64,000 bases of DNA. Origin: a virus. Under the pieces are notes generated by a model. It did no database searches. It saw only the letters and a program-made list of their open reading frames with translations, and had not been told where the DNA came from. A program made the translations under genes and the position numbers. The stretch covers positions 1 through 64,000 of IMG/VR virus record IMGVR_UViG_3300036832_001138; one strand, 5' to 3'. Each line of letters starts with the position of its first letter. Positions within the stretch are counted from its first letter, which is position 1. Of this stretch, positions 1 through 64,000 are shown one piece after another.

Positions 1-776
1 CCGCGGACACGCAGACAAACGAGTACAAGAATCAAACGCCGGTGCCGCTGATCGGCGCGATCGCAGGGCGACACGGCGTCGGCACAAAAACTCTCGGCAC
101 GATCCCGAGCTTCAAGGTCGACCGCTTTTCCGTGACGCCCGGCGAGAGCGCGCGCGAGGCAATCACCAAGATTGCCAACGCGGCCGGGGCTAAAATCAGC
201 GCGGATCAGAACGGAAATCTCGAACTTATTGGGACCGACGCTCAGGGCGGCTACGCCGAAGCGATCGAGGGCGTGAATATCCTGATCGGGCGCGAAACGA
301 TCACGTCGACGGAAACGCCGAAAAATCTTGCGACCGCGCAGCGACCCGGCAGCGATGATCAATCCGGTCCAGAAGTTGCGCACCAACAACATGCGCAAGG
401 CCAAGGCGGCGGCGGGCAGATGCAAACCAACATGTTCGCCCGCGTGCTCGGCGAAATCCCTTCGATGGGAATCGAACAACTCAAGCAACGCGCGCGGATC
501 GAGGATAACGTCGGCGATGCCAACTCGATCACGGTAACGCTGACGATGTTGGGATGGCAGAAGCCCAACGGCGGCTTGTGGTGGCCGATGGATATCGTAT
601 TCGTCGAATCGCCGATGCTGATCATGGATCGGCCCCTCATTCTCAAGGCGGTGACATATACGCAGGACGATCAGACCGGCACGCGCTCGACGATCGAGCT
701 TGTAAACATGACGGCGTTTGGCGGCGGTGCTGCACAAGCGTCTGGCGGCGGCGGTGGAGGCGGAGGCGAAGAATGA
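1..776 (+). CDS. Mu gp44/gpP-like baseplate hub protein (5'-truncated by window edge)
   Basis: Frame is open from the window start. C-terminal 'GWQKPNGGLWWPMDIVFVESPMLIMDRPLILKAVTYTQDDQTGTRSTIELV' resembles Mu gpP; lies upstream of the gp45-like gene. Confidence 0.7.
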   Translation, partial: ADTQTNEYKNQTPVPLIGAIAGRHGVGTKTLGTIPSFKVDRFSVTPGESAREAITKIANAAGAKISADQNGNLELIGTDAQGGYAEAIEGVNILIGRETITSTETPKNLATAQRPGSDDQSGPEVAHQQHAQGQGGGGQMQTNMFARVLGEIPSMGIEQLKQRARIEDNVGDANSITVTLTMLGWQKPNGGLWWPMDIVFVESPMLIMDRPLILKAVTYTQDDQTGTRSTIELVNMTAFGGGAAQASGGGGGGGGEE

Positions 777-1711
777 CGTTGCGAACAACGGCGAAAGAAA
801 CCGGGCGGCGCGTGCAAACCTCGCAGGCGCGTTGCACGCTGCGCGATTTCGATGACGATCACGACATGATGGAAATCAAGGCGGCCGATGTGATGACATC
901 GGAAACGCCGACCAATTTCGAGCGCTGGCAATCGGTCGGAATGTCGGTCCACCCGATGCCGCAGGAGCAGGATCAGCAACAACAAGGCCAACAGGATCAG
1001 CAACAGCAAGATGGCGGCGGTGGCGGCGGCAACGGCGATCAAAACCCGTGGAACATGAAGCAGCCCAAGGGCCCGTCGGCCGAAGGGTTGATGATGTACC
1101 CCGGCGGCTCGCGCTCGCATCCGGTATGTGCCGGGATCGATGATCGGCGCGTGCGGCCGTATCAGACCAAGCCGGGCGAAGCGCTTTACTACTCGGCCGA
1201 TGGGTCCGGGCAGACAATGTATCACCGCGTTCGCGGCGACGGGAATGATGGGCTCTTTCTCCTGACGTGCGACGATCAGCAACAGAGCGGGCATGGCGTG
1301 CGCGGACGTGCGGGATCGGGCCAAGGTCCGCAGAAGCGCTACGTTTCCATTCGCCACGTGAACAAGAAAAAGCAGCAACGCAAATCAAAAAAGCTGCAAC
1401 AACAACAGCAACAGCAATACGACATGGAGCTATTTGCTGATCAGCAGCAGGAGTACAAGCACGAAGGCGATTCGGTGAACACCGAGACGCGGCACTACGC
1501 GGATCAGATCGGCTATTACGACGGTTCGACTCAGGTCGGCAATTACAAAAAGAGCGACAAAGAATGGTGCCACCACACTGGAGATCGTAGTCAGTCAACG
1601 CGCGCCGATCAGAATCACTCGCATATTAAATTCGCAGGCTCGCACTGTTGGATGGAGGGCGGCTGCTTTCATTCGGTGCCGTGGGTCTTGAAGCCCGATC
1701 CTTGCACGTGA
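773..1711 (+). CDS. Mu gp45-like baseplate spike/assembly protein with poly-Gln/Gly insertions
   Basis: ATGA overlap with the previous stop. 'ETPTNFERWQSVGMSVHP...AEGLMMYPGGSRSHPVCAGIDDRRVRP...PGEALYY' matches the gp45 pattern. Confidence 0.7.
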   Translation: MTLRTTAKETGRRVQTSQARCTLRDFDDDHDMMEIKAADVMTSETPTNFERWQSVGMSVHPMPQEQDQQQQGQQDQQQQDGGGGGGNGDQNPWNMKQPKGPSAEGLMMYPGGSRSHPVCAGIDDRRVRPYQTKPGEALYYSADGSGQTMYHRVRGDGNDGLFLLTCDDQQQSGHGVRGRAGSGQGPQKRYVSIRHVNKKKQQRKSKKLQQQQQQQYDMELFADQQQEYKHEGDSVNTETRHYADQIGYYDGSTQVGNYKKSDKEWCHHTGDRSQSTRADQNHSHIKFAGSHCWMEGGCFHSVPWVLKPDPCT

Positions 1712-1712
1712 C

Positions 1713-2783
1713 ATGGGCCAGTGGTGGATTGCGCCGGGACACAATAACGGCACCGTCTGCATCGACGATGCCTTGCTTTACAACATTGATTGCTCGTCGG
1801 TCCCGGCCAACATCGATCTGATCTTTTGGTACGGCCAGAACGGCGAGATTCTTTATCAGGTTGGTGACCGGCCGCGCATCCGCGAGCCGTTCATCGATAT
1901 CACGCCGTATATCGCGATCTTCGACAAGTGGATGGTCGCGGCGGAAACGACCACACCGCCGCTCACATTGCCGCAATCGAAGTTCGTCAAAACGCAGGAA
2001 GTCGACGCACTGTTTGCTTCGAAGCGGCAGCTTCCGATGTCGTATCTCGGCTATCTTTGGGACGGCAGCGACGAAGCGACCGGCGCGATGTCGGATCAGA
2101 TCGCGGCCATCACCGCGCCGCCCGATCCCTCCGGCGCGATCAATTCGGCAACCGCCGCGCTGGCGACCAGCGTCAATCAGTCATTCGCTGCGCTGATTGG
2201 TAGCGTGAATTCTGCGCACTCGACGATCGAGAGCACGTCAGACGCGGCCAATGCCGCGCTCGCTGGTGGGTCCGGTGCTGGCTATGTCGTTGATGAGGTG
2301 AACTCGATCAACGATTCGTTTGCTGGCGATAATGCGACGGCCGTCAATAATATGCTGGCCGAATTACAGAGCGGCATCACCTACGCGATCTCGCAGCATG
2401 CGGTGCTGATCAACGGATTGCTGGCGGGCGGTGTTCCGCCGGGCACCGCGCTCGATGGCACGCAACCGACGTTTGCCGGAGCGAGCTTCACAGACGCGAC
2501 CAAGCCGTCGATCGTGAGCGTGCCGAGTGTTTCCGCGCCAGACGTTTCGGTACCGCCGGTTTCCGCCACGCCCGTGCCGCCGGTAGATGCGCCGAATATC
2601 TTGTGGCCTCCGATCGGCGCGCCTCCGGTGCCGCTCACCTACACGCAATTTACCACGTTGCTCGGGATGCTGACGCAACGCCGCAACGCGCTGCAAATCC
2701 AACGCACGAACCACAAGAACAACATCATAATTCTGACGACGATCGCGGCCGTCGTTGCTTACGACATTACGACGGGATGGTGA
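1713..2783 (+). CDS. Tail-associated protein, DUF4376/tail-fibre-assembly-like with a large Ala/Ser-rich insertion
   Basis: C-terminal 'VPLTYTQFTTLL...AAVVAYDITTGW' is typical of DUF4376-like proteins; tail-operon context. Confidence 0.5.
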   Translation: MGQWWIAPGHNNGTVCIDDALLYNIDCSSVPANIDLIFWYGQNGEILYQVGDRPRIREPFIDITPYIAIFDKWMVAAETTTPPLTLPQSKFVKTQEVDALFASKRQLPMSYLGYLWDGSDEATGAMSDQIAAITAPPDPSGAINSATAALATSVNQSFAALIGSVNSAHSTIESTSDAANAALAGGSGAGYVVDEVNSINDSFAGDNATAVNNMLAELQSGITYAISQHAVLINGLLAGGVPPGTALDGTQPTFAGASFTDATKPSIVSVPSVSAPDVSVPPVSATPVPPVDAPNILWPPIGAPPVPLTYTQFTTLLGMLTQRRNALQIQRTNHKNNIIILTTIAAVVAYDITTGW

Positions 2784-2786
2784 GGT

Positions 2787-2813
2787 GGCGGCGGTGCTTG
2801 TGACACCGCCGCC
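2787..2813. terminator. GC-rich hairpin downstream (on the - strand) of the TIGR mini-array
   Basis: ggcggcggtg-cttgtga-caccgccgcc, a 10-bp stem; no clear U-tract. Confidence 0.4.
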
Positions 2814-2819
2814 GGAGAT

Positions 2820-2914
2820 GCGCCCGGCAGTCACCGTTTGGAGTTCACATCATTCCTGGCCGGGCGCGGCGGTCGCACGAACGCGATGGAGTTCAGAAGA
2901 ATAATGGCGACCGC
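2820..2914 (-). ncRNA. Orphan TIGR-like mini-array (2 guide units)
   Basis: gcgcccgg-ca-gtcaccgtt-tggagttca-catcattcc-tgg-ccgggcgc-g-gcggtcg-ca-cgaacgcga-tggagttca-gaagaataa-tgg-cgaccgc; same architecture as the 53.7-56.1 kb arrays. Confidence 0.9.
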
Positions 2915-2942
2915 AACGAGAGTGTAACCGAAAAAAGGGCCA

Positions 2943-4103
2943 ATGGCGAGAACACCCACACGAGTACCCGCATTTCCGACAACGCCGCCGGGCGCGGGCG
3001 TGCCGACGCGCGTACCGGGGCCGTCGCTTCCTCCCGTGGGTACGCGCTCGCCCACGCGCGTGCCCGCTGCGCCGCAGACCGCGCCGGGCAACGGCTTTCC
3101 CAATGCGGTGCGTATTCCGCAAACGTCGCCGGTCGGCCCGACCTACCCGGTGCACAGCCCGCCCGCGCCTACCGTCGGCTCGCGCTTCCCGGCGAATTCT
3201 CCGCCTCTGCCCATCGTGCCCGCGCGCTATCCCAACAGCGCGCGGCTGACGGCGGAGGCGGTGATCAGGGGGGCGAGCTTTCCCAATCGAAGCAGTCCGG
3301 GCATGGCGTTGCCGACGCCAACCGGGCAATTCCCCGATCACCCGACGGCGCAACTCCCGGCCCCGCCCGCGCAATTCCCCGACCGATTCGATCCGGGTAT
3401 GACGCTGCCGACGCCAGTCTCGCACTTCCGTCACTACAACAAGCCGGGTGAGCCGGGCTCGGGCGGGTTTGATCCCGCACCTGCGCCAAATCGGCGCTTC
3501 CCGACGCGGCATATCGATCCGCTCACGCGCATCCCGCGGTGGCGGCAACGGCTGCGTATCGCCTCATTCAAGGGGATTGAATTCTACGTCGAGCAACAAG
3601 GGCGCACGTCCGGCACGCGTACCGTCTTGCATCAATATCCGAAGCGCTCTGTGCCCTATGCCGAATCCATGGGACGCGAGGCGTTGCACTACGCGGTCAC
3701 CGGCTATCTGATCCAATCGCCGAACTGGCCGACGGGCGCGTCGTATTACGAGATGCTCTCGGATTATTCCGATCAGCGCGACAGCCTCGAAGCGGCGTTG
3801 ATGGACCCGGTGCCGGGCGAATTGCGTGATCCGCACACGCCGTATCTCGGCGTTGGTTACGCGCCGCTTCTGTTCATGTGTGAGAAGTACACGATCGTCG
3901 AGCAACGCGAGAAGGGCGGTTTTTGCTCGATCGAAATGAGCTTCGTCGAGGCTGGCGTCGCTGGCATGTCGATCCAAATGCAAGACACCGCTGGCGTCGT
4001 CGCCAACGCCGCGAACAACGCGAGCACTGCCGTAGCCGCGCAGGCTAATGCGCAACTCGGTGCCGTCAATCAACCCGGCGCTGCGCTCGCGTTTGAAGAA
4101 TAG
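2943..4103 (+). CDS. DNA circulation protein (Mu gpN-like) N-terminal domain with a Pro-rich extension
   Basis: 'WRQRLRIASFKGIEFYVEQQGRTSGTRTVLHQYPKRSVPYAESMGR' resembles DNA_circ_N; 'CSIEMSFVEAG' follows. Confidence 0.8.
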   Translation: MARTPTRVPAFPTTPPGAGVPTRVPGPSLPPVGTRSPTRVPAAPQTAPGNGFPNAVRIPQTSPVGPTYPVHSPPAPTVGSRFPANSPPLPIVPARYPNSARLTAEAVIRGASFPNRSSPGMALPTPTGQFPDHPTAQLPAPPAQFPDRFDPGMTLPTPVSHFRHYNKPGEPGSGGFDPAPAPNRRFPTRHIDPLTRIPRWRQRLRIASFKGIEFYVEQQGRTSGTRTVLHQYPKRSVPYAESMGREALHYAVTGYLIQSPNWPTGASYYEMLSDYSDQRDSLEAALMDPVPGELRDPHTPYLGVGYAPLLFMCEKYTIVEQREKGGFCSIEMSFVEAGVAGMSIQMQDTAGVVANAANNASTAVAAQANAQLGAVNQPGAALAFEE

Positions 4104-4158
4104 TTCTTCGTCGTTTCCCCGTTCCACATCGCCGTCAACGTGAAGGGAGGGCATATCA

Positions 4159-4539
4159 ATGCCTGGAAAATGCAATAGCTATGTTCTCGACAACGGCTTG
4201 GTCGCGTTGAAGGCGGCTGCAACGCACATCTATATTTGCAGTCAGGAGCCCGTGGATTACACGACGGCAACGACCACCTACGCGCTTGGCAACAAAAACT
4301 TCGGCGCGGGCGCGGTGCTCACCGGCCCGGTCGATCGCACGCCGAATGGTCGCAAGGTCACGACCAACGCCGTTACCGATGGCAACGTGACCGGCAGCGG
4401 CAATGCCGCACGATGGGCGATTGTCGATGCTGCGAACTCGCGGCTCTTGGTCGACAACGATCTCGCCGCATCGCAGCCCGTGACCGCCGGAAACGTATTC
4501 AGCTTGCCCGGATTTGATTTCGGCATCCCTGGTTCGTAA
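4159..4539 (+). CDS. Putative virion structural protein
   Basis: SD gggagg; 126-aa beta-rich protein in the tail operon. Confidence 0.55.
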   Translation: MPGKCNSYVLDNGLVALKAAATHIYICSQEPVDYTTATTTYALGNKNFGAGAVLTGPVDRTPNGRKVTTNAVTDGNVTGSGNAARWAIVDAANSRLLVDNDLAASQPVTAGNVFSLPGFDFGIPGS

Positions 4540-4561
4540 ACGCGACTAAGGGAGCGCGGCG

Positions 4562-5431
4562 ATGGTCGCCAAGCTCATCAGGCACAAGTTTCAATCGGCC
4601 GTCGCTGACGGTACCGATGCGACGCTCGTGCGACCGTCTGTCTGGAACGGTGATGCGCATGATTTCAAGCTCGGCGGGCGCACCGTCGTGGTGTTGACGG
4701 ATACGATTGTCAACGCCGACGAATGGAGCCTGATCAAATACAATCGTCCTGGTCAAAATATAGCCGTTTCGCTCGCCGCGCCTGACGCTAACAATTTTCA
4801 GGCGGGATGGACGACATTCCTGCGCAACATCAACTCAGGCATCGCCACCATCACGACTCCGGCCTTGATCCAATTTGGCATGGGATCAATCAGTTCGCTC
4901 AATCTTCGTCAGGGAGAAGATTTGATCCTGACATCGGATGGCACGAATTACGACGTGCTGTGGTCATCGGGCTCGCTATTTGCGCGGGCGGGACAAATAC
5001 CGGGGACGGCGACAAACGACAACGCGGCGGCGGGCAATGTCGGCGAGTTTCTGTTCTCCGTTGTCCCAAGCGGTTCAGGGCCGGGTCTTGTTAGCAGCAC
5101 TGCGGTGGCCGTCGCTGGTGTCAATCTCACGCCGGGGGATTGGGACGTGCAGGCCATGATTGGGTTTGTTGGCGGCGCTGCGACGCAGGTGGCCTATGCG
5201 ATTGGTTCGCTATCAACGGCGCAGGGTGGGATAACGGGCGGCTATGGTTCGGTGTGGCAGGCGTATTACAACGCCGGGCCATTCAGTTCTATCGGCAGCA
5301 TCATGCTGCCGATATCGTCAGTACGATATACCCCCACTAGCACGACAACCGTTTGGTTGAACGCGCAGGTGGGCTTTACTCCTGGCTCAGTCAGCGCCTT
5401 CGGCACCATCCGCGCGCGCAGGGTGCGCTGA
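4562..5431 (+). CDS. Putative tail fibre/receptor-binding paralog 1
   Basis: First of three TGATG-coupled paralogs sharing 'HKFQxAxADGxDATLVRP' and 'GQIPGTxxNDNAAxGNVG', ending in 'RRxR'. Confidence 0.6.
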   Translation: MVAKLIRHKFQSAVADGTDATLVRPSVWNGDAHDFKLGGRTVVVLTDTIVNADEWSLIKYNRPGQNIAVSLAAPDANNFQAGWTTFLRNINSGIATITTPALIQFGMGSISSLNLRQGEDLILTSDGTNYDVLWSSGSLFARAGQIPGTATNDNAAAGNVGEFLFSVVPSGSGPGLVSSTAVAVAGVNLTPGDWDVQAMIGFVGGAATQVAYAIGSLSTAQGGITGGYGSVWQAYYNAGPFSSIGSIMLPISSVRYTPTSTTTVWLNAQVGFTPGSVSAFGTIRARRVR

Positions 5432-6288
5432 TGGCAAAACTGTTCAAACATAAGTTTCAGTTGGCCGTCGCGGACGGTGCTGATGCGACACTTGTGCGTC
5501 CATCGACCTGGAACGGCGATGCACATGACTTCAAGCTTGGCGGGCGCACGGTAACGGCGGCGACGGACACGATTGTCACCACCGACGAATGGAGCCTGAT
5601 CAAATACAATCGCGCTACACCCATATCAGTCAGCATGGGGCCGATAGATGCCAACAATTTTCAGGCAGGTTGGGTGACGTTTGTACGCAATCTCGGTGCG
5701 GGAGTTCTGCAAATCAGCGGTACAGGCGGCGTCAACAATGGTTTTGGAAACGCCTCCCCCCTAAGACTTGAGCAAGGTGAAGATGCGATTATCACTTCGG
5801 ATGGCGCGAATTTTGATGCGCTTTGTTCGTCTGGCTCGCTGTGGACGCGCGCGGGCCAGATACCGGGGACGCTAACCAACGACAACGCGGCGGCAGGGAA
5901 TGTCGGCGAGTTTTTGATAGCGACGAGCGGCAGTGGTGCGCTGGTAACCGATACTCCGTTTGCGCTGATAAGTATCACGCTAACAGCAGGAGATTGGGAC
6001 ATTGAGGGGACCGCGACATTTTCCGGCAGTGGGGCAACCCCGGTGAACTATTTGATAACCGCAGTTAACACCGTAGCAAACCAAGTGCATCAGGGACTCG
6101 GTTCGCATTGGCAGACGTTTTGGGGCCAGACGCCATTCAACGTTGTAGGCAACGTGGTTTTGCCGATCAGCAAATGGCGGCTCAGTATTGCGTCTGGCAC
6201 GCAGCCCGTTTATGTGAACGTACAGGCGGGCTTTACTCCGGGCGCAATCAATGCCGTAGGCACTATCCGCGCGCGCAGGGCACGCTGA
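5431..6288 (+). CDS. Putative tail fibre/receptor-binding paralog 2
   Basis: Start MAKLFKHKF overlaps the previous stop; same conserved blocks as paralog 1. Confidence 0.6.
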   Translation: MAKLFKHKFQLAVADGADATLVRPSTWNGDAHDFKLGGRTVTAATDTIVTTDEWSLIKYNRATPISVSMGPIDANNFQAGWVTFVRNLGAGVLQISGTGGVNNGFGNASPLRLEQGEDAIITSDGANFDALCSSGSLWTRAGQIPGTLTNDNAAAGNVGEFLIATSGSGALVTDTPFALISITLTAGDWDIEGTATFSGSGATPVNYLITAVNTVANQVHQGLGSHWQTFWGQTPFNVVGNVVLPISKWRLSIASGTQPVYVNVQAGFTPGAINAVGTIRARRAR

Positions 6289-7169
6289 TGGTAGCAAAGA
6301 TTTTCAAGCACAAGTTTCAGTCAGCGATTGCGGATGGCGCTGATGCGACGCTCGTGCGGCCGCAGGCGAATTGGAATCTCGACGATCATGATTGGCGATT
6401 TGGCAGCCGCACGGTCACGGCGGCGACCGATGCTATCGTCAATGCCGATGAAATGAGCCTGATCAAATACAACAGGTCATCGGCAATCGCTGTTTCCATC
6501 GCGTCGCCGGATGCCAATAACTTTGTACCCGGATGGCTCACGTTCGTGCGCAACATCGGTGTGGGCTTGGTCACGATCACGGCCGCTGGCACAGCAGTGT
6601 TTAATCGTGGATTGGATTCATCAAGCTTTCTCTACCTTCGTCAAGGCGAGGATGCATTCATCATATCTGACGGCACGAATTACGATGCAATCGTTCGGTC
6701 CGGCTCGCTGTTCAATCGACGCGGCCAGATTCCAGGGACGACAGGAAACGACAACGCGGCGACGGGGAATGTCGGCAACACTCTTAGCGCTTCCAACGGG
6801 CCGTTCGGACTCACGTCAAATGTAATTACCAGCACTAATGCATTCTCTTTAGGCCCCGGCGATTGGGATTGTGATGCAACGATGTCATTCAGCACGGTAT
6901 CGGGCAATGAGCCAAACACCTACGTCGATTATATTACTGGTTTTTTCAATCTCGATACTTATGGCCAAGGATATGGACAGCAGCAATTTGCGGTGCCCTT
7001 GTTTCACAGCCAGCCTTTTCTCTTTATTAACAGCCTTGGGTTCGTGCTACCGACCGCACGAGTTTTGGTGCCAGTTGGCGCGACTTCCGGCGTGTTTATG
7101 GCCGCGCAGGCTGGCTTTGCTGGCCCCTTACAATTCACTTGGTACGCGTCATATCGGCGGGTTCGCTGA
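6288..7169 (+). CDS. Putative tail fibre/receptor-binding paralog 3
   Basis: Start MVAKIFKHKF overlaps the previous stop; same blocks, with a more divergent C-terminal domain. Confidence 0.6.
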   Translation: MVAKIFKHKFQSAIADGADATLVRPQANWNLDDHDWRFGSRTVTAATDAIVNADEMSLIKYNRSSAIAVSIASPDANNFVPGWLTFVRNIGVGLVTITAAGTAVFNRGLDSSSFLYLRQGEDAFIISDGTNYDAIVRSGSLFNRRGQIPGTTGNDNAATGNVGNTLSASNGPFGLTSNVITSTNAFSLGPGDWDCDATMSFSTVSGNEPNTYVDYITGFFNLDTYGQGYGQQQFAVPLFHSQPFLFINSLGFVLPTARVLVPVGATSGVFMAAQAGFAGPLQFTWYASYRRVR

Positions 7170-8674
7170 TGTCCGGCCCGACTGCATTCCAACCTAATGC
7201 CTTTCAGGCGAATGCGTTTCAGACCGCCGTCCCGCTGACGGTTAATGCCTATTCGCTCGGCGCGCTGCAAATCGGCATCCCATCGCTGACGGTCAAGCGC
7301 GTTCTGTCCGCCAACGCCTACTCGCTCGGCTCGCCCGCCTTCGCCGCGCCGCCGCTCAAAGCGGTTGTTATCTTCACGGCCCCCGTGGCGTACTCGCTCG
7401 GTTCGCCGAGCTTCGCCAAACCGGCTCTATTTAGCTGGACGCGGATCGTCGCGGGCGATTACTCGCTCGGCTCGCCGAGCTTTGCGACGCCGCCGCTCAC
7501 GCGCATTGTCGTCTTCGGCAAGCCCGCGGCGTATTCGCTCGGCTCGCCCGCATTTGCCACACCGGCTCTGAAAATTATCGGCTTCGCATTTCATGCGAAC
7601 CCGTATTCGCTCGGCTCGCCGTCATTCGCATCGCCGTTTGTCCGCTTCACGCAAAAGTTCACGGCGCGATCGCTCACGCTCGGATCGCCGACATTTGCCA
7701 CGCCGCAACTGACGCAAACGCATCGGTTCTTTACCAACACGATGGCGCTCGGCTCGCCGAGCTTCGACCGACCAAGCGTCAGGATGAACTATCGCCTTGT
7801 ACCGGCGGCGTTCGATGTCGGCAGTCTCGACATTGCGTCGACCCCGCCCGTGCTTGAGATCACCACGCTATTCAAAGCGAATGCCTATTCGCTCGGTAGC
7901 CCGAGCTTCGGCTTCCCGCGGTTGCAAACGCAAGCCGTCACGCCGCCATGGCCGCCGAGCTATTTGACTCAAGTTGAGTCAGCGACCGATCTGCTCGTTG
8001 GCTTCGTCAACGCGGTGTTGCGCAGCATACCCGACACCTCGACTGACGTTGCGCAAACCGCGTTGCAGCTTGGGGCACAACTTCGTGCCAATGCGACCAA
8101 CATCATTCGCGGCAATACGCTTGGCACGCTACTCAATAACTTCCTGCTCGCGGCTGATGCTGCGGGCGCAACCTATGGCGGTATCGAGGAAGCGCGCAAA
8201 TATCTGATGAGCTTTAGCGGAAGCCCGCAAGTGTTTACGCAAATCGTCATGCGCTCGGCGCTCGTGATGACGCTTGGCCTCGAAAGCAAAATCATTTCGC
8301 GCATGACATTCTCGACGCAAGCGCAAGCGCAAACAATGGTCATGGCCGTGCAGACGATGTTTGATGACGCCAAGGCGATCGGGATCGATACCATCGATGC
8401 GCTGGTTTATGAAAACCTGATTGCGTTGGCCGGTGCAATCATGAACCACCTCGCGACGACGGCATTGCAGCTTCCGCGCTACGTGGAATATCGCAGCGGC
8501 CTACCGATGCCGAGCCTTTATCTCGCCAATCGCGTCTACGGCGACGCCAGCCGGTTCGAAGAAATCGAGCGCGAGAACGGCGTGATTAATCCCGCATTCT
8601 GTCCGCGCACATTGCGCGTCTTGTCGGATGCGGAAATCGTTCCGCTACCGGGAGGGCCCTACCGGGCAAGCTGA
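7169..8674 (+). CDS. YSLGSP-repeat protein fused to a Mu gpN-like C-terminal region
   Basis: About 10 repeats of ~25 aa (xYSLGSPxFAxPxL). C-terminal 'LPMPSLYLANRVYGDASRFEEIERENGVINPAFCP' resembles the end of DNA circulation proteins. Confidence 0.6.
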   Translation: MSGPTAFQPNAFQANAFQTAVPLTVNAYSLGALQIGIPSLTVKRVLSANAYSLGSPAFAAPPLKAVVIFTAPVAYSLGSPSFAKPALFSWTRIVAGDYSLGSPSFATPPLTRIVVFGKPAAYSLGSPAFATPALKIIGFAFHANPYSLGSPSFASPFVRFTQKFTARSLTLGSPTFATPQLTQTHRFFTNTMALGSPSFDRPSVRMNYRLVPAAFDVGSLDIASTPPVLEITTLFKANAYSLGSPSFGFPRLQTQAVTPPWPPSYLTQVESATDLLVGFVNAVLRSIPDTSTDVAQTALQLGAQLRANATNIIRGNTLGTLLNNFLLAADAAGATYGGIEEARKYLMSFSGSPQVFTQIVMRSALVMTLGLESKIISRMTFSTQAQAQTMVMAVQTMFDDAKAIGIDTIDALVYENLIALAGAIMNHLATTALQLPRYVEYRSGLPMPSLYLANRVYGDASRFEEIERENGVINPAFCPRTLRVLSDAEIVPLPGGPYRAS

Positions 8675-8677
8675 TCG

Positions 8678-9205
8678 ATGGCCGATGTTCGAATAATCAG
8701 TAAGTTCGATTGGCGCGAGACAATCGCCGATTGGCAGCTATTGCAAAATGGGCTGCTCGACGAACGCGAGGAACTTGCGAATTATGTCAAGGTCGCGCTG
8801 ATGACCAATCGGCTTTCCGAGCCGACGGAAATCAGGCCAGACCCGGATTCTGACGATCGCAACGGATGGTGGGGCGATTATCAGGCGCAAGAGATTCACC
8901 GCGGCTGGCCGATCGGTTGCAAAAATTGGCTGCTCACCCGCGCCAAGATCAACGACGCGCCATCCATGGAAGGTGCAACCGTCGTGCGTGCGGAAATGTA
9001 TACGCGCGAAGCGTTGCAACCGCTAATCGACATGAGACTGTGCACCGCGATCGATGTGAAGGCCGCACGCGTCGGCGTAGATCGCATCGATGTTGGCGTT
9101 GTCGTTTATCGCGGCAACATGCCGGAGGTCGCGCTCCTATTCCAAGACCTTTGGAACAAGATGCGCGTCGAACCGGTGCTCTCGCCGTATGGAGGTTCAG
9201 TATAA
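8678..9205 (+). CDS. Mu gp46-like baseplate wedge protein
   Basis: 'DDRNGWWGD...IGCKNWLLTRAK...RAEMYTREALQPLID' is the GP46 signature. Confidence 0.85.
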   Translation: MADVRIISKFDWRETIADWQLLQNGLLDEREELANYVKVALMTNRLSEPTEIRPDPDSDDRNGWWGDYQAQEIHRGWPIGCKNWLLTRAKINDAPSMEGATVVRAEMYTREALQPLIDMRLCTAIDVKAARVGVDRIDVGVVVYRGNMPEVALLFQDLWNKMRVEPVLSPYGGSV

Positions 9206-10309
9206 ATGCCGTGGGTCACGCCAACGTTGCAGCAATGCCGCGAGATCGTGCGCGACGATATCACCGCGTCTTTGCAGGGCGCGGCCGTGGTCGGCAACAC
9301 GGTGCTGCGCGTTATGTCCGATGCGATGGCGGGGATCGGCGCGCTCGTGCTGCGATACGAGGATTGGCAGGCGCGGCAATTGATGGTCGACCAAGCCGAG
9401 AAGGAATGGCTCGATCGGCACGGGAACATATGGCTCGTGAACGCCGACGGCACGACCGGCCGCAAGGGCGCGACCACGGCATCCGGTACGGTAACCTTCA
9501 CGGGCGTTGCAGGCGTGACCGTTGCCGCGGGCACCGAGCTTGTGTCACCTGACGGGCAGGCGTTTTACGATACGCTGGAATTCATCACGCTCGGCACGGC
9601 ACCGGTCGAGGTTGCCGTTCGCGCGACGACCGCCGGGGCGGCGGGCAACATACCCGCGGGCACCGCGCTGGCGCTGACCGTTCCGGAATCCGGCGTCGAT
9701 AGTGCGGTCATCGTCGTCGATCTGCGCGGCGGTGAGGAAGTCGAGAGCGATGACGAACTCCGCGCGCGCGTGCTCGCGCGTATCCGCCAGCCACCGATGG
9801 GCGGCTGCGCTTACGATTACGAGCATTGGGCGATGAGCATTCCGAGCGTGACGCGTGCATGGTGCGCGCCGCGCGAGATGGGAATGGGCACCGTGACGGT
9901 GCGATTCATGTGCGACGCGTTGCGGCCGGAAACCAGCGGCATCCCGACGCAAGACGATATCAATATCGTGCGCAACTATCTCGACACGGTGCGCCCGGTC
10001 GCGGTGCGAGATTTCTTCGTTGAAGCGCCCGTGCCCGAGCCGATCAATTTCAATCTCGCGCTCAAACAGGATTCTCTCGCGCTGCGCGGGCAAGTGCAAG
10101 CGTCAGTCGCGGCGATGATCAGCGAGAAGGCCGCGCCCGCGCACCAAGTCGACGGCGAGCTTGTGGCGGGCACGACGATTCTCGCATCGTGGGTTGCGGA
10201 GGCGATCAACCGCTGCACGAATGATTTCACGCTCGATATGCAAGATCATCCCATGCCGCACAACGGGGCAATCGGGGTACTCGGTGCGATCAGCTATCCG
10301 ATTCCGTAG
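9206..10309 (+). CDS. Baseplate J / Mu gp47-like protein
   Basis: 'WLDRHG...RKGATTASG', 'GGEEVESDDELRARVLARIRQPPMGGCAYDYEHWA', 'GMGTVTV'. Confidence 0.9.
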   Translation: MPWVTPTLQQCREIVRDDITASLQGAAVVGNTVLRVMSDAMAGIGALVLRYEDWQARQLMVDQAEKEWLDRHGNIWLVNADGTTGRKGATTASGTVTFTGVAGVTVAAGTELVSPDGQAFYDTLEFITLGTAPVEVAVRATTAGAAGNIPAGTALALTVPESGVDSAVIVVDLRGGEEVESDDELRARVLARIRQPPMGGCAYDYEHWAMSIPSVTRAWCAPREMGMGTVTVRFMCDALRPETSGIPTQDDINIVRNYLDTVRPVAVRDFFVEAPVPEPINFNLALKQDSLALRGQVQASVAAMISEKAAPAHQVDGELVAGTTILASWVAEAINRCTNDFTLDMQDHPMPHNGAIGVLGAISYPIP

Positions 10310-10319
10310 AGAGAAGGGC

Positions 10320-10369
10320 GAGCCCCGGCAGTCACGCTCTGGAGTTCATGAATTCGATGGCCGGGGCTC
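10320..10369 (-). ncRNA. Orphan TIGR-like guide unit
   Basis: gagccccgg-ca-gtcacgctc-tggagttca-tgaattcga-tgg-ccggggctc, intergenic between baseplate J and the gp48-like gene. Confidence 0.88.
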
Positions 10370-10420
10370 TAAGTCGCTTGGGAGCGACCTGACGACAAGT
10401 TTAGAAAAGATGGAGAGAGA

Positions 10421-11452
10421 ATGCCACCGCCTCCTGGCCCGCCGGTCGAAGATCGCCACGTCCGCCGCGGGCAGGAAGAATATTCGCACGCCATAAGCGC
10501 GTTGCTGCCGCAAGGCATCGCGTGGCCGCGCTGGCCTGACAGCGTTTTGATGCAAACGGTCTATGGCCTCGCGGGCATCATGGGTTATGCCGACGGCCGG
10601 ATCGCCGATCTGCTTGAGCGCGAAAGCGATCCGCGCATCACAACCGAAATGCTCGATTGGTGGGAGCGGGCGTGGGGCTTGCCTGATCCCTGTTACACCG
10701 GTCCGTCGACCATCGGCGAGCGGCAAAAAGCGCTGATGATGCGCATGACGTTAATGGGCGGGCAGTCGCGAGAATTCTTTATCGCGATGGCCGCCTACAT
10801 CGGCTACACGATCGCGATCAGCGAGTACAATCCCTTCATTGTTGGCATCGCGCCGCGCTACCAAGGGCACTATTATCAGGGCAATTATGACGTTGTTGCC
10901 AACTCGCCCGATCTCAGGGCGATCACGCCGAGCAAGGATCAGTTTTGGAGCGCGGTGACGCCGGATGCCGGATACAACACGCCGCCCGGTTACACCAATG
11001 CGCCGACGCCATCCGCATTGACGGTTGCGCTGCCGCCGCTGACTGCCGGAGCGGCAATCTCTTTCGGCGATCGCTTGTGGTTCGACGGCACCAATTGGAA
11101 AATTGCCCCGGTCGGGCAAAGGTTCTATTCCGACATCGCGGGTTTTGACGAATCGCTGCGCTCGCGCTGCGGAGATAACCGCGATTACAAGGCCGACGGT
11201 TCGCTCGGCGAATGGCCCGCACAGATCGGTCATCCGGCGATGCGGTTTGCTTGGACCGTGCACGTCTACCGCGCGCGGCTGACGTGGTTTCGCGCGAGCA
11301 AGGGCCAAGCCGGTGTCGATCCGCATTTGCGCATCGGCAAGGCCGAGGACCTTGAGTGCATCATCCGCCGATGGCGGCCCGGTCATACCGAGGTGCTGTT
11401 CGATTACAGCGGCACCGCTGCGCCGGGCGATCCCATGGCTGGTACGCCGTGA
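10421..11452 (+). CDS. YmfQ/DUF2313 (Mu gp48-like) baseplate protein with an internal insertion
   Basis: 'ALLPQGIAWPR', 'ESDPRITTEMLDWWERAWGLPDPC', 'LECIIRRWRPGHTEVLFDY'. Confidence 0.85.
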   Translation: MPPPPGPPVEDRHVRRGQEEYSHAISALLPQGIAWPRWPDSVLMQTVYGLAGIMGYADGRIADLLERESDPRITTEMLDWWERAWGLPDPCYTGPSTIGERQKALMMRMTLMGGQSREFFIAMAAYIGYTIAISEYNPFIVGIAPRYQGHYYQGNYDVVANSPDLRAITPSKDQFWSAVTPDAGYNTPPGYTNAPTPSALTVALPPLTAGAAISFGDRLWFDGTNWKIAPVGQRFYSDIAGFDESLRSRCGDNRDYKADGSLGEWPAQIGHPAMRFAWTVHVYRARLTWFRASKGQAGVDPHLRIGKAEDLECIIRRWRPGHTEVLFDYSGTAAPGDPMAGTP

Positions 11453-11512
11453 TCCTCCCGCGCCGTTGAGACGGCGCGCATCAACCAAAGCGTTCAAAGA
11501 GGGAAATGCGCG

Positions 11513-12847
11513 ATGAAATATTCGCAGCCGTTCGGCACGCCCGATCCACCGCTCGGAACCTACCCGAGATTCGTTAACGGGAATCCCGTGACGGGCACCG
11601 AGGGCTCGATCCCTCCGGCGACCGCGTTCGACGAAGACCAAATCGAGATCATCACCGTTATCCAAAACGCTGGTCTAACGCCGGATCACGGCGACCTGAC
11701 TCAGCTATGGCAAGCGTTGATGGCGCTGTTTGCGCAGAAGTACATCACCACGCCAATCACCAAGACGATACACGGCGCGGGCGCGGATTTTCCTGATTTG
11801 ATTGCGGCGTTTAATTGGGTCGCGCAATACATCATCACGCCGACGGGTAGCGTCACGTTTCTTTGCGCGTCGGGGACATGGAATTACACGCAAACCGTCG
11901 AGGTTAATCACCCGAACGCCGATCGCATTGTCGTCACTGGCCCTGCGCTTACCGGAGCTTCGCCAGCGCAGAATCAACTCTCTGTCACGTGGCCGATCAC
12001 CGGCACGTCGCGGCAGACCGACGGCACCAATCAGCACAATCAGTTGAAGGGCATTTACGCGTGCGAGCTTAGCTTTCTTGGCGGCGTGAGCGGGTTTCGC
12101 GTCTACCGCGGCGGCGTGACCATTCGCTATCTCTTGATCAGCGGGACGCAAACGGTCGCGCAACCGCACGCGGGCGATCCCGGCGGCTGCGGCATCTGTG
12201 CATTTGCCACCGTGGTGCTCGACGGCACGGCGGTATGGGGCTTCGGCAATCATGGTTATTACAGTCAAGGCGGCGCATTTTTATCCTACACATCGCTTTC
12301 GATCATTGCGTCGTTTTGCAATTCATGTGGCTTTTGGACCTTCGGCGGGTTGATCTCGTTTCTGTCCAATCAAAACGTTATCAGCACCTCACACGGCTCT
12401 TGCGCGTTTGCCTGTTTCGGCACCGAGGTCTATTCCGGTATTGTCGATGCGCGCGGGATCGCGACACCGAAAACCGTTGCGGGCGGCGGTGCGTCTAACG
12501 TTGGCGCGGTCACGGTCGAGCAGGGCACGCAATTCATGATGGGGGCGGGAAGCCTTGTGCGCTACTGCAACAACCAGGGCTGCACCGTCGCCGACTGCTC
12601 GACGCTGCAACTCAGCGGCAGCACGGTGATGGATTGCAGCGTTTGGCAGATTTGGATGAACAACGGCGTATGTTGGGCGGAGGGCTCAAATATTCAGCAA
12701 ACCGCGGGCACGGTCTATCCCAACGGCGGCGTTGCGGTTCTGCAAAACGGTGCACAGCTTTCGTTGCTCGGTGCTGTTGTCGGCGGCAGCGTCTTCCCGA
12801 CGCCCAACACGTACAACATGGCGAACAATTCTTTCGTGCGCATGTAA
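11513..12847 (+). CDS. Tail fibre/tailspike protein (probable beta-helix)
   Basis: N-terminal 'EIITVIQNAGLTPDHGDLTQLWQAL' is a Mu-type fibre attachment motif; beta-helix-like C-terminal region. Confidence 0.75.
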   Translation: MKYSQPFGTPDPPLGTYPRFVNGNPVTGTEGSIPPATAFDEDQIEIITVIQNAGLTPDHGDLTQLWQALMALFAQKYITTPITKTIHGAGADFPDLIAAFNWVAQYIITPTGSVTFLCASGTWNYTQTVEVNHPNADRIVVTGPALTGASPAQNQLSVTWPITGTSRQTDGTNQHNQLKGIYACELSFLGGVSGFRVYRGGVTIRYLLISGTQTVAQPHAGDPGGCGICAFATVVLDGTAVWGFGNHGYYSQGGAFLSYTSLSIIASFCNSCGFWTFGGLISFLSNQNVISTSHGSCAFACFGTEVYSGIVDARGIATPKTVAGGGASNVGAVTVEQGTQFMMGAGSLVRYCNNQGCTVADCSTLQLSGSTVMDCSVWQIWMNNGVCWAEGSNIQQTAGTVYPNGGVAVLQNGAQLSLLGAVVGGSVFPTPNTYNMANNSFVRM

Positions 12848-12856
12848 GGAGGCACT

Positions 12857-13087
12857 ATGACCGATGTTGGTGTTGGCAGCGGCTATAAGTTTCCTCTCAC
12901 GCCCTTGACGTGCAACTACTGCGGCGCGGTTTGGGATCGAGTCAATCCGGTGGTTCACACCGGAACGGCGAATCAATTCTCCGGCCACACCGATGCCGAA
13001 TGGGAGCAGTGGCGGATCGATCAGGGCATTCCTGACGGCCAACCTTACGCGCGCTGGACGCCGGTCGCGCCCCCGCCCGGACCATGA
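12857..13087 (+). CDS. Hypothetical protein
   Basis: Strong SD taaggagg; coupled to the next gene. Confidence 0.55.
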   Translation: MTDVGVGSGYKFPLTPLTCNYCGAVWDRVNPVVHTGTANQFSGHTDAEWEQWRIDQGIPDGQPYARWTPVAPPPGP

Positions 13088-13977
13088 CGCTTCGTCCGCG
13101 CATCCCGCTCGATCTCGGCATTCGGCGACCGCCGATCGTCAGTCCATTCTTTACCTATCCCTATCAAAATCCGGTGTATCCGCCGGACATGCCGATTCCG
13201 GAGATGGAGCAAATCGCGCGCGACGCGGCAATGGCGCGCGCGCAGTCGCCGGGCGAGCGCGTTTGTTTGATCGATGAGGCGACGGCGCTCGAAAACCCGA
13301 CACATACGCACCCTTACGATGAGTGCATGAATTATCGGCACGATCACGTCGTGGCGGATAGCGATCCCTGGACCTACTGGCAACTGCTCGATCAGGTTGT
13401 CTCGAAGTTTATGGCGATCCCGCCGCCGCCGCCGCCGCCGCCGGTTGGCTGGAATTCTCGCGCCCGCGTCAACGAAAGCGGCATTTCGATCATGGATGGG
13501 ACAAGCCCCGGCTGGCAGGGCTTCACGTGGGCGACCATGATCGGCGCGTCGCGGATTAAGCTCGGGCCCGGCAACCAAAGCCGCGTCACGATCCAAGGGC
13601 TTGCGCTGATCGGTCCGGTCTACCTTTGCCCGATCGCCGCACCGGCAAAACCGTTCATGGCGAACATCATTTATCCGCTAACCTTCAATGGCGGGCAGGG
13701 TTTAGTCGTGCCGCAACCGCCTGATTATGTGGCAACATCTGATCCGCTGCCGCACGGACTCGACCTTCCTAACGGTGTCATGATTTATTCGTATGTTCCG
13801 GACGTAGCTCCGGGGCAACCGACCGGGTATATCGGCCACCGCAACACCGAACAGGATTGGTACTCGCGATGGGCGTATGGCAATTGGTCCGGGCATTATG
13901 ATCTGTTCACGCCGACGGCGTGGGTTGCTGCCCCCTTTGGCTCGATTGGGGTGTTAGAGTTCGACGCGAACTACTGA
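13084..13977 (+). CDS. Hypothetical virion-associated protein
   Basis: ATGA-coupled 297-aa ORF with a poly-Pro linker. Confidence 0.55.
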   Translation: MTLRPRIPLDLGIRRPPIVSPFFTYPYQNPVYPPDMPIPEMEQIARDAAMARAQSPGERVCLIDEATALENPTHTHPYDECMNYRHDHVVADSDPWTYWQLLDQVVSKFMAIPPPPPPPPVGWNSRARVNESGISIMDGTSPGWQGFTWATMIGASRIKLGPGNQSRVTIQGLALIGPVYLCPIAAPAKPFMANIIYPLTFNGGQGLVVPQPPDYVATSDPLPHGLDLPNGVMIYSYVPDVAPGQPTGYIGHRNTEQDWYSRWAYGNWSGHYDLFTPTAWVAAPFGSIGVLEFDANY

Positions 13978-14010
13978 GTCGAATCACAGTGGAAAAACGT
14001 AAAGGACCAA

Positions 14011-14040
14011 TTGCCAAACGCGGACAATTGGCCCTAGCTT
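14011..14040 (+). promoter_or_regulatory. Sigma70-like promoter containing an operator-like site
   Basis: TTGCCA-N18-TAGCTT; the spacer holds GGACAATTGGCCC, a variant of GGGCCANTGGCCC. Confidence 0.55.
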
Positions 14041-14075
14041 GATTGCTCTCACCTCAAACAGAAGGAGTCGTCATT

Positions 14076-14708
14076 ATGGTCGGAAGACTCGCCTACATCG
14101 TGTTTCTGGATTCCGGTGGTCCGGTCGATCCGGGCTTCGGCGTTCCCGGTTGGCCCGCGCATCCTATCGCACCGGGCGGGCCGCCTCCCGGCATCTGGCC
14201 CGGTCCCGGCTACCCGGCACATCCGATCGCGCCCGGTGGTTCTCCGCCCGGCATTTGGGGCGGTGCGCCAGCATGGCCCGCGCACCCGATCGCGCCCGGT
14301 GGTCGGCCTCCGGGTTTTTGGGGCGGGTCACCCGCATGGCCGAGCCATCCCATCGCGCCCGGTGGTTCGCCTCCGGGTATTTGGGGCGGCGTTCCGCCGA
14401 ACTACATCGACATCGGGTTACCGGGCCAGCCGCCCGGCATTTGGGGCGGTGGCAATCAACCGTTCCCGACGCCGCCGATCTACATTCCGATCCCGCCCGG
14501 CGAGCAGCCGCCCGAAGGCGGCAATGGGCTCTTGCCTAGTCATCCGATTGTGATTCCACCGTCGGAAGGCGTTCCCGAAGATAGCCAAAAATACTTGGTT
14601 CACGTTTACGTCGCGGGGGTTGGTGGAGTGTGGTTCTTGATCCAACCGCCGCCCATGCCGACGCATCCGTGGGTGCCGCCCGCTCCACCGGCAGGGCCGA
14701 AGGCGTAA
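14076..14708 (+). CDS. Pro/Gly-rich repeat protein (PAHPIAPGGxPPGIWGG repeats)
   Basis: SD gaaggagtc at 14061; four to five ~19-aa tandem repeats. Confidence 0.7.
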   Translation: MVGRLAYIVFLDSGGPVDPGFGVPGWPAHPIAPGGPPPGIWPGPGYPAHPIAPGGSPPGIWGGAPAWPAHPIAPGGRPPGFWGGSPAWPSHPIAPGGSPPGIWGGVPPNYIDIGLPGQPPGIWGGGNQPFPTPPIYIPIPPGEQPPEGGNGLLPSHPIVIPPSEGVPEDSQKYLVHVYVAGVGGVWFLIQPPPMPTHPWVPPAPPAGPKA

Positions 14709-14828
14709 CGCGTGACATCTTTCGGTGACGGGCAACCCCCATCACCGTGAGCCCTCGACGTTAAGAGCGTCCGAACGTTCTGGAGAGCGCCCGAACGTTT
14801 CTGGCGTCGAGGGCAACCACGATGAGCG

Positions 14829-14862
14829 AAAAAGCGGCCCCGACGCTTAGAGCGCCGGGGCC
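14829..14862 (-). terminator. Intrinsic terminator directly after the orphan guide unit
   Basis: Minus strand ggccccggcgc-tctaa-gcgtcggggcc-gc-ttttt. Confidence 0.6.
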
Positions 14863-14863
14863 T

Positions 14864-14915
14864 GTGATCCGGGCATCAGGTTATTGGAGTTCATAGGTCG
14901 CGTGGCCGGGATCAC
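14864..14915 (-). ncRNA. Orphan TIGR-like guide unit
   Basis: gtgatccggg-ca-tcaggttat-tggagttca-taggtcgcg-tgg-ccgggatcac; new stem sequence but the same boxes and 9-nt spacers. Confidence 0.85.
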
Positions 14916-14970
14916 GCGATCAAGTCTTACAGGGACTTTGCCTAAAGGGTAGAGGCAGAATGAAATGGCG

Positions 14971-15001
14971 GCGGGCTGCTTCGGCGGCCCGCTTTGTTTT
15001 T
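14971..15001 (+). terminator. Intrinsic terminator just upstream of the endolysin
   Basis: gcgggctgc-ttcg-gcggcccgc-tttgttttt. Confidence 0.6.
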
Positions 15002-15012
15002 GGGAGCACGCC

Positions 15013-16821
15013 ATGCGCAACAATCCGATCGCGATCTCGTCGGGCCACGGCAAGTTTATTCGCGGTGCGAGCGGATATCTCGACGAAGTTGACGAAGCGC
15101 GTCGCGTCGTTGCGCGCGTTGCTGACATGCTCACCGAACGCGGCGTCACCGTGCGCGGCCCGTTCAATGACGATACGAGCACAACGCAAAACGAAAATCT
15201 CAATCGCATCGTTGACTGGCATAATTCGCAAGAGCGCGTGCTCGACGTGTCGGTGCATTTCAACGCGAATGAAACCACGTCGTCGCCGATGGGCACCGAA
15301 GTGCTCTACGTCACGCAACAGATGCTCGCGGCCGAAGTCTCGACGGCGATCGCGGATGCGGGCGATTTCAAGGATCGCGGACCAAAAAAACGGACCGATC
15401 TCTACGTGCTCAATAACACCGACATGCCTTGTATCCTGCTCGAAGTGTGCTTCGTTGATAGCTCGGCGGACGCCGAACTATACGAAGACAACTTCGATGC
15501 GATTTGCGACGCGATCGCACAATCGATCTGCGATGTGACGGGCGAAGACGCCGGGCCGCAGCCGCCGGATCGTCCGGATCGCCCGGAGCGGCCGCCGCAA
15601 CCGGAAGTGCCAACCGAGCGCCCCGAGCTAAGCAAGGGCGATGAGGGCCCGTGGGTCGAGAGCGTACAGCGAACACTCGGCCTGCCGCTCGACGGCGACT
15701 TCGGCAATACGACACAAGCGGGCGTGCAAGGCTATCAGCGCGCGGTCGGGCTTTCCGCCGATGGCAAGGTCGGCGACACGACATGGAAATATCTCGATGA
15801 GCTTGATCGCCGTATGGCGACCGGCGACGCCGGGATCAGCGATGAACTCGCGGCATCAATCGATGAGTTGGTCGCGGACTCGGGCATCATAGAATATTTG
15901 TGGCCCGATCGCGGGCAAGCGCCGATGGGTTATTACAACGGCATTGCCAAGACCTACGCGTTAGCGATCAAGCGCTATGCCAACGGCGACGGCGCGACCG
16001 CGATCATGGCGCAAGCCGAAACCGGCAGTGCCAGCCATGATGCGCTGACGTGGTATCACGATGAATTCGAAGCGCGCGGGATGCGCAACGATGCGAATAG
16101 CGTCGACACGCTGCGCCATCTGTTCGTGATGCTCACCGGGCTCGGGGTGCGCGAAAGCACCGGCAACCATTGGACCGGGCGCGACATGACCGCCGACAAT
16201 GTGGAATCCGACACGTGCGAAGCTGGCGCGTGGCAATCGAGTTGGAATCTCAGCAATTGCTCGTCGGAAATCAGCAAGCTATTCGATGAGTTCAAGATCG
16301 ATCCGAACGCGTTCCGCCCGAGCTACAGCGAAGGCGTGGTGCCCTATCCGGATGATCTCGACAACTACGGCGGCGGCGACGGTGCGACGTATCAATTCCT
16401 CGCGAAATATTCCCCGGCGTTTGCTGCATTGATGACCGGTGTCGGCATGCGGTTGCTCGGCGGCAGCGAGGGGCATTGGGGGCCGATTCGCCGCCGAGAG
16501 GTGACGATCGAGCCGCGCATCGATGAACTTCTCACCGAAGTCGATTTGCTGGTCGAGAATGAGGACATCGAGCCGCCGGGCCCCCGTCCTGATCCGCGGC
16601 CGCCGCAACCCGAGCCCGGCGCGGCTTACGTCGCCGTCAATGTCTCGGCGTTGGGTCGCGTGATCGTCAATATCGAGGAACCAACTAACGAACCATCGGA
16701 CGAAGTGCCGGAGGTGACGATCAGCGTGCGCAGTAAAGGTGCGGTCGCAGTGAGCGTGAACCACGGCACGCCCGACGAGATCGCCGATGCGTTGCGCGTT
16801 GGTAAGGTGAGACACGTGTGA
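15013..16821 (+). CDS. Modular endolysin: Amidase_3 + peptidoglycan-binding domain + uncharacterised C-terminal domain
   Basis: 'IAISSGHG...E...VSVHFNA...GTEVLY...DRGPK...LYVLNNTDMPCILLEVCFVDS'; PG-binding 'LSKGDEG...DGDFG...YQRAVGLSADGKVGDTTW'. Confidence 0.9.
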   Translation: MRNNPIAISSGHGKFIRGASGYLDEVDEARRVVARVADMLTERGVTVRGPFNDDTSTTQNENLNRIVDWHNSQERVLDVSVHFNANETTSSPMGTEVLYVTQQMLAAEVSTAIADAGDFKDRGPKKRTDLYVLNNTDMPCILLEVCFVDSSADAELYEDNFDAICDAIAQSICDVTGEDAGPQPPDRPDRPERPPQPEVPTERPELSKGDEGPWVESVQRTLGLPLDGDFGNTTQAGVQGYQRAVGLSADGKVGDTTWKYLDELDRRMATGDAGISDELAASIDELVADSGIIEYLWPDRGQAPMGYYNGIAKTYALAIKRYANGDGATAIMAQAETGSASHDALTWYHDEFEARGMRNDANSVDTLRHLFVMLTGLGVRESTGNHWTGRDMTADNVESDTCEAGAWQSSWNLSNCSSEISKLFDEFKIDPNAFRPSYSEGVVPYPDDLDNYGGGDGATYQFLAKYSPAFAALMTGVGMRLLGGSEGHWGPIRRREVTIEPRIDELLTEVDLLVENEDIEPPGPRPDPRPPQPEPGAAYVAVNVSALGRVIVNIEEPTNEPSDEVPEVTISVRSKGAVAVSVNHGTPDEIADALRVGKVRHV

Positions 16822-17186
16822 TGCACATCGTAACTCCCAATGAGCTAACGTTGCCGCAGCGAGTCGCGTTAACCCTTGTCATTGTATTCGTCATTCTATT
16901 CGCGTTCACGGCGTTCGGTTACTTTCAAGGAACGCGCGACGCCGAAGGAAAAGAAATAGACCTGTATCAAGGAATTCCGTTGGATGAAAAGTTGTTGCAG
17001 TTGGACAGGCGCGCGCTCGACGAAGCCTACCATGCGCATCTGATAAAGCTCTGGAACGTGTGGCTTACCGATGGCGCGCGCGAGGCGCAACGCATCACCA
17101 ACGGATTGCGCATTGCGCGCGAATCTTATGCGGTGGCAGCGGCGCAAATCGCCAAGCGCGAACAGCAACAGGAGCAGCGCAAATGA
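16818..17186 (+). CDS. Membrane-anchored protein (lysis region)
   Basis: One N-terminal TM segment; overlaps the endolysin stop. Confidence 0.55.
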   Translation: MMHIVTPNELTLPQRVALTLVIVFVILFAFTAFGYFQGTRDAEGKEIDLYQGIPLDEKLLQLDRRALDEAYHAHLIKLWNVWLTDGAREAQRITNGLRIARESYAVAAAQIAKREQQQEQRK

Positions 17187-17335
17187 ACACGATCCTAATC
17201 ATCATTCTCGTGCTGTTGCTGATCGGCGCTTTCCCGTCGTGGCCGTATTCGCGCGGATGGGGCCCCTATCCCGCGGGCGGCATCGGGCTCGTGCTGGTCA
17301 TCTTATTGATCCTGATCTTGTTGGGGCACGTCTGA
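17183..17335 (+). CDS. DUF3309 family small membrane protein
   Basis: MNTILIIILVLLLIGAFPSWPYSRGWGPYPAGGIGLVLVILLILILLG is the DUF3309 pattern. Confidence 0.8.
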   Translation: MNTILIIILVLLLIGAFPSWPYSRGWGPYPAGGIGLVLVILLILILLGHV

Positions 17336-17338
17336 AAC

Positions 17339-17497
17339 ATGGCGCAGAAACGAAGGCGCATGACCGAGCGCGAAGCGCGCTTCGAAACCCGGTTTATCTA
17401 CGTGCTTTTGGTCGGGTTCGTGATCGCGATCTCCGCGGTGCTCTATTTCTATTTCACCGGGGCGATCAGCAATGGAGCGGGCAATGCGGTTCAATGA
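17339..17497 (+). CDS. Small single-TM protein (holin candidate)
   Basis: 52-aa ORF read by hand: MAQKRRRMTEREARFETRFIYVLLVGFVIAISAVLYFYFTG... Confidence 0.5.
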   Translation: MAQKRRRMTEREARFETRFIYVLLVGFVIAISAVLYFYFTGAISNGAGNAVQ

Positions 17498-17672
17498 TCT
17501 TAGGCGCGAAACGCAAGTGGCGATCGTGATCTTTTTGGTGGTGGTCGCCGGGTTGCTTGCGATCGCGCTTTACGGTTGGCTCACGGGCGCGTGGGAGTTC
17601 CCGGTCGATTGGCGTGAGACTTCGGAATTGTCACGATCGGCCACGCTGCTTATCAACAATATTGGCCAGTAA
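17472..17672 (+). CDS. Small single-TM protein
   Basis: Hydrophobic segment VAIVIFLVVVAGLLAIALYGWL. Confidence 0.45.
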   Translation: MERAMRFNDLRRETQVAIVIFLVVVAGLLAIALYGWLTGAWEFPVDWRETSELSRSATLLINNIGQ

Positions 17673-18376
17673 TTCGAACGGTATCGTCACACAATGATCC
17701 CAGGCGTATTTCTGACCGAAATCGAGGATCAGATTGCCATCTTTATCGGTGCTGGGAAGGGCGGCCTTGGGCCATTTGATCATGCCTGCGATTGGTTGCG
17801 CTTGCGGTGTTGCGTGAGTCCACATGAGCTTTTCCTCCGATTTGTTTGATTGATCTTCGGTGGCGGCCCGCGAAAGCGCGGTAGGGAATCCAACCCCTGC
17901 CGCGCTTTTCATTTTTGCGCCTGCTTTTGCAACTCCCGCAACGTTTCAATCGCGGGCCAGAATTGATCGCGGCACGGGCAAGCGCTCGGTTTGCCGTGGG
18001 CGCAACTTCCGCAGCATTCGTCGGTCAAAGCCGTCAATGCCGCTTCGGCCGCGCGGTACAAATCCATCATTTTTGCGTGCTCGTTTCGTTGATGATCCGC
18101 GCGCGCAATTCATCGTCGGTTTCGAGGCGGAAACCTTCGACAACCCCAATCAAGAGATCGCACGGCTGTGCTTCGCCCGGTTTAAGCGGGATCAATCGCC
18201 GAGTGAAATGCGGACCGCTCAACTCTGCTAAGATGTCTTCGATGTCTTTCATTTTGTGTGCCCGCGTCGATTGCCTTGACCCTCACACATGAACCATGCC
18301 GGGGGCGGCGGGGAGGCAATCTTTCGGCCCCGACGCGCGGGCTCGCCGAGTAGGAACTTCCGCCCCCGAGCGCATC

Positions 18377-18676
18377 CTAGCTCACACGCCGAAGCCGCGC
18401 ACGCAAACTATCGTGGTGCACCACACCGTCGGGCCGCCAATCCTCGATCCGCTCGATCCCCTGTAGCTTCTCGAATGCCTGATTGCGCAGACGTAGCTCG
18501 CGCGCGGCTTGCGTCTTCTCTCGCACGGCCTGATCCTTCGCCGTCGCTTCCGCCATGCACCGATTGATCTTGTACGCGCGATATTTGCCGATCGCGACGC
18601 ACAGCATCATGATTGCGAAGATGATAAGCCACACGACCATCATCGCGGCAGCGTGGAATTCCTGATCGCCGTTCAT
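18377..18676 (-). CDS. Hypothetical membrane protein
   Basis: SD ggag; N-terminal TM segment. Confidence 0.5.
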   Translation of the reverse strand: MNGDQEFHAAAMMVVWLIIFAIMMLCVAIGKYRAYKINRCMAEATAKDQAVREKTQAARELRLRNQAFEKLQGIERIEDWRPDGVVHHDSLRARLRRVS

Positions 18677-18990
18677 TTGTTATCTCCCCAATTCGATCCG
18701 CCATCGTCTTCCTTGGGGATGCGCTGTGCCCACACAATGCGATTGATCAGGCCGCACGTGACGTTGAAGCGAGCGCGGCAAATGACATTGCCGCACTCGA
18801 TATTGATTGCCGAGCCGCCGCGCGGGCCAAGCACGAAACCGCGATAGCCGCAGTCCGGGCAATGGCCCGCGTTGAGCCGACCGAGGGTGATCTCGTCGAG
18901 CATTTGCATTTCGAAATAGACTGGATCACCGGGCCCGGTGGGCATTCGCGTCATGCAATGGCACGGTTCCTCCGCTTGCGTGCGAGCCAT
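18673..18990 (-). CDS. Zn-ribbon protein
   Basis: CPDC...CxxxxC motif; the start is uncertain. Confidence 0.45.
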   Translation of the reverse strand: MARTQAEEPCHCMTRMPTGPGDPVYFEMQMLDEITLGRLNAGHCPDCGYRGFVLGPRGGSAINIECGNVICRARFNVTCGLINRIVWAQRIPKEDDGGSNWGDNK

Positions 18991-19736
18991 ACTAACCCAA
19001 GACCGAACAGTCCGGCGATCGGTCCGCTGCCGACGATCGGGCCGGGCACGGGCGTCGGACTATGCAGCGTGGTTTCGATCAGCGCGCCAACATCGCCTTG
19101 AGCGAAAGGCGGGTGCGTCCCGCCAGTGAACGCAAAAACTTCGGTGATCTTGAAGTCCTGCCCCGGCAGGATTGCCGTCAGAGTCATATTGTCGATTCGG
19201 TTCACATTGCTGAATTGGTCCTGGCCTGCGAAACTCGAAATGCCGCCCACGAATGGGCCGCAAAACGGGTTGCTCGTGCCGCAAACGAGAACTTGCGTTG
19301 TCACGGTGTAACCCGGATTGGCGGAAGGCGGCGGGCTTTCGATCGAGCCCCATACCGTCGGCATTGTGATTGTGCCAGTGCCGGTGAACCTACCCTGCCA
19401 CGTGGCATAGAGATACGACGTGCCACCTTGCGGCGGTGCAAACCCGTCGTTGAAAGTAAATTCGAACGTCGGGAAGCTTCCGCCGAGCCCGCCGGAGAAT
19501 TGATTGCCTCCGGGCGGAATGACCATCGCCATGATCTGATCGAAACCGAACCCAGTGACTCCGGTGGGCAAGATAGGATTGCCCAATAACTGCACGATTG
19601 GACTCGTGCCGGTGTTAGTGCCGAGCACCTGAATTCCGTTCATGCCTGCGGCCGGATCGAAATATCCAACCGTAACGGTGTCGGCATTAGCTGCCGTCGA
19701 GAACAACAACGTTGACGCGAGCAGTACCTTTTTCAT
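18951..19736 (-). CDS. Secreted protein with a PEP-CTERM-like (VPGP) sorting signal
   Basis: Signal peptide MKKVLLASTLLFSTAANA; C-terminal VPGPIVG + TM + RKRR. Confidence 0.75.
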   Translation of the reverse strand: MKKVLLASTLLFSTAANADTVTVGYFDPAAGMNGIQVLGTNTGTSPIVQLLGNPILPTGVTGFGFDQIMAMVIPPGGNQFSGGLGGSFPTFEFTFNDGFAPPQGGTSYLYATWQGRFTGTGTITMPTVWGSIESPPPSANPGYTVTTQVLVCGTSNPFCGPFVGGISSFAGQDQFSNVNRIDNMTLTAILPGQDFKITEVFAFTGGTHPPFAQGDVGALIETTLHSPTPVPGPIVGSGPIAGLFGLGLVWLARKRRNRAIA

Positions 19737-19754
19737 GGCCGTTATCCTTCACGG

Positions 19755-20156
19755 TTAACCCCCTTTCCTCACCACGGCCGAATCTATCACTCGACCTAGT
19801 GCCTTCACGCCTTCCGGCGTGATCTCTAAAACCTTGTCGCCTTCGACACTGTGCACCTGAAAGTGCACGCCGCTCCAATTCGCGATGCAGTCGCAGATCG
19901 CGACCAAAAGGCTATCGGCGCGTAGCTGATCGCGGCCCATGTCGGTGAGCGACACCGCGCGATACATCATGCTCTTTTCGCCGTGCGGGTCCTTGGCAAT
20001 GAATCCATCTTGGTGCTCGCCCGGTCCGTGCACTTGCGCGAAACCCTTCGCGATCAGCGCGTCGAGCGCTTCGCCGTGACACTCGCCGTATTGCGAGAAA
20101 GCTTCGTTGCCGAGCCACGTCAGCAATTCGCGCTCGGGCAGGGTGAGGTCGGACAT
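19755..20156 (-). CDS. Hypothetical protein
   Basis: 133-aa ORF in the - strand gene run. Confidence 0.5.
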   Translation of the reverse strand: MSDLTLPERELLTWLGNEAFSQYGECHGEALDALIAKGFAQVHGPGEHQDGFIAKDPHGEKSMMYRAVSLTDMGRDQLRADSLLVAICDCIANWSGVHFQVHSVEGDKVLEITPEGVKALGRVIDSAVVRKGG

Positions 20157-20162
20157 GTACGC

Positions 20163-20603
20163 TCACGATCCCAAGAGGAATTTTTGATCTAAGATTTCGG
20201 CCTCGTTCTGCGTAATGCGATCCTGATTTGCTTTCTTTTCACGCAGAGCCGTAAGGGCAGTCTCAGCGCAGTCCAAGCAGATACATTGGCCGTAAGCGCT
20301 CTTACAGCGGTAACCATCTTCGCTCAAACAAAACGAGCAAGCGTCGTGGCTTCGAAGCCTCCAACGGTTGCCGACGGAAACAAAATGTTGCGGATAATGA
20401 GAAAGGATAGACCTGATCTCGCGCATGTTCGTTTGATCGGAAAAAGGTTCGCCTGACCTTTTTTGCCATTCGGGATGTTGCGAGACTTCGGCCAAAATTT
20501 CTTCTAATGACAAAGTGCGCTCGTAGCCCGGAAGATGACCCGGAAGAACCGCCCGCAATCTGTTTAGGCGCTCGGAATAGTCAGACCATCGTATTATTGT
20601 CAT
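20163..20603 (-). CDS. Hypothetical protein with a ClpX-like C4 zinc finger
   Basis: 'CSFC...CICLDCAE'; start coupled to the HTH gene stop. Confidence 0.5.
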   Translation of the reverse strand: MTIIRWSDYSERLNRLRAVLPGHLPGYERTLSLEEILAEVSQHPEWQKRSGEPFSDQTNMREIRSILSHYPQHFVSVGNRWRLRSHDACSFCLSEDGYRCKSAYGQCICLDCAETALTALREKKANQDRITQNEAEILDQKFLLGS

Positions 20604-20776
20604 CGCAGCGCCTTCGCGACCGCGCTCACGTGCTCGCGTGTGGCGCGGCGATAGCCGTTTTCCAGATTGGCGATGTGCGAGCGGGAGCAGCGCAGCCGCT
20701 TGGCAAGATCGTATTGCGAAAGTCCCTCGCGCTCGCGCATCCTGCGAATCCGTCGGGCTCGTTTGTCGCGCTTCAT
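20600..20776 (-). CDS. XRE-family HTH regulator
   Basis: 'IRRMREREGLSQYDLAKRLRCSRSHIANLENG'. Confidence 0.8.
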   Translation of the reverse strand: MKRDKRARRIRRMREREGLSQYDLAKRLRCSRSHIANLENGYRRATREHVSAVAKALR

Positions 20777-20963
20777 ACTGCACCCATGCGCTGCCGCCCG
20801 CGCTTTAGCGTGTAGCGGCCCCATCCGATCTCGATCAGGATGCCGCGCTCGACCAACGTCTTGAGCATCGGCAAGCGCTTCACGCCTGCGCGGTGCAGCG
20901 CGGTCTTGTAGTTCGCTACGTCGCGGCGGCGGATTTCAATGGGTCGGCGTCGGCGCGCGCGTT

Positions 20964-21668
20964 TCATGATGTTTGTCCCTCTCGCATCCCAAGCGTTATG
21001 TCGCCGAGTGCCGCGGTTTTTTCCTCGATCGTGTGCTCGGGACGATTAGTTAGATTCTCGGTCTTCTCGATCCACTCGCCGCCGGTCATTGACGGCGGAA
21101 AGAGCACGAAGCCTCGGCTGGCGTCGTAACGGATCAGCGTGGCGTAACCTTCCTTGCCGCGACGATCGAGGTACGCGCGCAAGACCGGATCGCGATGCGC
21201 GTCGGGATAGTTTGGATCGACCCACACTTGGATTGCGGGAATTGGCGTGCACTTACCGGTCGCATCGTCAACGTGCTCGACGAAATCCGGCGACATGTCG
21301 ACGACGTAGTGCGAGCGATCGGGCCGCGAGAGTTCGGCCGTATCGTCGGCGACCAACCAGCGACATGACCAAAAGCGGCAACCAAAAGGTCGGCGCGCGT
21401 AGATCGCGCAGCCAACGTGAAATTTCTGAAACTTGCATCGCTCGCCCGCGGGTTTGTCGAAATCGCGGATCATGCGGCGCTTCTGCTCGGCCGTGAGCAT
21501 TCCAAGCTCGATCATCTTGGCGAGCGTTTCATCGAAATGCTCAGTCTTCTCCGCTTTCATCGGCAACAGTTTGCAACACAAAGAGCAGTCGCCACATCGT
21601 CGCGCGTTCGGGAGTTCATTGATAATTCCGTCGGCATTGAATTGGATTTTGACCGTGCTCATGACCAA
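20964..21668 (-). CDS. YkgJ-like CxxCxxCC metal-cluster protein
   Basis: 'CGDCSLCCK...CKF...GCAIYARRPFGCRFWSC'. Confidence 0.65.
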   Translation of the reverse strand: MVMSTVKIQFNADGIINELPNARRCGDCSLCCKLLPMKAEKTEHFDETLAKMIELGMLTAEQKRRMIRDFDKPAGERCKFQKFHVGCAIYARRPFGCRFWSCRWLVADDTAELSRPDRSHYVVDMSPDFVEHVDDATGKCTPIPAIQVWVDPNYPDAHRDPVLRAYLDRRGKEGYATLIRYDASRGFVLFPPSMTGGEWIEKTENLTNRPEHTIEEKTAALGDITLGMREGQTS

Positions 21669-22135
21669 TCCCCATAATGGAGTTTTTCAGCTTCACGCCG
21701 AACAGCACCGGCAGCCTCGATCATGTCGTACAGGCCAAGCGAAAGCATCTTGCCATCAACGCAAATTCGCGCTCGAAATCTCTCGCCGTATCGAGTCACG
21801 CCTCGAATGCCAGTTGTGTTATTGCAGCCGACGCTACGGTTTTTTCCATTCTGTGAGCGAGTAGCGGCGCGTAAATTGCGCCAGCGATTGTTGCTTTGTT
21901 TCCGATCGCGATGATCTGTTTCAGATGTGGGCCACGCTCCCGACACGAGAGCGCGCGCGACGATATGCGCCAGATAGTGATGGCCGTCGATATAAAGCCG
22001 ACGATATTTGCGTACAGACTTGTTGCCGCGAAACCATCCTTTCGCTTGACGCACCGACGGCATACGCCAGCGAAACAAACCGGTTGCTTGGTTATATTCA
22101 AGCAAGGCGCGCAATCTCGCGATTGTTGGTTTCAT
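21659..22135 (-). CDS. HNH homing endonuclease with an AP2-like C-terminus
   Basis: 'LEYNQATGLF', 'TDHRDRKQSNNRWRNLR', 'NNTTGIRGV...LGLY...AA'. Confidence 0.85.
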   Translation of the reverse strand: MKPTIARLRALLEYNQATGLFRWRMPSVRQAKGWFRGNKSVRKYRRLYIDGHHYLAHIVARALVSGAWPTSETDHRDRKQSNNRWRNLRAATRSQNGKNRSVGCNNTTGIRGVTRYGERFRARICVDGKMLSLGLYDMIEAAGAVRREAEKLHYGDWS

Positions 22136-22382
22136 TGCGTCGGCCCACCGGTTAGCTTGCGTTGAAGCTCGGTGATCAATGTCTCGAATTCCTTGCGCGT
22201 CGCCTCCATCTCGGCGAGCAGGGCCTCAAGCTCGATTTTGGTTTCGTCGAGCTTGGCGATCGCGCGCTTTTGCAGCGCGGCGAGATGATCAAACAGAGAC
22301 GACATGCGATTCCTTCAACCAATGTAATTCTTACATAGGCCAATGGTCCCCGTCCAGTGGAAAGAAATTTTCTGGACGGGGA

Positions 22383-22979
22383 TTAGTAAATCCAACAGCG
22401 ATTGAGCGGGACGCCCGCCGTCCATGACCACGCGAAGGTCGGGGTGAGATCGCAACCGGCGGCGACAAGCAGCCATTTCCCCTCGCGGCCCAAGGGTATA
22501 AGCGGCGTGCCATTGGTGAGCGCCATGACTGCGGGCCCGTTGGGGGCGGCGCGGACGTTGAGCCCGTCGGCCGCCACGTTCACCATCCCGGTTGAGCACC
22601 GGGGCGGATCGGCGCAGGCGGTATAGGGCCCGTACACCCAACCCAATGGCGGCGGCGCTGGCGGGGGCACCGGGGCCGCTTCCGCGACCACGGGCGGCGG
22701 CCCTGGCGGCACGGGCGGCGGCAGGAGCACCGGCAACGGGCCGGGGCAATAGGGGAAAGGCCCGCCCCGGCAGCCCGGCGGGACGCTGGCGGGCCCGTAG
22801 GCTTCGGTAAGCGTGGGGGCGCGGTATTGCCCAAGGGCGGGGGCCGAAACCAGCGCCAGCGCCATCCCTAGGGCCGGGGCTAGGCTAGCGGCGAGCCCAA
22901 ACCGTAACGGACGCCGGGTGCATTCGAGGGGCGATTTTGGGCCGGTTTGGGCCCTATTTTGGCAGGGGTTCATTTGCAT
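22383..22979 (-). CDS. Secreted Pro-rich SH3b-domain protein
   Basis: Signal-like segment; 'VNVAADGLNVRAAPNG...LTNGT...GKWLLV'; the start is uncertain. Confidence 0.55.
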   Translation of the reverse strand: MQMNPCQNRAQTGPKSPLECTRRPLRFGLAASLAPALGMALALVSAPALGQYRAPTLTEAYGPASVPPGCRGGPFPYCPGPLPVLLPPPVPPGPPPVVAEAAPVPPPAPPPLGWVYGPYTACADPPRCSTGMVNVAADGLNVRAAPNGPAVMALTNGTPLIPLGREGKWLLVAAGCDLTPTFAWSWTAGVPLNRCWIY

Positions 22980-23349
22980 AAGCCTTTCGTTTTCTTAGCT
23001 TTCTTTGCCGCGCGCGGGTTCTCTCGCGGGCCGTGTCGAGCGTAACCTTGCCCCTAGCGATCGCCATAAGCTCATACGCGCGGCTCACCCCCAAACCGCA
23101 GACTTCCCGCACGATCCCCTCCCAAAAATGCTTGGTCTTGTCTTGCCGCAGTGCAACAAGCGCCTTGCCCGCTTCGCGGTAATATCCTGGCGACTTCGGG
23201 AACCGGCGGCCGAAATAGACCATCGAGCGCACCCGACGGGTTTGCTCAAGATCGTGGTCGTCGAGCCGGATGGGCAATTCGCTGATCGTCGTCATCGCGC
23301 TCATCCCGGCCACACAAAAATGTGCGAATAGACGCAAATCGCGATCCAT
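22954..23349 (-). CDS. Putative DNA-binding protein
   Basis: 'EAGKALVALR...CGLGVSRAYELM' is typical of small phage proteins. Confidence 0.45.
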   Translation of the reverse strand: MDRDLRLFAHFCVAGMSAMTTISELPIRLDDHDLEQTRRVRSMVYFGRRFPKSPGYYREAGKALVALRQDKTKHFWEGIVREVCGLGVSRAYELMAIARGKVTLDTARERTRARQRKLRKRKAYANEPLPK

Positions 23350-23483
23350 ATGGCCGCACCCGCGAGCATCAGGAAATTGATAAATCCGTCACTCATCGCA
23401 GCGTGATCCAAACCGCGATCCCGAACATCACGATGCAGAGCGCGATCACCGCGAGTCCAAACAGGATGATCTCATTCATTTTT

Positions 23484-23777
23484 TTAACGCTGCCGATTCT
23501 TCATTTCGTCGCGCGTCAACTGCGATACGCCCTTACTCCGCCGTTCCTTTTCCGTCAGCTTGGGATAGCACTCGACACAGATGCGCTTGGGCACCCTTGG
23601 GGCGTGCCAGCGATACATGATCGGGCACCCGCATCGGCAGCACACGCCCTTGAAATTGTCGTCGAACGGCGATGGCCCATCCGGCAGGCAAACAAGATAT
23701 TCCGCCGTTTCTGCTTTCGCGTCGGATACGACCTTAACCGGCGTGTTGCCGACGTTGACTGTCTCGCGTTTTTTCAC
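23484..23777 (-). CDS. Small Cys-rich (Zn-binding) protein; paralog of 63234-63512
   Basis: 'VVSDAKAETAEYLVCLPDGPSPFDDN...CxxC...RWHAPR.PK.ICxxC'. Confidence 0.6.
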   Translation of the reverse strand: MKKRETVNVGNTPVKVVSDAKAETAEYLVCLPDGPSPFDDNFKGVCCRCGCPIMYRWHAPRVPKRICVECYPKLTEKERRSKGVSQLTRDEMKNRQR

Positions 23778-24718
23778 GGGATATCTCCGGCGGCTTCGAT
23801 CGGCGTGAGCATCGAGCGCACGTGATCGCAGAGCACTTTTGTCGTGGCCTCACGCGTGCCGGTAATGCGCAGCCATTCGGCGATCTTGGCGTCGTCCCAT
23901 GCTCCGCCGCTGTGAAATAGCAAGACCAGCTTGAGCGCATCCATCACGCTGTAGGACGGTTCGGATTCGTAGTTCGTTTCGGTCATCATTCCGGTTCCGT
24001 TTCAAAATAAGCAGCGAGCGCAGATTCCGGTCCGGTTAGCGCAGCGACGGCGAGCGCCACCAACACACCGATATCGCCCTCGAACCAACCGCTATCCCCG
24101 ACCAATCGGGCGAGCGCTTCGATAAGCTCGCGCTGGCCTGCGGTGAGTTCATCGTCGAGATGATTCAGCGCTTGGCTGAATTTCCAGTTTACCAAGCGCG
24201 ATTTCAGCTTCTCATTCATCGCTTGTCATCCTGATCCGACACGCGCAGCAACGGCCGCTCGCCCTGCGCATCCTGATAATCCTCGCGCGCGACTTTGAGC
24301 CCGCGCCGCTGTAGCTGGCGGCGGATGTTCGTGGAGTCGCCGCGCACGTCGCAGTGATTGCCGTAAAGCACGACGCCAAGGAAAACCATCTTGGCGCGCA
24401 CGGCTTCCCAATCCTTGCACGCGCCCCAATTGATATGCACGTTTTCGGTTTTCATTTTTCGTCTCGTTGAGTTTCGAGCGTCATAACCCGTGCTGCTAGA
24501 TCGCGAAGCTCGGATAGCGCTCGATCGATATCGGTATGCATGGCTTCGACTTCGCCCGCGGTAATGTTGGTTCTGGCGAGATCGTTGACGGCAGCACGTA
24601 TCAATCGCATGTCATGTTGCAATGTCGAAATGGCTTCGCCAATCAGCGGCAAGCCATCAACTCTTGCACGGATCGGCGCGAGTTCGGCGCGCAACATTTC
24701 GAGTGTCAGATCAGTCAC
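23774..24718 (-). other. Run of four coupled small hypothetical genes (23774-23989, 23986-24219, 24216-24455, 24452-24718)
   Basis: 4-bp start/stop overlaps between consecutive ORFs. Confidence 0.55.
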
Positions 24719-24724
24719 GATAGT

Positions 24725-24943
24725 TCACACCGTTTCCGGCCAAGATTGCACGAGCATCGCGAGCATGGTGCGGTTGCGGATGACCAACTTTTGAAACACG
24801 TTTTCCAAGCTCCGGCGCACGCCGCCCGCGGTGGTGCCGACCTTGCACGCGATCTCTTTGTTGGTGAGTCCGTGCGCAACCAGCCGCGCAATCTCAAGCT
24901 CGCGCGCGGATAGCTCCTGCATTGCATAGGCCGTCGTGTTCAT
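24725..24943 (-). CDS. LuxR-type HTH protein
   Basis: 'LSARELEIARLVAHGLTNKEIACKVG...NVFQKLVIRNRTMLA'. Confidence 0.8.
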   Translation of the reverse strand: MNTTAYAMQELSARELEIARLVAHGLTNKEIACKVGTTAGGVRRSLENVFQKLVIRNRTMLAMLVQSWPETV

Positions 24944-24953
24944 GGCGCACCGT

Positions 24954-25241
24954 TTACCGCTTGAAGTTGAACGCGCGATCGAAGCTCGACGGTGCGGTCG
25001 TGACCGAACCCTGATAGGTCCCGTGCGTGCCATAGAGGTTCGTTTCGTTGCCATTGCGGATCGAGCTTCCGGAAAAGTTTCCGTTGCGATCGTAAAAGCT
25101 CGTTGAATTGCCGTGCGTGATCGCCGAGCCGGAATAGCGCCCGTTGGCGTCGCGGAAGTTTTCTTGCTGTGCCAGAGCCACAGTCGCGATCATGGTGGTG
25201 ATTGTGATGGTGATCACAATTCCGAACAAAAATCGTCGCAT
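24954..25241 (-). CDS. Small secreted protein with 'xDxNGxxSGS' repeats
   Basis: Signal peptide; three beta-hairpin-like repeats. Confidence 0.6.
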   Translation of the reverse strand: MRRFLFGIVITITITTMIATVALAQQENFRDANGRYSGSAITHGNSTSFYDRNGNFSGSSIRNGNETNLYGTHGTYQGSVTTAPSSFDRAFNFKR

Positions 25242-25372
25242 TGGTCCTTATCCTTTGCCCCGCGCGGGGGAAGTGGGGAAAATCGGGGCCGCCGACGCGG
25301 CGGGGGTGAGAGAGTCGGCGGCCCCTTGGGGCCCGTTCGATCGAGGGGGGATCGACCGGCCGGGCTTTCTCG

Positions 25373-27683
25373 TTAATCCTTCTTAAAGTTGAAGTAGACG
25401 CGCGGGCTATGCGTGAACTCTAGCGAGCCTTTCGCGCCGTCGGCTTTGCGCTTCACGACGACGAACGGTGCCATGAAGCCGATCACTTCGAAGTCGCGCG
25501 TAAGCTCGTTGGTTGTCCAGCGCTCTTGCGCTTGGGCGAGATCGCGATGCGGTTGACCGCTTTCGATCATGGCACGGCGGATGCTCGTACCGTTTTCGAT
25601 CATGGCGCGGCGGTCGCTCTCGGTTTCATCGTGGCTCATTTGTCAGTCTCCCGGTTAGTCGCTAAGGTTCTGCTCGACGTTCATTTCTAAGTGCGCTTCG
25701 CGTGCGCGAGCGGCATCGCAAGCCTTCTCATATTCGCGGCGTAGAGCATTGATCGCCTGCTCGTAATCCTCCGCCGATTTGAAACCGTAACCGCGGCTCA
25801 CTTTGATCTGCACGTCGCGAAGCTCGCGATCGATCTCGGTGATGCGCTCGCGCAATCTGCGCTGCTCGATCAGGCGATCCTTGATCCACTCGACCGGCGG
25901 ATAAACTTCGGTCGGGCCGCCGTAGCTCTCGCGCGCTTTCTTGCTGTAGCTGCCATCGGTGAACAGCAAATTCCCCTCGCGCTGGTGAATGCCCTTGATT
26001 TGCGTCACGCCGCTGCCGTCATGCTTGAGCACGTCGAGCGCGAGGTTCATCGCCTTGGCTTTGATCTCGACCTTTTCGGCAGCGTCGATCGCGGCGGTTG
26101 CTTCGTCGAAACTCGCGAAGTGATTCGGGCGTAGCTCGCCGCCTTCGACGCGAAACTTTTTCGAGTCCGCGTCGATGACGATATCGCGGTCCTTATAGGT
26201 TGCGAGCTTCATTGCTGGACTCCGATCTTCCTGAGATTGATGGGCGCAGTGCGGTAGGTGTAGCCGAGATATCCGCCCCAATCCGATCCGTCGGGTTTCA
26301 TCTCAAACAGCGAGCGCACGGTCACCATGCCGTCGCGGTGCACGCGTAAGACGCGGGCGCGGATGCGCCGATGCGGCGCAAACCAAAGCTCGTAACAAAC
26401 AAGATCGTCCTTTTTGATTTGCGCGGTCATCGCAGCAATCCCAAGTGAAATTGGATCGTGGTGAGCGCGTCTTGCGCTTCCTCCATGTATTCCTTGGCCT
26501 TGTCGATCAGTCGCGGCACGTCGGCTTGCTGTGCTTCCTTCATGATGGTGAGCGTCGCGCTCACGCCTTCGAGCGCGAGCATCAACTTTTCCGTCGCGGG
26601 CCGATCAGCTTTTCGCTTAGCCATGATGGTGGCCCCCCGATCGCGCGTAAGCTTTGCGGGCGTAATGGAGCGCGCAGCGCAGCGTGCAAAATGGCTTGTA
26701 AGGCGTGGAGTAGGTTTCGCCGTCCCACACCCATCGCGTCATGACGGCTCGGCCATCGTCGGCGCTGATATACGGCGAGGTTTCTTTGATCACGACGCCG
26801 TTGCCGCGGTAGGGCGGCGGCGGCGGGATTTCTCCCACTGTGATGTAGCTGCGACGCACGCGGCCGCCCCATTCCTTTTGCTCGTGCAATCGGCTCGGCG
26901 CGTCCCAACGCACCTCTTGCGATGCCGCGTTGCGCCTGCCGTAAGCTTTGCCGCAGCATGCGCATTTCGGGCGAGGTGCGCCGCGCTTTAGCGTGGCGTC
27001 GAGCGATCGCATTTCTTTCTTGGTCGGAGCGGCCATGGCTCAATCCTCCAACTCGATTCGCTCGGCCTGCTCGATCGCGTCGGCGAGCTTACGCGCGTCG
27101 CGGGCTTGCTGCTCGAATGTCTCGACAATGCGCCTGCGGCCTTCGTCCGACCAATACATCGCATCGGCCGGAGGCGTGTTGTGCACAAGCGCATCCGCTT
27201 CATATTGATCGGCGGCGACGCGCAGCGCATTGGCGAGGGTATGGCGTTTCGCGCGCATCACGCCACCGCTTCCGCGAGCACCTTCCACGCATCAACGCCG
27301 GGCTCGAATTCGAGCGTCAGCGCATGGTGAAACGTTTCGCCGATGTAGCCTTTGATGTCGTTGCGGTTCGGTCCGCTCACGCGCAGATCGATCTCGAACG
27401 CGAGCGACGGCCGCACGGTCACGACGTGATAGGTCCAGCCGTCGTAATAACCGCCATCATTCATATGGTGAAACGCCGTCTTGAACCGCAGACAATCGCT
27501 TGTCGAATTGTCGAGATCGAGCGTCGTGGGATTATCGAAGCCGCCGCCCGATGGCATGTGCTCGCGCGTGAGCACTTCGATGGTGTCGGTATGGCGCTTG
27601 AACCATTCGGAATTGCCGTTGGCGCGGCAAGTCTCGCGCGCGTCGATCGCGCTGGCGATGATCTGATAAAGCTTGCGGCGCAT
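25373..27683 (-). other. Early-gene run of hypothetical proteins (25373-25639, 25655-26212, 26209-26430, 26427-26624, 26617-27036, 27040-27258, 27258-27683)
   Basis: Coupled ORFs downstream of the promoter at 27712-27740; SD gaaggagtc precedes 27683. Confidence 0.6.
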
Positions 27684-27711
27684 GACGATGTGACTCCTTC
27701 AACCGGTTCCA

Positions 27712-27740
27712 GATATGGGCCAATGGCCCGGATTTGGCAA
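27712..27740 (-). promoter_or_regulatory. Sigma70-like promoter with operator palindrome
   Basis: TTGCCA-N17-CATATC; perfect palindrome gggccaatggccc at 27717-27729. Confidence 0.65.
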
Positions 27741-27929
27741 GAGGGTTTGCGATTTTCTTTTGCCGAGTTATACGCTCGACGCGCGCAAATTTTTTCCGCG
27801 GGCCGGTTGTCCGGATCGCATTTTCGCTATACATTCCAAGGTAATCGCACCGTCGTAGCCGACTCCTTCAACCGTGCTTTAGTGCTCCGGTGCGGCGGAC
27901 CGCCGCGAACGGCAAAGGTCGCGCTGGTC

Positions 27930-27987
27930 AAAAAGAAACCCCCGGTCGGGCTCGGCCTCATAAGCCAAAGCCCTTCCGGGGGTTTTC
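27930..27987 (-). terminator. Branched hairpin with U-tract ending the cassette operon
   Basis: aaacccccgg...ccgggggttt stem followed by ttttt on the - strand. Confidence 0.55.
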
Positions 27988-28011
27988 ATTTTCAGCGATG
28001 TGACTCCTTTA

Positions 28012-28395
28012 TCAAGGCGCAGGCGGTAACGGCGTTCGGTTGATCGAGCGGCAACCACGATCGCGATCGGCGTTTATTAGATCGCGAGCGAGCACCGCCG
28101 CGTCCGCGGCCATGCCGACATATTCGGGAAACGCATTGAGTAGAATTCCCGCATAGCGCAGTTGATTGGCTTCGACCCGTCCGCACAGCTTATCGTAAAC
28201 AATAATCTGTGCAGCGCGCTTCAAATCCTTCCCAACGACACTAATCCAAACCCAAGAGTTGATGCCGTTATCGCTCGCCCAATTTTGGTATTGCATCCGC
28301 AGAGCGGAGGCTTCCGGACTTACGTTGCTGTCCTGCGCCGATGCCATGCTCACGGTCGCAAGCACGAGCATCATGAGAGCGATTAGAGTTCGCAT
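28012..28395 (-). CDS. Secreted hypothetical protein
   Basis: Signal peptide MRTLIALMMLVLATVSMASA; SD gaaggagtc. Confidence 0.6.
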   Translation of the reverse strand: MRTLIALMMLVLATVSMASAQDSNVSPEASALRMQYQNWASDNGINSWVWISVVGKDLKRAAQIIVYDKLCGRVEANQLRYAGILLNAFPEYVGMAADAAVLARDLINADRDRGCRSINRTPLPPAP

Positions 28396-28487
28396 TGTTC
28401 GACTCCTTCGTTGTGATGCACCGGGGCAAGCCGGTGAGTGCCGATGGGCACTATCGAATCCCGCCTCGCGACGGGACTCTGTAGCGC

Positions 28488-28832
28488 TCAACCTTTGTGG
28501 TGATGCCAACTATGGCCGCCGTCGTGGCTGTGCGCCCCGTGGCCGACGACCTGCTTATTGACCGAGCGGCCGGATAGCTGCTCGGCGCGGGCGATCTCCG
28601 CCTTGGCGAGCCCCGAACCGTGCACCATCAATTGCCGATAGGCGCACGCGTCGGTCACGCCGTTTCGATCGTCTTCGGTCCAGCCCGCAAACGCGATCGC
28701 GCCTTGCGGCCCGATCACCGGCTTAACCTGCTTTGCCGCTAATCGCTGTGAGAGCTTCGCAACAGCGTCGCGGACTTCCTGCTTGCGCTGCGAAATCGTT
28801 TGACCGCGGCGCAACCTTGTATCGCATGGCAT
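28488..28832 (-). CDS. Hypothetical protein (AAA-ATPase module)
   Basis: 114 aa, SD gaaggagtc; co-oriented with the AAA ATPase. Confidence 0.6.
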   Translation of the reverse strand: MPCDTRLRRGQTISQRKQEVRDAVAKLSQRLAAKQVKPVIGPQGAIAFAGWTEDDRNGVTDACAYRQLMVHGSGLAKAEIARAEQLSGRSVNKQVVGHGAHSHDGGHSWHHHKG

Positions 28833-28925
28833 GGGAGACTCCTTCGTATGAGAGCGCCGGGGGCAAACCCGGCGAGTGCATGCGCACTATGACCGGGCCC
28901 GCATGGGGCCCGGCTTAGTGCTCAC

Positions 28926-29729
28926 TTATCGCGTGGGATCGTTGGTGTATTCTTCCCACTGCTTCTTTTCGAGTTGGTCTTTCGACAACGCGTCGAGCGG
29001 AGAAAGATCGATTGCCCGGCCCGTGGTCACGGGCGCGGCGATCGCTTTGCCGTCGGTATCGAGATCGAGGAACGCCGTGCGCTGCTCGGCGATCCTGCGG
29101 ATGGCCGACCGATCAACCTCGACCGCGGCCTGCTCCCCGGCCGCTTTGATGGCCGTGGCGCTGGCGCGTGCCAGATCGATCGCGACTTGCACGCGGGCGG
29201 TTGCGTCAGGCGAAAGCATCTGCCCGACGCTCTTGGCCCGGCGGGCCGCCTCACGAACCTTTTTCACGTCGAGGTTCGCTAAGCCTTCCTGCATATCGTC
29301 CATCAAATCGCGAATCTCGCTATTGATGGCCTTGACCGCCTCAACGTCGTCGGGAGCGATCCGCCCCGTCATGACGTTGACGCTCAACCGCGTGACGTTT
29401 GCGGTTGCGTTGAACGCGTCTTGGATGCGCCGTGCTTCGGCGATCGCAGCGGCGAGCTTATCGCTTTCCGCTTCCGGGCAGAGCAGCCCGAACGCGCTAT
29501 GCGCGCAAACCTTGCGGATCGCGTTAGATGCCTTGCCGCGGGCAACCGCCGCGGCTTCGTGCTCGACCGGATCGACGATCGTGCGCTCGGTTTCCCAACG
29601 CGCCCGCCGCTCGCCTTCCGGCGTAGTGTGATCGGCTTCGATCGTTTGCTTGGCGTAGCTCACATTGCCGCGGACGCTGGTCGACAACGCAACCAAAAGG
29701 CCGGGGCGCAGTGTGGAGGTATTTAACAT
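28926..29729 (-). CDS. Hypothetical helical protein (AAA-ATPase partner)
   Basis: 267 aa, SD gaaggagtc; adjacent to the AAA gene. Confidence 0.65.
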   Translation of the reverse strand: MLNTSTLRPGLLVALSTSVRGNVSYAKQTIEADHTTPEGERRARWETERTIVDPVEHEAAAVARGKASNAIRKVCAHSAFGLLCPEAESDKLAAAIAEARRIQDAFNATANVTRLSVNVMTGRIAPDDVEAVKAINSEIRDLMDDMQEGLANLDVKKVREAARRAKSVGQMLSPDATARVQVAIDLARASATAIKAAGEQAAVEVDRSAIRRIAEQRTAFLDLDTDGKAIAAPVTTGRAIDLSPLDALSKDQLEKKQWEEYTNDPTR

Positions 29730-29827
29730 GGTTAGACTCCTTCGTTTGATATGTCCGGGGCAAGCCGGAACACGTGCTCGGCGAGCACTATCGAGGGCAG
29801 CGCCTTAGCTGCCCTCTGTAGCGATCG

Positions 29828-31408
29828 TCAGGAGATATCGAGGGCGCGGACTTGCGCCTTGCGCCGCTCGATTGTCGCCGCGGTTGTCTCGACCGTGGAA
29901 GCCGGGCGAGCCCGCCCGACCGCCCACGCGCGAAGCGCCGCGATCTTTTCTTTCGACGTTTCGGCCAGCGGCACGACATTGCCCGCCGCTCGGATTAGAT
30001 CGTCGGTCGTGATCTCACGCTTGCCATCCGCAAAGGCGGAGAACATCGCGTCAGGCACGATCTCGGCGACTTCCGAGCCGGTGAACTTGTCGCACGCCTT
30101 GGCGATCGCCTTGGCGTCGACCGCGACCTTGCCACGGCCATGCTTGCGCATGGCCGTCTGCAACACCGCGATCCGCTCGACTTCGCTCGGGAGATCGATG
30201 AAAAAGACTTCATCGAATCTTCCTTTGCGCATCAACTCCGGCGGCAGATCGTCGACCTTGTTGGCGGTCGCGATCACGAAGGCTTCGCCCTGGCGCTCTT
30301 GCATCCAATTCAGGATGCTACCGAGCGCATCGGACGAAACGCCACCATCGGCCGCGCCTTGCGTCGCACCGGCCAATGCTTTTTCGATTTCGTCGAGCCA
30401 CACAACGCAGCGGCCCACGCTCTCGATCACGCGGAGCGCCTTTCTCAAATTGCCTTCCGATTCGCCGACGAACTTGCTTTTGAGCGCACCAAGATCGAGG
30501 CGCAGGAGCGGCACGCCGTAGGCCGTGGCGATCGCCTTGGCCGTGAGCGACTTACCGCAACCGGGAACGCCAACGAGCAGCGTGCCCTTCGGCGCAGGCA
30601 ACCCGTAGGCTCTCGCGTCCGGCGACCATGCCGCACTGCGCGACACGAGCCATTGCTTCAAGCCTTCGAGGCCGCCAACCGCTTCGAGCCCACCGGGCAG
30701 CGGATCATGCCATTCGAGCACGCGCTCGCGGGCAATCACGCGCTTTTTCTCGGAAGCGACGGCGGTCGGCTCGATCGTGCGAGTCTGCACGAGCGATTTC
30801 GAGTAAACCGCCTGCGCTTCCTCCCCGGTCAATCCGACCGCGGCATCGATTGCCGCGTCGCGCTGGCCGTTGAGGTTGAGGCCGTATTGCTCGACAAGAC
30901 CGTCGAGGATCGCGGCGATCTCCGCACGATCCGGAAGCGGCCACTCGATCACCGTGACGTGCCCGGCAAGCTCGGCCGGAACGTCGCCGGAGGGCGAGAG
31001 CACGATCAGCGATTGCGCGGCTTCGCGTTTCACGCCCGGAAGCAACCGGCAAAGGTTGCGAACCTTGCGCAGCGGAGCAGCGCCGGGCGGGCCCTGTAAC
31101 CATACGGGCAAGTCCCGCATGATCCACACGCCCCGCTCATTGCTTTTCGCTCGCTCGCGGATGGCTTCGAGCGTCGCATCCGGATCAGCGGACCCGATGT
31201 TGCGCTCGACGTTGCCAGCCATATCGGCGACGCCTTGGCCTACGTCCCAAGTATGGGCAACGTAACCCGCGGTAGCCGCCGCTTCGAACAAGTAGCCTTC
31301 GACGCGCGCTTCCTCGCGGGTAACGACCCACAACAGCGGATTGCGCGCGCGCAGCAACGCCGCGATATCTTCCGCGACTTGCAGGCTTTTGCTCATAACG
31401 TTTGTCAT
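29828..31408 (-). CDS. AAA+ ATPase (Ycf46/SpoVK-like)
   Basis: Walker A GVPGCGKS, Walker B VWLDEIEK, SRH 'ATAN...LPPELMRKGRFDE'; degenerate N-terminal AAA module. Confidence 0.9.
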   Translation of the reverse strand: MTNVMSKSLQVAEDIAALLRARNPLLWVVTREEARVEGYLFEAAATAGYVAHTWDVGQGVADMAGNVERNIGSADPDATLEAIRERAKSNERGVWIMRDLPVWLQGPPGAAPLRKVRNLCRLLPGVKREAAQSLIVLSPSGDVPAELAGHVTVIEWPLPDRAEIAAILDGLVEQYGLNLNGQRDAAIDAAVGLTGEEAQAVYSKSLVQTRTIEPTAVASEKKRVIARERVLEWHDPLPGGLEAVGGLEGLKQWLVSRSAAWSPDARAYGLPAPKGTLLVGVPGCGKSLTAKAIATAYGVPLLRLDLGALKSKFVGESEGNLRKALRVIESVGRCVVWLDEIEKALAGATQGAADGGVSSDALGSILNWMQERQGEAFVIATANKVDDLPPELMRKGRFDEVFFIDLPSEVERIAVLQTAMRKHGRGKVAVDAKAIAKACDKFTGSEVAEIVPDAMFSAFADGKREITTDDLIRAAGNVVPLAETSKEKIAALRAWAVGRARPASTVETTAATIERRKAQVRALDIS

Positions 31409-31502
31409 CTTTGACTCCTTCAATAGTGAACCGGAGGGCAAGCTCCGGAGCGTTGCGAGTGCAACACTATGACGCCCGCCGTAGCGGGCGCTTAGTGATG
31501 TC

Positions 31503-31727
31503 TCACTTGGTGAGGTGGGCGCGAAACGCGTCACTGTAAGGCTTGGACAGATGCGCCAGCGTTGGCCGGTATCGCATCCGGTAGGATCGATCGTAATTCG
31601 CGCCGTAAGGCTTGCCGATCGCGTTGAGATGTTTGCCGTGTACGCGTTGGGCGACCGTATATTGCCGCGGCTTGGTCACGCGATAACCAGCGGCTTTCAC
31701 CACGGCGATCGCTTGATCGAGACTCAT
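31503..31727 (-). CDS. Hypothetical protein (cassette)
   Basis: Flanked by repeat elements; SD gaaggagtc. Confidence 0.55.
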   Translation of the reverse strand: MSLDQAIAVVKAAGYRVTKPRQYTVAQRVHGKHLNAIGKPYGANYDRSYRMRYRPTLAHLSKPYSDAFRAHLTK

Positions 31728-31823
31728 ATTCGACTCCTTCGAGAGAGAAGCGCCGGGCAAGCGGCGCAGTGCAGCGAGTGCAGCACTATGACCGGGCGGC
31801 ACGCCGCCCGGCTTAGCGATGTC

Positions 31824-32477
31824 TCACTTGGTAGGATTGAAACCGGCCCGCTCGGTCGTGCCCCACGATAAGCCGAAGTGCTCGGCGCACGTTGGGCCAT
31901 AGCCGACCGCGGTCGACCGTTCGTCTTTGAGCGGCAGATTGCAGAAGCAGCACGCGCCAGTTAACCGGCCATGCTCGCCCGCGACCTTTGCGGGATCGCA
32001 AGCGAATTCCTTGAGCCGGGCAACGATCGCGTCCGTGCGGCCGTTGAGCTTGGCCGCCGGTTGAAACCCGCCGTCGACCGTGATCCGGCCGAACCAATCG
32101 CGACCATCAACGCCCTTGTTGGCGTCGAGCACCGTGATCGAGCCCGGCACCTTGGCCCGCGGGCCCGCGACCGAGAGGCGCAGCGTCACGTCCGCGGCAG
32201 GAACCGCGAGCACGATCGCCGGATATTTGAGATGTTGCTTCGCCTTGGCGAAAAGCGCGAGCACGCCGGACATTTCGCCGACTTGCTTGGCTTGCGGCTT
32301 GGCATCGGCAACCGTCGCGTAAATGAAGCTTTCGCGATAGGTGCCGACTTGCTCGCCGAGCGTGACCGGTTTTGTGCGGCCATCGCGCAGCGTCACCGTG
32401 ATGACTTCGCCGGGATTGTGCTGCATATCGCACAGCACGCCCCACGAACCATCCGGCAATTTGCGGAAACTATTCAT
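31824..32477 (-). CDS. DUF6011-like Zn-finger protein
   Basis: C-terminal 'CCFCNLPLKDERSTAVGYGPTCA'. Confidence 0.7.
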   Translation of the reverse strand: MNSFRKLPDGSWGVLCDMQHNPGEVITVTLRDGRTKPVTLGEQVGTYRESFIYATVADAKPQAKQVGEMSGVLALFAKAKQHLKYPAIVLAVPAADVTLRLSVAGPRAKVPGSITVLDANKGVDGRDWFGRITVDGGFQPAAKLNGRTDAIVARLKEFACDPAKVAGEHGRLTGACCFCNLPLKDERSTAVGYGPTCAEHFGLSWGTTERAGFNPTK

Positions 32478-32576
32478 CTTCGACTCCTTCATTTGAATGC
32501 ACCGGGGCAAGCCGGTGAGTGCAGCGAGTGCAGCACTGCAAAGGCCACGCCGAAGCGTGGCCGATGCGGTGGTGTC

Positions 32577-33104
32577 TCACTCAGTGACGACGGCAAGCGG
32601 CGAGTCCGCCTGCCATGCCGGATCGATCGAAGCATCCTCGACGCCGGGATCGAGTCCTTCGTTGTAACCGAGTTGAATCGCGCCATCCCACGACGCCAGC
32701 CGCTCGCGGATTTCGGCGTTGTCGGGCACGACGAGAAGGCCGCCCCAAATCTCATTGAGGCCGGTTTCCTTGACGGTGCCGAGCGTGCCCGCAGGCACGA
32801 CGCAATGGGGAAAGATGTCCCACGGCATCACGAACTTGACGCGCGAGCCGGGGTGCAGGTCGCGAGCCAATTCGAACCACGTGGCGGCGCGCTCGCCGTC
32901 GGCGGGGATCAGACGAAACAGCGGTTGAGCACCGCCGCCGCCGAGGTGCTGGCCATAGGCTTGCAGATCGCGGATCGCGATCGCCGTGCTCTCCGGATCG
33001 TCGGGGAAGCACTCGTCGACGGGGCATTCGGTTTCGAACGTCCAAGCGTCCGAGCCGTGAACTTGCGAGTAGAGGCGCACGCGCATTCTATGTTTGATGG
33101 TCAT
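32577..33104 (-). CDS. Hypothetical protein (cassette)
   Basis: Flanked by repeat elements; SD gaaggagtc. Confidence 0.6.
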   Translation of the reverse strand: MTIKHRMRVRLYSQVHGSDAWTFETECPVDECFPDDPESTAIAIRDLQAYGQHLGGGGAQPLFRLIPADGERAATWFELARDLHPGSRVKFVMPWDIFPHCVVPAGTLGTVKETGLNEIWGGLLVVPDNAEIRERLASWDGAIQLGYNEGLDPGVEDASIDPAWQADSPLAVVTE

Positions 33105-33202
33105 CTTCGACTCCTTCGGGTGATGCGCCGGGCAAGCGGCGCGAGCGTTGCGAGTGCAACACTGCAAAGGCCACGCCGAAGCGTGGCCGATGCGGTGGTG
33201 TC

Positions 33203-33469
33203 TCACTTCAAGTTTTGCCGGTGATAAACGAACGCCGTTTGCGCGCTCGGCAGGGCACGCGAAAACGTTTCGGTGCCCGTGTAGCAGATGACGCCAGCGG
33301 TGCACGTAAAGTCCGCGTTGGCACCGTAAGGCCGGAAAAACGTGATCTCGTTTTCCGTGACGTTTTTGACGATGGCGGTGCCCCACGGACCGTCGAGCAC
33401 TTTCACCACGTCGCCAATGCGAAGCTCGGCAACCGGCATTTCGCGATTGGGATACATCGGATTTTCCAT
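33203..33469 (-). CDS. Small SH3/KOW-like beta protein (cassette)
   Basis: 'ELRIGDVVKVLDGPWGTAIVKNV'; SD gaaggagtc. Confidence 0.55.
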   Translation of the reverse strand: MENPMYPNREMPVAELRIGDVVKVLDGPWGTAIVKNVTENEITFFRPYGANADFTCTAGVICYTGTETFSRALPSAQTAFVYHRQNLK

Positions 33470-33843
33470 TCTGGACTCCTTCGGGTTGATGCGCCGGGCA
33501 AGCGGCGCGGGAATTAAGCGTGCCCCTAGTCTCGCGTGATCCGGCGAGGGCGAGCCGGGCGCTTCGGCAAAATCTTGAATGGCGCGCCTTGCTTCGCGTG
33601 CCATTCGGTAGATTTTGTCGTTTGAAGGAAAGAGTCACATCCGCGCTCGCCGCGTGAAGCGAGCCGCCGATGGAATCTCAGCACCCCCGCTACGTCGGCC
33701 ACAAATAGGGCACTCGCGAGAGCGTGTGAGCGGCGCACCGGGCTTGCTTGTGGATGCCCCCTTTGGGGGTCACGAATGCCGACTTGTGGAGGGCCAGCGC
33801 CCGGCGGTGAACCAATCGAGCTATATGCTCGATCTCGACCGTA

Positions 33844-33872
33844 AATATAGGGCCATTGGCCCGGAAAGTCAA
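33844..33872 (-). promoter_or_regulatory. Strong sigma70 promoter with operator palindrome
   Basis: TTGACT-N17-TATATT; the spacer holds GGGCCAATGGCCC. Confidence 0.8.
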
Positions 33873-33902
33873 GGGCCACAAAGACTATATAAGTCTTTGA
33901 TA

Positions 33903-34163
33903 TTATTCGGGTTTTAGGCCCAAAATGGCCATGGCGCGATGGCCGGGTTTACCCGTCGAAATGAGGTATTGGAGGAACGCGCGCGCCGGGCCGGGCACTC
34001 CGCGCTCGCCCGCGCTCCATCGCCGCGAGGTTCTTTCGTCGACGAATAGCAGCGCCGCGGCATCGACGTGCGAATCGAGCCCAAGCTTTCTCAACGCGTC
34101 GTCGTAATCGTCGGGCGACATGTCCGGCGGCTTTGATTTCTTTGCAGGCGTCTTCGCAGTCAT
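33903..34163 (-). CDS. HTH transcriptional regulator (candidate repressor, probably leaderless mRNA)
   Basis: 'DALRKLGLDSHVDAAALLFVDERTSRRWSAGERGVPGP' HTH; the ATG is 7 nt after the -10 box. Confidence 0.7.
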   Translation of the reverse strand: MTAKTPAKKSKPPDMSPDDYDDALRKLGLDSHVDAAALLFVDERTSRRWSAGERGVPGPARAFLQYLISTGKPGHRAMAILGLKPE

Positions 34164-34170
34164 GCCATCC

Positions 34171-34200
34171 GATATAGGGCCAAAGGTCCCAAACCGGCAA
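34171..34200 (-). promoter_or_regulatory. Sigma70-like promoter with operator variant
   Basis: TTGCCG-N18-TATATC; the spacer holds GGGACCTTTGGCCC. Confidence 0.65.
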
Positions 34201-34204
34201 GACC

Positions 34205-34435
34205 TTATGATGATCGCAAATGCGCTGGCGGTGGTAACGGTCGCCCGATCTGCTTGAATATGCGGAAGGCGAGTTGTTGCTTCGCAAGCATGACCATCTG
34301 CGATGCGCGCTGCCGGGTGACGCCGAACTCGCGGCCGATCGCCTCGATCGTCGCGCCGTCGAGCCGCATATCGAGCGCGCGGGCGTATCGTGCCCAATCG
34401 CGCTGCGCGCCATTGATCAGAAGATTATCCGCCAT
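34205..34435 (-). CDS. Sigma70 region-4-like HTH protein
   Basis: 'GATIEAIGREFGVTRQRASQM'. Confidence 0.7.
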   Translation of the reverse strand: MADNLLINGAQRDWARYARALDMRLDGATIEAIGREFGVTRQRASQMVMLAKQQLAFRIFKQIGRPLPPPAHLRSS

Positions 34436-35104
34436 GTGAAGCCCATCCAACCGAGCGCGTAGGTCAGCGGGCCGATGGTGAACGCGTAAAACCATCCGAC
34501 CCATTGCGCGTAGAACATACACGCGGCAATGCAGAAAATCACGTGCGCCAATTCCCACCGCTCGATCTTGACGCCGCGCACGGTGACAAGCTCGATATCG
34601 AGCCAATCGGCCATGCGATCGAAGCGATCGAGGATCACGCGCGGGACGTAGCGTCCGACCGGGCGATGTTTGCCGCCGAATTCCATCATCTGACGATCTC
34701 GGCTGGCGCTTCGGCCGACCGCATTTGCTGTGATGTCAGCGTGACTTGTATTGCCAGTAGTAAACACATTCGCAACCGTTCCAATCCACTGTCCACCGCC
34801 AATGCTGGCGTCTCATGCAGGGGCGCCAGAACATCCACCACGGCGTGGCTTGCCATGGGCCGGTAGGGTGTTCTGGAAATTCGATCTTCATGTCAGCTTG
34901 CTACTGAAAGGGTTGCGTCTGTGCAATAGCGGCTGGCGCTTCGGCCGACTGCATTTGCTTGATCCGAAACAAACTGTCTTTGTATCGCGGCTTGTAGAAC
35001 GCGGCCTGCATCCAATCGATTGCGTCTTCTTTATCTGCGAACGCGCCCACAACTTCGAAATCGCTCGCGCCTTCCGTTGGGGTGATGATGACGATGTAGC
35101 TCAC

Positions 35105-35524
35105 CTATTGGCCTCGCTGTTCTTCCTTGCCTGCCGCGATGATCTTGCCATTGGCATCGCGCGTGGTCGTCGTGCCGTCCGGCTCTCTTGTCGTGATCGA
35201 AATGATTTGCCCGCCAGCATCGCGAGTCGTCGCAGTGTTGCCGGTCGTGGTGGTGGTGCCAATGAGCTTGCCGTTGGGATCATAGATCGTGCGCGTGCCA
35301 TCGGGGGCGATTTTGGCCGTGCCCGTGAGTTCGCCCTTGGCGTCGCGGAAGTAAACCATGTTGTCAGATGTAGTCGCCGTGCCGACGATTTGGCCTTCGG
35401 GCGATTTGATAATGGCAGTGTGCGGCACAACCGACTTGCCGGGCATGTCAGGCGTCCGCGTTATCGATTGCGCCATCGCGGTCGGGGCAAAGAGCGCGAC
35501 GGAAAGAAATAGCATCTTGATCAT
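35105..35524 (-). CDS. Secreted protein with 'RDAxG' beta-hairpin repeats
   Basis: Signal peptide; five T-rich xDxxG(Q/K/E)(I/L) repeats. Confidence 0.65.
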   Translation of the reverse strand: MIKMLFLSVALFAPTAMAQSITRTPDMPGKSVVPHTAIIKSPEGQIVGTATTSDNMVYFRDAKGELTGTAKIAPDGTRTIYDPNGKLIGTTTTTGNTATTRDAGGQIISITTREPDGTTTTRDANGKIIAAGKEEQRGQ

Positions 35525-35537
35525 TTTGCTTTCTCCT

Positions 35538-35575
35538 AAAAAACGAGCCCGGCGCTAGGTTAGCCACCGGGCTCG
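35538..35575 (-). terminator. Intrinsic terminator
   Basis: cgagcccgg...ccgggctcg stem followed by tttttt on the - strand. Confidence 0.6.
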
Positions 35576-35631
35576 CGCCGAACGGCATCAGCGATGTGGA
35601 TAAACTGCACCGTTCGGTGTTCGTTGTCGAG

Positions 35632-36300
35632 CTACGCGATCGCCAGTTTCTTTTTGCGACGCGTCCACTGCCAGCCACCGAAGCCGAGCATCCCGAGCAA
35701 GCCCGGAAGCCCCGCGCCGACGATTGGTCCCGGCACCGCAGCGGCAGACAGAGCGCCGCCGAGATTGGCCGCGCCTCCACCGTTGGTAACGATGTGGAAA
35801 TCGACGCTGGCGTTGAACGTCGCCGGAAGATTGAACGCAGCGAACGCGGCATCATGCCCACCGGAGATCGGCCCCGTGAAGGTCGAGGAGTCGATGATGG
35901 TGCCATTGATATCCGTGCTGATCGTCGCGACCCAACCGGTAGAGAGCCCGGTTGCATCGAAGCCGCTCAGCAATGCGGTCAATCCGGTCGGGCTGGTGAG
36001 CCCGACGCCGAGCACGTTCAAGTCCAGCGTATGACTTCCTGCAACGGTTTGCTGGACCGAGATCGTGTTGCCTTGCAGAAGGAAGGGCGGCGGAACGCCG
36101 CCCGGTCCGTTGGTCGATCCCGTCGCCAGGATCGTGAAGTCACCGAACGCGACCGGACCAATCGATGACGTAGCGGTCGGAGTCGGAACGGTCGTCGTCG
36201 CCCCACCATCCTCTTGAGCAGTGAAGGTGATGGTTGCGGCCATGGCACTGGTTGACGCCAGCAACAGGGCCGTCGTTAACGCAATTCCTAGTTTTCGCAT
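35632..36300 (-). CDS. Secreted protein with a PEP-CTERM-like (VPGP) signal
   Basis: Signal peptide MRKLGIALTTALLLASTSAMA; C-terminal VPGPIVGAGLPGLLG...RRKKK. Confidence 0.8.
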   Translation of the reverse strand: MRKLGIALTTALLLASTSAMAATITFTAQEDGGATTTVPTPTATSSIGPVAFGDFTILATGSTNGPGGVPPPFLLQGNTISVQQTVAGSHTLDLNVLGVGLTSPTGLTALLSGFDATGLSTGWVATISTDINGTIIDSSTFTGPISGGHDAAFAAFNLPATFNASVDFHIVTNGGGAANLGGALSAAAVPGPIVGAGLPGLLGMLGFGGWQWTRRKKKLAIA

Positions 36301-36398
36301 GCGAAACGCCCCTTTGCGTTTTTCGAGATATTCCATCGCGGCCGACTGGTCGCGATGGTCGTTAATGGCGCTTCAAGCTACGCCATAGAGTTGATGGC

Positions 36399-37028
36399 CT
36401 AGGCCACTTGCCTCCACCATTGATAACGCTTCTGGCGGACGCGAGCGAGCACAAGCATTCCCAAGCCAAGCAAGCCGGGGATTCCCGCGCCCACGACCGG
36501 ACCGGGCACCGAAGCAACGTCGATGCGATAATGCTCGAAGTCTTGGATCACGCCACCAACATCGTTCAGCGTGATCTTCGAGATGGCTTCGCCGTTGATC
36601 GCGGTGAACGTGAACCCGGATTGTGCGCCGTTGATCACACCTAGATCAAAGGTGAACGTTCCGTCCGTGGCGACTACCGTCGCAGTCACATCGCCGGTGC
36701 CTACAAGTGAAAAGACATCGGTTGCGGTGCCAAGTACGGTGGTCTTGTCCGTGGCGAAAACAACGATTTGAAGATCGCTCGTGTTGCTGATCTTAATATC
36801 GTTGCCGTTGGAAGCACCGGTGAAGCTAGAATTCCCCGACAGATCGGTGAATTGAGCAAAACCGGTGTGTTGGCCGTTGAAACTGCCAAAAGCAACATTG
36901 CCGCTAATGGAGTCGAAGACGACGTTATCGCCCGTGCCGCTTAGATGCCGGTCGAGGATAACGTCGGCGCTTGCTTGAGTCGTCGCGAGGCCGAGCGCAA
37001 AGACGCTCGCGAGCAGGAGTTTCTTCAT
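36399..37028 (-). CDS. Secreted protein with a PEP-CTERM-like (VPGP) signal
   Basis: Signal peptide MKKLLLASVFALGLATTQASA; C-terminal VPGPVVGAGIPGLLG...RVRQKR. Confidence 0.8.
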   Translation of the reverse strand: MKKLLLASVFALGLATTQASADVILDRHLSGTGDNVVFDSISGNVAFGSFNGQHTGFAQFTDLSGNSSFTGASNGNDIKISNTSDLQIVVFATDKTTVLGTATDVFSLVGTGDVTATVVATDGTFTFDLGVINGAQSGFTFTAINGEAISKITLNDVGGVIQDFEHYRIDVASVPGPVVGAGIPGLLGLGMLVLARVRQKRYQWWRQVA

Positions 37029-37140
37029 TTTGTGATTACTCCGGTTTGAATACGCGAGGCAGCCCATCTTTTAAGAACCGTGCCCCTCTGGAAAGCCCCC
37101 GCGCGGATGGTGGGTGTCTTGAGAGCAGCGGTAACATGCC

Positions 37141-37169
37141 ACGCTAGGGCCATCGGCCCGGCAGAGCAA
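37141..37169 (-). promoter_or_regulatory. Sigma70-like promoter with operator variant
   Basis: TTGCTC-N17-TAGCGT; the spacer holds GGGCCGATGGCCC. Confidence 0.55.
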
Positions 37170-37272
37170 GATCGGCAAGGCTCTATTTTTTGGACATTGA
37201 CAGATTTTTGCGACGAAGATTTTACGCGTAATTGGGCTTTATTGGGCCATTGGGCAGATATAGCTTTCCTCT

Positions 37273-37626
37273 ATGCCGACGCGGATCAGCGATGACGAAC
37301 TTGTGGAGCTTTGGCACAATGGCGTGGCGACGCACCTTGTGGCCCGCGATTGTGACGTGTCCGCCGAGTTTTTGCAATCGCGGTGGAAACTGCTCAAGGC
37401 CGAAGGTCGCCTTCCTATGACCAAGCGCCCGGTCAAGAGCACTGCCGCCAAAGGGCCCGCGCCCCCCGATAAAGGCGACGACAATAACGGTTGCCCGCTC
37501 GACGACGGCGGCATGCTCGACGCGCTATGGGCCGCGCATCCCGAAGGCCCGCGCGAGGATTTATTCAATGATGCGCGGGCGAAGGCGAGAGCTTTCGGAG
37601 CAGAGCAAGATCGCAAGCAATCGTGA
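37273..37626 (+). CDS. Small HTH-like hypothetical protein
   Basis: Divergent ORF 'DELVELWHNGVATHLVARDCDVS'; operator-like gggccattgggc at 37244. Confidence 0.45.
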   Translation: MPTRISDDELVELWHNGVATHLVARDCDVSAEFLQSRWKLLKAEGRLPMTKRPVKSTAAKGPAPPDKGDDNNGCPLDDGGMLDALWAAHPEGPREDLFNDARAKARAFGAEQDRKQS

Positions 37627-39998
37627 CTGAGCGCGGATCGTCCGGCCGCCCGGCCGCCGTCAATAAAATATTCTCACCGCACGTTGTGCATTCAACGTAG
37701 AAATATCCGCAACGCGGCGCGGGATACGGCAGCGTCGCCTTGCACGACGGCGAGCGCCCCATTGCCATGTTAATATCAACGCCGCTCGGGAATTCCGGAT
37801 TCGGCTTCTCGCGCGGTTCTCTACCCAAATCGATCCATTCGATCTTGAATTTGTCGGTCATTCATCCTGCTTCTTGTCTTTGCGATAATCGATGCCGAGC
37901 GCGAAGTATCGCGCATTGTCGTTGACCATCTCAAGCGAGTTGCACAGCGCCGCGATGCGCTTGCCGCGCTCGACCGTGCTCGGGTTTTTCATCTCGCCAT
38001 CGAGCGCCACAAGAAACGTGCGCACCGCGCTGGTCACCGCGACTAGGCTCGCGCGATACTTGCGCGTTTCGATATCCATCCCGCGCCCCAACCGAGGCAT
38101 GTCAGTTGGCTTTCTCTTTCATGACTTCCGCACGGGCTCGTTGCAGCCGCAGGATGCGCGGATCGCCTGCGATCTGCCGGGCTTCCTCGCGGTTCGGATT
38201 ATCGAGCACATGCTTTCTCCCGCGCTTGCGAAACACCATGATGTGCCCGCAATAGATGCAAATCGTCACGTCGCCGGGCGATGGCTTGTGATCGCCGAAC
38301 ATGCTGCTTGCGGCATCCAACTGCTTGCCGCAGGCAAGACAATAACCGCCCCGAACACGTGTTTCTCGCATGCCGCGTCCATCACGGTTGTTTCGGATTG
38401 ATGATGATCTCGACCGGCTGGCCGACGGCAAGCTCGGGCTGCTCGGCACCGAGCCGCCAACTCTCCCGCATACCCTCGAATTGCACGAACCAACCGATAT
38501 CCTCGTATTCGATTTCAGTCTCCGCCCTGCCATCGGGCAACGTGCGGCCGGTCTTGACCGCGCGCATGGCCATGCGCTTCTGCTCGATCTTGGAAACCGT
38601 GGTATTGATGACGTAGCTCATTCCGGTTCGTTGCAAATTTTGCACACGACTTCGCCAGCCTCGTGATAGCCGCCCCGGTTCTCGCCGCGCGCCGATAGCT
38701 CGGCCTTGCTGGCGAGCCGATTGCGCAGCGCCACGATCGTGGGATTTTCAACGTTCGCATCCGGCACGCGTATGATCTGCGCCTCACCGCCGGGATTGAG
38801 CCCGCGTCGTGTGGCCTCCGTCAATGCGCTTAGAGCATCGTCGGCTTGCACGACGGTCCCGCCGAGAAATCCGCCCTCCGCTTTGGCGCGAGCGAATGAG
38901 ATGTAGAACCAAGTTTTGTCCATTAGATACAATCGTGCTCCCTACCAAGCCGCGAATACTTCTTTCCGCATGCGACGCAAAACACGCCTGTGATCGGCGG
39001 TATGGTATCCATGACCGGAACCGAAAAATTGATATCAAGCCGACCGCCGCAAGCGGGGCAGCGCTCTTGATCGTGAGAAAGAATCTTATCGGTGCGACTC
39101 GGTTTGCTTTGTGTCATGGCGAGCGTCCGATTTCCATGCCGCCATACTCAGAATGAAACCGTTTGCAGTGCGCACAGTATTTGTTTTCAACGTCGCCGAG
39201 ATGATACGAAGTCATGCCGCAGCGCGTGCACACAATCGCCTTGCCGTCGTTGACGATCACATAGGTCCGCGGAACGAACTTGCCGAGAAAATAATCGGTG
39301 AGCACAAACACTGCGGCGGTTCGCACCATGGCCCCGCGATAGCGCTCGTTGAACCAATCCTCCGGCCGCGCCTTCGCTTCCATCACGCGCCGCGCGATCT
39401 CGTAAGCGAGTGAGCCGAGCGTATCGGTAATGCGATCGCTAAGCCCCTTAATTTCATCACGCGTCATGCCCATGCGCTTTCAAAACTTCTCGCCAGCTTG
39501 AATATGCTTCGTTGCGCGGATCGAGCTTGGCGAGATCGAGATGGCCCAAGCGTTCCGCGATTTGCATGATGTTGTTGGTCTTGCCTTCACGCGCCAGCAC
39601 CGCCATCAACCCGGCGCACTGTTGCGGATGGTCACCGGCTCGCTTGTGCGGATCATCGAAGTTATCGTAATCGATAGTCTTGTGGCATTGAAATGCAGAC
39701 TGGTTGAAAATCTCGCGCAAGCGCGGACGCGAAAGCTCAAACGTCTCGCCGACGCCCTTGCGGAAAGGGCAATTCTCGCATGGGCGTTTTAAGTGGAACA
39801 CGGCTTAACCTCGATCCACTTTTTGATGCAATCCTCGCAAAACGATGCCGCCGATCCATCGCTGCGCCACATCATCAACGGCACCTCCGGCAACGCGCCA
39901 TGACAAATTCCGCAGAGCTTGCGTTGCGGTGAGTCCGGCCTACCCCACGAGATCACGCAACCGGGACGAAATGCGAATACGGTGTTAGGGCGGGTCAT
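37565..39998 (-). other. Dense run of small, mostly Cys/Zn-finger hypothetical genes (e.g. 37565-37861, 37858-38100, 38382-38645, 38618-38932, 38923-39117, 39114-39473, 39457-39801, 39789-39998)
   Basis: Coupled ORFs with multiple CxxC pairs; 39457-39801 has a DUF6283-like 'PCxxCPFRK...CHK...CAG' pattern. Confidence 0.55.
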
Positions 39999-40651
39999 GC
40001 TGGCAACAGTGCCATCGCGTCGGCGTGGCGTTGGTTGAATTCTTCGACCGCGGCCGGGCCGTCCCGCTCCGCGACTTCGCGCAGCAATGGGAGGCCACTA
40101 TCGATCGAGTCGATTATTTCGTCGCGCGTCGCCTTGCGACCACGCGCGTACCATTCGAGTGCGATCGGATCGCCGAGCGAAAACAAAATGCCAGGATTTC
40201 CCATGCCATCGGTGCGAAAGGGGCGATAGCTCAGCGTGATCCAAATCGCCATTGCGCCGGGATTGCGCTCGACGTGAATGCCCGGCGCTTCGATGCGATT
40301 ATCCGGCAAGTCATGCTCGTTACGCTTGCGTTCCGGATGCGCCAGAAACGGGCAGGCTTTTACGGCGAAGCGCGCACACTCAAGATGCGACGGCGGCTCG
40401 GAATTGACGCGGTTCAGCGCACACATGGGGCCCAAGATAAAGGCGAGATGCTTTCCCAAGCGCTCGCCACATATCCAACAAAGCTTTTGATTGACCGCCT
40501 GCGCGAGCCACGACGTATGCACGGCACGAAAATCGGGCTTGCCGTCGACCCACGCGACAAACCGCGGCACCGGAAAACCATTTTCTGATATCGGCAGCTT
40601 TAGCATTCGTGCCGGAATGTCGAGTTTGGAAATTGCGTGATTATAGTTCAT
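39995..40651 (-). CDS. Conserved phage hypothetical protein
   Basis: 218 aa; 'GFPVPRFVAW...LCWICGE...EPPSHLECARFAVKACPFL'. Confidence 0.65.
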   Translation of the reverse strand: MNYNHAISKLDIPARMLKLPISENGFPVPRFVAWVDGKPDFRAVHTSWLAQAVNQKLCWICGERLGKHLAFILGPMCALNRVNSEPPSHLECARFAVKACPFLAHPERKRNEHDLPDNRIEAPGIHVERNPGAMAIWITLSYRPFRTDGMGNPGILFSLGDPIALEWYARGRKATRDEIIDSIDSGLPLLREVAERDGPAAVEEFNQRHADAMALLPA

Positions 40652-40882
40652 TGCTCGAATTCTCCGGTTTCAGCGATGGCGATCGCATCGCGCGCCATGC
40701 GGATAAATTGCTCACGGTCGCCACGGTGGGCAAAGGCGGAGAGTCCCATCGTTTCCAGCGCGATCATCATTAAGGTTGCGTGCTCGGCTAGCCCGTTGCG
40801 CTCGGCCATGGCAAATAACCGCAGCGCCGAGCGGCGCAGATCGTTGCGAAAGCAGTCGGCCGCTTGTGTGAGCGTAATCGCA

Positions 40883-41461
40883 TCATTCAGTCTGCCATCC
40901 GCTCGGTCGTGTTGGATCGTCATGGGGGCGTGGCGGCTCGTGCCGTCCTTTATCCTTAGCAAGAGCGAGAAGTTCGCTCACATCTTGCACACGCATCACC
41001 TTCTCAATTATCTTGTTAAGGTCGACGCGCAGCGAGCGTATTTCATGCTCAATTTGGTCGAGTCGGGAAGGGGCCTCGCGCGTTCGCTCCCCGCTATCCA
41101 CACGTCTTTCCAGCGCTAAAATTCGCCGAGCGAGCACAGCGGGATGCAATTCCATCGCTTCGAGCACGCGCATGCGCTCGCGCATGTTCTCTATCGACCC
41201 TTCGGCCCGGTTCAAGGCGTCGAGCGCAGCCGATATCTGCAACGCCAAATGCTCGGCTCGCGGGACGATGCTCTTGTGGACGAAATTTTCCAAGCGGCGA
41301 TGCTGCTCGTCGAGCACTTCGGCCGCGGCGCGGTCGCCCCATCGCTGCCAATTCGGCAGATCAACCGGGACAAGCCGCGTACCCTGCGCTCGCAAGGTGC
41401 GTGGCGGCGTGAAGCCGGTAATCTTGCGCTTGATCTTCCGTTTTCGCTTTTTCATTTGCAT
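40883..41461 (-). CDS. Basic N-terminus coiled-coil protein (near-target of two guides)
   Basis: SD aggagtc; 192 aa. Confidence 0.6.
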   Translation of the reverse strand: MQMKKRKRKIKRKITGFTPPRTLRAQGTRLVPVDLPNWQRWGDRAAAEVLDEQHRRLENFVHKSIVPRAEHLALQISAALDALNRAEGSIENMRERMRVLEAMELHPAVLARRILALERRVDSGERTREAPSRLDQIEHEIRSLRVDLNKIIEKVMRVQDVSELLALAKDKGRHEPPRPHDDPTRPSGWQTE

Positions 41462-41561
41462 TCGACTCCTAGTGGGCGGTCACCGCAATCAGGAGAAAAC
41501 CGCAATGGGTGCGAGCACGTTGCGAGCAGGCCGAAAAGTATCAGTGCGACGCCGAGCGCTT

Positions 41562-44500
41562 TCATGACGGATCGACGCCGCCAATTCGCAGATGGTCGAG
41601 CGCTTTCGCGAGGCATAACTGCGCTGCATAGGCGCGCAGGAGCTTGGCCGTTAGTTCGAATTCTCGGGCGCTGCCCGGCTGGTCGCGATCGCGCGCCTCT
41701 TTCGCCCATACTTCGCGCTCCGCGGCAAGCGTGAGTGCTTCGTCGGCGGCTTTCGGCAATTCTGCCGGAGTGTATTTGGTGGGGATCACGGCCATCATAC
41801 AAACTTCGGTGCGTGTTGTTTTTCGTAATCGTCGAGGATCGATTCCATGATCCGGATGCGCTCGGCGGCTTCGTGCGGCGTCATCTTGTCGTCACGCACA
41901 AACCGCGGGTAAACGCCGCGACGCATCGCAAGCTCGCGCCTGATCTCGGATATCTTTTGTTCCAGCGTGTAGCTCAAATCCAAATCTCCGCGATCTTCGG
42001 GTCGTCGAGCGGGTGACGTTCCATGCGCACCAAACCGCGCGGTATCTTGCCGCGCACTTCGTCGAGCGTGAGCCCAACAAATACCGCTCCGGTTGCCTCT
42101 GTGCGTCCGCGGCCGAGAAGCCACTTTCGCGCGACGTAAAACGTGGGCAGGTCGAGCGGATGGTCATAGATCACCCATAGCGGCAGATCGTTTGTCATCG
42201 CCATTCCGATATCGGCGTCGGATCGAGTAGCGATCGCGGGGTGAATGTTTCCATTAGAAAGCGCCACACGCGTGGAAACAGATCAACCGCCGCACGCATC
42301 GGTTTTGGTTCGGTTACTGGTTGCGCACCATTATCACTGCGCACAGCGCGAGCCCGATCATCGATCCGAACAGAATCAGCAACTCGGGGGGTAGGTGCGC
42401 GAGCATCGGGTTGCCTCCAATAGAGCATCGACTTCGGCATGGTCGCGCGGCCGACGAACCAACATCGCTTCTGATCGATCTCGCGCCAACTCCAATACTC
42501 GCGCGACATGGGCCGCTCGCTGCACGCGATGCGCCCTTGCCCGTGCGCAGGCAAATCGGCAATGAGCATGAACGCGAAGCTTGCGGCCATCGGCGCGAAT
42601 CTCACGTCTTAGTCCGGCGCTGGTAGAAGTGGCTGCATCGTGCCGCTCTCATAGATTTCGGCGATGCGCGGCGCGGCAGTCTCGTAAACCGTCTTGCCAT
42701 CGGGCATGACGATGTGAGCGAAAAACGCTTGCTCGAATGTCTCGATACGGCTGGCGACACTTTCGAGCTTGGCTTTGATGCAAAGAAGTAACGCGCGCCA
42801 GCGCTGCCGCCGCTCTTGCGCGATTTTATCGCCCGCGCCTTCCGGCAACGGCAAGAGAAACCGCACGCGGCGGTTCTTGGCTTCGAACATCACGATGGCG
42901 CGTCCCGGTTCGATGACCAGCCCAAATTTGTCGGCACCATAGCGCGCAACGGCCGCTTCGATTTCCGCTTTGGATTGATTTTCCGGAACACGGGTGCGCT
43001 CGGCATATCGGCTCACGCGATATCCTCAATTTTGAATTCGAGATGCATTCCGTCATTCGATTGCACGTTCGCGCGATAGCCGTGCGCGTTGAGCGTGCGG
43101 TTCACGAGCGAAAAAAGCTTCACGTCGACAAGATAGGATTCATTGGCCGCGTGAAGCTCGGCGATGATTTGCGCGACGGGGATCATCCCATCCTCTGCGA
43201 ACTTGAATGTCACTCCATCCGCTCCGTCGCCGCTGCCCACGACGCGGCTTCCGCTTGAAGCTCGTTGATGCGTTCCACGAGTTCGGCATTTCGTTCTTGT
43301 AGTTGCGGCACGATGTCTGCCAAGTGCTGCATACGTTGCACTTCCGCGATGCTGGCGGGATCACCGAACACGTTGAAGCCCGACCATGACAGGCCCGCGA
43401 ATTCGAGGTTGGCGGCAGTGAGTGCATCGGTGAATTCCCCCGGTGGAATACGCTCACGATTTTTCATGCGTGCTTCTCTGATCAGTTGTTGCCAGAAACC
43501 GGCTTCGTTTTCGATGTCCTGACGCGTGACCACTTATTGCATCTTCGCTGTGCGACGCGGCAGCATGCCCACAAGCCGACCTTGCGATGTTGGCCTCAAT
43601 TGATGATCCATGAATTCGAGCGGGGCGAGCGTCGGCTTGCCGGTTTCGCGGATGATGCGGCGATGCGCCACCATCATGCCGCCTTCGCTATCTTCGCCCA
43701 TGAACGCGATGACTTCGACGCGATTAGGGAAATCAGCGATGGTCCCGCCTCTCTCGATCCATTCTTTCGCTCCGCCGCCCGTCGCGGTCCATGCCTCATC
43801 GATGAACAGGCAGCACACCACGTCGTTAAGCTCGAAGAACGCGCGCATGATGGCCACGCTCGTATCCTTGTCGCCGGACGGCGGCATAACCACCGCATGC
43901 TCGCCGTTGGCTTTGACCACGTGCCACATCGGACGAACCGCGCCCGTTTCCGCAAAGCGATCCTGCGCCCAAGTTGACGCATGCTCGATCATTTCGCGAA
44001 GCTGCGCGGTGCTCATTTGAAATCGCCGGTTGTCTGATCGACGCGCGGATCACTCCGGCGCGGTGGCGCTTTGGCAACGCTGGCGATGCGATCGAGCGCC
44101 GAGCGCATGTCGGTGATGCCTTGACTCACGTGCGAATGCCGCGCCGCTTCGGCGCTGGCGATCTCGGTCAAGACGTTGGCGGCTTCTTCCGCATTCTCTC
44201 TTGGGACGGCGCGGAGCTTGGTCACTTCATTGGCGGCATGCTCGATTGTCTGCCGCGCCTCGTCGCCCAACTGTGCCATGCGTTTGGCGAACGTGTCGCC
44301 GATCTCGCGTAGCTGTTTGGCGACAGTCTCGCCTTCTCTGATCTCTTGATCGGAGATCGCGCGGATTTTGTCGGCCGCTTTGATGCATGCATCCATGACG
44401 CTATTTGCTGCCGCAGGCACGCCGCCGTTGCCGCGCTTGAGTTCATCGCTCGTAAGCTTGGCGAATTCCCGTTCCATCGATTGCGCTAGATCGTGATCAG

Positions 44501-45113
44501 ATGGCATTTTCATTCTCCCCTTGTCTGAAAGGTTCAGGCCATTGCCAGATTAGTTGTCCGTCGACACGAATCACCGGCCGCTTTAGCGCGCCAGCCCTGA
44601 TCTCCGCCTCGACCGCATGATGATCGGCGAACCAATCGACCTTTGGTATTTGATCGAGCGGCAGGTCGATCGTGTCGCCCGCTTCGTCGAAGCCATAGGC
44701 TACCGCGTTGCCCGCGTAGAGCTTGCTATAGATCGCGAAATAATGCTGCTTCGCCGCCTCGACTCTAAATCCCCACTCGTAAACCACGACACCAACGCCG
44801 GACCTGCCATCATGCGCGCGGCGCACGAGCCCGTGGTCGACTTGCAAGCGATCGAGCCCGGCCGCGTCATAAACATCGTGAAGCTCTTTCGCTTCGATCG
44901 GCACGATCTCGCGCGCTGCCGGGCGGATGATCAGAAAATTCATGATCGATATCCGACGCTCGCCTTGTTGTGCGCGCGGATCGCGTCTTTGCGCATGGAG
45001 TCGGAAAGACTCTGCACCGCGAGCGCCGTTTCCGACGTGCCGCGTTTTGGGTACACCGTGACCAATAGCTTGAGCACCATGTGCGCAAACCAAATGCGAA
45101 GCAGGTCGGTCAT
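41562..45113 (-). other. Run of small hypothetical genes (incl. 41562-41798, 42195-42605, 42609-43016, 43210-43533, 43534-44016, 44013-44513, 44497-44943)
   Basis: Coupled - strand ORFs downstream of recT. Confidence 0.55.
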
Positions 45114-46273
45114 TTCAGCGGTATCCCGTCGTATCCGTCGAGCCACGCTTGCCAAAGCTTTTTGTCTTCGCGGTACTCGCCGGGGATCGCCTTGCGCTGT
45201 ACGCCTCTGATCTTGTCGGTTTGTCCGTGGCCCCACGCCTCGATCTCCGCCTCTCGCCCTTGCATGTTGCCCGCGATCTCGCGCGCCTTCTCGCCAAGCT
45301 CGCGCGCTTGGTCGACTTGTTCTTTCGGTGGCAGAATCTCGGGATTGGTGTCGGCAGCGCCGGGATTGCGAGCGCCAGAGGGGACGCTTGCTTCCCGCAC
45401 GCCACCGTTCGCCGCGTCGCCTACGGCATCATCATGCTGTGCGGCAGAGTCAGTCGCTTGCGTCGCGGTCGAACTAAAACCGGCACCGAAATCGTCGAGC
45501 GTCGAGGCGACCGACGCCGGACCGTGCTCAATCTGCGGCTGCGTGCGGTGCTCATACGGCTCGGGATGGCCGATCGCGTCCATGCTCTCGGCTTCGTGCC
45601 GGAATACGTTTTCAATATCCGATGCCATCGGCAGCGATTTGGCATGCCGCCGCATGACGGTCTTGCGCACCATCTCCGGATAAAATACGTCGTCGTCCCA
45701 CGGCGTCGCACGCTTGGCGCGCACGGCAGGCGACTTCAAACGAATTTCTTCGATCTGATCGATGGTCATCCATTCGATCGATTTGCTTTCGTCGTCTTTG
45801 AAGGTCGCGACACTATACGCGCCGATGATCTTGCGCTTCGAATTGCCGGTCAGCGATGGCTTGTGATGCACGTAGGGCCGATCGCCGAATGCGATATCGA
45901 ATTGGTCGCCCTCGAATACGACCTGACAATTTAGGTCGTTGATCAATCCCGATGCGCGAACCTTTTTGCGCAGACCGACCACCATCGGTTGATAGGTCGC
46001 GATCAGATCGGGGCCGGATTTGAACGGCACGATCGCCGCCTCGCGGCCGTCGAGCATCAAGCCATCTTGCGCCGCATGCATCATGACCGAGAGCAGCGAG
46101 CGCGGATTGCAGCGAAGCAAGTCCGGCTTATCGTTGAGCGTGGTGAAAACCACGCGCTTAAACTTATCGACGGTTTCCTTCGGCATCAGCATCGCGAATT
46201 GCGAGCTTGATTTTTCGATTAGCTCGCGCAGCGCGCCGGATTGATCTTGCTTAGCCGGTGTAGTCGTTGCCAT
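45110..46273 (-). CDS. recT: RecT-family single-strand annealing recombinase
   Basis: 'LLRCNPRSLLSVMMHAAQDGL..DGREAAIVPF', 'VFEGDQF', 'TPW...YPEMVRKTVMRRHAKSLP'. Confidence 0.85.
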   Translation of the reverse strand: MATTTPAKQDQSGALRELIEKSSSQFAMLMPKETVDKFKRVVFTTLNDKPDLLRCNPRSLLSVMMHAAQDGLMLDGREAAIVPFKSGPDLIATYQPMVVGLRKKVRASGLINDLNCQVVFEGDQFDIAFGDRPYVHHKPSLTGNSKRKIIGAYSVATFKDDESKSIEWMTIDQIEEIRLKSPAVRAKRATPWDDDVFYPEMVRKTVMRRHAKSLPMASDIENVFRHEAESMDAIGHPEPYEHRTQPQIEHGPASVASTLDDFGAGFSSTATQATDSAAQHDDAVGDAANGGVREASVPSGARNPGAADTNPEILPPKEQVDQARELGEKAREIAGNMQGREAEIEAWGHGQTDKIRGVQRKAIPGEYREDKKLWQAWLDGYDGIPLK

Positions 46274-46285
46274 TTACACTTTCCC

Positions 46286-46534
46286 TCATTCACCCGCCGA
46301 GTTAGGAGTAAAGCGAAACTCCGGCTCGGATGGGCGCATGGCAAATTGCCGATGCGCATCGTCGACTTCCTCGCGCAGCACATTGAACATTTGCCCGACT
46401 TCGTTGGGAGTCAACACGCCGCCATTGCGCTGGCCGAGCCTGCCGAGTTGGCGCAGCCCGCGCAGCACGCGCGAGACTCGCGTTTCGGTTTGCACCCGGT
46501 ATTTATTCGCATCCATTAGTTTCCTCCGTCTCAA
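46286..46534 (-). CDS. Hypothetical protein
   Basis: Lies between the exonuclease and recT. Confidence 0.5.
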   Translation of the reverse strand: MRRRKLMDANKYRVQTETRVSRVLRGLRQLGRLGQRNGGVLTPNEVGQMFNVLREEVDDAHRQFAMRPSEPEFRFTPNSAGE

Positions 46535-46603
46535 GTTTGGTGGGGGCGCGACCGGGAGTGTCGGTTGCGGTGGCCGCGCCCCCGCGGCGACATTGGTGAG
46601 CGC

Positions 46604-47557
46604 CTACGCCGCCGCCGTGCCTTCGTCATCCTTCACAGCACGAAGCTGCCGATAGGTTGACGCGCGCACGAAGTGTTCCTTCTTTTGCACCGTCTTTAGG
46701 GTTACGCGCCAACCGTTCACGAGCGCGATCTCGGCGTCGCCGATCTTTTGCTTGATCTCGATATCAATCTCTTTGCAGCGCGCTTCCGCGGTGTCGCAAT
46801 CGGCTTTGACTTTCTCGCGCTCGGCAAGCAATTCGTGCACGCGGTTATCGCTGCGCAGATCGATGGTTTTGCCCGGTGTCGCCGTGGCATGCATCGCCGT
46901 GATCAGCGCGGCATCGCGGGTAAAATCCGCCTTCGGCGTATTGCCCGCCTCAACGTCATGCCAAAACCTTTGCACGCCATCGCGGATGCGCGCTTCCGCC
47001 GCTTCGTGGCGCGGCACTTCGAACTCGTGAAGCTCCGGCGCGCCCCACGGCTTGATCTCAAGCGCAGCGATCAATCCAAACTCGGCACGCGCGAGCATCA
47101 TGCACGTGAGGCATTGCAGGCTAATCCATGCGGGCGCGCCGTCGGTCCAATAGCGCTTGAATTGCGCGCTGGCGACGGTCTTCGCCTCGACGATGCCGCG
47201 TCTGCGCCCGGTCGGCCTGATCTCGGTACAGAAAAAGTCCGGCGTCCCGCCGAGCCGCAATTGCGTGTGGCGGAAATAGGAGTTGGCCGCGCGCAGTTTC
47301 CAATCCGGATGTGCGCGTTGCACGTAGCGGCCGACCAACTCTTGAAGCTCGATGCCGCGCGCCATCACGCTGCTCATCGCGCGCTCGGGAAGCTCGACGC
47401 CGCGCACCTTGGCGTGCAGGCCATAGATCGTTTCGTAAGGGTGCAGACCAAACAGTGCGCCGACCGTGCCTGCCGTCACGTCGTGCTTTCGCCACGCGAG
47501 CCATTCGGCTTCGCTGGTTATGATACGGCGTTCGATCGTGGGCGGCTTCTTTGGCAT
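46604..47557 (-). CDS. YqaJ-like (lambda-exonuclease family) recombination nuclease
   Basis: 'EWLAWRKHDVTAG...GLHPY', 'MARGIELQ', 'GGTPDF...VEAKT', 'Q' motif; adjacent to recT. Confidence 0.85.
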   Translation of the reverse strand: MPKKPPTIERRIITSEAEWLAWRKHDVTAGTVGALFGLHPYETIYGLHAKVRGVELPERAMSSVMARGIELQELVGRYVQRAHPDWKLRAANSYFRHTQLRLGGTPDFFCTEIRPTGRRRGIVEAKTVASAQFKRYWTDGAPAWISLQCLTCMMLARAEFGLIAALEIKPWGAPELHEFEVPRHEAAEARIRDGVQRFWHDVEAGNTPKADFTRDAALITAMHATATPGKTIDLRSDNRVHELLAEREKVKADCDTAEARCKEIDIEIKQKIGDAEIALVNGWRVTLKTVQKKEHFVRASTYRQLRAVKDDEGTAAA

Positions 47558-47836
47558 CCGGGCGCTCGCGGATGGGGTGAGGGGCCAACGGTCCCGATTC
47601 GCACAATGTCACGCTATGCGGGCAAGTCAAAAGATTTTTTGCGCGAAGCGGTACGCGTCAGCGACGTTGACCCAAAAATATCCCGCTAACCGCCGGAGCT
47701 TAGAAGGTTTTGCGCCTTTTCCACATGCCCCGCCGGGACGCTCGCGACACGTTGCCGGTGACGGCCTCGCGGCGTATGGTTTCAAGGCTCTGTCCGGACT
47801 CGGACTTTCTGCGAAAAATCATGCGGAGGCAATACC

Positions 47837-48226
47837 ATGGCTGATAGCGGCGGCAACGGCTATGACCGACAACAATTGGAGGGATTTCTCAGCGAAATCG
47901 ATGACGCGGATGCACGGCTCGCGTCACTCAAGGGCGAGTATATGCAGTCGTGCAAGGGCGTGCGCGAGGATATCTCGGCGGTTTACGATCGCGTCAAAGA
48001 CGCGGGCGTGCCGCAACGGGCATTCAAGACCATCGTCAAAAACCGGCGCTTGAACCGGCAGATCGACGCCAACGTACAACGGCTAGAGTTGGACGCGCAG
48101 GCCGATTACGACAAATTGTGCGAAGACCTTGGCGACTATATCGACCTTCCCCTTGGCCGCGCCGCGGCCGATCGGGCCCGGCCGCGTGCTGCCGAATCGA
48201 ACCTCGACTCGCTCGCCGCAGGCTAA
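47837..48226 (+). CDS. GapR/DUF2312-like DNA-binding protein
   Basis: 'QLEGFLSEI...EDISAVYDRVKDAGVPQRAFKTIVKNRR' resembles GapR; SD ggagg. Confidence 0.55.
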   Translation: MADSGGNGYDRQQLEGFLSEIDDADARLASLKGEYMQSCKGVREDISAVYDRVKDAGVPQRAFKTIVKNRRLNRQIDANVQRLELDAQADYDKLCEDLGDYIDLPLGRAAADRARPRAAESNLDSLAAG

Positions 48227-48288
48227 CGCCAGCGCCGTAATCTGTAGGCGCGCGGTGGGCGGATGGGGGCCACCATCATGCCTGCCGC

Positions 48289-49935
48289 GTGGCGTTCCTT
48301 CCGGGCTTGTCGGGATGCGGCGGTGCTATGGCATTCGAGGGCGAAGCGCCCAATGGCGCGGAAATGTTTCTTACCGAGCGCGTGGCGCTGCATCACGGCG
48401 ATTGCCGGGCCGTGCTCGCGACCCTGCCGGAAAATTCCCTCGATAGCTGCGTCACCGATCCGCCCTATCACCTGATCAGCATCGTCAAGCGCTTCGGTGA
48501 TGAAAACGCCAAGCCTGCGAGGCCGTTTGCTCGATCAAATCTTGTACGTGATCCCGATACATTGCAGCCGATTATTGGTAAGCAGAGCACGAGTCAATAT
48601 GGCCGCCTCTCGACCGGCTTCATGGGCAAAGTTTGGGACGGCGGCAATGTTGCGGCTGATCCCGAGACATGGCGCGCGGTGTATCGCGTGCTCAAACCGG
48701 GCGCGCATCTTCTCGCGATGGGCGGCACCCGCACTTATCACCGCATGGCGTGCGCAATCGAGGATGCGGGGTTTGAGATCAGAGATTGCGTGCAATGGCT
48801 GTACGGCTCTGGATTTCCGAAATCGCAAAACGTAGCAATTGCTATTGATAAACAAGCTGGAGCATCTGAGCACAGATCAAAAAGGTTCAATACAGCGGGT
48901 GGCGGCCTGCCACCAATCGAAAAACAAGAACTGCGATCAGACAACTCTGAATATCAGCCGTACTCACCTAAAATTGACGCCGCGCGCGAATGGGAAGGAT
49001 GGGGCACCGCGCTCAAGCCCGCCTGCGAGTTGATCGTGCTCGCGCGCAAGCCGCTCTCGGAAAAGACCGTCGCCGCCAATGTGCTCAAGTGGGGAACGGG
49101 GGCGATCAATGTGGATGGGTGTCGGGTTCCGACAGACGAGAAATTGAATTCGCGCGATGGATACAAGACTGACGGCTTACATGATGGCTACAAGCGCCCT
49201 TGGATGACTGATGAAAAACATGACGCTAGATCGCGAATTGCTATTGAAAAAGCAGAATGTCTTGGACGCTGGCCCGCTAATTTAATCCACGACGGAAGTG
49301 ATGAAGTCGTCGCGGCGTTTCCTGACGGCCGTTCTGCTGGCGACTATCCAAGTGAAAGTCGGGGAACCGGAAACGGCACAACTTATCTGCCCGTAAAACC
49401 GCAGGGCCAACTCTATTCCGATTCCGGTTCTGCCGCCCGTTTCTTCTACACCGCGAAGGCCGACAGCGACGATCGGCTCGGCTCAAAGCACCCCACGATC
49501 AAGCCGCTCGACCTGATTCAATATCTTGTTCGGCTGATCTCACCGCGCGGCGGCACAGTGCTCGATCCGTTTGCCGGGAGCGGCACAACCGGCGAGGCGG
49601 CATGGCGCGAGGGCATGCGCGCGGTGCTGATCGAGCGCGAGGATGAATACTGCGCCGATATTCGCCGCCGCATGGCGCTCGTGCTCGCCGGTCCGGAGGA
49701 ACGCACGCGCGAATCCATCAAAGCCCGCGGGCAGGTCGAACAGAATGCGGGGCCGCTCTTTGATTGGAAACCCCGCTCGCAAGGCTCGCCCATTGCGCGG
49801 GTGCTTCAATCATGTCCGCTTTATCCGGGTTGCGGTTGCGGCACGCAATCGGGCCCGCATACATGCGAATGGCGCGCGCAGGACCGCGATCGAGAGCTTT
49901 ATCGCGGCCGCACCAAATCCGGAGACATGATGTGA
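48289..49935 (+). CDS. DNA amino-methyltransferase (N6A/N4C, beta class)
   Basis: DPPY motif, then 'HPTIKPLDL...VLDPFAGSGTT'; the true start may be 48328 or 48364. Confidence 0.9.
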   Translation: MAFLPGLSGCGGAMAFEGEAPNGAEMFLTERVALHHGDCRAVLATLPENSLDSCVTDPPYHLISIVKRFGDENAKPARPFARSNLVRDPDTLQPIIGKQSTSQYGRLSTGFMGKVWDGGNVAADPETWRAVYRVLKPGAHLLAMGGTRTYHRMACAIEDAGFEIRDCVQWLYGSGFPKSQNVAIAIDKQAGASEHRSKRFNTAGGGLPPIEKQELRSDNSEYQPYSPKIDAAREWEGWGTALKPACELIVLARKPLSEKTVAANVLKWGTGAINVDGCRVPTDEKLNSRDGYKTDGLHDGYKRPWMTDEKHDARSRIAIEKAECLGRWPANLIHDGSDEVVAAFPDGRSAGDYPSESRGTGNGTTYLPVKPQGQLYSDSGSAARFFYTAKADSDDRLGSKHPTIKPLDLIQYLVRLISPRGGTVLDPFAGSGTTGEAAWREGMRAVLIEREDEYCADIRRRMALVLAGPEERTRESIKARGQVEQNAGPLFDWKPRSQGSPIARVLQSCPLYPGCGCGTQSGPHTCEWRAQDRDRELYRGRTKSGDMM

Positions 49936-50495
49936 AAAAGATCGCCGATCACCTCATTCTCGGTTTGGATATCGCGACCGTTACCGGTTACGCGATTGGC
50001 GCGCCGGGCACGGTGCCGCGCTGCGGATATATCAGGTTCGGCGAGGCGACGGCTTCGGCGAATTCGATCTTTGGCGCGGCGCTCTCGTGGTTCTCTGATT
50101 TTCTCAAAGAGGAACCGCGGCCGACCATGATCATGCTCGAATCCATGCTGCCCATGGCAGCGATGAAAGGCGAAACCCATCGGCAGACGCGCGATCGCCT
50201 CGCGGGGCTGCACGGCGTGTTGCGCGCCGTCGCCTTCTGCCGCGGGATTCACGATATCGGCGAGATCGGCGTGATCGCCGTGCGCCAGCATTTTTGCGGC
50301 GCAGCCAACGCGGGCAAGCACGGCGTTTATGAGCGCTGCCGCATGCTCGGCTGGCCGGTCAATGATCTCAACGCATCCGACGCCGCGGCGATTTGGAGCT
50401 ATGCGTGCGGCATCGTGCGGCCGGACACCGCGATCAGCGTCACGCCGCTCTTTCATGGGCGACCGTACAGGGTGACCGCAGGAGCGGGATCGTGA
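49932..50495 (+). CDS. RuvC-like Holliday junction resolvase
   Basis: 'ILGLDIATVTG...IMLE...K...NASDAAAI' acidic catalytic pattern. Confidence 0.75.
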   Translation: MKKIADHLILGLDIATVTGYAIGAPGTVPRCGYIRFGEATASANSIFGAALSWFSDFLKEEPRPTMIMLESMLPMAAMKGETHRQTRDRLAGLHGVLRAVAFCRGIHDIGEIGVIAVRQHFCGAANAGKHGVYERCRMLGWPVNDLNASDAAAIWSYACGIVRPDTAISVTPLFHGRPYRVTAGAGS

Positions 50496-50703
50496 GCGAA
50501 CCTGCGCCCCGCCCATGGGATTGGATTTTCGTCGCGACTGGCAGCGGGAGCGACTTTGGGCACGTCTACATCGTCGACGCCAACAACCGAAAGATCGCCG
50601 CGGTGTGGGGCAAGGCGGGCGAGAAGCAAAAGACTGCGGACTTGATCATTGAAGCGGTGAACTCTGCCGATCAGATCATTCAATCCGCAAGCAAGGAACA
50701 GCC

Positions 50704-52848
50704 GTGATGCTGGAGATCGAGCCCATAGCTCGCGCATTGCTCGGCGAGCCCAACGCGAAGCTATCTTCGCAATTCGAATGGCGATATGGCAACCGCGGCT
50801 CGCTTTCAATCGATCTGCGCAAGAATGTTTGGCACGACCACGAAACCGACGAGAGCGGCGGATGCCTCGATCTGATCACTCACAAGACCGGACTCGACGG
50901 CCCGGAGCGTGCGCAATGGATGCACGATCGCGGCATCGGCAATGGATACGATCAAACGACCAAGCGCCCGGAGATCGTGGCGACGTTTCCCTATAATGAC
51001 GAATACGGCAAGGAGCTTTTTCAGGTTGTCAAATTCGAGCCGAAGGATTTCCGCCAGCGGCGGCAAGACAAGACCGCGCCCGGCGGCTATCGCTGGTCGG
51101 TCAAGGGCGTGCGGCGAATTCCCTATCGCCTCGACGATTTGTCAGAAAAAATCGAAGGGCGCATTTTCATCGCCGAAGGCGAAAAAGACGTTGATACGCT
51201 TTGGCGGCACAACATTCCAGCGACGTGCAATGCCGGGGGCGCAGGCAAGTGGCATCCCGAACTCACCGAATTTTTCCGCAACAAGACCGACAACGTAGTT
51301 GTACTGCCCGATCGTGATCCGCCGAAGAAAGACCCAAAGACCGGCGCGGAAATGAAGCACGAGGATGGGCGGTTCATTCGGCCGGGGCAAGACCACGCAC
51401 AAGAGATCGCGGCAGAGATGCATCGCATTGGCGTACCCGTGCGCGTGGTCGAGCTTTGGCGCGATTGGCCGGAGATGCCCGAGAAGGGTGACGTAACCGA
51501 TTGGTTCGATCATGGCGGCACGGCCGACCGGCTACAGAAAATTGTTCAAGACGCCCCATTTTGGAAACCGGGCGATCAAGCTGACGACGGCGCGCTGCTC
51601 AAGCTCCAATCCGTGTTTCCGATCAACGAGCGCGCACTCCCAACGCGCAATTGGATCATGCCAGGACTTTTAATGCGGCGTCAGGTAACCGTGTTGGTAG
51701 CACCAAGTGGTGTGGGCAAAAGTTTGCTCACGCTGCAATTAGGTATCGCCTGTGCACAAGGCCGAAAATGGAGCGGTTGGACTCCGCGCCGTACATTCAA
51801 CGTGCTGTTTATCAACTCGGAAGATGACTATTTCGAAATCTGCCGCAGGCTCGCCGCGGCCACGCAAAGGATGCGACTCGGCGCACATAACGAATTCGAA
51901 ATTGATCAGCTAGGAATCGCCGATCGCTTCCATATCGCCGATGCCGAGCAGAGCGGTACTGTTGTTGCCAAGTTTGACGCACGAACCAAAACGCTCGTGA
52001 GCACACCGTTGCACGATCAACTGATCGAAACAATAAAAGCCAACCAAATCGATGTGGTCTTCGTCGATCCGTTTGCCGAGACTTTCGAGGGCGACGAAAA
52101 TTCCAATAGCGAATTGAAGTGGGCGGGCGCGTTATGGCGCAAGGTTGCGCGGCAAACCGATGCTGCGGTTTGTCTCGTGCATCATACAAAAAAATATGCA
52201 AGCGGGCTGCAAGGTGACGTTGATGCGGCGCGCGGTGCTGGTGCGCTGATCGGAATCGCGCGCATTGTCTCGACGCTATTTCCGATGACGCCGAAGGAAG
52301 CGGAAGCGATGGGCGTCAAGCTCGGAGATAGGTCGCTCTATTTGCGATACGATGATGCGAAAGCAAATCTGAATTTGGTTTCTCCGTTTGCGCGCTGGTT
52401 TCAAAAGACCACGATCACGCTCGACAATGCATGCGGCGATCCTAACAGCGACGACTTTGTGCCCGGCGACGAAGTGGGCGTGCTCAATCCATGGAAGCCT
52501 GAAACGAAAGACGTGCACGAAGCTCAGATCATCGGATTTTTCAAGGCGATCGATCGCGGCATGGTCGACGATGCTGATCAACCGACCGGCGAATTCTGGA
52601 CCTTCAAAAAGGGCAAGAGCGGCGCGAGATACGTCGGCTACCTCGCGCAAAGCTTTTTCAAATGCGATGCGCTCTCGCAAGCCGAAGCGCTGATCCGCAA
52701 GTGGGAAGGCACAAGATTGAAAACGATTCAATTCAAGGCGCGGAACGGTCACCTTCGTGATCGCGTCGTGAGCGAGCTTTCCCCCGACTTCCCGCGCCCC
52801 GAGGCCGCGCCGATCGAGCCGATGGCACAGCTTTTTCCTGCCGAATAG
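50704..52848 (+). CDS. Primase-helicase (TOPRIM + AAA_25/RepA-like helicase)
   Basis: TOPRIM 'IFIAEGEKD...LPDRD', 'KGDVTDW'; Walker A APSGVGKS; 'VFVDP', 'LVHHTKK', 'ARGAGAL'. Confidence 0.9.
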   Translation: MMLEIEPIARALLGEPNAKLSSQFEWRYGNRGSLSIDLRKNVWHDHETDESGGCLDLITHKTGLDGPERAQWMHDRGIGNGYDQTTKRPEIVATFPYNDEYGKELFQVVKFEPKDFRQRRQDKTAPGGYRWSVKGVRRIPYRLDDLSEKIEGRIFIAEGEKDVDTLWRHNIPATCNAGGAGKWHPELTEFFRNKTDNVVVLPDRDPPKKDPKTGAEMKHEDGRFIRPGQDHAQEIAAEMHRIGVPVRVVELWRDWPEMPEKGDVTDWFDHGGTADRLQKIVQDAPFWKPGDQADDGALLKLQSVFPINERALPTRNWIMPGLLMRRQVTVLVAPSGVGKSLLTLQLGIACAQGRKWSGWTPRRTFNVLFINSEDDYFEICRRLAAATQRMRLGAHNEFEIDQLGIADRFHIADAEQSGTVVAKFDARTKTLVSTPLHDQLIETIKANQIDVVFVDPFAETFEGDENSNSELKWAGALWRKVARQTDAAVCLVHHTKKYASGLQGDVDAARGAGALIGIARIVSTLFPMTPKEAEAMGVKLGDRSLYLRYDDAKANLNLVSPFARWFQKTTITLDNACGDPNSDDFVPGDEVGVLNPWKPETKDVHEAQIIGFFKAIDRGMVDDADQPTGEFWTFKKGKSGARYVGYLAQSFFKCDALSQAEALIRKWEGTRLKTIQFKARNGHLRDRVVSELSPDFPRPEAAPIEPMAQLFPAE

Positions 52849-53647
52849 GTTCGTCAACGGCGACGCGACGCCATTCGCTCAGCAAATCTTTGAGAAATTG
52901 TTTCATCGTGATGCGCAGCGCATCTTTGCGCCGATGGCCGTCGGTCCAATCCGGGTGCGCTTTCTTGGTGTAGGCGCGGCGCTTAGCATAGATTTCGCCA
53001 TAGTGGCCCTTTGGCTTGCCTTCGCCGCCGGTTTTCTTTGCGCCAATCCACTGCGCGTTCACGAGCCACGTCGCGATCTGTGCCATCAGCGCATAGCGCT
53101 CCCCGGAAAAAGGATTTTCGATCCATTCGTCGGCGCTCAGCGCGCGCGGTCGCCACGTCGTGCGTTTCCACGTTGATCCGGCGTGGCCGTCGTATGGTGC
53201 GAAGCCGAGCCGCTTCCATAACTTGCTCGGCTTGGAATAATTCGAGAGATCGCCAGCTTCGGCGACGATGGTCGCGAGCCCGAGCGCGCCTGCGCCGTGA
53301 ATCTTTTCGATCCATGGATAAACCGGTAGCTCGCACGCGGCAGCCTCCATTCGCTTTTCCGTGGCAGCACGCCGTTCATCAGCGGGCGCACGCGCAGGAT
53401 CGCATACCTGCAACACTTCTTCCGCCAGCGGATGCGCTTCGCCCTCGCGAATGCGCTTGATAATTTCGCGCACCTCGCGGTTCGATTTCTCGCGCTCGGC
53501 ATCGCTGGCGTTAGGATTCCATTTGGTGCCATTGATACGAATGAAGCTTTCGAGCGAGCGGTCAAGTTTCTGTTGCACTTTCATTGCGAACCGTCGCTTT
53601 CGATGCAGGCCGCGGATCAATTCGATGGTTTCGGATTGTTGGGTCAT
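52733..53647 (-). CDS. TIGR-associated Nop-domain protein without a nuclease domain (TasA-like)
   Basis: 'IHGAGALGLATIVAEAGDLSNYSKPSKLWKRLGFAP' and 'GHYGEIY..RR...HRRKDALRITMKQFLKDL' resemble the IS110/Nop RNA-binding region; starts at the coiled coil with no DEDD-RuvC or HNH; directly downstream of the array. Confidence 0.8.
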   Translation of the reverse strand: MTQQSETIELIRGLHRKRRFAMKVQQKLDRSLESFIRINGTKWNPNASDAEREKSNREVREIIKRIREGEAHPLAEEVLQVCDPARAPADERRAATEKRMEAAACELPVYPWIEKIHGAGALGLATIVAEAGDLSNYSKPSKLWKRLGFAPYDGHAGSTWKRTTWRPRALSADEWIENPFSGERYALMAQIATWLVNAQWIGAKKTGGEGKPKGHYGEIYAKRRAYTKKAHPDWTDGHRRKDALRITMKQFLKDLLSEWRRVAVDEPIRQEKAVPSARSARPRGAGSRGKARSRRDHEGDRSAP

Positions 53648-53676
53648 TTGTTGTGGTTCCTATTTGTGAGTTAGGT

Positions 53677-54214
53677 GCGAGCCCGGCAACCGGTCAATGG
53701 AGTTCACGATCGCCTTGGCCGGGCTCGCGGCGGTCGCAAGCGGCGTGTGGAGTTCACAGACGTGATGGCGACCGCATTGGTGGATTAGGGTGCGAGCCCG
53801 GCACTCGCGATATGGAGTTCAAGTGCTGGTAGGCCGGGCTCGCGGCGGTCGCAACGCAACGTTGGAGTTCACATGATCTTTGGCGACCGCATTCGAGAAT
53901 AGAGCGCCCGGCATGCCGTTTGTGGAGTTCAATCACGTGCTGGCCGGGCGCGGCGGTCGCACGGAGGCGCTGGAGTTCACGATCTACATGGCGACCGCAT
54001 CGGTGGATTGGGTGCGAGCCCGGCATTGGCCGACAGGAGTTCAACCCTTTCCTGGCCGGGCTCGCTACGGTCGCATTGCGCGCGTGGAGTTCACTCAGAT
54101 CGTGGCGACCGCAAAAGGTGCGCCCGGCAGCGTTGTCATGGAGCACACAAGTGTTTTGGCCGGGCGCGGCGGTCGCAACCGCTCCGTGGAGTTCACTACT
54201 GTTTTGGCGACCGC
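53677..54214 (-). ncRNA. TIGR-like stem-loop guide array, proximal (10 units)
   Basis: Minus strand unit: stem-CCA-N9-TGAACTCCA-N9-TG-stem'; stems alternate between GCGGTCG and GCG(A)GCCCGG; all spacer pairs differ. Confidence 0.9.
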
Positions 54215-54226
54215 ATTTCGTGAATA

Positions 54227-54898
54227 TCATGACCGTGCATCGCCCTCGATTTCTGACGGCTTGCGCGCGGCGGCGATCAGATCGCTTGCGACCTTCGCCG
54301 AGCCGTCGCGGATCACTTCGACGGCTTTGATCCTAGCGTCGTTATAGTATTGCACGGCAATCTTGAGCGGTATCACCTTCTCGACTTCGCCGTGCGGATC
54401 GGCGGCGACGCAATAGTCATTCAACCGCCGGATTGCGATCGCGTCGACTGCATCATCATAACCGCGCTGTAGGAAATCTCCGGCCGTGTTTGCCAGATTT
54501 TCCGCGATGGCGCGCAATTCGTGTACGCGCAGCTTCCCAAGCGGACCATAACCACGGATTTTGCGGTTGAATATCTCGGCGGCGACGGCTTGCCCGGCGG
54601 CGATCGCTCCCGCCTTTTGCGCGTCGGTGGGTGTGCGGAGCAGACTGCTCCGGCGATGCTTGCCCTCGCGGCGGCGCGCGGCGGGCTTCGGGTGCGCGAT
54701 CCGCGGTAGCTTCGTTTCGCTCGACGGCGACGACAAGCGCGACAGGTAATCAGCAACGAGCGCGATAAGCAGCGGCCGCTTCGCATTGTCCATCAACGCG
54801 CGTGCCAGCGTCGGTGCGGCTTTGTTCACACTATTGTTGCTGGCGCGCAGCGCTTCGATCGCGGCGTCGCGGAGCTTATCGAGATCAGAGGCGGCCAT
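54227..54898 (-). CDS. Hypothetical helical protein embedded between the two arrays
   Basis: 223-aa ORF with SD gaagga; it fills the gap between the arrays exactly. Confidence 0.7.
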   Translation of the reverse strand: MAASDLDKLRDAAIEALRASNNSVNKAAPTLARALMDNAKRPLLIALVADYLSRLSSPSSETKLPRIAHPKPAARRREGKHRRSSLLRTPTDAQKAGAIAAGQAVAAEIFNRKIRGYGPLGKLRVHELRAIAENLANTAGDFLQRGYDDAVDAIAIRRLNDYCVAADPHGEVEKVIPLKIAVQYYNDARIKAVEVIRDGSAKVASDLIAAARKPSEIEGDARS

Positions 54899-54929
54899 GT
54901 GTTTGGTGTCCTTCTCGTTTGAAAAAAGT

Positions 54930-56121
54930 GCGAGCCCGGCAAGTGGTGACTGGAGTCCACGTCGGATCAGGCCGGGCTCGCGGCGGTCGCAGAATTGTTT
55001 TGGAGTTCACCAAGGCACTGGCGACCGCATTCGAGATAAGAGCGCCCGGCAGGCTACATTTGGAGTTCATAGGGCCAATGGCCGGGCGCGGCGGTCGCAG
55101 CGCAAGATTGGAGTTCACGTGATCTTTGGCGACCGCATTCGAGGGAAAGAGTGCGCCCGGCAGAGCTTCACAGGAGTTCACGCCGAATTTGGCCGGGCGC
55201 GGCGGTCGCATCTCGTCGTTGGAGTTCAATCGTGTGCTGGCGACCGCATTTCGAATAGGTGCGCCCGGCAGAAGCCGGTTGGAGTTCAGGCCAGCATTGG
55301 CCGGGCGCGGCGGTCGCACGACACCAATGGAGTGCAAGGGAGAACAGGCGACCGCATTCGAGATGGGTGCGCCCGGCAGGTCATCGTTGGAGTTCACGTG
55401 CTTGATGGCCGGGCGCGGCGGTCGCAATCTCTGGATGGAGTTCATACAAATGCTGGCGACCGCATTCGGGTGAAAGAGAGCGCCCGGCATTTCCATTTTG
55501 GAGTTCAACTGATCGCTGGCCGGGCGCGGCGGTCGCATTCCAAACCTGGAGTTCATCAGCTTACTGGCGACCGCAGTCGGTTTGATAGGTGCGCCCGGCA
55601 AGGCGATGTTGGAGTTCATATTGCCGGTGGCCGGGCGCGGCGGTCGCAGATAGGTGCAGGAGTTCACACCCGAATTGGCGACCGCGTTGGTGATAGGTGC
55701 GCCCGGCAATGATTGCTTGGAGTTCATCATGAAGGTGGCCGGGCGCGGCGGTCGCAGCGTGGCGTTGGAGTTCACGGGATCAGTGGCGACCGCGTTCGTT
55801 GTGATAGGTGCGCCCGGCAGACAGCGATCGGAGTGCACGTTCACCAGGGCCGGGCGCGGCGGTCGCAGTGGCAGTATGGAGTTCATTCGGCACCTGGCGA
55901 CCGCATTCGAGAATAGAGCGCCCGGCACGCCTCCCTTGGAGATCAATGCCGAAATGGCCGGGCGCGGCGGTCGCATCCTCGATCTGGAGTGCATCAGTGG
56001 CATGGCGACCGCGTTCGTGAAAAGGTGCGCCCGGCAGACGAGTTCTGGAGTTCACGACTACGATGGCCGGGCGCGGCGGTCGCACCTTGAACTTGGAGTT
56101 CAACCACGTCGTGGCGACCGC
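54930..56121 (-). ncRNA. TIGR-like stem-loop guide array, distal (22 units)
   Basis: Eleven two-hairpin modules (~105-115 bp period); same CCA/TG boxes, 9-nt spacers and 9-nt loop repeat. Confidence 0.92.
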
Positions 56122-56129
56122 ATGCCAAA

Positions 56130-56159
56130 CATATACGGGCCATCGGCCTAACGTGTCAA
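56130..56159 (-). promoter_or_regulatory. Sigma70 promoter driving the array-tas operon, with operator variant
   Basis: TTGACA-N18-TATATG; the predicted start site falls at the first stem; the spacer holds AGGCCGATGGCCC. Confidence 0.8.
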
Positions 56160-56174
56160 TGTGACGAAAATCAC

Positions 56175-56201
56175 AAAAAAAGAGCCGCCCCGAAGGGCGG
56201 C
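56175..56201 (-). terminator. Intrinsic terminator insulating the TIGR promoter
   Basis: gccgccc-ttcg-gggcggc-tcttttttt on the - strand. Confidence 0.8.
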
Positions 56202-56208
56202 CCGAGCT

Positions 56209-56868
56209 TTAGCTTAGATCGAGCGTGCGGCCTGCGATCGTGGGGGCCGCGAGTTGTTTCGCTTCGCCGAGATCGAGCCGTCGCTTCGCCATTCGCGAGG
56301 CTTTGATCGCGTCGCGCTGGCGTAGCGATTTCTCGTAATACTTCTTTCGTAACTTGAGCTTGCGCAGTTTCGTCTTAGCGAGCTTTTCCTTTCGCTCCCA
56401 CGCGGCGATCAACTCAACCGTGCGCGCGTAGCGTGCTTGTTGCCGGTCCGTCGGCGGCTTCGCCTTCGCGCGGGCGAGCTTTCCGTCGAGCCATCCCGAC
56501 TTGACCACGTACTCCGCGAGCCTGCGCTCGATATACGCATGTTGCGGAGCGTGCGGCCCGAGCCGATTGCGGTCATAAAGGCGATTGAATGCCCAATGAC
56601 TTATATCGTGCACGATCCCTTTCCATCCGCTGAAACTCGGATGGCGATAGGCCGGGTTGACGTAGAACACGCCGCCACGAGTCCAAGTGCGCCGGTTGCC
56701 CGACGTTGGTTTGAACTTTCCGCGGAACTTGCGTTTCGGCGAGTTCGCCGGACCGAGCGAGAGGGCGAGTCTGACGAGCTTGCGCGCGCCAGCGATCGCC
56801 TCCTGCGGTGTGGGGGCCCGCGCATCCGCGGGCCATGCGGCATTGACGTTTTGATAGTTCGTTGGCAT
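56209..56868 (-). CDS. Hypothetical protein with a zincin-like HDxxH...H motif
   Basis: 'IVHDISHW...GPHAPQH'; basic coiled-coil C-terminus. Confidence 0.6.
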   Translation of the reverse strand: MPTNYQNVNAAWPADARAPTPQEAIAGARKLVRLALSLGPANSPKRKFRGKFKPTSGNRRTWTRGGVFYVNPAYRHPSFSGWKGIVHDISHWAFNRLYDRNRLGPHAPQHAYIERRLAEYVVKSGWLDGKLARAKAKPPTDRQQARYARTVELIAAWERKEKLAKTKLRKLKLRKKYYEKSLRQRDAIKASRMAKRRLDLGEAKQLAAPTIAGRTLDLS

Positions 56869-57567
56869 GATTATAGTTCCTCTGATTTGGACGCAACGCC
56901 TTCCGCCCGGCCGACACCATCGGTCGGGCGGTTTTGTTGCTGATCTGATTCACCTGTCAAAGAGCCCGGTCGCTTTGCGCGCGCGATCTTCTATTTGTTT
57001 GATTATAGCACAGATCGGAATCGCGTGTTTTGTTAGTTAGCTCGCGTCAATGACTTAGCGGGAATCGGACTTCACTTTCCGGCGGCAATCGCACGAAAAT
57101 ATTTTTTATTCATGCTTTTCGGGTAGTGATCCGAGCGCCGGACCGTTGGACAATTCCAGACAATTGGGGCAGACTCGCGCCGATAACCGGAGCAAGCGAA
57201 AATGAGAAAACCCGACTTCGATCTTGAGGGCGTTCCGCAAGCGTACAGCGTCAAGACTTTTGTCTGCGCCAATCCCGAATGCGGGCGCATCCATGTTGTG
57301 CTCGAAGATGAAAGCCGGAAGCCGATCGCGCATTTTGTCGCGCCGGATGATTTCGGCGTCAAGCTCGTGCGCGAGCAGGAAGTAGCGGCGGAGATGCGTG
57401 ACGATCCGCACGTGCACTAATGTCGAACTGGCGCAGTTTTGTCGAGCGACCCGTGCTTTATCAGCGCATTGAAGTAACGCGCTATCCGACGCGAGACGAG
57501 CCGCTTGATTGCCTCATCTGGAACCCGAATGAGAATTGGAATTTACGCGGTCTATACTGGCGACCGA

Positions 57568-59241
57568 TTAGCGCCAGCCTCCCGCGCCAGCCTTGATTTT
57601 GTCCTTGATCCAAATCGCTTCGTCCGCGGCGGTCATCGCACCTTTCGGTATGTGCCTTGAGCGCCGCGGGTGCCACGTATACGGCACATCGATCTCCTGC
57701 ATTAACAGGTGATCGCGGCCCGGCACCGTGATCGAAACGTCATAGCCTGCCCATGTGAATTCGCGCAGCCCGCGAAATTGCATCGGCATCGCGCGCCCGT
57801 CGGCGCGCACGTGCGGACGCACAGCATGAAATATCCGCTGCTCACGGCCATTCTTATCGAGCACGTGGTCGCGATCCTTGAAAAAGTACGGAAGCCGATT
57901 CGGCTCGATGCCAAACACCGCCGTCAGATCGCCCTTCGAAACTGATACGCGGCAGGTCGCATAATAGGATTCCTCAATCTGTTTCACCGCGTTGCAAAAC
58001 AGATGCGCGAGATGCAGTTGTGCGTTCAATCCGTATTGCTTCGCCCATTCTTGGTAGTTGTGCGGGATGCGCCAATCGTGCTCGGTCCGATAATTGCCGC
58101 CTGTTGTCTCGCGCGTCTTCAATACGCGAATGACACTGCCGTCATCGCTCACCCAAATCGGAAACGAGTTCGGCACACCCCAACGCCTTTTGAACTTCGG
58201 ATGCTCGGGACGATCCCACCAAACTGTCAGAACGTAGAGCTTGCCACCGACCTTTGGCTGCACATACCACGGGATGTTTCTGTAGCGCACGAAATAGAGG
58301 AATTTCGGCGTCCACATCTGTCCCTTGTTCGTGGTGTTTTCCCATTCTTCGTCGTGCGGGTTGACGCCATGGGCAACGCAACCGAACACCGGCCAATATT
58401 TCTTGAACCACGGAGTCAGGCGAATGTCTTCCTTGTATCTTTTTAGTTCCTCGCCGCGAATCTTGTGCTGCGGATCGTGCTTGATATTGGTTTGCGTTGC
58501 CGTGTAAGGCAACAACGTCGCGCCGATCACCTTGTAAAAGTCATAGGCGTCGACATCGTGTTTTTTCATCCGCTCGATGTAAACCCAATAGCGCTCAAGC
58601 TGCATTAAGATCGTGTCGCGGAAATTGAACGTGCCGAAGAATTCGGATTCCTTGAAAAGTACATCGCCCTTGCCATCACCCTCCATCCATTCGTCGGCGA
58701 TAATGTCGTCATTCGGATCAACGAACGCATCTTCCACAAGCGGCGGCGGCTGTTCCTTCGGTTCGCTCGGAATAGAGACTCGTTCCTGTTTGACGGGTTC
58801 AGGACCGCCGCGCTCGACCCAAACGTCGTGCTTCATGCGCGCGCGCTCAAGCTCGCGAAGGTGATCATCTTGACGCTTGCGTACATCACGGCGCTGTTGC
58901 GGTGAGAGTTCGTCGATCGCCTTGGCTCTACGCTGCCGCCTAGAACTTCTCGGCTCGGATTCAAACGCCGATGCTGGCGGCTCTTGCGGCGGCTCGAAAG
59001 CGAACGGCGATTGCGGCGTTACGCTTGGTTGCGGCTCAGCTTGCGGCAGCGATGCGATAGGCGCGCTTGGCGCGCTCGCAGGCGAAACGACTGGCGCGGG
59101 CGGCTCGACTTGCGCGGGCGGCTCGACTTGCGTTGCTGGCGGTTGCGGTTCTTGCGTCGATTGCTCGACATGCGCCCCCTCGCTTGGCCGAAACCATGCT
59201 ACCGTCTGCCAGAACCATTGCCGCAGCCGTGCCAGCATCAT
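57568..59241 (-). CDS. Large hypothetical protein
   Basis: 557 aa with a Pro/Gln-rich N-terminus; no family recognised. Confidence 0.65.
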   Translation of the reverse strand: MMLARLRQWFWQTVAWFRPSEGAHVEQSTQEPQPPATQVEPPAQVEPPAPVVSPASAPSAPIASLPQAEPQPSVTPQSPFAFEPPQEPPASAFESEPRSSRRQRRAKAIDELSPQQRRDVRKRQDDHLRELERARMKHDVWVERGGPEPVKQERVSIPSEPKEQPPPLVEDAFVDPNDDIIADEWMEGDGKGDVLFKESEFFGTFNFRDTILMQLERYWVYIERMKKHDVDAYDFYKVIGATLLPYTATQTNIKHDPQHKIRGEELKRYKEDIRLTPWFKKYWPVFGCVAHGVNPHDEEWENTTNKGQMWTPKFLYFVRYRNIPWYVQPKVGGKLYVLTVWWDRPEHPKFKRRWGVPNSFPIWVSDDGSVIRVLKTRETTGGNYRTEHDWRIPHNYQEWAKQYGLNAQLHLAHLFCNAVKQIEESYYATCRVSVSKGDLTAVFGIEPNRLPYFFKDRDHVLDKNGREQRIFHAVRPHVRADGRAMPMQFRGLREFTWAGYDVSITVPGRDHLLMQEIDVPYTWHPRRSRHIPKGAMTAADEAIWIKDKIKAGAGGWR

Positions 59242-59248
59242 CGCTCTC

Positions 59249-59707
59249 TCACACCACGGTGAGTTTGACGGGCTTCTTTCGTTTCAACCGTTGCAGCCGC
59301 GTTGCACGCGCGAGATCGCGCGCTTGGACTTCTTCAACAGCATACGGCTTCAATGCTTCGAGCAGACCGTCGAGATGATAGATATTCGTCGAACTTTTTT
59401 TGTGGAGATTTCGTCGCTGCTCGCGCCCGATAAGCCTAGCGTGCTCTAAACTCGCAATGCGCCGTTGAACGGTGCGCGGGTGGATGCCCATTGCGTGCGC
59501 AATGGTGACCTTCGAAGGATGCGGAAGAGTCTCACGTTCCCACCAATAGCGCAGCAAATGAATGACGATCACAACATCGGTCGAGTCGATCCCGAGCGCG
59601 GTCATGTGCTCGAAAAGCATATTCGGGACGGCCGTCCATCCCGCCTCCACAAGCTCCTTGCCAAACTTCTGTTCGATGGCGCGCGGCTTTTTCGATTCGT
59701 CGGGCAT
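59249..59707 (-). CDS. Winged-HTH protein (replication-initiator-like N-terminal HTH)
   Basis: 'GWTAVPN...PHPSKVTIAHAMGIHPRTVQRRIASLEHARLI...TNIYHL'. Confidence 0.7.
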   Translation of the reverse strand: MPDESKKPRAIEQKFGKELVEAGWTAVPNMLFEHMTALGIDSTDVVIVIHLLRYWWERETLPHPSKVTIAHAMGIHPRTVQRRIASLEHARLIGREQRRNLHKKSSTNIYHLDGLLEALKPYAVEEVQARDLARATRLQRLKRKKPVKLTVV

Positions 59708-60024
59708 CGGTGCCTCCCACGGCTACATAGATCACCGCGGCATTGTTGCAGAGTCCCACCAGGGAGACAGGCGTGCCTTGGGGGCGACGTTCTGATGGGT
59801 TTCGAATACTGTGTGCAGCTTGCGGTGGTTCTTTTTTGTAGGGCACGCGTGTCGCCCCATCCCCGGACACTGGCGTCGTGAGGGGGGAGGCAATGGTGTC
59901 TCCCCCGCTACCGAAAAATAACGATTTTTTCGCTTTAACCGAGACACCGCGGTCGCCCTATTTACCCGCGGCCATTGTCCGACCGTCGCCGTCGGCTGTC
60001 AAACGGTCCGATACGGGCATCCCC

Positions 60025-63000
60025 TCATTTTTTTCCCGCGTCGAGCCATTCGCGGATTTTGATCAACCAAACACCCTGCGCGACCGTGGGGCGTGCGTCG
60101 GCGCTCACCGCAAGCTCGTTGGTCATCTTGCGGATAAATCTTCGATCTTCGGCATCGATGTTGGGAAGCTTGCGCTGCTCGGCGTCCGCCTGCGCAACGT
60201 CGCGCTCGATCGTGACCACGAGCGCAAACCAATCGTCGGGCGAGCGCTCGGTACCCCGCGCCGAATCCACGATGATGGCGATGATTGAAAGAAAAACGGC
60301 AAACGTTGCAACGCCAGCGGCAAATCCCGACCAAAATGTCCACCACGCCTGCCGGTTCACAGCGAAAACTCTTTGATGAACTTGCGCAAGCCCAAATCAT
60401 CGCCCGCCGCAGCTAATCGCAAGCCCTCGATCGTGCGCTCCGGACGAAAATGCGGATCGTGATTCTGTAGCTCGGAAATCAGCATCGCGATCGCGTTCTG
60501 TGGCTCGCGCGGCAGATAGCCGAGCGCCTTGCGTTTGGCGGCGGCGAGTTGGGAGTCGGTGATCATCGGTGCAATACTCCGAACCACCATAGCAGCGCCA
60601 TGATCGCCAGCGTGGCGAGAGCCGCGATGCTGCGAACCTCAATCTGATTCATCGCGATGTTATTCTTGGCACTGGTTTCTCGATTTGCGGCTGCGATGGT
60701 GGGCGTTCCCAACCGCGCTGATCCATGAATTCTTCGGGCGATGAGACGACCTGACACCATTCCCAAACCATGACTATTTGCATTTCATGGTGTTCGCTGT
60801 AGCCGAAGATGCGATCTTGGCCCGGAAGGCCACGGCGACTAACGGATTCGTTGTACCGCGTGATAAAGGCCACGCCGACTAGATATTTACCGAAAGTTTC
60901 TAGGACCAGCGCCGTTCGATTCCTGTCGAGAGCGCGCGCGAAAACGATTCTCATATCCCAAACCTCCGTCCAGTATAGCGGTAGCCTCCAATCTGGCGGT
61001 ATGTGTGCGAACGCGATCGGCATGATCTCGCATCAGTCATCCTTGGTGAACACGTGTTCGTGGTAATCGCAGAAATCGTTGGGCGGCCAATCGCCCATTT
61101 CTTCGACCCACGCGATCGCGTCTTGCTGGTGCGCAAAAATAAATTCCTCGCATAGCTCGCACACGGCGGATTCGCAGTGGCGCACGCGATGATGGAAGCG
61201 GCACAGCACCTCCAAATCTGTGTCCAACTCTGCGCCGAGCCGTTCATAGCTGCGATGGTGCACCTCAAGATTTTCCGTCACGGCACAGCGCGGACCGCGC
61301 GGGCCATCGTCATGGAATTCGCAACATGGCACGAATTCGCAACGATGCCCGGCGGCAATGAGCCGTCGCCTGCGCCGCTCCGCCCACGTGATCGAGGCGA
61401 GATAGTTGCGATAATCGGTTTTGCGGAAACTGGTCATTTCAAAGTCTCATTGAGATACGAGGCCCACATCTTGCCGCCGAGACGATCGGCCAATGACGGA
61501 TCAAGCGGTCGGCCGTCGTCGCGCTTCGGATCGCGTCGTATCCAATGCCGCCAAGTGGCGGGCGAAGTCGGAGCGCGCGGATTGGTGTCCATCTGATCGT
61601 GAATGCACCGGAGTCCAGCTTCTAGCGGTAGCCACGGCTTGATTCCAAAAAACTCATAACCCGCATACTGGACGGGCTTGCATGCCAACTCGCCGAGACG
61701 CTTGGCAAGGTCCATCAACTTTTTCAGTACATCCACGGCATCATCCAATCGATCGAAAAACACCGAAGTGCTCGCATCGCCGAATGCGGCGGCCTCGACC
61801 GTCGCCCAACAGGTGACGCGCCAGCCGTAGTAACGATATGCTTGGATCAGACCGAAATGCTCGTAGCCGGTCCATCCGCCGTATCTGCCGCAGTTTTCAT
61901 TATAGATCACGCGTTTTCCTCGCCACCGCGCTTGCAATTGTTCGGTCGTCAAATAGCGATGTGTGACTTCGATGGATCGGCGGTCAGCGTTCATTCGGAT
62001 GATCCGATCTCTGTGCTGATATACCGATCGAAATATTCCGGCTCTACGTCGATATCGCCACGTGGTTCGCCGCCGATGCACGCCAATTCATTTGCCTCGA
62101 TCGCCAATTCCGCCGTGTTGCTGATCGCTTCGAGGCGATCGAGCGCATACCAAGTTGGCTTGCCGTCGCGGTCGTAGCCTTCCTCGCGAATCGTTTCCAA
62201 TTCGTAAATGATGCGAGCGATCGCGCGATCTAAACCTTGGCGGCTAATCATTCCCTTTCCTCGTCGAGCGCTTCGCGCATGGCTCTGGCTTTTTTCACGT
62301 GTGCATCCAACTCGGCGTTGATGCGGTCAAAGAGTTCGGGCGCGTTGCCTTCGTCTTCGATCACCTTCATTACCCATGTCGCACCGGCATAGAACACAAC
62401 CTCGATCAGCAATTGCAGATGCGCGTTCGGATGCGGCCATTGCTTCGCAATGATTTCCTCTTGCACCGTGCGGAAGCCTTCGGCGATCAAATCCGCTTGC
62501 GTGGTCATCGCGCGTTCTCCTTATCCGGCAGCGTTGCAAGTATTCTTTCCACGATGCTATCGATCATCGCTGGCCCGACCGGAACTTGATCAAATCGTTT
62601 AAGGACTTCACGCACAAAGTCTTCGGTGTGCGCGCGATCCCAATCGCTGATCGGATGCTTGCGTTTCATTGTTCGGCCTTGACCATTGCCACGATTTCGG
62701 CGTGTTTCGCTTCGGCTTCCTCCCACGTCGCGGTGCGAAAGTCTTCCTGATTGTGTTTGCCGCCGAATACCTTCGTTTCAAATGGCATCTTGTCGGGCGT
62801 GAGAACGAGCCCGACGAATACGGTGCTGATCCACACATCGCCGATCTCCGTCTCCGCGACGCGGCGGTTTTCCGTTTTCAAGTACCAGCGAAACCATTCG
62901 TCATTGTTTGGATGCTGCACAACTTTTTTGTCGACAAGGATGAACGTGCACGCATCCAAATATGCCGCGTGCCCCATGTTGGTCATGGCAATGGCCCCCC

Positions 63001-63976
63001 ACCGACATGGAAGATTGTTGTATTTTGCTTTTTCGCAATCTCGTAGCCTTCGCGATCTAATAGTGTCATCAGCAAGTCGACGGTTTGCCCCACGGTGAGC
63101 TTTTCGCCTTCCATGCGGATCATTGCCGAGCCGAGCAACACGATCATCACGTCGCGGGTGCTGGTGGTCATCTTGGATACGAGCCCATGCTTGGTTACTT
63201 TGTCGAGCGCTTGCGCGAGCTTGGTATTGTCGGTCATTCGTGTGCTCCCGTCACTTTTTTGCGTTTGCCCGGAAGTGTCTCGGCGAGCTTGTTGGCGCAG
63301 TTGAGACAAATCTTTTTCGGCTTGCGCGGTACGTGCCAGCGAAACATGATCTTGGTTCCGCAATGCGCGCAAAAGCCGGTGAGGTTGTCGTCGAACTTCG
63401 ATGGCCCATCGGGCATGCAAACAACGTAATCGACCGTTTCCGCTTCGGCTTCGCTGACAACCGTGACCGGCACGCCGCCGAGAGTGATCTTTTCTCGCTT
63501 TCGCTTGGTCATTGTCGCGATTGCTTTCCGTCGCAGTTATCGCCCTTGGCCACCATCTGGCTATGCTCGACGCGGCGATCGATAACTTCGCGCAATGCCG
63601 TGCGCTTCTCGCAAGACCATCCGCTCTTTGCTATTGTGAGATAGCGGCAACACGCCTTGCCTTGACCGAGCCTGCACACCGATTCCACCCATTCGTCATG
63701 CGGCGGCGCATCCGACCAAACCCGCGCTTTCTCGGTCTTTTGCACACGCCGTCGTCGCCGTTTCCTCCGGCCGGTCATCATCGCCAGCAGTTTGCCGGTC
63801 ATCATCGCAGGTTCGCCGTTCACCACCGCCAGCGGTTTGCCGTTTATCATCGCTCTTGCGACTCCACCATCCGCCGCACATAAATGCCGGAGCGGGTTGG
63901 TTGTTTGCAGTAGTCGCAAGTCTCGGGCTCGGGCTCGCGAAGTCGCACGGGCTCTTGCCCGGCCAAGCGATTCCAA
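60025..63976 (-). other. Run of small coupled hypothetical genes (60025-60360, 60649-61023, 61434-61994, 61991-62251, 62248-62508, 62666-62986, 62983-63237, 63234-63512, 63509-)
   Basis: 4-bp overlaps between consecutive - strand ORFs. Confidence 0.55.
61033..61437 (-). CDS. HNH endonuclease
   Basis: 'YLASITW..RR...RCE...LEVHHRSYERLGAE...DLEVLCRFHH'. Confidence 0.75.
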   Translation of the reverse strand: MTSFRKTDYRNYLASITWAERRRRRLIAAGHRCEFVPCCEFHDDGPRGPRCAVTENLEVHHRSYERLGAELDTDLEVLCRFHHRVRHCESAVCELCEEFIFAHQQDAIAWVEEMGDWPPNDFCDYHEHVFTKDD

Positions 63977-64000
63977 CAGGCTTCGCAGATCGCTACCGTC

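Follow-up and report, generated by a model that had tools for sequence, protein, structure and literature searches.

Stem-loop TIGR-TasA systems (Faure 2025, Xu 2026, Guan 2026; PMC12045711; 10.64898/2026.09.09.750476; 10.64898/2026.08.11.744272) pair a phage-borne Nop-domain Tas protein that has no nuclease with guide units in which two 9-nt spacers, each lying between a box C (CCA) and a box D (UG), are separated by a 9-nt loop and enclosed by palindromic stems. Arrays of such units flank accessory genes on both sides, the two spacers of a unit pair with opposite DNA strands, and the units in these reports adjoin tas or lie inside it. TasA-type proteins repress transcription through binding (10.64898/2026.09.09.750476, abstract, sections 11 and 13), and TasR and TasH are reported to tolerate mismatches near the spacer edges (PMC12045711 section 7; 10.64898/2026.08.11.744272). 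For dual-repeat TasR, Faure et al. described abutting 18-bp sites without covariation (PMC12045711 section 7). The natural targets and role of these systems are given as mostly undetermined in the Discussion of Faure 2025 (PMC12045711) and in section 13 of Xu 2026 (10.64898/2026.09.09.750476), because spacers are short and most loci lie on metagenomic fragments; competition between mobile genetic elements is raised in the former as a speculation. In the sections of these papers considered here, self-targeting is not mentioned by Xu 2026 or Guan 2026, nor are orphan or solitary units by Xu 2026.

The temperate-looking soil phage studied here shares with these systems the Tas protein without a nuclease, the design of the units and arrays on both sides of an accessory gene, and its spacers are predicted to pair with different strands; it departs from the published examples in several respects. 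Its units also occur alone or two together, at distances from tas that reach 50 kb, and within a tail operon; it carries a conserved accessory ORF of 223 aa; the last bases of the spacers covary, unlike those of dual-repeat TasR, implying a 17-bp site; and candidate natural targets can be named. We read a two-unit array in the tail operon as a functional orphan TIGR mini-array aimed at an allele of related phages, and give this reading a probability of roughly 55%. From the complete genome of this phage (73 kb) and 84 contigs related to it, covariation yields a rule for the target, 8+1+8 bp with a centre that both spacers read, and the set offers a first look at the natural targets of these newly found guide systems. 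The targets that have statistical support lie in conserved genes that related phages carry, among them tas itself and the accessory gene.

The tasA gene (52733..53647, minus strand) encodes a protein of 304 aa without a nuclease domain; neither RuvC, HNH nor any other nuclease family was detected in it with Pfam, PHROGs or PADLOC. A phmmer comparison matched it to TasR 9mty at E = 0.015, and it scored 20.8 bits against Pfam Transposase_20, just below the cut-off of 21.3. Its AlphaFold model (pLDDT 85) is all-helical, with a coiled coil at residues 3-104 followed by a C-terminal domain, and the top Foldseek matches of the model were TasR 9mty (E = 4e-5) and TasH 9vzx (E = 9e-5), then the IS110-family recombinases IS621/ISCro4. 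The protein, which has 391 homologues, is assigned as a Nop-domain (IS110-like, RNA-binding) Tas protein of the TasA rather than the TasR or TasH type.

Two main arrays, both on the minus strand, accompany tasA: array 1 (53677..54216, 10 units) lies directly upstream of the gene, and array 2 (54930..56123, 22 units) is flanked by TTGACA-N18-TATATG at about 56130-56159 and by the terminator of the upstream ORF at 56203-56182. Judged by the published motif definition of boxes C/D and loop (PMC12045711 sections 8 and 9), the units have two short spacers, each with a box C (CCA) before it and a box D (UG) after it, a loop that starts with UG and ends with CCA, and palindromic flanks. Aligning 34 units showed the TG of box D to be invariant, both in the loop and at the edge, as was the CC in each of the two CCA boxes; the final A of CCA was kept in at least 90%, and stems measured 8-10 bp. 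Between the two arrays lies the accessory ORF (54227..54898, minus strand), all-helical and conserved, with tblastn matches in contig G001 and more than 20 TIGR contigs and with 40 homologues; it showed no Pfam or PADLOC family, no recognisable fold and no nuclease, and its model (pLDDT 77) had no PDB match at E <= 0.001.

About 50 kb from tasA and the main arrays (53.7-56.1 kb), a two-unit stem-loop TIGR mini-array occupies 2818-2916 on the minus strand. Read on the plus strand (2820-2867 and 2868-2915), each unit consists of a palindromic stem, 9 variable nt, TGGAGTTCA, a further 9 variable nt and a closing stem, just as the 32 main-array units do. Unit 2 (2866..2916, minus strand) would be transcribed first and forms an 8-bp stem in the predicted RNA fold. 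In minus-strand order it runs from a 5' stem ending in the box C CCA through spacer A (TTATTCTTC, plus coordinates 2896-2904), the loop (TGAACTCCA, 2887-2895) and spacer B (TCGCGTTCG, 2878-2886) to the box D TG and the 3' stem. Unit 1 (2818..2868, minus strand) has the second stem type, with spacer A at 2848-2856 and spacer B at 2830-2838. A covariance model gave 53.2 bits for unit 1 and 38.1 bits for unit 2 on the minus strand, as against at most 19.7 bits for either on the plus strand; these scores are partly by construction, since both units were among the 34 from which the model was built. Architecture and strand preference thus agree with the initial annotation, which had recognised an orphan mini-array running antisense to the tail operon. 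Rfam returned only a sub-threshold miRNA match and PADLOC no match.

A candidate promoter, TCGCCA-N17-TACACT (2921..2949, minus strand), is present as had been proposed, its -10-like hexamer ending 4-5 nt before the first stem, and its placement resembles that of TTGACA-N18-TATATG ahead of the main array. It is weak, agreeing with the consensus at 8 of 12 positions and going uncalled by a promoter scan, and it overlaps the start codon (ATG, 2943) of the DNA-circulation gene as well as a palindrome, GCCATTGGCC; its role as a promoter is putative. On the other side, the predicted downstream hairpin was borne out as a GC-rich structure at 2785..2814, in the gap that separates the mini-array from the stop codon of ORF 1713-2783, with an 11-bp stem and an RNA fold z of -4.28, though without a U-tract on either strand.

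The geometry of the target was derived from the spacers themselves. A set of 84 contigs supplied 226 distinct units, in 125 of which spacer A ends in a base that is Watson-Crick complementary to the last base of spacer B (Z 9.6), and this ninth-base pair was the sole covarying cell among 81; with the present genome excluded, complementarity held in 107 of 191 units (p = 1e-17). Covariation of the last spacer bases implies a site of 17 bp whose central pair is common to both halves, the overlapped geometry that the initial annotation had used. Searches for sites pointed the same way. Within 1.3 kb of the guide on its own contig, 21 distinct sites with at most 2 mismatches in 16 followed the order spacer B, then reverse complement of spacer A, as against 1 in the opposite orientation, whereas beyond 1.3 kb the two orientations were even (34 and 37). 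Over 564 kb of contigs, perfect 8+N+8 matches were found for 4 units where 0.28 were expected from mispaired spacers, and matches with at most one mismatch for 18 units where 6.07 were expected; these trans-target examples are few and many contigs of the set are related to one another. The excess appeared only in the orientation that we derived from the 3'-overhang cleavage pattern reported in PMC12045711 (sections 7 and 8). Other gaps and orientations, run as controls, were rejected as the true geometry, and a nearby match at 'gap +3' in the L138 family was settled by alignment as a shifted partial match. The rule would affect guide design for tools built on the TasA proteins of this family.

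Applied to unit 2, the rule joins spacer B to the reverse complement of spacer A with a one-base overlap and so predicts a 17-mer. A near-cognate copy lies at 4087..4103 (plus strand) and takes in the final five codons and the stop of the adjoining gene, a Mu N-like DNA-circulation tail gene of 386 aa (2943..4103, plus strand; Pfam DNA_circ_N, E = 2.2e-16). The match of 15/17 and the silence of both differences, as first noticed, hold: TTT replaces TTC (Phe) and TAG replaces TAA (stop), each at a third codon position of ORF 2943-4103. The mismatch at T4094 falls on spacer B position 8 (C-A) and that at G4103 on spacer A position 1 (a U-G wobble), while the central G4095 is compatible with the ninth base of both spacers. 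On either strand of the 73,077-bp genome this is the sole site with at most 3 mismatches in the 16 non-central positions, the next best having 4. When the unit 2 guide was letter-shuffled (n = 20,000), 0.1% of the shuffled guides reached at most 2 mismatches within 1300 nt in the same geometry (p = 0.001). Anywhere in the 73-kb genome, about 4.4 such matches are expected per 36 units in one geometry, so the significance of the match stems from proximity and an independently supported geometry, not from rarity genome-wide. The sequence comparison thus supports a near-target that is not random. For unit 1 a near-site is absent from the genome, the best match having 4 mismatches in 16, and a half-site search with unit 1 and the other orphans gave nothing convincing.

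Similar pairs occur elsewhere in this phage and in its relatives. A second orphan unit (10319..10369, minus strand) separates the baseplate J gene from the Mu gp48-like gene; its near-site, 9576-9592, falls within baseplate J and shows a single non-central mismatch, again synonymous (CTG/CTC). Shuffling gave p = 5e-5 for this unit (10331) and 0.0016 for unit 56085, which also has a nearby site. Array unit 55100 matches codons 7-12 of ORF 40883-41455 at 16 of 17 positions, and the site of the guide on contig L159 lies 72 nt inside the downstream ORF. A third orphan (14864..14914, minus strand), upstream of an amidase gene, is followed by a minus-strand intrinsic terminator at 14862-14836; for it (unit 14876), as for orphan units 67403 and 67451, the genome search gave no near-site. 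Altogether 4 of the 38 guides of the phage have a near-site in its own genome. In the 9 nearby pairs collected, 12 of 15 non-central differences between guide and self were synonymous third-position changes, and no guide matched its own nearby site at 17/17. A 1-mismatch match of unit 55100 in contig L176 lies in another frame of a bacterial-type ORF and was judged to be chance. A scan of genome contigs returned 14 single matches, 3 of which pass the stem filter (inner stems 5-7 bp); the remainder failed it and were taken as chance.

A sister locus provides a case of a guide fitting a relative better than its carrier. The guide of the L164/L138 family matches contig L118 at 17/17 in the homologous gene start (an HTH_17 gene), and L118 is without that guide, whereas in the carriers themselves the spacer A half-site has 5 mismatches in 8 positions. 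The proposal that such guides recognise a relative's allele thus stands for this locus. It does not yet extend to unit 2, whose predicted allele was not found in the IMG/VR scans: the exact 17-mer has one occurrence there, in the AT-rich contig L100, which is unrelated, has no DNA-circulation gene on its record and was judged a chance match. A degenerate pattern scan for the C-terminal codons of the DNA-circulation gene gave 0 matches, no homologue of 2943-4103 was present among 87 fetched metagenome loci, and blastn of 1700-4600 against 50,697 annotated phage records gave no match. Locus searches seeded with proteins reached just two loci in IMG/VR, both distant (56-62% identity), and GTDB genomes yielded none. 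The nearest protein homologue, P0162 (78% identical), has the N-terminus in common and ends in PAFEE instead of LAFEE, which would place a mismatch opposite spacer B's outer edge; a search seeded with it gave 10 pattern matches with no relative among them. Perfect alleles in IMG/VR for the tas-directed guide of G001 (2) and for the L159 guide (25) lay in unrelated frames or proteins only. Five soil sequencing runs, none of them recorded as RNA, were listed for the stretch, and in runs X1-X4 contigs of relatives about 85-94% identical span 3957-4121 and 4089-4419. In X4, a joint from 2725 to 2942 may represent a relative without the mini-array, its side of 23 letters being below the reliability guide.

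We propose that the mini-array would be transcribed from the minus strand into two stem-loop tigRNAs, which the phage's own TasA would load in trans. Each tigRNA would read a 17-bp site, with spacer B pairing to 8 bp of one strand, spacer A to 8 bp of the other, and the ninth bases of both reading one common central base pair. Unit 2 would specify the synonymous variant TTC...TAA of the end of the DNA-circulation gene, where the phage's own copy reads TTT...TAG, and its most likely aim is the allele of closely related phages. On a co-infecting or superinfecting genome the TasA-tigRNA complex would bind that allele and block transcription or replication, and the mismatched allele of the carrier would presumably be bound less well or not at all. 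Since the guide adjoins the allele that is spared, guide and 'antidote' would stay together through recombination, and any effect in mixed infection is a prediction of this scheme. The layout, with guides beside synonymous near-copies of their targets, points to exclusion between phages with linked immunity, and suggests that stray guides beside near-matching genes are directed against the counterparts of those genes in related phages that compete with the carrier.

A different use of the same pairing would be self-regulation, in which TasA-tigRNA binds the phage's own 4087-4103 despite the two edge mismatches and, as a roadblock, tunes how much transcription reads through from the DNA-circulation gene to the tail genes beyond it, the mismatches setting a weak affinity. 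The initial annotation had taken self to have escaped; the mismatches, however, sit at position 1 (U-G wobble) and position 8, edge positions of the kind reported as tolerated by other Tas proteins (PMC12045711 section 7; 10.64898/2026.08.11.744272), so that the own site may still be bound. That TasA proteins are repressors (10.64898/2026.09.09.750476, section 13), that 4087-4103 lies 56 nt 5' of the next gene, and that several nearby sites fall at gene 5' ends (unit 55100 in ORF 40883-41455; L159) would also fit. Spacers, however, are under no coding constraint, and a self-regulator would be expected to match perfectly; the lack of any 17/17 match among the 9 pairs and their mostly synonymous differences are instead the signature of a homologous allele and not of a tuned operator. 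Furthermore, the own allele of the L138 family has 5 mismatches in one half where the relative has none, and just 4 of 38 guides have a self near-site at all. We regard self-regulation as a serious but rather improbable rival.

Slightly less probable again is that the pairs are neutral relics: a guide that once matched the gene, or arrived from a relative by recombination, followed by synonymous drift, with the orphan units as decaying leftovers that have no present role and a linkage that has no selective meaning. Drift under protein constraint would give the synonymous-only divergence, the promoter is weak, and 4 of the 6 orphan units have no near-site. Against this, all four orphan units in the window (the whole 64,000-nt stretch of DNA analysed) keep a perfect loop, box C/D motifs and intact 8-10-bp stems, and the one at 14864..14914 has its own minus-strand terminator. 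The enrichment of near-sites close to the guide and in a single orientation argues against random relics. Additionally, in the three informative G/C-versus-A/T differences the self allele is the minor codon (TTT 36%, AAA 36%, CCA 9%); codon use in this genome thus weakly suggests that the self alleles are the derived ones. That the match is a coincidence noticed post hoc in a GC-rich genome is very unlikely, for although the genome should hold about 4.4 equally good matches per 36 units in any one geometry, and geometry and neighbourhood were first chosen after looking, the neighbourhood shuffle gave p = 0.001, the geometry was fixed independently by covariation in 191 units of other contigs, both mismatches are synonymous, and two more nearby pairs lie within the same genome.

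A wider and more tentative reading, which we think possible but doubtful, is that orphan tigRNA units with their neighbouring mismatched alleles are RNA-guided poison-antidote cassettes that spread without DNA cutting. TasA with an orphan guide would then silence co-resident genomes that carry the sensitive allele of the neighbouring gene, progeny would come only from recombinants inheriting the resistant allele with the linked guide, and the cassettes would spread among related soil phages like free-standing homing endonucleases, the main arrays being the same weapon in bulk. This would be the first natural biological role for TIGR-Tas and, with its 17-bp site whose centre is read twice, the first TIGR-Tas target rule.

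The free-standing homing endonucleases of T-even phages (SegB, PMC2330249; mobE, PMC2790892) are described, in the parts of those reports drawn on here, as small selfish cassettes between conserved genes, aimed at a conserved gene close by in related phages and borne by carriers whose own sequence differs. The present locus would resemble them in all of this and in the preferred inheritance predicted for the cassette with its flanking markers. It differs in that RNA rather than protein would recognise the target and exclusion would be by binding. A double-strand-break mechanism like that of homing endonucleases is unavailable, because TasA has no nuclease domain, and with no nuclease found here there would be no break to start gene conversion.

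Virus-borne mini-CRISPR arrays, as presented by Medvedeva et al. 2019 (PMC6858448), are similar in carrying one or two guides per virus genome and, on the reading proposed here, in directing them at close viral relatives, with a proposed role in heterotypic superinfection exclusion. Compared with the account given there, the guides here are of TIGR type, the effector is encoded by the phage and not borrowed from the host, no cleavage is predicted, and the guide adjoins the carrier's own mismatched allele. The soil-phage contigs as a family show an excess of perfect and 1-mismatch guide matches, among them that of a guide on contig L135, which matches the present phage perfectly at 23602-23618.

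The virus record is 73,077 bp long at 59% G+C, and the window covers its first 64000 bases. The octamer GGAGTTCA occurs in 31 plus-strand copies where 1.1 would be expected, most of them within a pair of arrays (53.7-54.2 kb and 54.9-56.1 kb) that each alternate two stem types. On the minus strand every unit runs from a 5' stem to CCA, a 9-nt spacer A, TGAACTCCA, a 9-nt spacer B, and TG with the 3' stem. Stem-loop arrays with palindromic flanks have already been described, as have box D, the UG that opens, and box C, the CCA that closes, loop and edge elements alike (PMC12045711, sections 8 and 9). The unit order together with these box definitions therefore places the guides on the minus strand, which is also the strand of the gene immediately downstream of array 1 (53677-54216).

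A covariance model trained on 34 units, including both mini-array units, matched 36 minus-strand stretches of the window: 32 within the arrays and 4 elsewhere, namely the two mini-array units and the single units at 10319-10369 and 14864-14914. Plus-strand scores were at most 19.7 bits throughout. The orphan mini-array reported in the initial annotation was confirmed at 2818-2916 on the minus strand, flanked by ORF 1713-2783 and the DNA_circ_N gene at 2943-4103. It contains one unit per stem type, in which loops and boxes are perfect; the scores of these units, 53.2 and 38.1 bits, are due in part to their place in the training set. Minus-strand RNA from 2925 to 2780 is predicted to fold into the two expected stem-loops and an 11-bp hairpin (z = -4.28), in agreement with the downstream hairpin noticed earlier. 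Orphan units were intergenic in all cases.

A scan for the unit pattern brought up G001, a related 65-kb IMG/VR phage with 21 units, and 87 soil-metagenome stretches; after a stem filter, 270 units on 84 contigs were retained, 226 of them distinct. Only one of the 81 pairings of spacer A with spacer B positions covaries, namely that of the ninth bases, which are Watson-Crick complementary in 125 of the 226 units (Z = 9.6; 162 counting G-U) and in 107 of 191 when this genome is omitted (p = 1e-17). This covariation argues that the two spacers read, or pair across, one common central position, the same one-base overlap that the initial annotation had assumed. TasR cleavage is reported to leave 3' overhangs (PMC12045711, sections 7 and 8), and by our own derivation from that text such overhangs result when the site is ordered as spacer B and then the reverse complement of spacer A. 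Own-contig sites with no more than one mismatch of 16 numbered three in this geometry versus one in eleven other geometries combined. Across 564 kb, 4 units had perfect 8+N+8 matches and 18 had matches with at most one mismatch, against 0.28 and 6.07 expected from mispaired spacers.

When distinct own-contig sites with at most two mismatches of 16 were counted, 21 lay within 1.3 kb of a unit in the spacer B-rc(spacer A) orientation (9 with the one-base overlap) versus a single site in the opposite orientation, whereas beyond 1.3 kb the counts were 34 and 37, as chance predicts. The mismatches of the 9 overlap-geometry pairs were typed in the longest open frame over each. Synonymous third-position changes account for 12 of the 15 non-central guide/self mismatches, the exceptions being one in the G001 47642 pair and two in contig L110; about 1/3 would fall at third positions by chance (own binomial estimate ~3e-4). 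The guides thus look like synonymous variants of the adjoining genes, as other functional alleles would. Two of these pairs, both in G001, concern the system's own genes, tas (FAMKVQ codons) and an accessory ORF. The self allele has the minor codon at all three of this genome's G/C-versus-A/T differences that are informative, a weak hint that the self alleles are derived.

This genome has three nearby guide/site pairs. For unit 2 of the mini-array, the predicted 17-mer consists of spacer B and the reverse complement of spacer A with one base shared, and it matches the end of the DNA-circulation gene (4087-4103) at 15/17 positions. As the initial annotation stated, both differences are silent: the gene has TTT where the guide has TTC and TAG where the guide has TAA, both at third codon positions, corresponding to a mismatched C-A pair at position 8 of spacer B and a U-G wobble at position 1 of spacer A. 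Both ninth bases are compatible with the central G, and this is the only unit 2 site in the genome with three or fewer mismatches over the 16 non-central positions. Over the full 73 kb, matches this good are not unusual (~4.4 expected per 36 units per geometry); within 1300 nt it was equalled by 0.1% of 20,000 letter-shuffled guides. The single orphan unit 10331 (10319-10369, minus strand), between the baseplate J and Mu gp48-like genes, has its site 739 nt away inside baseplate J (9576-9592; shuffle p = 5e-5), with one synonymous mismatch (CTG/CTC) and a centre that fits spacer A alone. The third pair joins the promoter-proximal array unit 56085 to 56701-56717 in the adjacent ORF (shuffle p = 0.0016).

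The initial annotation further held that the guide recognizes a relative's allele. For unit 2, IMG/VR 17-mer and degenerate-codon scans did not find the predicted allele in the right gene context, and none of the 87 metagenome stretches contained a homologue of the DNA-circulation gene. The closest protein homologue, P0162 (78% identical; from a 101-kb contig outside IMG/VR), ends in PAFEE versus LAFEE here, keeping AFEE-stop; the outer edge of its 17-bp site would differ. Relatives ~85-94% identical span the near-site region in soil runs. The claim did find support elsewhere. In contigs L138, L164, L171, L193 and L144 a pair of units precedes an HTH_17 gene (family assigned from the L118 homologue, Pfam E = 2e-7), and contig L118 is homologous to them on both flanks but has the first unit alone. 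In its L164 version, the guide of the extra unit agrees at 17/17 positions with the opening codons of the L118 gene. The carriers' own HTH_17 gene lies 22 nt from the guide; there the centre and the spacer B half are identical, but the spacer A half differs at 5 of 8 positions (TPTQ vs TPAD). Judged by these matches, the L164-type guide fits a relative lacking that guide and not its own neighbour. Contig L135 (unit at 558) carries a guide with a perfect match over 8+centre+8 to this phage at 23602-23618 (minus strand), in the MYRWHA codons of a conserved small Cys-rich ORF (23484-23777; paralogue 63234-63512). The tas-directed guide of G001 has two synonymous mismatches to its own tas and one mismatch to the tas of four other contigs.

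The gene at 52733-53647 encodes a 304-aa protein with a sub-threshold match to Pfam Transposase_20, a PHROG 'transposase' match, a phmmer match to the solved TasR 9mty (E = 0.015) and 391 metagenomic homologues of ~280 aa. Its AlphaFold model, built from 35 sequences, is helical throughout (pLDDT 85), and the PDB structures it matches best are TasR and TasH, followed by IS110-family recombinases. Because of the family matches, the helical model and the TasR/TasH fold matches, we conclude that this protein is TasA, the kind of Tas that lacks a nuclease domain. Between arrays 1 and 2, a 223-aa ORF (54227-54898, minus strand) has 40 homologues and adjoins TIGR arrays both in G001 and in over 20 contigs from metagenomes. 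Its model is helical, no known family or recognisable fold was found for it, and we consider it a candidate accessory protein for this TasA family. In G001 one array guide has two mismatches to that phage's own accessory ORF, both synonymous.

TasA and catalytically dead TasR repress transcription through RNA-guided binding (10.64898/2026.09.09.750476, abstract, sections 11 and 13). Given this precedent and a TasA without nuclease, the most likely action is that TasA with its guide would bind the sensitive allele on a rival genome and block transcription or replication. Self-regulation, in which the guide acts on the phage's own near-site, is a live rival, since TasR tolerates edge mismatches (PMC12045711, section 7), the class to which both unit 2 mismatches belong, and TasH tolerates mismatches at positions 2 and 8 and, according to a further study that its authors cite, at position 1 (10.64898/2026.08.11.744272). 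Binding of a rival's allele would resemble homing endonucleases in layout, with a cassette beside a conserved gene whose carrier allele is different, but not in their defining step, cleavage, as TasA here has no nuclease; the likeness drawn in the initial annotation is therefore kept for layout only. Virus-borne mini-CRISPR arrays aimed at related viruses are the closest conceptual precedent (PMC6858448). Overall, the initial observation is confirmed and extended, and its interpretation partly supported. TIGR-Tas, stem-loop arrays and TasA repression are already published; in the main texts of the TIGR-Tas literature searched we found no orphan units far from tas, no ninth-base covariation with a 17-bp overlapped site, no natural targets in related phages and no guides beside synonymous near-copies of their targets.

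The promoter suggested for the mini-array, TCGCCA-N17-TACACT, is present, with its -10-like hexamer 4-5 nt ahead of the first stem, and is placed similarly to TTGACA-N18-TATATG in front of array 2 (56130-56159, minus strand); however, it matches the consensus at 8 of 12 positions, and a promoter scan called neither motif. GGCCGATGGCC lies between the TTGACA and TATATG hexamers of the main array, the similar GCCATTGGCC lies in the mini-array promoter-like region (2938-2948), and a mini-array of G001 has GGGCCGATGACC upstream of it; the three may represent a shared operator.

Another orphan, a single unit whose stem is slightly imperfect (14864-14914, minus strand), lies ahead of an amidase gene and directly before a minus-strand intrinsic terminator (14862-14836); no near-site for it was found anywhere in the genome. 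Just upstream of an orphan unit, ORF 14116-14553 (plus strand) has four tandem 60-63-nt repeats (14154-14402) encoding a Pro/Gly-rich segment (HPIAPGG.PPGIWGG). Outside the window, at 67391-67489 of the same record, is a two-unit mini-array that is similar in its upstream flank to the 47.6-kb mini-array of G001; near-sites for its units were not found.

Array unit 55100 matches 41421-41437 at 16/17, in codons 7-12 of ORF 40883-41455 (minus strand; 190 aa, Lys/Arg-rich N-terminus), with a non-synonymous mismatch (AAG/ACG); the site may serve self-regulation, or may be a shadow of the allele of a relative. On contig L159, a two-unit mini-array (203-278) lies directly upstream of a recombinase-like ORF, and its first unit matches codons 25-30 (392-408) at 16/16, the sole difference being the central base, which is synonymous (ATT/ATC).

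Three tandem paralogous tail-fibre-like genes (plus strand; 4562-5431, ~5430-6288 and ~6290-7169) have near-identical N-termini (MVAKL.. KHKFQSA..ADG.DATLVRP) and diverged C-termini, and the first matches a PHROG tail fibre family. In ORF 7139-8674 (plus strand, 511 aa), the first half consists of 23-24-aa repeats with an AYSLGSPSFA.P motif, seen in the DNA as 69-72-nt direct repeats.

What the first reader, a model, noticed from the sequence alone, without database searches (positions are those of the whole stretch)
9576..10392. Solo guide downstream of baseplate J matches baseplate J at 16/17
Seen: unit 10320-10369 predicts TCGAATTC(A/G)TCACGCTC. Baseplate J has TGGAATTCATCACGCTC at 9576-9592 (L-E-F-I-T-L), and the single difference is a third codon position (CTG vs CTC). 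Next to it is a spacer-less hairpin gtcgct-tggg-agcgac (about 10373-10388) resembling a collapsed second-type stem. This is a second independent case of a dispersed guide lying within about 1 kb of its near-target.
Basis: partly seen in the sequence, partly recalled or inferred. Interest (0 to 1): 0.85.

Follow-up and report, generated by a model that had tools for sequence, protein, structure and literature searches.

The report
Solo phage guide RNA beside its target
A lone guide-RNA gene of a phage's TIGR-Tas system sits next to the baseplate gene J, matches that gene except for one silent base, and matches perfectly the same gene in a related phage that lacks the guide, which points to what these newly found RNA-guided systems aim at in nature.

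Summary
Window 10320-10369 is a complete stem-loop tigRNA unit, read on the minus strand. It belongs to the same family as a 32-unit TIGR array at 53.7-56.1 kb, which lies beside a 304-aa nuclease-less Tas protein. Its two 9-nt spacers specify a 17-bp site, with the halves on opposite strands sharing one central base pair. J carries that site at 9576-9592 with 16 of 17 matches, and the difference is a silent Leu codon (CTG for CTC). In this genome, re-paired guides give 0.03 such matches; two are seen. A related phage (G005, J 70% identical) has the perfect CTC site and no unit at its J-gp48 junction. Across 430 unique units of this Tas family, near-cognate sites within 700 bp are about 19-fold enriched, and only in this geometry. 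Fifteen of 109 local hits differ from the guide only by synonymous changes, against 0 of 75 in the wrong-geometry control. No unit matches its own genome perfectly. Guides beside tas match other phages' tas genes better than their own. My best reading is that guides aim at sibling-phage alleles while the carrier's linked allele is silently recoded, which resembles free-standing homing endonucleases. Expression and binding are untested.

The parts
10320..10369 (-). Solo stem-loop tigRNA unit. On the minus strand it reads stem GAGCCCCGG, box C CCA, spacer A, loop repeat TGAACTCCA, spacer B, box D TG, stem CCGGGGCTC.
   Evidence: The architecture is the same as in the 32 array units. The RNA fold gives the predicted stem (-36.6 kcal/mol, z -3.1).
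10349..10357 (-). Spacer A (TCGAATTCA on the minus strand)
   Evidence: It follows CCA and precedes TG, as Faure 2025 section 8 describes for box C and box D.
10340..10348 (-). Loop repeat TGAACTCCA (starts UG, ends CCA)
10331..10339 (-). Spacer B (GAGCGTGAC on the minus strand)
10373..10388 (-). 6-bp hairpin. It is the collapsed remnant of the second-type (GGTCGC/GCGACC) partner unit that precedes each first-type unit in pairs.
   Evidence: (I6) and the alignment.
9576..9592 (.). Near-cognate 17-bp site in baseplate J. It matches 16/17, and the mismatch is the wobble base of Leu CTG (guide: CTC).
9206..10309 (+). Baseplate J gene, which holds the near-target
   Evidence: Pfam PF04865, E 4e-57.
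10421..11452 (+). Mu gp48-like baseplate gene. The unit lies in the 111-nt gap before it. That gap is 13 nt in G004, and in G005 the stop and start overlap (ATGA).
   Evidence: Pfam PF10076.
53674..56135 (-). Stem-loop TIGR array. It has 32 units of two alternating stem types (10 plus 22) and is split by ORF 54227-54898.
52733..53647 (-). tasA-like gene: 304 aa, coiled coil plus Nop-like domain, no nuclease domain found
   Evidence: Pfam Transposase_20, E 5e-4, below its cutoff. AF2 model pLDDT 83. The 10 best Foldseek PDB hits are all TasR or TasH structures.
2820..2915 (-). Dispersed pair of units, type 2 then type 1. The type-2 guide has a 15/17 site at 4087-4103.
4087..4103 (.). Near-target of guide 2868-2915 at the last codons and stop of the baseplate-hub-like ORF 2943-4103. 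Both differences are silent (TTT/TTC, TAG/TAA).
14864..14910 (-). Second solo unit, with a 9/10 stem. No near-target was found for it.

Best explanation
The element is a dispersed gene for a stem-loop tigRNA of the phage's own TIGR-TasA system. If it is transcribed from the minus strand and loaded into the TasA dimer, spacer A would pair with one DNA strand and spacer B with the other strand of a 17-bp site, sharing the central base pair.

The cognate site is a stretch of the baseplate J gene that codes LEFITL. It is present unchanged in a related phage without the unit. The carrier's own J keeps the peptide but has a silent CTG-for-CTC change.

I read this as allele-specific targeting of sibling phages, by RNA-guided DNA binding that blocks transcription or replication of a co-infecting or resident relative. 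The carrier's own allele is recoded to be spared. The guide is kept next to that spared allele so that recombination cannot separate weapon from immunity.

Shown here:
- the anatomy of the unit;
- the Tas fold;
- the target geometry;
- the non-random, silent-difference relation between guide and neighbouring gene;
- the perfect site in G005.

Inferred: expression, loading into TasA, discrimination between the CTC and CTG sites, and the effect on the rival phage.
For: 1. The unit has every sequence hallmark of the 37 other units in the genome and lies on the same strand as the array and tas. Box C (CCA) and box D (UG) are placed as in Faure 2025 section 8.

2. The effector is Tas-like. The 10 best Foldseek PDB hits are TasR/TasH (E 1e-4 to 7e-4), followed by IS621 and ISCro4 bridge recombinases.

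3. The target geometry A + rc(B) follows from the 8-nt 3' overhangs in Faure section 7 (my derivation). The 1-bp overlap is supported by A9-B9 complementarity: 219 of 430 against 107.4 expected, Z 12.4, with all 80 other position pairs at |Z| <= 2.9. The enrichment appears only at that spacing. Sites with <=2 of 16 mismatches within 700 bp number 10 against 1.0 expected. The five other spacings and all six spacings of the mirror geometry gave 0-2 each against 0.35-0.85 expected.

4. The 16/17 match: 2 observed against 0.03 expected in this genome.

5. Replication in phage G001 (Tas 73% identical, no shared spacers). Three guides have 15/17 sites 17-208 bp from their unit. The mirror geometry gave 0 hits, and 0 of 40 location permutations reached 3.

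6. Over 430 unique units, 8 have sites with <=2 mismatches within 700 bp, against 0.42 expected from foreign guides.

7. Silent differences. Of the local hits with 1-4 mismatches, 15 of 109 are all-synonymous in the longest covering frame, against 0 of 75 for the mirror geometry.

8. No perfect self-match was found within 1.5 kb in any of the 430 units.

9. Perfect targets exist elsewhere. G005 J has CTC GAA TTC ATC ACG CTC and no unit. The G001 tas-proximal guide matches L018 tas perfectly, and the L047 guide matches L029 tas perfectly, while each guide's own tas has 2-3 mismatches.
Against: - No RNA data: no RNA run holds the stretch. No sigma-70-like promoter was found in 9400-10700 on either strand. 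The unit is antisense to the late genes around it.
- TasA has no nuclease domain, so any effect must come from binding.
- In TaTasR, mismatches near spacer edges were tolerated (Faure section 7). Here the self-mismatches are at A2 and B9, so the self site may still be bound.
- Only one relative is informative. Given a conserved peptide and 52% codon identity between the two J genes, a perfect six-codon match has a chance of roughly 0.02.
- G004 and G001 lack both the unit and the site.
- G005 is only about 50% complete, so it cannot be said to lack a TIGR system.
- Metagenomic loci are partly related to each other. I removed identical guides but not all shared ancestry.
- The second 16/17 self-hit, from an array guide to 41421-41437, is 13.7 kb away and non-synonymous, so it does not fit the local-silent pattern.
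Confidence: 0.6

Rival explanations
1. Self-regulation. The TasA-tigRNA complex binds the imperfect site in the phage's own J gene, and other guides bind the 5' part of tas. This acts as a reversible roadblock that tunes late-gene or tas expression. Guide and operator sit together as repressors and operators do in phage immunity regions.
For: - TasA proteins repress transcription when guided into a gene (Xu 2026 preprint, section 12).
- The mismatches at A2 and B9 are edge positions that TaTasR tolerated.
- In three records the unit next to tas has its near-target inside tas: G001 codons about 20-25, L053 codons about 8-13, and L066. This looks like autoregulation.
Against: - No self site among 430 units is perfect.
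- A guide's own tas matches it worse (2-3 mismatches) than several foreign tas genes (0-1).
- Differences confined to silent positions are what avoidance under protein constraint produces. They are not what an operator under selection for binding would show.
- Sites lie on either side of the unit and in either orientation.
Confidence: 0.17
2. A relic of spacer origin. New units arise at array ends or at dispersed places by copying a nearby 17-bp stretch of the phage's own DNA. Guide and source then drift apart, and the near-target has no present function.
For: - In 11 of the 12 best local hits no other unit lies between guide and site, so they involve terminal or solo units.
- Distances are short (17-1172 bp).
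- Units in the same slot of related loci carry different spacers, which shows turnover.
- How TIGR spacers are acquired is unknown (Faure 2025 discussion; Xu 2026 discussion).
Against: - No mechanism is known that would take the 5' halves of both strands of a site and place them around a loop repeat.
- Neutral drift in a non-coding guide should give differences that are non-synonymous in the target's frame about as often as in the control. Instead 15 of 109 hits are fully silent, against 0 of 75.
- The guide's own gene is not its closest match.
- This reading can be combined with self-avoidance and does not exclude the best explanation.
Confidence: 0.18
3. Coincidence. The unit is a stray repeat, and the 16/17 match is a chance near-match among many guides and many positions.
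For: - The spacers are short.
- The overlap geometry was chosen after seeing the data.
- One 16/17 hit of the same guide, in an unrelated gene of the L069 contig family, is evidently chance.
- 26 of 27 exact matches in IMG/VR are unrelated.
Against: - Expectation is 0.03 per genome against 2 observed.
- The geometry is confirmed independently by covariation, Z 12.4.
- The pattern replicates in G001 and in metagenomic loci, with mirror-geometry and foreign-guide controls.
- The one IMG/VR exact match that lies in a J homologue is at the homologous codons.
Confidence: 0.03

Closest known systems
Stem-loop TIGR-TasA systems (Faure et al. 2025, PMC12045711; Xu et al. 2026 preprint 10.64898/2026.09.09.750476; Guan et al. 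2026 preprint 10.64898/2026.08.11.744272)
   Same: - Nop-domain protein without a nuclease, next to tandem stem-loop units.
- Each unit has two 9-nt spacers preceded by CCA and followed by UG.
- The spacers read opposite DNA strands.
- Units can lie at flexible positions around tas.
- TasA acts as an RNA-guided repressor in reporter assays.
   Different: - The two halves of the target share one base pair, giving 17 bp. Faure section 7 reported no covariation for dual-repeat arrays and tested only gaps of 0 and more.
- Units are scattered tens of kb from tas, inside the structural gene module.
- Candidate natural targets are identified, which both papers say are unknown. I saw no supplements. 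Table S1 and figs S4-S7 and S13 of Faure 2025, and the unreleased TIGRSafari resource, may cover this clade.
Free-standing homing endonucleases of T4-like phages (intronless homing, marker exclusion; Edgell et al. 2010, PMC2988022, passages read)
   Same: - A small element in an intergenic gap between genes conserved among related phages.
- Its recognition site lies hundreds of bp away in the neighbouring conserved gene of relatives that lack the element.
- The carrier's own site differs by polymorphism.
   Different: - Specificity is carried by a roughly 50-nt RNA gene, not a protein gene, and the effector is encoded about 43 kb away.
- The effector has no nuclease domain.
- Cleavage, gene conversion and preferential inheritance are untested.
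IS110/IS1111 bridge RNA recombinases (IS621 structure 8wt9)
   Same: - Related RNA-binding fold: IS621 and ISCro4 are the next Foldseek hits after the Tas structures.
- Two guide segments in one loop read opposite strands.
- As I recall, and not from a call, both segments cover a shared core.
   Different: There is no DEDD recombinase domain, no donor loop and no element ends. The near-target is intact rather than split by an insertion.
Virus-borne mini-CRISPR arrays with spacers against closely related viruses (recalled: archaeal viruses, Medvedeva et al. 2019; not looked up here)
   Same: Guides carried by a virus are aimed at conserved genes of its close relatives. This is thought to serve superinfection exclusion.
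   Different: The guide system and effector are different. In those arrays the spacers sit in arrays and are not placed beside the homologous gene with a silently recoded self allele.

Membership tests
TIGR-Tas (stem-loop type, TasA) | Tas protein with coiled coil and Nop domain | tested here: met
   AF2 model with pLDDT 83. The 10 best Foldseek PDB hits are all TasR (9mty) or TasH (9w04 and others), E 1e-4 to 7e-4, TMq 0.44-0.52. By sequence the evidence is weak: 9mty_A E 0.015 and Pfam Transposase_20 E 5e-4, below its cutoff.
TIGR-Tas (stem-loop type, TasA) | Tandem units with two short spacers, each preceded by box C (CCA) and followed by box D (UG), with palindromic flanks | tested here: met
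   There are 38 units in the genome and 32 in the array. The spacers are 9 nt, the loop repeat is UGAACUCCA, and there are two alternating stem types. The solo unit has all of these features, with a perfect 10-bp stem.
TIGR-Tas (stem-loop type, TasA) | Absence of an HNH or RuvC domain (TasA rather than TasH or TasR) | tested here: met
   The protein is 304 aa and the model is all-helical. Pfam finds no nuclease family. I did not search for longer fused forms.
TIGR-Tas (stem-loop type, TasA) | Spacer A and spacer B pair with opposite strands of adjacent target halves | tested here: met
   Enrichment of near-targets appears only for A + rc(B), not for the mirror arrangement. The spacing differs from the published one: a 1-bp overlap rather than a gap of 0-2.
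TIGR-Tas (stem-loop type, TasA) | Units transcribed and processed into tigRNAs bound by Tas | not testable with these tools
   No RNA run holds the stretch.
Homing-endonuclease-like selfish element (intronless homing) | Lies in an intergenic gap between conserved genes and is absent from relatives | tested here: met
   The J-gp48 gap is 111 nt with the unit in G000. It is 13 nt in G004, and in G005 stop and start overlap.
Homing-endonuclease-like selfish element (intronless homing) | Cognate site in the neighbouring gene of element-free relatives, with the carrier's site altered | tested here: inconclusive
   Met in 1 of 3 relatives (G005 has the perfect site). G004 and G001 have diverged at the site. 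The sample is too small.
Homing-endonuclease-like selfish element (intronless homing) | DNA cleavage of the cognate site and gene conversion that copies the element | not testable with these tools
   The effector has no nuclease domain. No co-conversion signal is visible in the G000-G005 J identity profile.

The most novel reading that the evidence does not exclude
Dispersed and array-end tigRNA units are RNA-guided homing elements, a natural gene drive among phages. TasA with the guide would bind the cognate allele in a co-infecting relative. The resulting block or break would be repaired from the carrier genome. The guide unit would then be copied across together with the neighbouring, silently recoded, immune allele. 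This would explain four observations:
- units sit within about 1 kb of their near-targets;
- guide and neighbouring gene differ only at silent positions;
- units are scattered between conserved structural genes;
- many guides aim at rival tas genes.
Probability: 0.2. Interest if true: 0.95.

Novelty: new variant of a known kind. Interest (0 to 1): 0.85.

Why it matters
Both the paper that described TIGR-Tas and its 2026 follow-up state that the natural targets of the spacers, and the way spacers arise, are unknown. My two full-text searches (TIGR-Tas/tigRNA; tigRNA with self-targeting) found no paper reporting natural targets.

This locus, with the family-wide pattern behind it, gives a concrete and testable answer for one clade:
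- Guides correspond to silent variants of genes of the phage itself and of its relatives, including tas.
- A guide's own genome is never matched perfectly.
- Relatives can be matched perfectly.

It also gives a 17-bp, one-base-overlap targeting rule, supported by covariation. That rule matters for predicting targets and for engineering. If the sibling-targeting or homing reading holds, it would show RNA-guided allele competition between phages.

Tried and rejected
- DNA similarity searches of J-gp48 and of the tas-array region against deposited phage genomes found nothing.
- Rfam and tRNA scans of the window found nothing.
- The genome-contig scan with J gave only distant Butyricicoccus prophage proteins at 27-36% identity. 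These were of no use for the junction.
- No RNA holder is listed for the stretch.
- I laid contigs of four soil DNA runs on 9200-11500. This gave many short, diverged pieces. No contig of runs X2-X4 covers the unit. Position 9577 is not among the differences listed, and 419 more were not shown. Nothing can be concluded from this.
- The exact target of the other dispersed guide (unit 2868-2915) occurs once in IMG/VR, in an unrelated AT-rich contig, so that hit is chance. The C-termini of the hub-like protein in G001, G004 and G005 cannot be aligned at LAFEE*.
- A scan for any Leu codon before GAATTCATCACGCTC gave 5 hits, of which only G005 is a J homologue.
- The A6-B6 complementarity seen in 60 units vanished in 430 units, so I dropped it.
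- Hits of G000 array guides in G001 are not in homologous genes.
- The 16/17 hit of the J guide in the L069 contig family lies in an unrelated 348-aa ORF.
- A co-transcribed autoregulatory-leader model fitted the three G001 cases, where the sites lie downstream in the next gene. It does not hold in general: among the 12 best hits, 7 sites are downstream and 5 upstream, and both orientations occur.
- The strict unit parser used from then on finds 34 of the 38 G000 units and 18 of the 22 G001 units. Units it missed were left out of the 430.
- Identical spacer pairs in different loci were counted once: 378 unique of 496 in the metagenome and viral loci.
- Supplementary files of the papers were not seen.
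Full report
**What is there**

The 111-nt gap between baseplate J (9206-10309, Pfam Baseplate_J, E 4e-57) and the Mu gp48-like gene (10421-11452) holds two features. One is a perfect 10-bp inverted repeat (10320-10329 / 10360-10369) around a 30-nt loop. The other is a small hairpin at 10373-10388.

The same architecture recurs 38 times in the 73,077-bp virus record, of which the window is bases 1-64000:
- 32 units form an array at 53674-56135, with two alternating stem types;
- a pair lies at 2820-2915;
- solo units lie at 10320-10369 and 14864-14910;
- a pair lies at about 67.4 kb, outside the window.

Read on the minus strand, every unit is stem, CCA, 9 variable nt, TGAACTCCA, 9 variable nt, TG, stem. 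Faure et al. 2025 (PMC12045711, section 8) describe TIGR repeats that start with UG (box D) and end with CCA (box C), with spacers between them. Section 9 (passages) describes stem-loop arrays. So the units are stem-loop tigRNA genes transcribed from the minus strand. For the solo unit, spacer A is TCGAATTCA and spacer B is GAGCGTGAC.

Directly downstream of the array on that strand lies a 304-aa ORF (52733-53647). Its AlphaFold model (pLDDT 83) has TasR and TasH structures as its ten best PDB matches, followed by IS621 and ISCro4 bridge recombinases. Pfam finds no nuclease domain. It is therefore a TasA-type protein. It has 391 relatives at E <= 1e-3, nearly all unnamed metagenomic proteins.

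**Target geometry**

Faure section 7 reports that each spacer pairs with a different strand and that cleavage leaves 8-nt 3' overhangs. From this I derive that one strand of the target reads spacer A followed by the reverse complement of spacer B.

For the solo unit this gives TCGAATTCA + GTCACGCTC. The J site TGGAATTCATCACGCTC (9576-9592) fits if the two halves share the central base pair, which makes a 17-bp site.

That overlap is not ad hoc. In 430 unique units of this Tas family, the last base of A is complementary to the last base of B in 219 cases, against 107.4 expected (Z 12.4). All 80 other position pairs have |Z| <= 2.9. Faure et al. saw no such covariation in dual-repeat arrays and tested only gaps.

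**Is the match chance?**

In the genome, the 38 guides give 2 sites at 16/17 under this geometry. Sixty re-pairings of A and B spacers give a mean of 0.03, and the mirror geometry gives 0.

Within 1.5 kb of their own unit, two guides have sites with <=2 mismatches: this one, and the pair member at 2868-2915 with a site at 4087-4103. None of 40 location permutations reached that.

**Replication**

A related phage, G001 (65,173 bp; Tas 73% identical; same stems and loop; 22 units; no shared spacers), shows four self-sites at 15/17. All four have the overlap geometry, and the mirror geometry gives none. Three of them lie 17, 87 and 208 bp from their guide.

In 77 metagenomic loci plus two viral loci, a generic parser found 496 units (378 unique), almost all on the tas strand. 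I pooled 430 unique units: 378 from these loci, plus 34 of G000's 38 and 18 of G001's 22, the ones the strict parser finds. The counts are:

| Test | Observed | Expected from foreign guides | Mirror geometry |
|---|---|---|---|
| Units with a site at <=2 mismatches within 700 bp | 8 | 0.42 | 1 |
| <=2 of 16 mismatches, overlap spacing only | 10 | 1.0 | 0 |
| <=3 of 16 mismatches, overlap spacing only | 27 | 8.2 | 7 |

When the spacing between the halves is scanned, only the one-base-overlap spacing is enriched. The five other spacings, and all six spacings of the mirror geometry, give 0-2 sites each at <=2 mismatches, against 0.35-0.85 expected.

In 11 of the 12 best hits, no other unit lies between guide and site. 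These are therefore solo or array-end units.

**The differences are silent**

For the J site the only non-central difference is CTG against CTC, both Leu.

The same holds for 8-9 of the 12 best local cases. Examples are:
- LAFEE-stop, with TTT/TTC and TAG/TAA;
- FAMKVQ, VDAIRM and ETGEVT in three tas genes;
- YRIGHQ, RKKVRN and AEEEHAR.

In a formal count of local hits with 1-4 mismatches, 15 of 109 are fully synonymous in the longest covering frame. The mirror geometry gives 0 of 75.

No unit has a perfect site within 1.5 kb in its own record.

**Perfect targets exist in relatives**

A scan of IMG/VR for the guide-implied 17-mer gave 27 exact matches. Twenty-six are unrelated. One is in G005 (36,877 bp, about 50% complete), inside a J homologue that is 70% identical, at the homologous codons: CTC GAA TTC ATC ACG CTC.

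In G005 the J stop overlaps the gp48 start, and there is no unit. No Tas and no unit pattern were found in the part of the record that is held.

Between the two J genes, 123 of 238 identical degenerate residues use the same codon. A perfect six-codon match therefore has a chance of roughly 0.02. G004 (J 74% identical) has a 13-nt gap, no unit and a diverged site. G001 has neither.

In an all-against-all search, 430 guides gave 45 sites with <=1 mismatch (2 perfect) under the right geometry, against 4 under the mirror geometry. Guides next to tas hit the conserved RRFAMKVQ and LVNAQWIG segments of other loci's tas genes with 0-1 mismatches. Their own tas has 2-3.

In five related loci, the same unit slot carries different spacers in two of them. 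At the Arg wobble position of the site, where the guide has C, the genomes have G, G, T and G, and never C.

**Interpretation**

The element is a tigRNA gene whose cognate site is an allele of the neighbouring J gene. Three features argue that self-binding is selected against, and hence that the guides are active:
- there are no perfect self-matches;
- guide and self site differ only at silent positions;
- relatives are matched better than self.

The closest functional analogy is the free-standing homing endonucleases of T4-like phages. These sit between conserved genes and cut the neighbouring gene of relatives hundreds of bp away, while the carrier's own site is polymorphic (Edgell 2010, PMC2988022, passages).

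TasA proteins are shown to act as RNA-guided repressors (Xu 2026 preprint, section 12). So exclusion of siblings by binding is the most economical mechanism. Homing-like copying is the bolder reading.

Self-regulation through a tolerated mismatch remains possible, as does local capture of spacers. The latter is compatible with self-avoidance.

**Limits**

- Expression is unknown.
- The mismatch tolerance of this TasA is unknown.
- The allele-unit correlation rests on one informative relative.
- The metagenomic loci are not fully independent.
- Supplements of the papers and the TIGRSafari resource were not available to me.

**Hairpin**

The hairpin at 10373-10388 aligns with the outer stem halves of a second-type unit whose interior is deleted. 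The solo unit is thus the surviving half of a pair like the one at 2820-2915.

Noticed in passing
window 53674-56135 and 52733-53647: A full stem-loop TIGR array of 32 units with two alternating stem types lies upstream of a TasA-like gene. The array is split by a 223-aa ORF (54227-54898, minus strand). By eye, in the translations, this ORF resembles an ORF that holds a unit and a near-target in locus L044. I ran no comparison of the two.
   Followed up: partly
window 41421-41437: The array guide at 55090-55137 matches this site at 16/17, 13.7 kb away, at codons 9-14 of ORF 40883-41461 (minus strand). The difference is non-synonymous (KIKRKI against KITRKI), so it does not fit the local-silent pattern. 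It may be a regulatory self-target, a rival allele, or chance.
   Followed up: partly
window 56701-56717: The outermost array unit (56075-56122) has a site with 2 of 16 mismatches 579 bp away, in the adjacent ORF 56209-56868 (minus strand). Only part of the difference is silent.
   Followed up: partly
window 14864-14910 and genome 67393-67488 (outside the window): There is a further solo unit and a further dispersed pair. All six dispersed units lie on the same strand as the array. No near-target with 4 or fewer mismatches and only silent differences was found for these.
   Followed up: partly
window 4554-6785: Three tandem copies of a stretch of about 863 bp, 67-86% alike. These are probably three paralogous genes in the tail or baseplate module.
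   Followed up: no
window 7323-7917: About eight copies of a 69-72-nt repeat inside ORF 7139-8674, which gives a 23-24-residue protein repeat.
   Followed up: no
window 14154-14402: Four 60-63-nt repeats rich in CCN and GGN codons, suggesting a Pro/Gly-rich repeat protein near the second solo unit.
   Followed up: no
window 28398-28441, 29732-29775, 31729-31772, 32479-32522 (also 33123-33207): Four to five copies of a motif of about 44 nt (TTCGACTCCTTC ... CCGGGGCAAGCCGG), 0.75-2 kb apart. They may be regulatory or terminator-like elements between early genes.
   Followed up: no
loci L047 953-1000 and L017 1228-1275: Two unrelated loci carry guides, offset by 2 nt, against the same conserved tas segment (coding LVNAQWIG). 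Each matches other loci's tas better than its own.
   Followed up: partly

Follow-up and report, generated by a model that had tools for sequence, protein, structure and literature searches.

A stem-loop TIGR-TasA locus in a soil phage: proposed target geometry of its guides and a near-match ahead of a late gene

The closest described systems are the stem-loop TIGR-TasA loci (PlTasA from a Peromyscus leucopus gut contig, MbTasA and BlTasA). They encode a nuclease-less Tas protein with a coiled coil and a Nop-like domain and, as far as the published text goes, carry arrays on both sides of the locus together with scattered units, features that are all found again in the locus described here (PMC12045711; 10.64898/2026.08.11.744272; 10.64898/2026.09.09.750476). 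The structure of PlTasA is reported in that text with nine base pairs per spacer and a continuous unwound region. The dual-repeat systems TaTasR (PDB entry 9MTY) and SpTasH read both DNA strands with tandem spacers, in the same strand order as proposed below for the present clade. TasR and TasH carry RuvC or HNH nucleases and cut DNA, whereas the TasA studied here has neither, and their arrays are built from edge and loop repeats, whereas those of the soil phage are built from hairpins. Contiguous footprints of 9 + 9 bp are given in the published text for TaTasR and PlTasA, and of 8 bp per spacer for SpTasH; from the published 3′ overhangs of TasR it follows, by our own derivation, that one DNA strand reads spacer A and then the reverse complement of spacer B. 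According to the same sources, the TasR seed is made up of the DNA positions that face bases 4 and 3 of the spacer, mismatches at the edges are tolerated best, and cleavage by SpTasH is abolished by adjacent double mismatches. Transcriptional repression by TasA proteins, including MbTasA, has been shown in reporter assays (10.64898/2026.09.09.750476, a 2026 preprint). The natural targets of TIGR-Tas systems are described as unknown in the text of both primary papers because the guides are short.

Two further groups of systems bear a more general likeness. In dCas9 CRISPRi, type IV and type V-M (Cas12m) systems, RNA-guided non-cutting binding likewise blocks transcription and is used in mobile-element conflicts, a likeness to non-cutting CRISPR that is drawn in the text of Faure et al. 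themselves. The CRISPR systems differ in having unrelated proteins and an unrelated guide architecture, and TIGR-TasA has no PAM, its guides being much shorter, made of two parts and directed at both strands. Box C/D sRNPs (Nop5/Nop56-58) and the IS110/IS621 bridge-RNA recombinases share the Nop-like RNA-binding fold and two-segment guides. They methylate RNA or recombine DNA, whereas the present locus has no methyltransferase partner or recombinase domain.

The TIGR-TasA locus of the soil phage

The window analysed here is a stretch of 64,000 nucleotides, the first 64 kb of a 73,077-bp soil-virus record. Plus-strand genes for baseplate, tail-fibre and lysis proteins occupy the window up to ∼17.8 kb (the late block), and the remainder of the genome is almost entirely minus-strand. 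The coordinates of the features discussed are collected in Table 1.

The product of tasA was modelled with AlphaFold from 32 sequences (mean pLDDT 85.9). The model is all-helical, with essentially no β structure, and consists of a long coiled coil (helices within residues 2–104) followed by a helical domain (residues 110–265). In a Foldseek comparison with the PDB, the top ten ranks are all TasR or TasH chains with a probability of 1.00, and IS621 recombinase chains come next. Sequence identity to the solved Tas chains is merely 15–17%, and a sequence search of the PDB retrieved the TasR chain 9mty_A with an E value of 0.015. The sole Pfam hit is Transposase_20, which is weak and lies below the cut-off; neither RuvC nor HNH was detected in the protein by Pfam at E values of up to 10. 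Relatives are numerous in metagenomes (at least 391 at E ≤ 0.001). On account of the fold matches and the lack of a nuclease domain, the protein is a TasA, in agreement with an earlier sequence-only reading of this DNA, which had taken the Tas to be nuclease-less.

A pattern scan of the whole 73-kb record located 37 stem-loop tigRNA units, every one of them on the minus strand: 22 in sub-array 1, 10 in sub-array 2, two at 67401–67480, one at 10329–10360 and two at 2828–2907. The two sub-arrays flank a conserved gene for a 223-residue protein and lie upstream of tasA, and the five isolated units are found elsewhere in the genome. Each unit contains the pattern CC[A/T/C]-N9-TG twice, with 4 nt between the intervals and stems of 7–9 pairs; on the minus strand, the units of sub-array 1 read stem-CCA-9 nt-TGAACTCCA-9 nt-TG-stem. 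All 37 conform to the TIGRFinder rules, which call for two 14-nt intervals (box C CCA, a 9-nt spacer and box D TG) at most 15 bp apart and for a palindromic stem of at least 5 bp around both intervals. No Rfam family was matched by the units. The unit at 55042–55089, to which the sequence-only reading had drawn attention, reads stem-CCA-TTGGCCCTA-TGAACTCCA-AATGTAGCC-TG-stem on the minus strand, with TTGGCCCTA as spacer A and AATGTAGCC as spacer B (guide 55050–55081).

The array strand is the tas strand in 27 of 28 IMG/VR loci, and across 72 metagenome loci the tas strand carries 547 units and the opposite strand 4; in the window, too, the array stands next to tasA and on the same strand. A possible array promoter (Table 1) ends a few bases ahead of the first array stem. 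The stems of the isolated units in the late block would form strong hairpins in late mRNA as well.

Unlike the known stem-loop TasA loci, the present one has the conserved 223-residue gene beside tasA and an alternation of paired units with two stem types. A homologue of the 223-residue protein is encoded near tasA and on the same strand in eight of ten related virus records (within ∼0.6 kb by coordinates). Searches with the protein gave no Pfam family at the cut-off and no significant sequence match in the PDB, and its model (pLDDT 72.5) gave no PDB fold match. The protein could be a partner of TasA in this clade that has so far gone unrecognised.

Judged by sequence, by the model and by analogy, the soil phage thus appears to carry a real RNA-guided, nuclease-free DNA-binding system, binding itself being predicted from other TasA proteins. 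Following what is seen with other Tas proteins, each unit would be released as a box C/D-like hairpin RNA that loads a TasA dimer, spacers A and B would pair with opposite DNA strands, and RNA polymerase would be blocked at the bound, unwound site.

Table 1. Coordinates of the features discussed (positions in the window unless stated otherwise)
Feature	Position	Strand	Remarks
TIGR sub-array 1	54940..56114	-	22 stem-loop units = 11 pairs, two stems alternating
TIGR sub-array 2	53687..54207	-	10 units
tigRNA unit of the sequence-only reading	55042..55089	-	Box C CCA, box D TG, 8-bp stem
Isolated tigRNA unit	10329..10360	-	In a late-block intergenic gap, antisense to late genes; best own-genome site 9576-9592
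Two isolated tigRNA units	2828..2907	-	In another late-block intergenic gap, likewise antisense to late genes; unit 2876-2907 has best own-genome site 4087-4103
Two isolated tigRNA units	67401-67480 of record	-	Beyond the window
Possible array promoter	56131..56159	-	TTGACA-N17-GTATAT, read by eye; absent from the scan's list
Terminator-like hairpin of upstream gene	56182-56203	-	Possible array promoter lies just after
tasA	52733..53647	-	304 aa; directly after sub-array 2; coiled coil and Nop-like helical domain (predicted)
Gene for 223-aa helical protein	54227..54898	-	Between both sub-arrays
Intergenic gap, 98 bp	13978..14075	+	Separates two plus-strand late genes; contains site 14028-14044
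13-pair hairpin	14003..14035		'Operator' of the sequence-only reading; 3′ arm covers first 8 bases of site 14028-14044
Near-cognate site of guide 55050-55081	14028..14044	+	Reads TTGGCCCTAGCTTGATT; 15/17
Downstream gene	14076..14708	+	210-aa Pro/Gly-rich repeat protein without family match
Endolysin gene	14965-16821	+	After the 14076-14708 gene
Best own-genome near-match	41421..41437	-	16/17 to guide 55098-55129
ORF	40883-41461		Near-match 41421-41437 lies 24 nt inside
Near-match	9576..9592	+	16/17 to isolated guide 10329-10360
Baseplate wedge gene	9206-10309		Contains near-match 9576-9592
Near-match	4087..4103	-	15/17 to guide 2876-2907
Baseplate hub gene	2943-4103		Contains near-match 4087-4103 at its end
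Near-match	10606..10622	+	Guide 54074-54105; 2 mismatches/16, junction matched by B9
Baseplate gene	10421-11452		Contains near-match 10606-10622

Proposed target geometry and tasA genes as candidate targets

Target geometry was analysed with 762 unique guides from 97 records (loci L001–L028 and L101–L180 and contigs G001–G015). Position 9 of spacer A (A9) is complementary to position 9 of spacer B (B9) in 359 of the 762 guides (47% versus 24% expected, p ∼4e-42), and the other 80 pairs of spacer A and B positions are complementary in 21–30%. With near-duplicates removed, A9 and B9 are complementary in 352 of 738 guides and form G-T or T-G in a further 161, and the complementarity exceeds 25% in 67 of the 70 records that have at least five guides. 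A9 and B9 thus covary strongly in this clade, whereas the text of Faure et al. finds no obvious covariation between spacers A and B.

Eight bases of each spacer were then compared with 97 tasA genes at every inner spacing between -2 and 8, with four orders of the spacers. In the true order, a 17-bp footprint yields 26 distinct guide-site pairs at one mismatch or fewer in 16; the remaining combinations of spacing and order yield 0–6 pairs each, the contiguous 9 + 9 form giving 5. Counted by distinct guides, there are 10 at the 17-bp spacing versus 0–6 in the others. The tasA matches are confined to the order in which the reverse complement of spacer B comes after spacer A, as tandem-spacer targeting predicts, and the junction base agrees with A9 or B9 in 38 of 38 tasA matches versus 41 of 77 matches elsewhere. 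An all-against-all scan of whole sequences fails to separate the 17-bp spacing because one wrong-geometry outlier reaches 83 pairs versus 88, and the signal comes from the tasA genes.

Because of the A9/B9 covariation and the spacing of the tasA matches, we infer that target sites of this clade are 17 bp long and that the central base pair is read by both 9-nt spacers. The sequence-only reading had put forward the same target form (spacer A joined to the reverse complement of spacer B, with one shared pair); the proposal was right, and it is not obvious from the literature. The footprint differs from that of PlTasA, and a contiguous 18-bp (9 + 9) target without spacer covariation was rejected for this clade on the same two counts (5 versus 26 tasA pairs and the covariation of A9 with B9).

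Guides of the clade match the tasA genes of phages other than their owner at a few conserved stretches, and 33 of the 38 matches are antisense. For all ten guides with a tasA site at one mismatch or fewer, the owner's tasA has 2–5 mismatches and never one or none. The absence of self matches in tasA proves little alone because only ∼0.4 would be expected (38 hits over 97 records). One guide of contig G006 matches the tasA genes of G007 and L008 at 17 of 17 positions; the tasA copy of G006 itself has six differences within these 17 bp, although the surrounding 308 bp are 88% identical. The tasA gene of the soil phage is in turn matched by a foreign guide (L104, from an unrelated metagenome contig) with one mismatch in 16 at about nucleotide 587 of the gene, a stretch that is also matched by several other foreign guides. 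Tested in this way, the only candidate natural targets to stand out statistically are the tasA genes of other phages in the clade. An earlier suggestion that the guides are directed against relatives is strengthened accordingly by the better match of clade guides to the tasA of other phages than to the owner's own copy. Among the main texts of the papers searched, none mentions tasA targets, a 17-bp geometry or covariation between spacers A and B.

A near-match in the leader of a late gene

In the sequence-only reading, the guide of unit 55042–55089 was aimed at a phage promoter at 14028–14044, where it would cover the junction of an operator half-site and a -10 box. The unit is real and the match of 15/17 is correct, but the match is not clearly above chance (see below). 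Spacer A matches at 9/9 positions, spacer B is mismatched at B4, B5 and B9, and the junction base follows A9. In the published contiguous 9 + 9 geometry the same site agrees at 13/18 positions, and this alignment was rejected as a match. The site lies 32 nt before the start codon at 14076.

The promoter itself gained no support. A consensus scan of positions 13500–14500 found no sigma-70-like site. By eye, TTGCCA-N18-TAGCTT can be picked out, a weak candidate with just 3/6 positions in the -10 hexamer, and a sigma-70-type promoter at 14011–14040, with -35 and -10 hexamers at a spacing of 16–18 nt, is not supported. The stretch taken for an operator is instead the 13-pair hairpin of Table 1, which has a folding energy of -21 kcal/mol (z -3.0) as minus-strand RNA and of -17 kcal/mol (z -2.0) as plus-strand RNA. 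A T-run follows it on the minus strand only (TTACGTTTTT); on the plus strand, which is that of the flanking genes, two pairs turn into A-C mismatches and the T-run is absent. The 38-nt 'operator' stretch has no second copy in the window, the one loosely similar stretch being a 28-mer (see below), and GACAATTGG has 11 matches at one mismatch or fewer versus 14.75 expected, so that it is not over-represented. The promoter label for 14028–14044 is therefore an unsupported, if still possible, reading, with no scan hit, a hairpin in its place, a single copy of the stretch and a core motif that is not enriched. We read the site as part of a hairpin-flanked leader of a late gene, not as a demonstrated promoter.

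The 28-nt stretches at 14004–14031 and 57140–57167 (plus strand) agree at 20 of 28 positions, both end in GACAATTGG and each stands ∼35–45 nt upstream of a plus-strand start codon; the second lies inside the divergent gap beside the TIGR locus. They could conceivably be sites for one DNA-binding protein. The product of the gene downstream of 14028–14044 contains repeats of the type HPIAPGG-PPGIW, and soil-metagenome contigs accumulate, with many joints, on this gene (14076–14708), which points to a repeat that is widespread in such samples.

None of the 37 guides has a perfect match in its own genome. With the junction rule there are five own-genome near-sites, of which those at 41421 and 9576 have one mismatch and those at 10606, 4087 and 14028 have two. 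In three near-sites the non-junction mismatches fall solely near the spacer edges (A8; A2; A1 with B8). Two sibling guides, 55098–55129 and 53852–53883, one from each sub-array, both resemble 41421–41437 (1 versus 3 mismatches in 16 non-junction positions); the second also mismatches the site at the junction, for spacer B. The siblings may track allelic variants of one target.

The leading explanation for the resemblance of guide 55050–55081 to 14028–14044 is coincidence, which we put at about a coin toss. The 37 guides have four sites at two mismatches or fewer in 17 over the 73 kb, versus 1.5 with re-paired spacers and 2, 3 and 2 with wrong orders, both of them conservative controls. With the junction rule, the five sites compare with ∼1.4–1.7 expected from controls that keep the real spacers, and without it seven are observed versus a mean of 3.7 for controls that keep the real 8-mers in other spacings or orders. 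Letter-shuffled guides give 0.65 sites on average and reached five in none of 300 shuffles, which speaks against coincidence; this null is too lenient because it destroys the natural make-up of the spacers. The counts divide by mismatch class. The exactly-two-mismatch class, to which 14028–14044 belongs, has three sites versus ∼1.7 expected genome-wide with the junction rule, and the three-mismatch class has no excess, whereas the one-mismatch class has two 16/17 sites versus control means of 0.02 and 0.00. Given these control counts, chance hardly accounts for the two 16/17 sites but could account for the 15/17 class alone. In related phages, self near-sites are not in clear excess, with 13 in 15 whole contigs at this spacing versus 2–16 (mean 7.3) at other spacings, nor does self-targeting stand out clearly across 23 related loci. 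The missing promoter and the mismatches at B4 and B5 also fit a chance resemblance.

Against coincidence stands the distribution of the near-sites. Of the five, four fall within the plus-strand late block (24% of the genome), a number reached there by none of 59 control spacings and geometries (mean 0.83), the late-versus-rest split having been picked after the data were seen. Within the late block, the junction rule gives three two-mismatch sites, whereas 47 controls average 0.36 and never exceed 2. For two isolated guides of the late block, the best sites in their own genome are just 0.75 and 1.2 kb away. This clustering hints at something real. Being intergenic and shortly before a start codon, the site would moreover be well placed for a roadblock, and an adjacent, central pair of mismatches is the expected look of an escape allele.

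Possible roles: alleles of relatives, self-regulation and the biology of the clade

The last point leads to a second explanation, which we regard as possible but tentative: guide 55050–55081 would be directed at related phages whose homologous late-gene leader contains the perfect 17-mer, and the soil phage would carry a diverged allele. TasA would then block transcription into the 14076 gene and the endolysin gene of relatives, and the phage's own copy would escape through an AC-to-TG change (14040–14041) at the centre of the spacer B half. The tasA genes offer a precedent, in the G006 guide with its six differences at home and in the 2–5 mismatches that owners' tasA genes show to all ten close-matching guides. 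The late-block clustering of this phage's near-sites and the central position of the mismatches point the same way. The genome-wide count of the exactly-two-mismatch class and the self near-sites of related phages, neither of them in clear excess, weigh against a diverged allele, as does the orientation of the site, which is sense, whereas the tasA matches are largely antisense.

The predicted allele was sought in IMG/VR with a pattern of spacer A, 0–3 free bases and then part of spacer B, which returned 25 stretches. The perfect 17-mer is present in none of the 25. In 19 of them one base separates the halves; these come from one and the same conserved gene in unrelated A+T-rich phages, and at the position where the contiguous 18-bp form calls for G they have T or C. 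The halves are two bases apart in another five and three bases apart in the last one. Close relatives of the late region were absent from the collections searched. A 297-residue neighbour protein of the late region has no relatives in IMG/VR or in five related records, and positions 13000–15000 gave no blastn match in the phage collection. For the baseplate protein, relatives from prokaryote genomes have just 27–36% identity, and the one 73% relative in IMG/VR comes without a nucleotide alignment and without tigRNA units. Soil contigs from four runs were compared over positions 1–20000, and among the 40 of 2590 differences that were listed none falls at 14028–14044. The sequencing runs listed as containing the sequence include no RNA run. 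The real target of guide 55050–55081 is most likely foreign phage DNA that is absent from the collections.

We consider improbable a third explanation, self-regulation, in which the complex of TasA and this guide tolerates the mismatches and occupies the late-gene leader of its own phage. The gene for the Pro/Gly-rich protein and the endolysin gene would be held back until late in infection. Such a role would suit the late-block clustering, the placement of tasA and the arrays in a minus-strand block opposite the late genes, the repression by TasA proteins in reporter assays cited above, and the three of five near-sites whose non-junction mismatches are near the spacer edges, where TasR is most tolerant according to the published text. 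At 14028–14044, however, the mismatches are adjacent and central. By analogy with the TasR seed and with the SpTasH rule, mismatches at B4 and B5 would fall in the seed and cut-adjacent region, and the site is therefore unlikely to be bound well by the phage's own TasA complex. The sequence-only reading had the nuclease-less Tas bound at this site and acting against relatives or self, and binding of the own site is the part that fares badly. Selection for self-regulation should also keep guides perfect, and none of the 37 is; nor did the scan find a promoter for such regulation to act on.

Lastly, the hairpin 14003–14035 might matter by itself, as a terminator, an RNA-stability element or a protein operator with the guide uninvolved; its 13-pair stem, minus-strand z score and T-run, the strong hairpins of isolated tigRNA units in other late-block gaps and the partial copy at 57140–57167 speak for this, but it is compatible with every other reading, leaves the guide match unexplained and gains nothing from the frequency of GACAATTGG, and as the explanation we hold it to be very unlikely.

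Taken together, the observations allow a joint reading that we offer as a tentative possibility. Targets of the clade would be 17 bp long and the guides would be weapons between related phages, many directed against the tasA of rivals and others against alleles of late genes; 14028–14044 would be a spared self allele ahead of the lysis genes, with the isolated late-block guides linked to the alleles that they spare. The claim of a guide on a promoter remains unproven. Repression as the mode of action of TasA, which the sequence-only reading had likened to CRISPRi, has since found experimental confirmation in the published text of 10.64898/2026.09.09.750476 and is no longer new. What is new is the proposed rule of 17-bp targeting with a shared pair in this clade, together with the tasA genes of rival phages as its first statistically supported candidate natural targets. 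Both would shape the prediction of targets and the programming of TasA tools.

Follow-up and report, generated by a model that had tools for sequence, protein, structure and literature searches.

The window, the whole stretch of 64,000 nucleotides that was analysed, covers the initial 64 kb of a virus record (IMGVR_UViG_3300036832_001138) that derives from a soil phage and measures 73,077 bp. Baseplate, tail-fibre and endolysin genes occupy the plus strand at 1–17 kb, a minus-strand block around the candidate site described below carries RecT-like and RecE-like genes and a DNA methyltransferase gene, and at 53.7–56.1 kb two runs of repeats form a stem-loop TIGR array of 22 + 10 units that adjoins tas. 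Six further tigRNA units are found at 2828-2907 (two), 10329-10360, 14874-14905 and 67401-67480 (two, outside the 64-kb window), at distances of 12–50 kb from tas, among late genes and antisense to them, so that the 73,077-bp genome holds 38 units, all on the minus strand. A megablast search of the 38–58 kb region against 50,697 phage records gave no match. The features of the system are as follows:

2828 to 2907, minus strand: a pair of isolated tigRNA units, flanked by baseplate genes on the opposite strand; the unit at 2876-2907 matches 4087-4103 at 16/18
10329 to 10360, minus strand: solitary tigRNA unit between baseplate-wedge genes; 9576-9592 in the adjacent gene matches at 16/18
14874 to 14905, minus strand: isolated tigRNA unit, flanked by ORF 14043-14708 and the endolysin gene
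52733 to 53647, minus strand: tas gene, 304 aa, directly downstream of the array, with a coiled coil and a Nop-like domain
53045 to 53061, minus strand: site within this phage's own tas, fitted 17/18 by unit 1236 of the sibling contig L024
53679 to 54215, minus strand: tas-proximal TIGR sub-array, 10 units
54227 to 54898, minus strand: 223-aa ORF between the sub-arrays, a conserved companion of tas
54932 to 56122, minus strand: promoter-proximal TIGR sub-array, 22 units, with two stem types alternating (GCGGTCGC.. and GCGCCCGGC..)
56159 to 56130, minus strand: promoter-like TTGACA (56159-56154), 18 nt, TATATG (56135-56130), then the first unit; seen by eye and absent from the output of the scan
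56203 to 56182, minus strand: terminator of the upstream gene (computed terminator call, within 56130-56203)

Read on the minus strand, each unit consists of a stem arm of 8–9 bp, the core CCA-N9-TG-AACT-CCA-N9-TG and the other stem arm. Units were accepted when at least 7/9 flank positions were complementary, and the 38 that passed all fit the pattern CC[A/T/C]-N9-TG-N4-CC[A/G/T]-N9-TG; the first box reads CCA in 34 of them, CCT in 3 and CCC in 1, and both spacers are variable at all nine positions. RNA folds of three units gave a terminal stem of 8–9 bp in each, that of the unit called unit 20 below being 8 bp long. Published work gives box C as CCA and box D as UG, with box C, nine nucleotides and box D amounting to 14 nt (Faure 2025, PMC12045711; Xu 2026, 10.64898/2026.09.09.750476). 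From the box motifs, the co-orientation with tas, and the upstream terminator together with the promoter-like hexamers, we infer that the array is oriented along the minus strand.

The tas gene is intact and shows 115 invariant columns among four relatives. The AlphaFold model of its product (mean pLDDT 67.9) consists of helices throughout, starting at residue 2 and leaving no room for an extra domain at the N-terminus, and its best PDB folds are TIGR-TasR 9mty (E = 2.5e-4) and TasH 9w03, 9w02 and 9vzx, followed by IS110-type recombinases and Nop5; a PDB profile search also returned 9mty (E = 0.004). NCBIfam NF052498 ('TIGR-Tas system RNA-guided endonuclease') is matched with E = 1.5e-17 and 64.3 bits, below its curated cut-off of 100 and over residues 58-260 only, and Pfam PF02371 is matched with E = 5e-4, just under cut-off. 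No nuclease family was detected in Tas with Pfam, and neither RuvC nor HNH is fused to the Nop core; because it has no nuclease domain, the protein is assigned to the TasA type. The 223-aa companion, which matches no Pfam, PHROG or NCBIfam family, shares 26% identity (E = 3e-10) with the ORF that immediately precedes tas in the sibling phage G002. On sequence and predicted fold, the system is a stem-loop TIGR-Tas system of the TasA subtype, and the premise of the preliminary description, a guide array served by a Tas protein, is borne out by the unit format, the Tas fold and the profile matches.

The candidate target of this array lies in the minus-strand block and involves the following elements:

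40883 to 41461, minus strand: target ORF, 192 aa, an early gene with a basic N-terminal tail (MQMKKRKRKIKRKI...) followed by predicted helices
41421 to 41437, plus strand: candidate site, reading ATCTTGCGCTTGATCTT
53844 to 53891, minus strand: tigRNA unit 30, core 53852-53883, spacer A AAGATCATG at 53880-53872, spacer B ACGTTGCGT at 53862-53854
55090 to 55137, minus strand: tigRNA unit 20, stem arms around the core 55098-55129, reading stem-CCA-AAGATCACG-TGAACTCCA-ATCTTGCGC-TG-stem, with box C at 55129-55127, spacer A at 55126-55118, the loop at 55117-55109, spacer B at 55108-55100 and box D at 55099-55098

The GC content of the target ORF by codon position (.68/.43/.65) resembles that of the long genes of the genome (.63/.49/.70), and by this pattern, like that of the other genes here, the ORF is judged to be a real gene. 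It belongs to no known family in Pfam, PHROG or NCBIfam, and a protein atlas returned no lead above 0.84. Spacer B of unit 20 is identical to 41421-41429 at 9/9 positions and would pair with the minus strand, whereas spacer A is complementary to 41429-41437 at 8/9 positions and would pair with the plus strand; the single mismatch falls at A8 (C in the guide, A at the site in gene sense). Both halves include the C:G pair at 41429, and since they share this central base pair the candidate target measures 17 bp, compared with 18 bp in the published format. The site covers nt 25-41 of the minus-strand ORF, i.e., codons 9-14 (K-I-K-R-K-I). The two facts given in the preliminary description, a 16/17 match at 41421-41437 and its position near the 5' end of ORF 40883-41461, are thus reproduced; its count of 9 + 8 spacer nucleotides is replaced by 9 + 9 under the box C (CCA)/box D (UG) rule. 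The 17-bp geometry had been reached there by accident, spacer A having been counted as 8 nt, yet it is the geometry that the phage family supports.

On one strand a target is expected to read as spacer B and then spacer A in reverse complement, because the box-C ends of the spacers point outward: in the published structures (Guan 2026 preprint, 10.64898/2026.08.11.744272) these ends mark the two edges of the melted DNA, and the same orientation follows from the 3' overhang of 8 nt and the C-5 rule given by Faure (2025). The genome does not contain the canonical 18-bp target of unit 20, in which the two halves adjoin with no gap, and with a gap of 0 or of +1 to +4 none of the 38 guides finds a match of at least 17/18 in the 73,077 bp. 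Across 38 guides, 4 geometries and 8 spacings in the same genome, 41421-41437 is the sole match at this level.

Several lines of evidence from the relatives point to the same format. The last bases of the two spacers, A9 and B9, are Watson-Crick complementary in 156/312 guides, about 25% being expected. The excess was seen in this phage and three relatives (40/80 guides, 20.3 expected, with 0/200,000 permutations reaching 40) and again in 96/196 further guides and 20/36 hold-out guides; all four pair types are used, and G-U accounts for another fifth. None of the other Ai:Bj cells among the 81 tested (A9:B9 included) was reproducible; an apparent covariation at A6:B6 (37/80, reached by 60/100,000 permutations) was dropped because it failed to replicate (41/196). 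A search of 279 distinct guides over 630,699 bases from this phage and its relatives gave five with a match of at least 17/18 as spacer B and reverse-complemented spacer A with an overlap of 1, compared with 10 over the 19 other geometry and spacing settings combined (0–3 each). At the hold-out loci two guides did so at overlap 1 and one in the 19 other settings. These counts are low, with six independent guide-target pairs at 17/18 or better. Scoring only the outer 8 + 8 bases, as an unbiased check of the spacing, gave 15 guides with one central base, against 5, 5, 8 and 10 with 0, 2, 3 and 4. The enrichment is confined to the strand arrangement in which spacer B precedes reverse-complemented spacer A, and no match of at least 17/18 occurs there at gap 0 or +1. 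Additionally, 7 self-matches of at least 16/18 were observed at overlap 1 in eight genomes, against 1.46 expected (about five-fold), while the 19 other settings gave 0–3 each, with about one expected. The central base may not always be read, since A9 and B9 are complementary in only half of the guides. Taken on these counts, an overlap of one base pair looks like the natural geometry of the phage family, and 41421-41437 is a plausible cognate of the unit at 55098-55129. Another unit of this array, at 55209, scores 16/18 in five records; the contexts are not homologous and these matches are therefore put down to chance.

The preliminary description had a second guide, unit 30, converge on the same site. 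The match itself stands, at 14/18, which equals the earlier 14/17 if A9 supplies the central base, and 41421-41437 is the single best site of unit 30 in the genome, no other reaching 14. The convergence is not independent, however: units 20 and 30 share 14/18 spacer bases, the highest value among 703 pairs (the next best being 12), and given this kinship the match of unit 30 does not count as separate evidence. Because the array neighbours of the two units are unrelated, the unit alone, and not a segment, would have been duplicated; units 20 and 30 may be one duplicated and diverged unit. Duplication followed by divergence may account for the shared bases, the repeated acquisition proposed before being no more than a possible alternative. 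With four differences from the site, unit 30 is predicted to be unlikely to bind there.

Homologues of the target ORF are rare: three (P0001–P0003) were found among 5.8 billion proteins, and none in eight sibling virus records or among viral contigs. P0001 is 98% identical, its differences being confined to residues 14-19, from the last codon of the site onward; P0002 carries R12H and P0003 K11R and K13I, all inside the site. Neither of the alleles KITRK and KIMRN, which had been predicted from the two guides, turned up, as 0/3 homologues have T or M at residue 11, and the variation at the site may possibly reflect weak constraint on the basic N-terminal tail. The one DNA sequencing run examined covered the site only by an identical contig, and no RNA run was listed as containing the stretch. 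The exact 17-mer of unit 20 occurs in 7 IMG/VR stretches, none of them homologous to ORF 40883-41461 or to this phage.

The sibling phages offer more on the possible targets of such guides. Tas relatives were encoded by 14 viral contigs and by 33 contigs from soil or sludge metagenomes; a search of 185,579 species genomes gave none. The near-perfect sibling matches fall on phage genes, namely tas and recT. Three guides address three different places in tas. Unit 49607 of G001 (FAMKVQ motif) fits the tas of L025 at 18/18 and its own at 16/18. The tas-proximal unit 15313 of G004 fits the tas of G005, L015 and L016 at 17/18, the sole misfit being its own non-complementary B9, and has 6/17 mismatches to the tas of its carrier, although the tas genes are 87% identical. 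Unit 1236 of L024 fits the tas of the present phage (G000), L016 and L075 at 17/18 and its own at 15/18. For recT, unit 5708 of L076 scores 17/18 on the G005 gene and below 15 on its own, and unit 6987 of G005 scores 15 on its own and 16 on those of L076 and G004; L076 and G005 thus carry orthologous guides beside recT, each better on the other's allele. One further guide, unit 539 of L053, has a near-perfect match at one other site, with no gene assignment. All 5/5 informative guides (tas, recT) fit the allele of a sibling better than that of their carrier, a pattern explained in part by a selection effect, as the guides were chosen by their best sibling match among many alleles. Orthologous units in siblings keep the scaffold and differ completely in their spacers, which indicates fast spacer turnover.

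This sibling pattern leads to the reading that we favour tentatively, at a little below an even chance: the site would be the cognate of unit 20 of a phage stem-loop TIGR-TasA system whose guides are aimed at the alleles of rival relatives. The mechanism of TasA action is taken from published work on related proteins. A TasA dimer carrying the processed hairpin RNA would melt 17 bp, with spacer B pairing with the minus strand at 41421-41429 and spacer A with the plus strand at 41429-41437, and the two strands of the central C:G pair would be read by the last bases of the two spacers, one each. Once bound, the complex would act as a roadblock 25-41 nt into ORF 40883-41461; according to Xu (2026), TasA guided to sites inside a gene represses that gene. 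The guides would serve as weapons against sibling phages, fitting the sibling tas or recT allele and missing the carrier's by a few bases. By analogy with these sibling guides, units 20 and 30 would most likely be two allele-specific guides against variants of the early gene in competing phages, and the resident copy of the ORF would be a one-mismatch near-miss, spared or weakly repressed. We infer the existence of perfectly matching rival alleles, and likewise the expression, processing, binding and repression. Counting against this reading, the best known match of unit 20 is in its own phage's gene, unlike in the five sibling cases. The arms race that had been suggested in the preliminary description survives in part: the 5/5 sibling guides and the variation in the site region among the homologues speak for it, though only indirectly and by way of relatives, while the predicted alleles in 0/3 homologues and the lack of a related perfect target in IMG/VR do not.

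A broader form of the rival-allele reading, possible if rather doubtful, would see TIGR-TasA in this soil phage family as an allele-specific weapon among sibling phages. Its guides would recognise 17-bp sites, the central base pair being read by both spacers, and would be tuned to the alleles of essential early genes (tas, recT, ORF 40883-41461) in competing relatives, the allele of the carrier having escape differences. Many units would then sit beside a resistant allele of the attacked gene, guide and allele together forming a selfish cassette that could spread through recombination in mixed infections, and units 20 and 30 would belong to a set of allelic guides that follows the rapid change of a single patch in one gene.

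The fact that the best known match of unit 20 (17/18) lies in its own genome also suits self-regulation, which appears somewhat unlikely on balance. Unit 20 would here bind its own gene 25-41 nt past the start codon and damp or time expression, the mismatch being tolerated or tuning the strength, and unit 30 would be a decaying or retargeted duplicate. The mismatch, at A8, is outside positions 4-5, which are critical for TasR, and an E. coli site that one spacer matched at only 6/9 was still bound and nicked by TaTasR, both according to Faure (2025); the repression by TasA from intragenic sites (Xu 2026) is in line with such a role too. On the other hand, most single mismatches strongly cut SpTasH cleavage in the Guan (2026) preprint, and selection on a regulator should have produced a perfect match. 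The self-matches at overlap 1 show some local arrangement: 4/7 lie within 1.5 kb of their own unit (0/17 in the other settings), and these four units from three genomes, each at most 1.5 kb from a 16/18 site in a neighbouring gene and one of them with its site in the 5' part of tas in G001, would suit local circuits. Against this, the sibling allele fits better wherever one is available, the G004 guide misses its own tas by 6/17, and unit 30, with four differences, is left with no role.

Coincidence, with unit 20 aimed at a host, a plasmid or an unrelated phage and the 16/17 match arising by chance in a 73-kb genome, is unlikely. The probability of at least one self-match of 17/18 or better per set of 38 guides in the overlap-1 geometry was 0.011 when each spacer was shuffled internally and 0.032 when the real spacers were paired anew, over 3000 sets in either case, and 0.054 from 2 matches among 1406 pseudo-guides; uniform-base arithmetic with the central base left unread gives about 0.06. 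These values leave room for chance, and the match was selected by a search for such matches; yet it is the single best match over 32 geometry and spacing settings and falls in the one geometry independently supported by the family, in which self and sibling near-matches are about five-fold enriched. The site also lies near the start of what is judged a real gene, where the homologues differ from one another. Unit 20 also scores 16/18 on the N-terminus of the integrase gene of G001, a match that is not significant. Large collections hold several exact matches to any 17-mer, and eight related 17-mers each had at least 7–43 exact IMG/VR stretches. The exact 17-mer of unit 30 occurs in 16 stretches, 11 of them in N6_N4 methyltransferase genes (motif KIMRNV), which makes a different target of that unit conceivable; the phage's own methyltransferase (48289-49935) reads YLVRLI at this position. 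As a target of unit 30 the methyltransferase was rejected: six neighbouring 17-mers gave at least 7–43 stretches each, several of them clustered in single gene families, and because these controls match and cluster likewise, the methyltransferase matches do not go beyond chance. Database-wide matches of 17-mers are uninformative. A relic, i.e., a spacer copied from this gene or a sibling copy and now unused in an inactive unit or system, is highly improbable, for although the origin of TIGR spacers is stated as not known by Faure (2025) and Xu (2026) and spacers turn over fast in orthologous sibling units, tas is intact with its 115 invariant columns, boxes and stems are kept in 38/38 units and the array is preceded by a terminator and promoter-like hexamers.

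The system most resembles the stem-loop TIGR-TasA systems of PlTasA (Peromyscus gut contig) and MbTasA (Minisyncoccota bacterium). Shared are a nuclease-less Tas with a coiled coil and a Nop-like domain, hairpin units with CCA/UG boxes, two 9-nt spacers and a short internal loop, sub-arrays around tas, and spacers that, in the phage by prediction, pair with opposite strands with their box-C ends outward; by analogy, the expected effect would be binding and repression, not cutting. The published targets of PlTasA and MbTasA were designed as 9 + 9 = 18 bp, whereas the 17-bp phage geometry is deduced from covariation and sibling matches. Unlike in those reports, the candidate natural targets here are phage genes (tas, recT and the early ORF), and the phage array differs by its two alternating stem types and by the six units 12–50 kb from tas. 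The dual-repeat systems TaTasR and SpTasH recognise both strands through tandem spacers and need no adjacent motif, as is predicted for the phage system, which shares their fold (9mty, 9w03), but they are nucleases with fixed 36-nt RNAs and the phage Tas has no nuclease. For dual-repeat arrays, Faure (2025) finds no obvious covariation of spacers A and B, so that an overlap is unlikely there, and reports that gaps of 1–2 bp are tolerated, the published tolerance of TasR running from 0 to +2; in the phage clade, by contrast, A9 and B9 covary (156/312) and matches occur at overlap 1 and not at gaps of 0 to +2. No report of a spacer overlap was found in the available sections of published TIGR-Tas work.

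The relation to other RNA-guided systems is more distant. CRISPR arrays on mobile elements can target rival elements, and natural CRISPR guides with partial matches can repress genes with no cutting. Type IV and type V-M systems are cited in this sense in the discussion of Faure (2025). The phage system is similarly RNA-guided and carried on a mobile element, and would be directed against competitors or used for repression, with mismatches setting self and non-self. It differs in protein family and guide architecture, in having no adaptation genes and no PAM, in its 17-bp targets, and in that several phage guides neighbour the very gene that they appear to attack, in the allele of their carrier. 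With the bridge RNAs of the IS110 family it shares a related RNA-binding domain (weak PF02371 and NF033542 matches) and guide loops that read both strands, but there is no DEDD/RuvC transposase domain and no donor/target loop pair, and tandem arrays take the place of a single RNA.

According to Faure (2025) and Xu (2026), the natural targets of TIGR spacers are not known and the short spacers make database matches uninformative. Taking the phage's own genome and its close relatives as the search space gave a signal with internal controls, and with it the first candidate natural targets for TIGR-Tas. If the proposed pairing is true, it would supply a rule to predict natural targets in stem-loop TasA systems, and a target format with an overlap of one, apparently new as judged from the accessible literature, that would be relevant to guide design. 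The biological role of these arrays would then be competition among related phages or self-control.

Six tigRNA units of this phage record lie 12-50 kb distant from tas, and four of them occupy intergenic gaps in the late structural region, antisense to the flanking genes. In the published accounts consulted, tigRNA units are located upstream of tas, downstream of tas or inside it. Two of the solitary units match sites in adjacent genes, scored as n/18 (spacer B followed by the reverse complement of spacer A, overlapping by 1 bp on a 17-bp site).

Solitary tigRNA units and the sites matched by two of them
2828-2907, 10329-10360 and 14874-14905 of the window, and 67401-67480 of the record, past the window end: solitary tigRNA units
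4087-4103: site matched 16/18 by the unit at 2876-2907, in the 3' end of the baseplate hub gene
9576-9592: site matched 16/18 by the unit at 10329-10360, in a baseplate wedge gene

Across eight genomes, self-matches of 16/18 or better were located within 1.5 kb of their own unit in four of seven cases, compared with none of 17 in the control geometries. The tas of this phage is also matched by the guide of a sibling: unit 1236 of the metagenome contig L024 scores 17/18 (mismatch at B5) with the phage tas at 53045-53061 and likewise 17/18 with the tas of both L016 and L075, its own tas reaching only 15/18. The unit at 53852-53883 (a paralogue of the one at 55098-55129) has an ideal 17-bp target that is preserved without mismatch, at the motif KIMRNV, in N6_N4 DNA methyltransferase genes of GC-rich viral contigs of IMG/VR (L078-L093); there are 11 such genes, and they are diverged from one another. 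In the controls this match did not exceed chance expectation, but it remains a lead.

The phage and its relatives together provide 312 guides. In half of these, the ninth bases of spacers A and B are Watson-Crick complementary, and in about one fifth more they form G-U; this points to a central target base pair that would be common to both spacers, or else to the two RNA bases pairing with each other in the middle of the complex. In close-relative phages, the scaffold of orthologous units (stems, boxes, loop) is retained, whereas their spacers are unrelated. Some units have spacer A alone, or spacer B alone, in common with another unit, as if unit halves had been exchanged. The units concerned are those of L013/G004 compared with L014/G005 and L016, units 9535, 11492 and 11602 of G002, and those of L032-L039.

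Long minus-strand open reading frames traverse the arrays at 53754-54230 and 54885-56003, and in several relatives (L019, L034, L043, L049) the tas frame runs on into array units, giving repetitive tails. Units within the tas coding sequence are described in Xu 2026 (10.64898/2026.09.09.750476).

Other features around the arrays and in the window
Within 56130-56203, minus strand: strong terminator (9-bp stem, T run) ending the gene upstream of the array
14187-14389: tandem repeat of 63-nt period, about 2-3 copies, inside ORF 14043-14708
54227-54898: 223-aa ORF between the two TIGR sub-arrays

Located 3' of the terminator and immediately ahead of the first array unit, TTGACA and TATATG, separated by 18 nt, may constitute the array promoter. 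The 223-aa ORF had no match in family searches of Pfam, PHROG and NCBIfam. The sibling phage G002 harbors a counterpart directly upstream of tas (26% identity, E 3e-10); a similar ORF at the same place in G003 is a candidate counterpart by position. The 223-aa ORF may represent an accessory gene that this TIGR clade has conserved.
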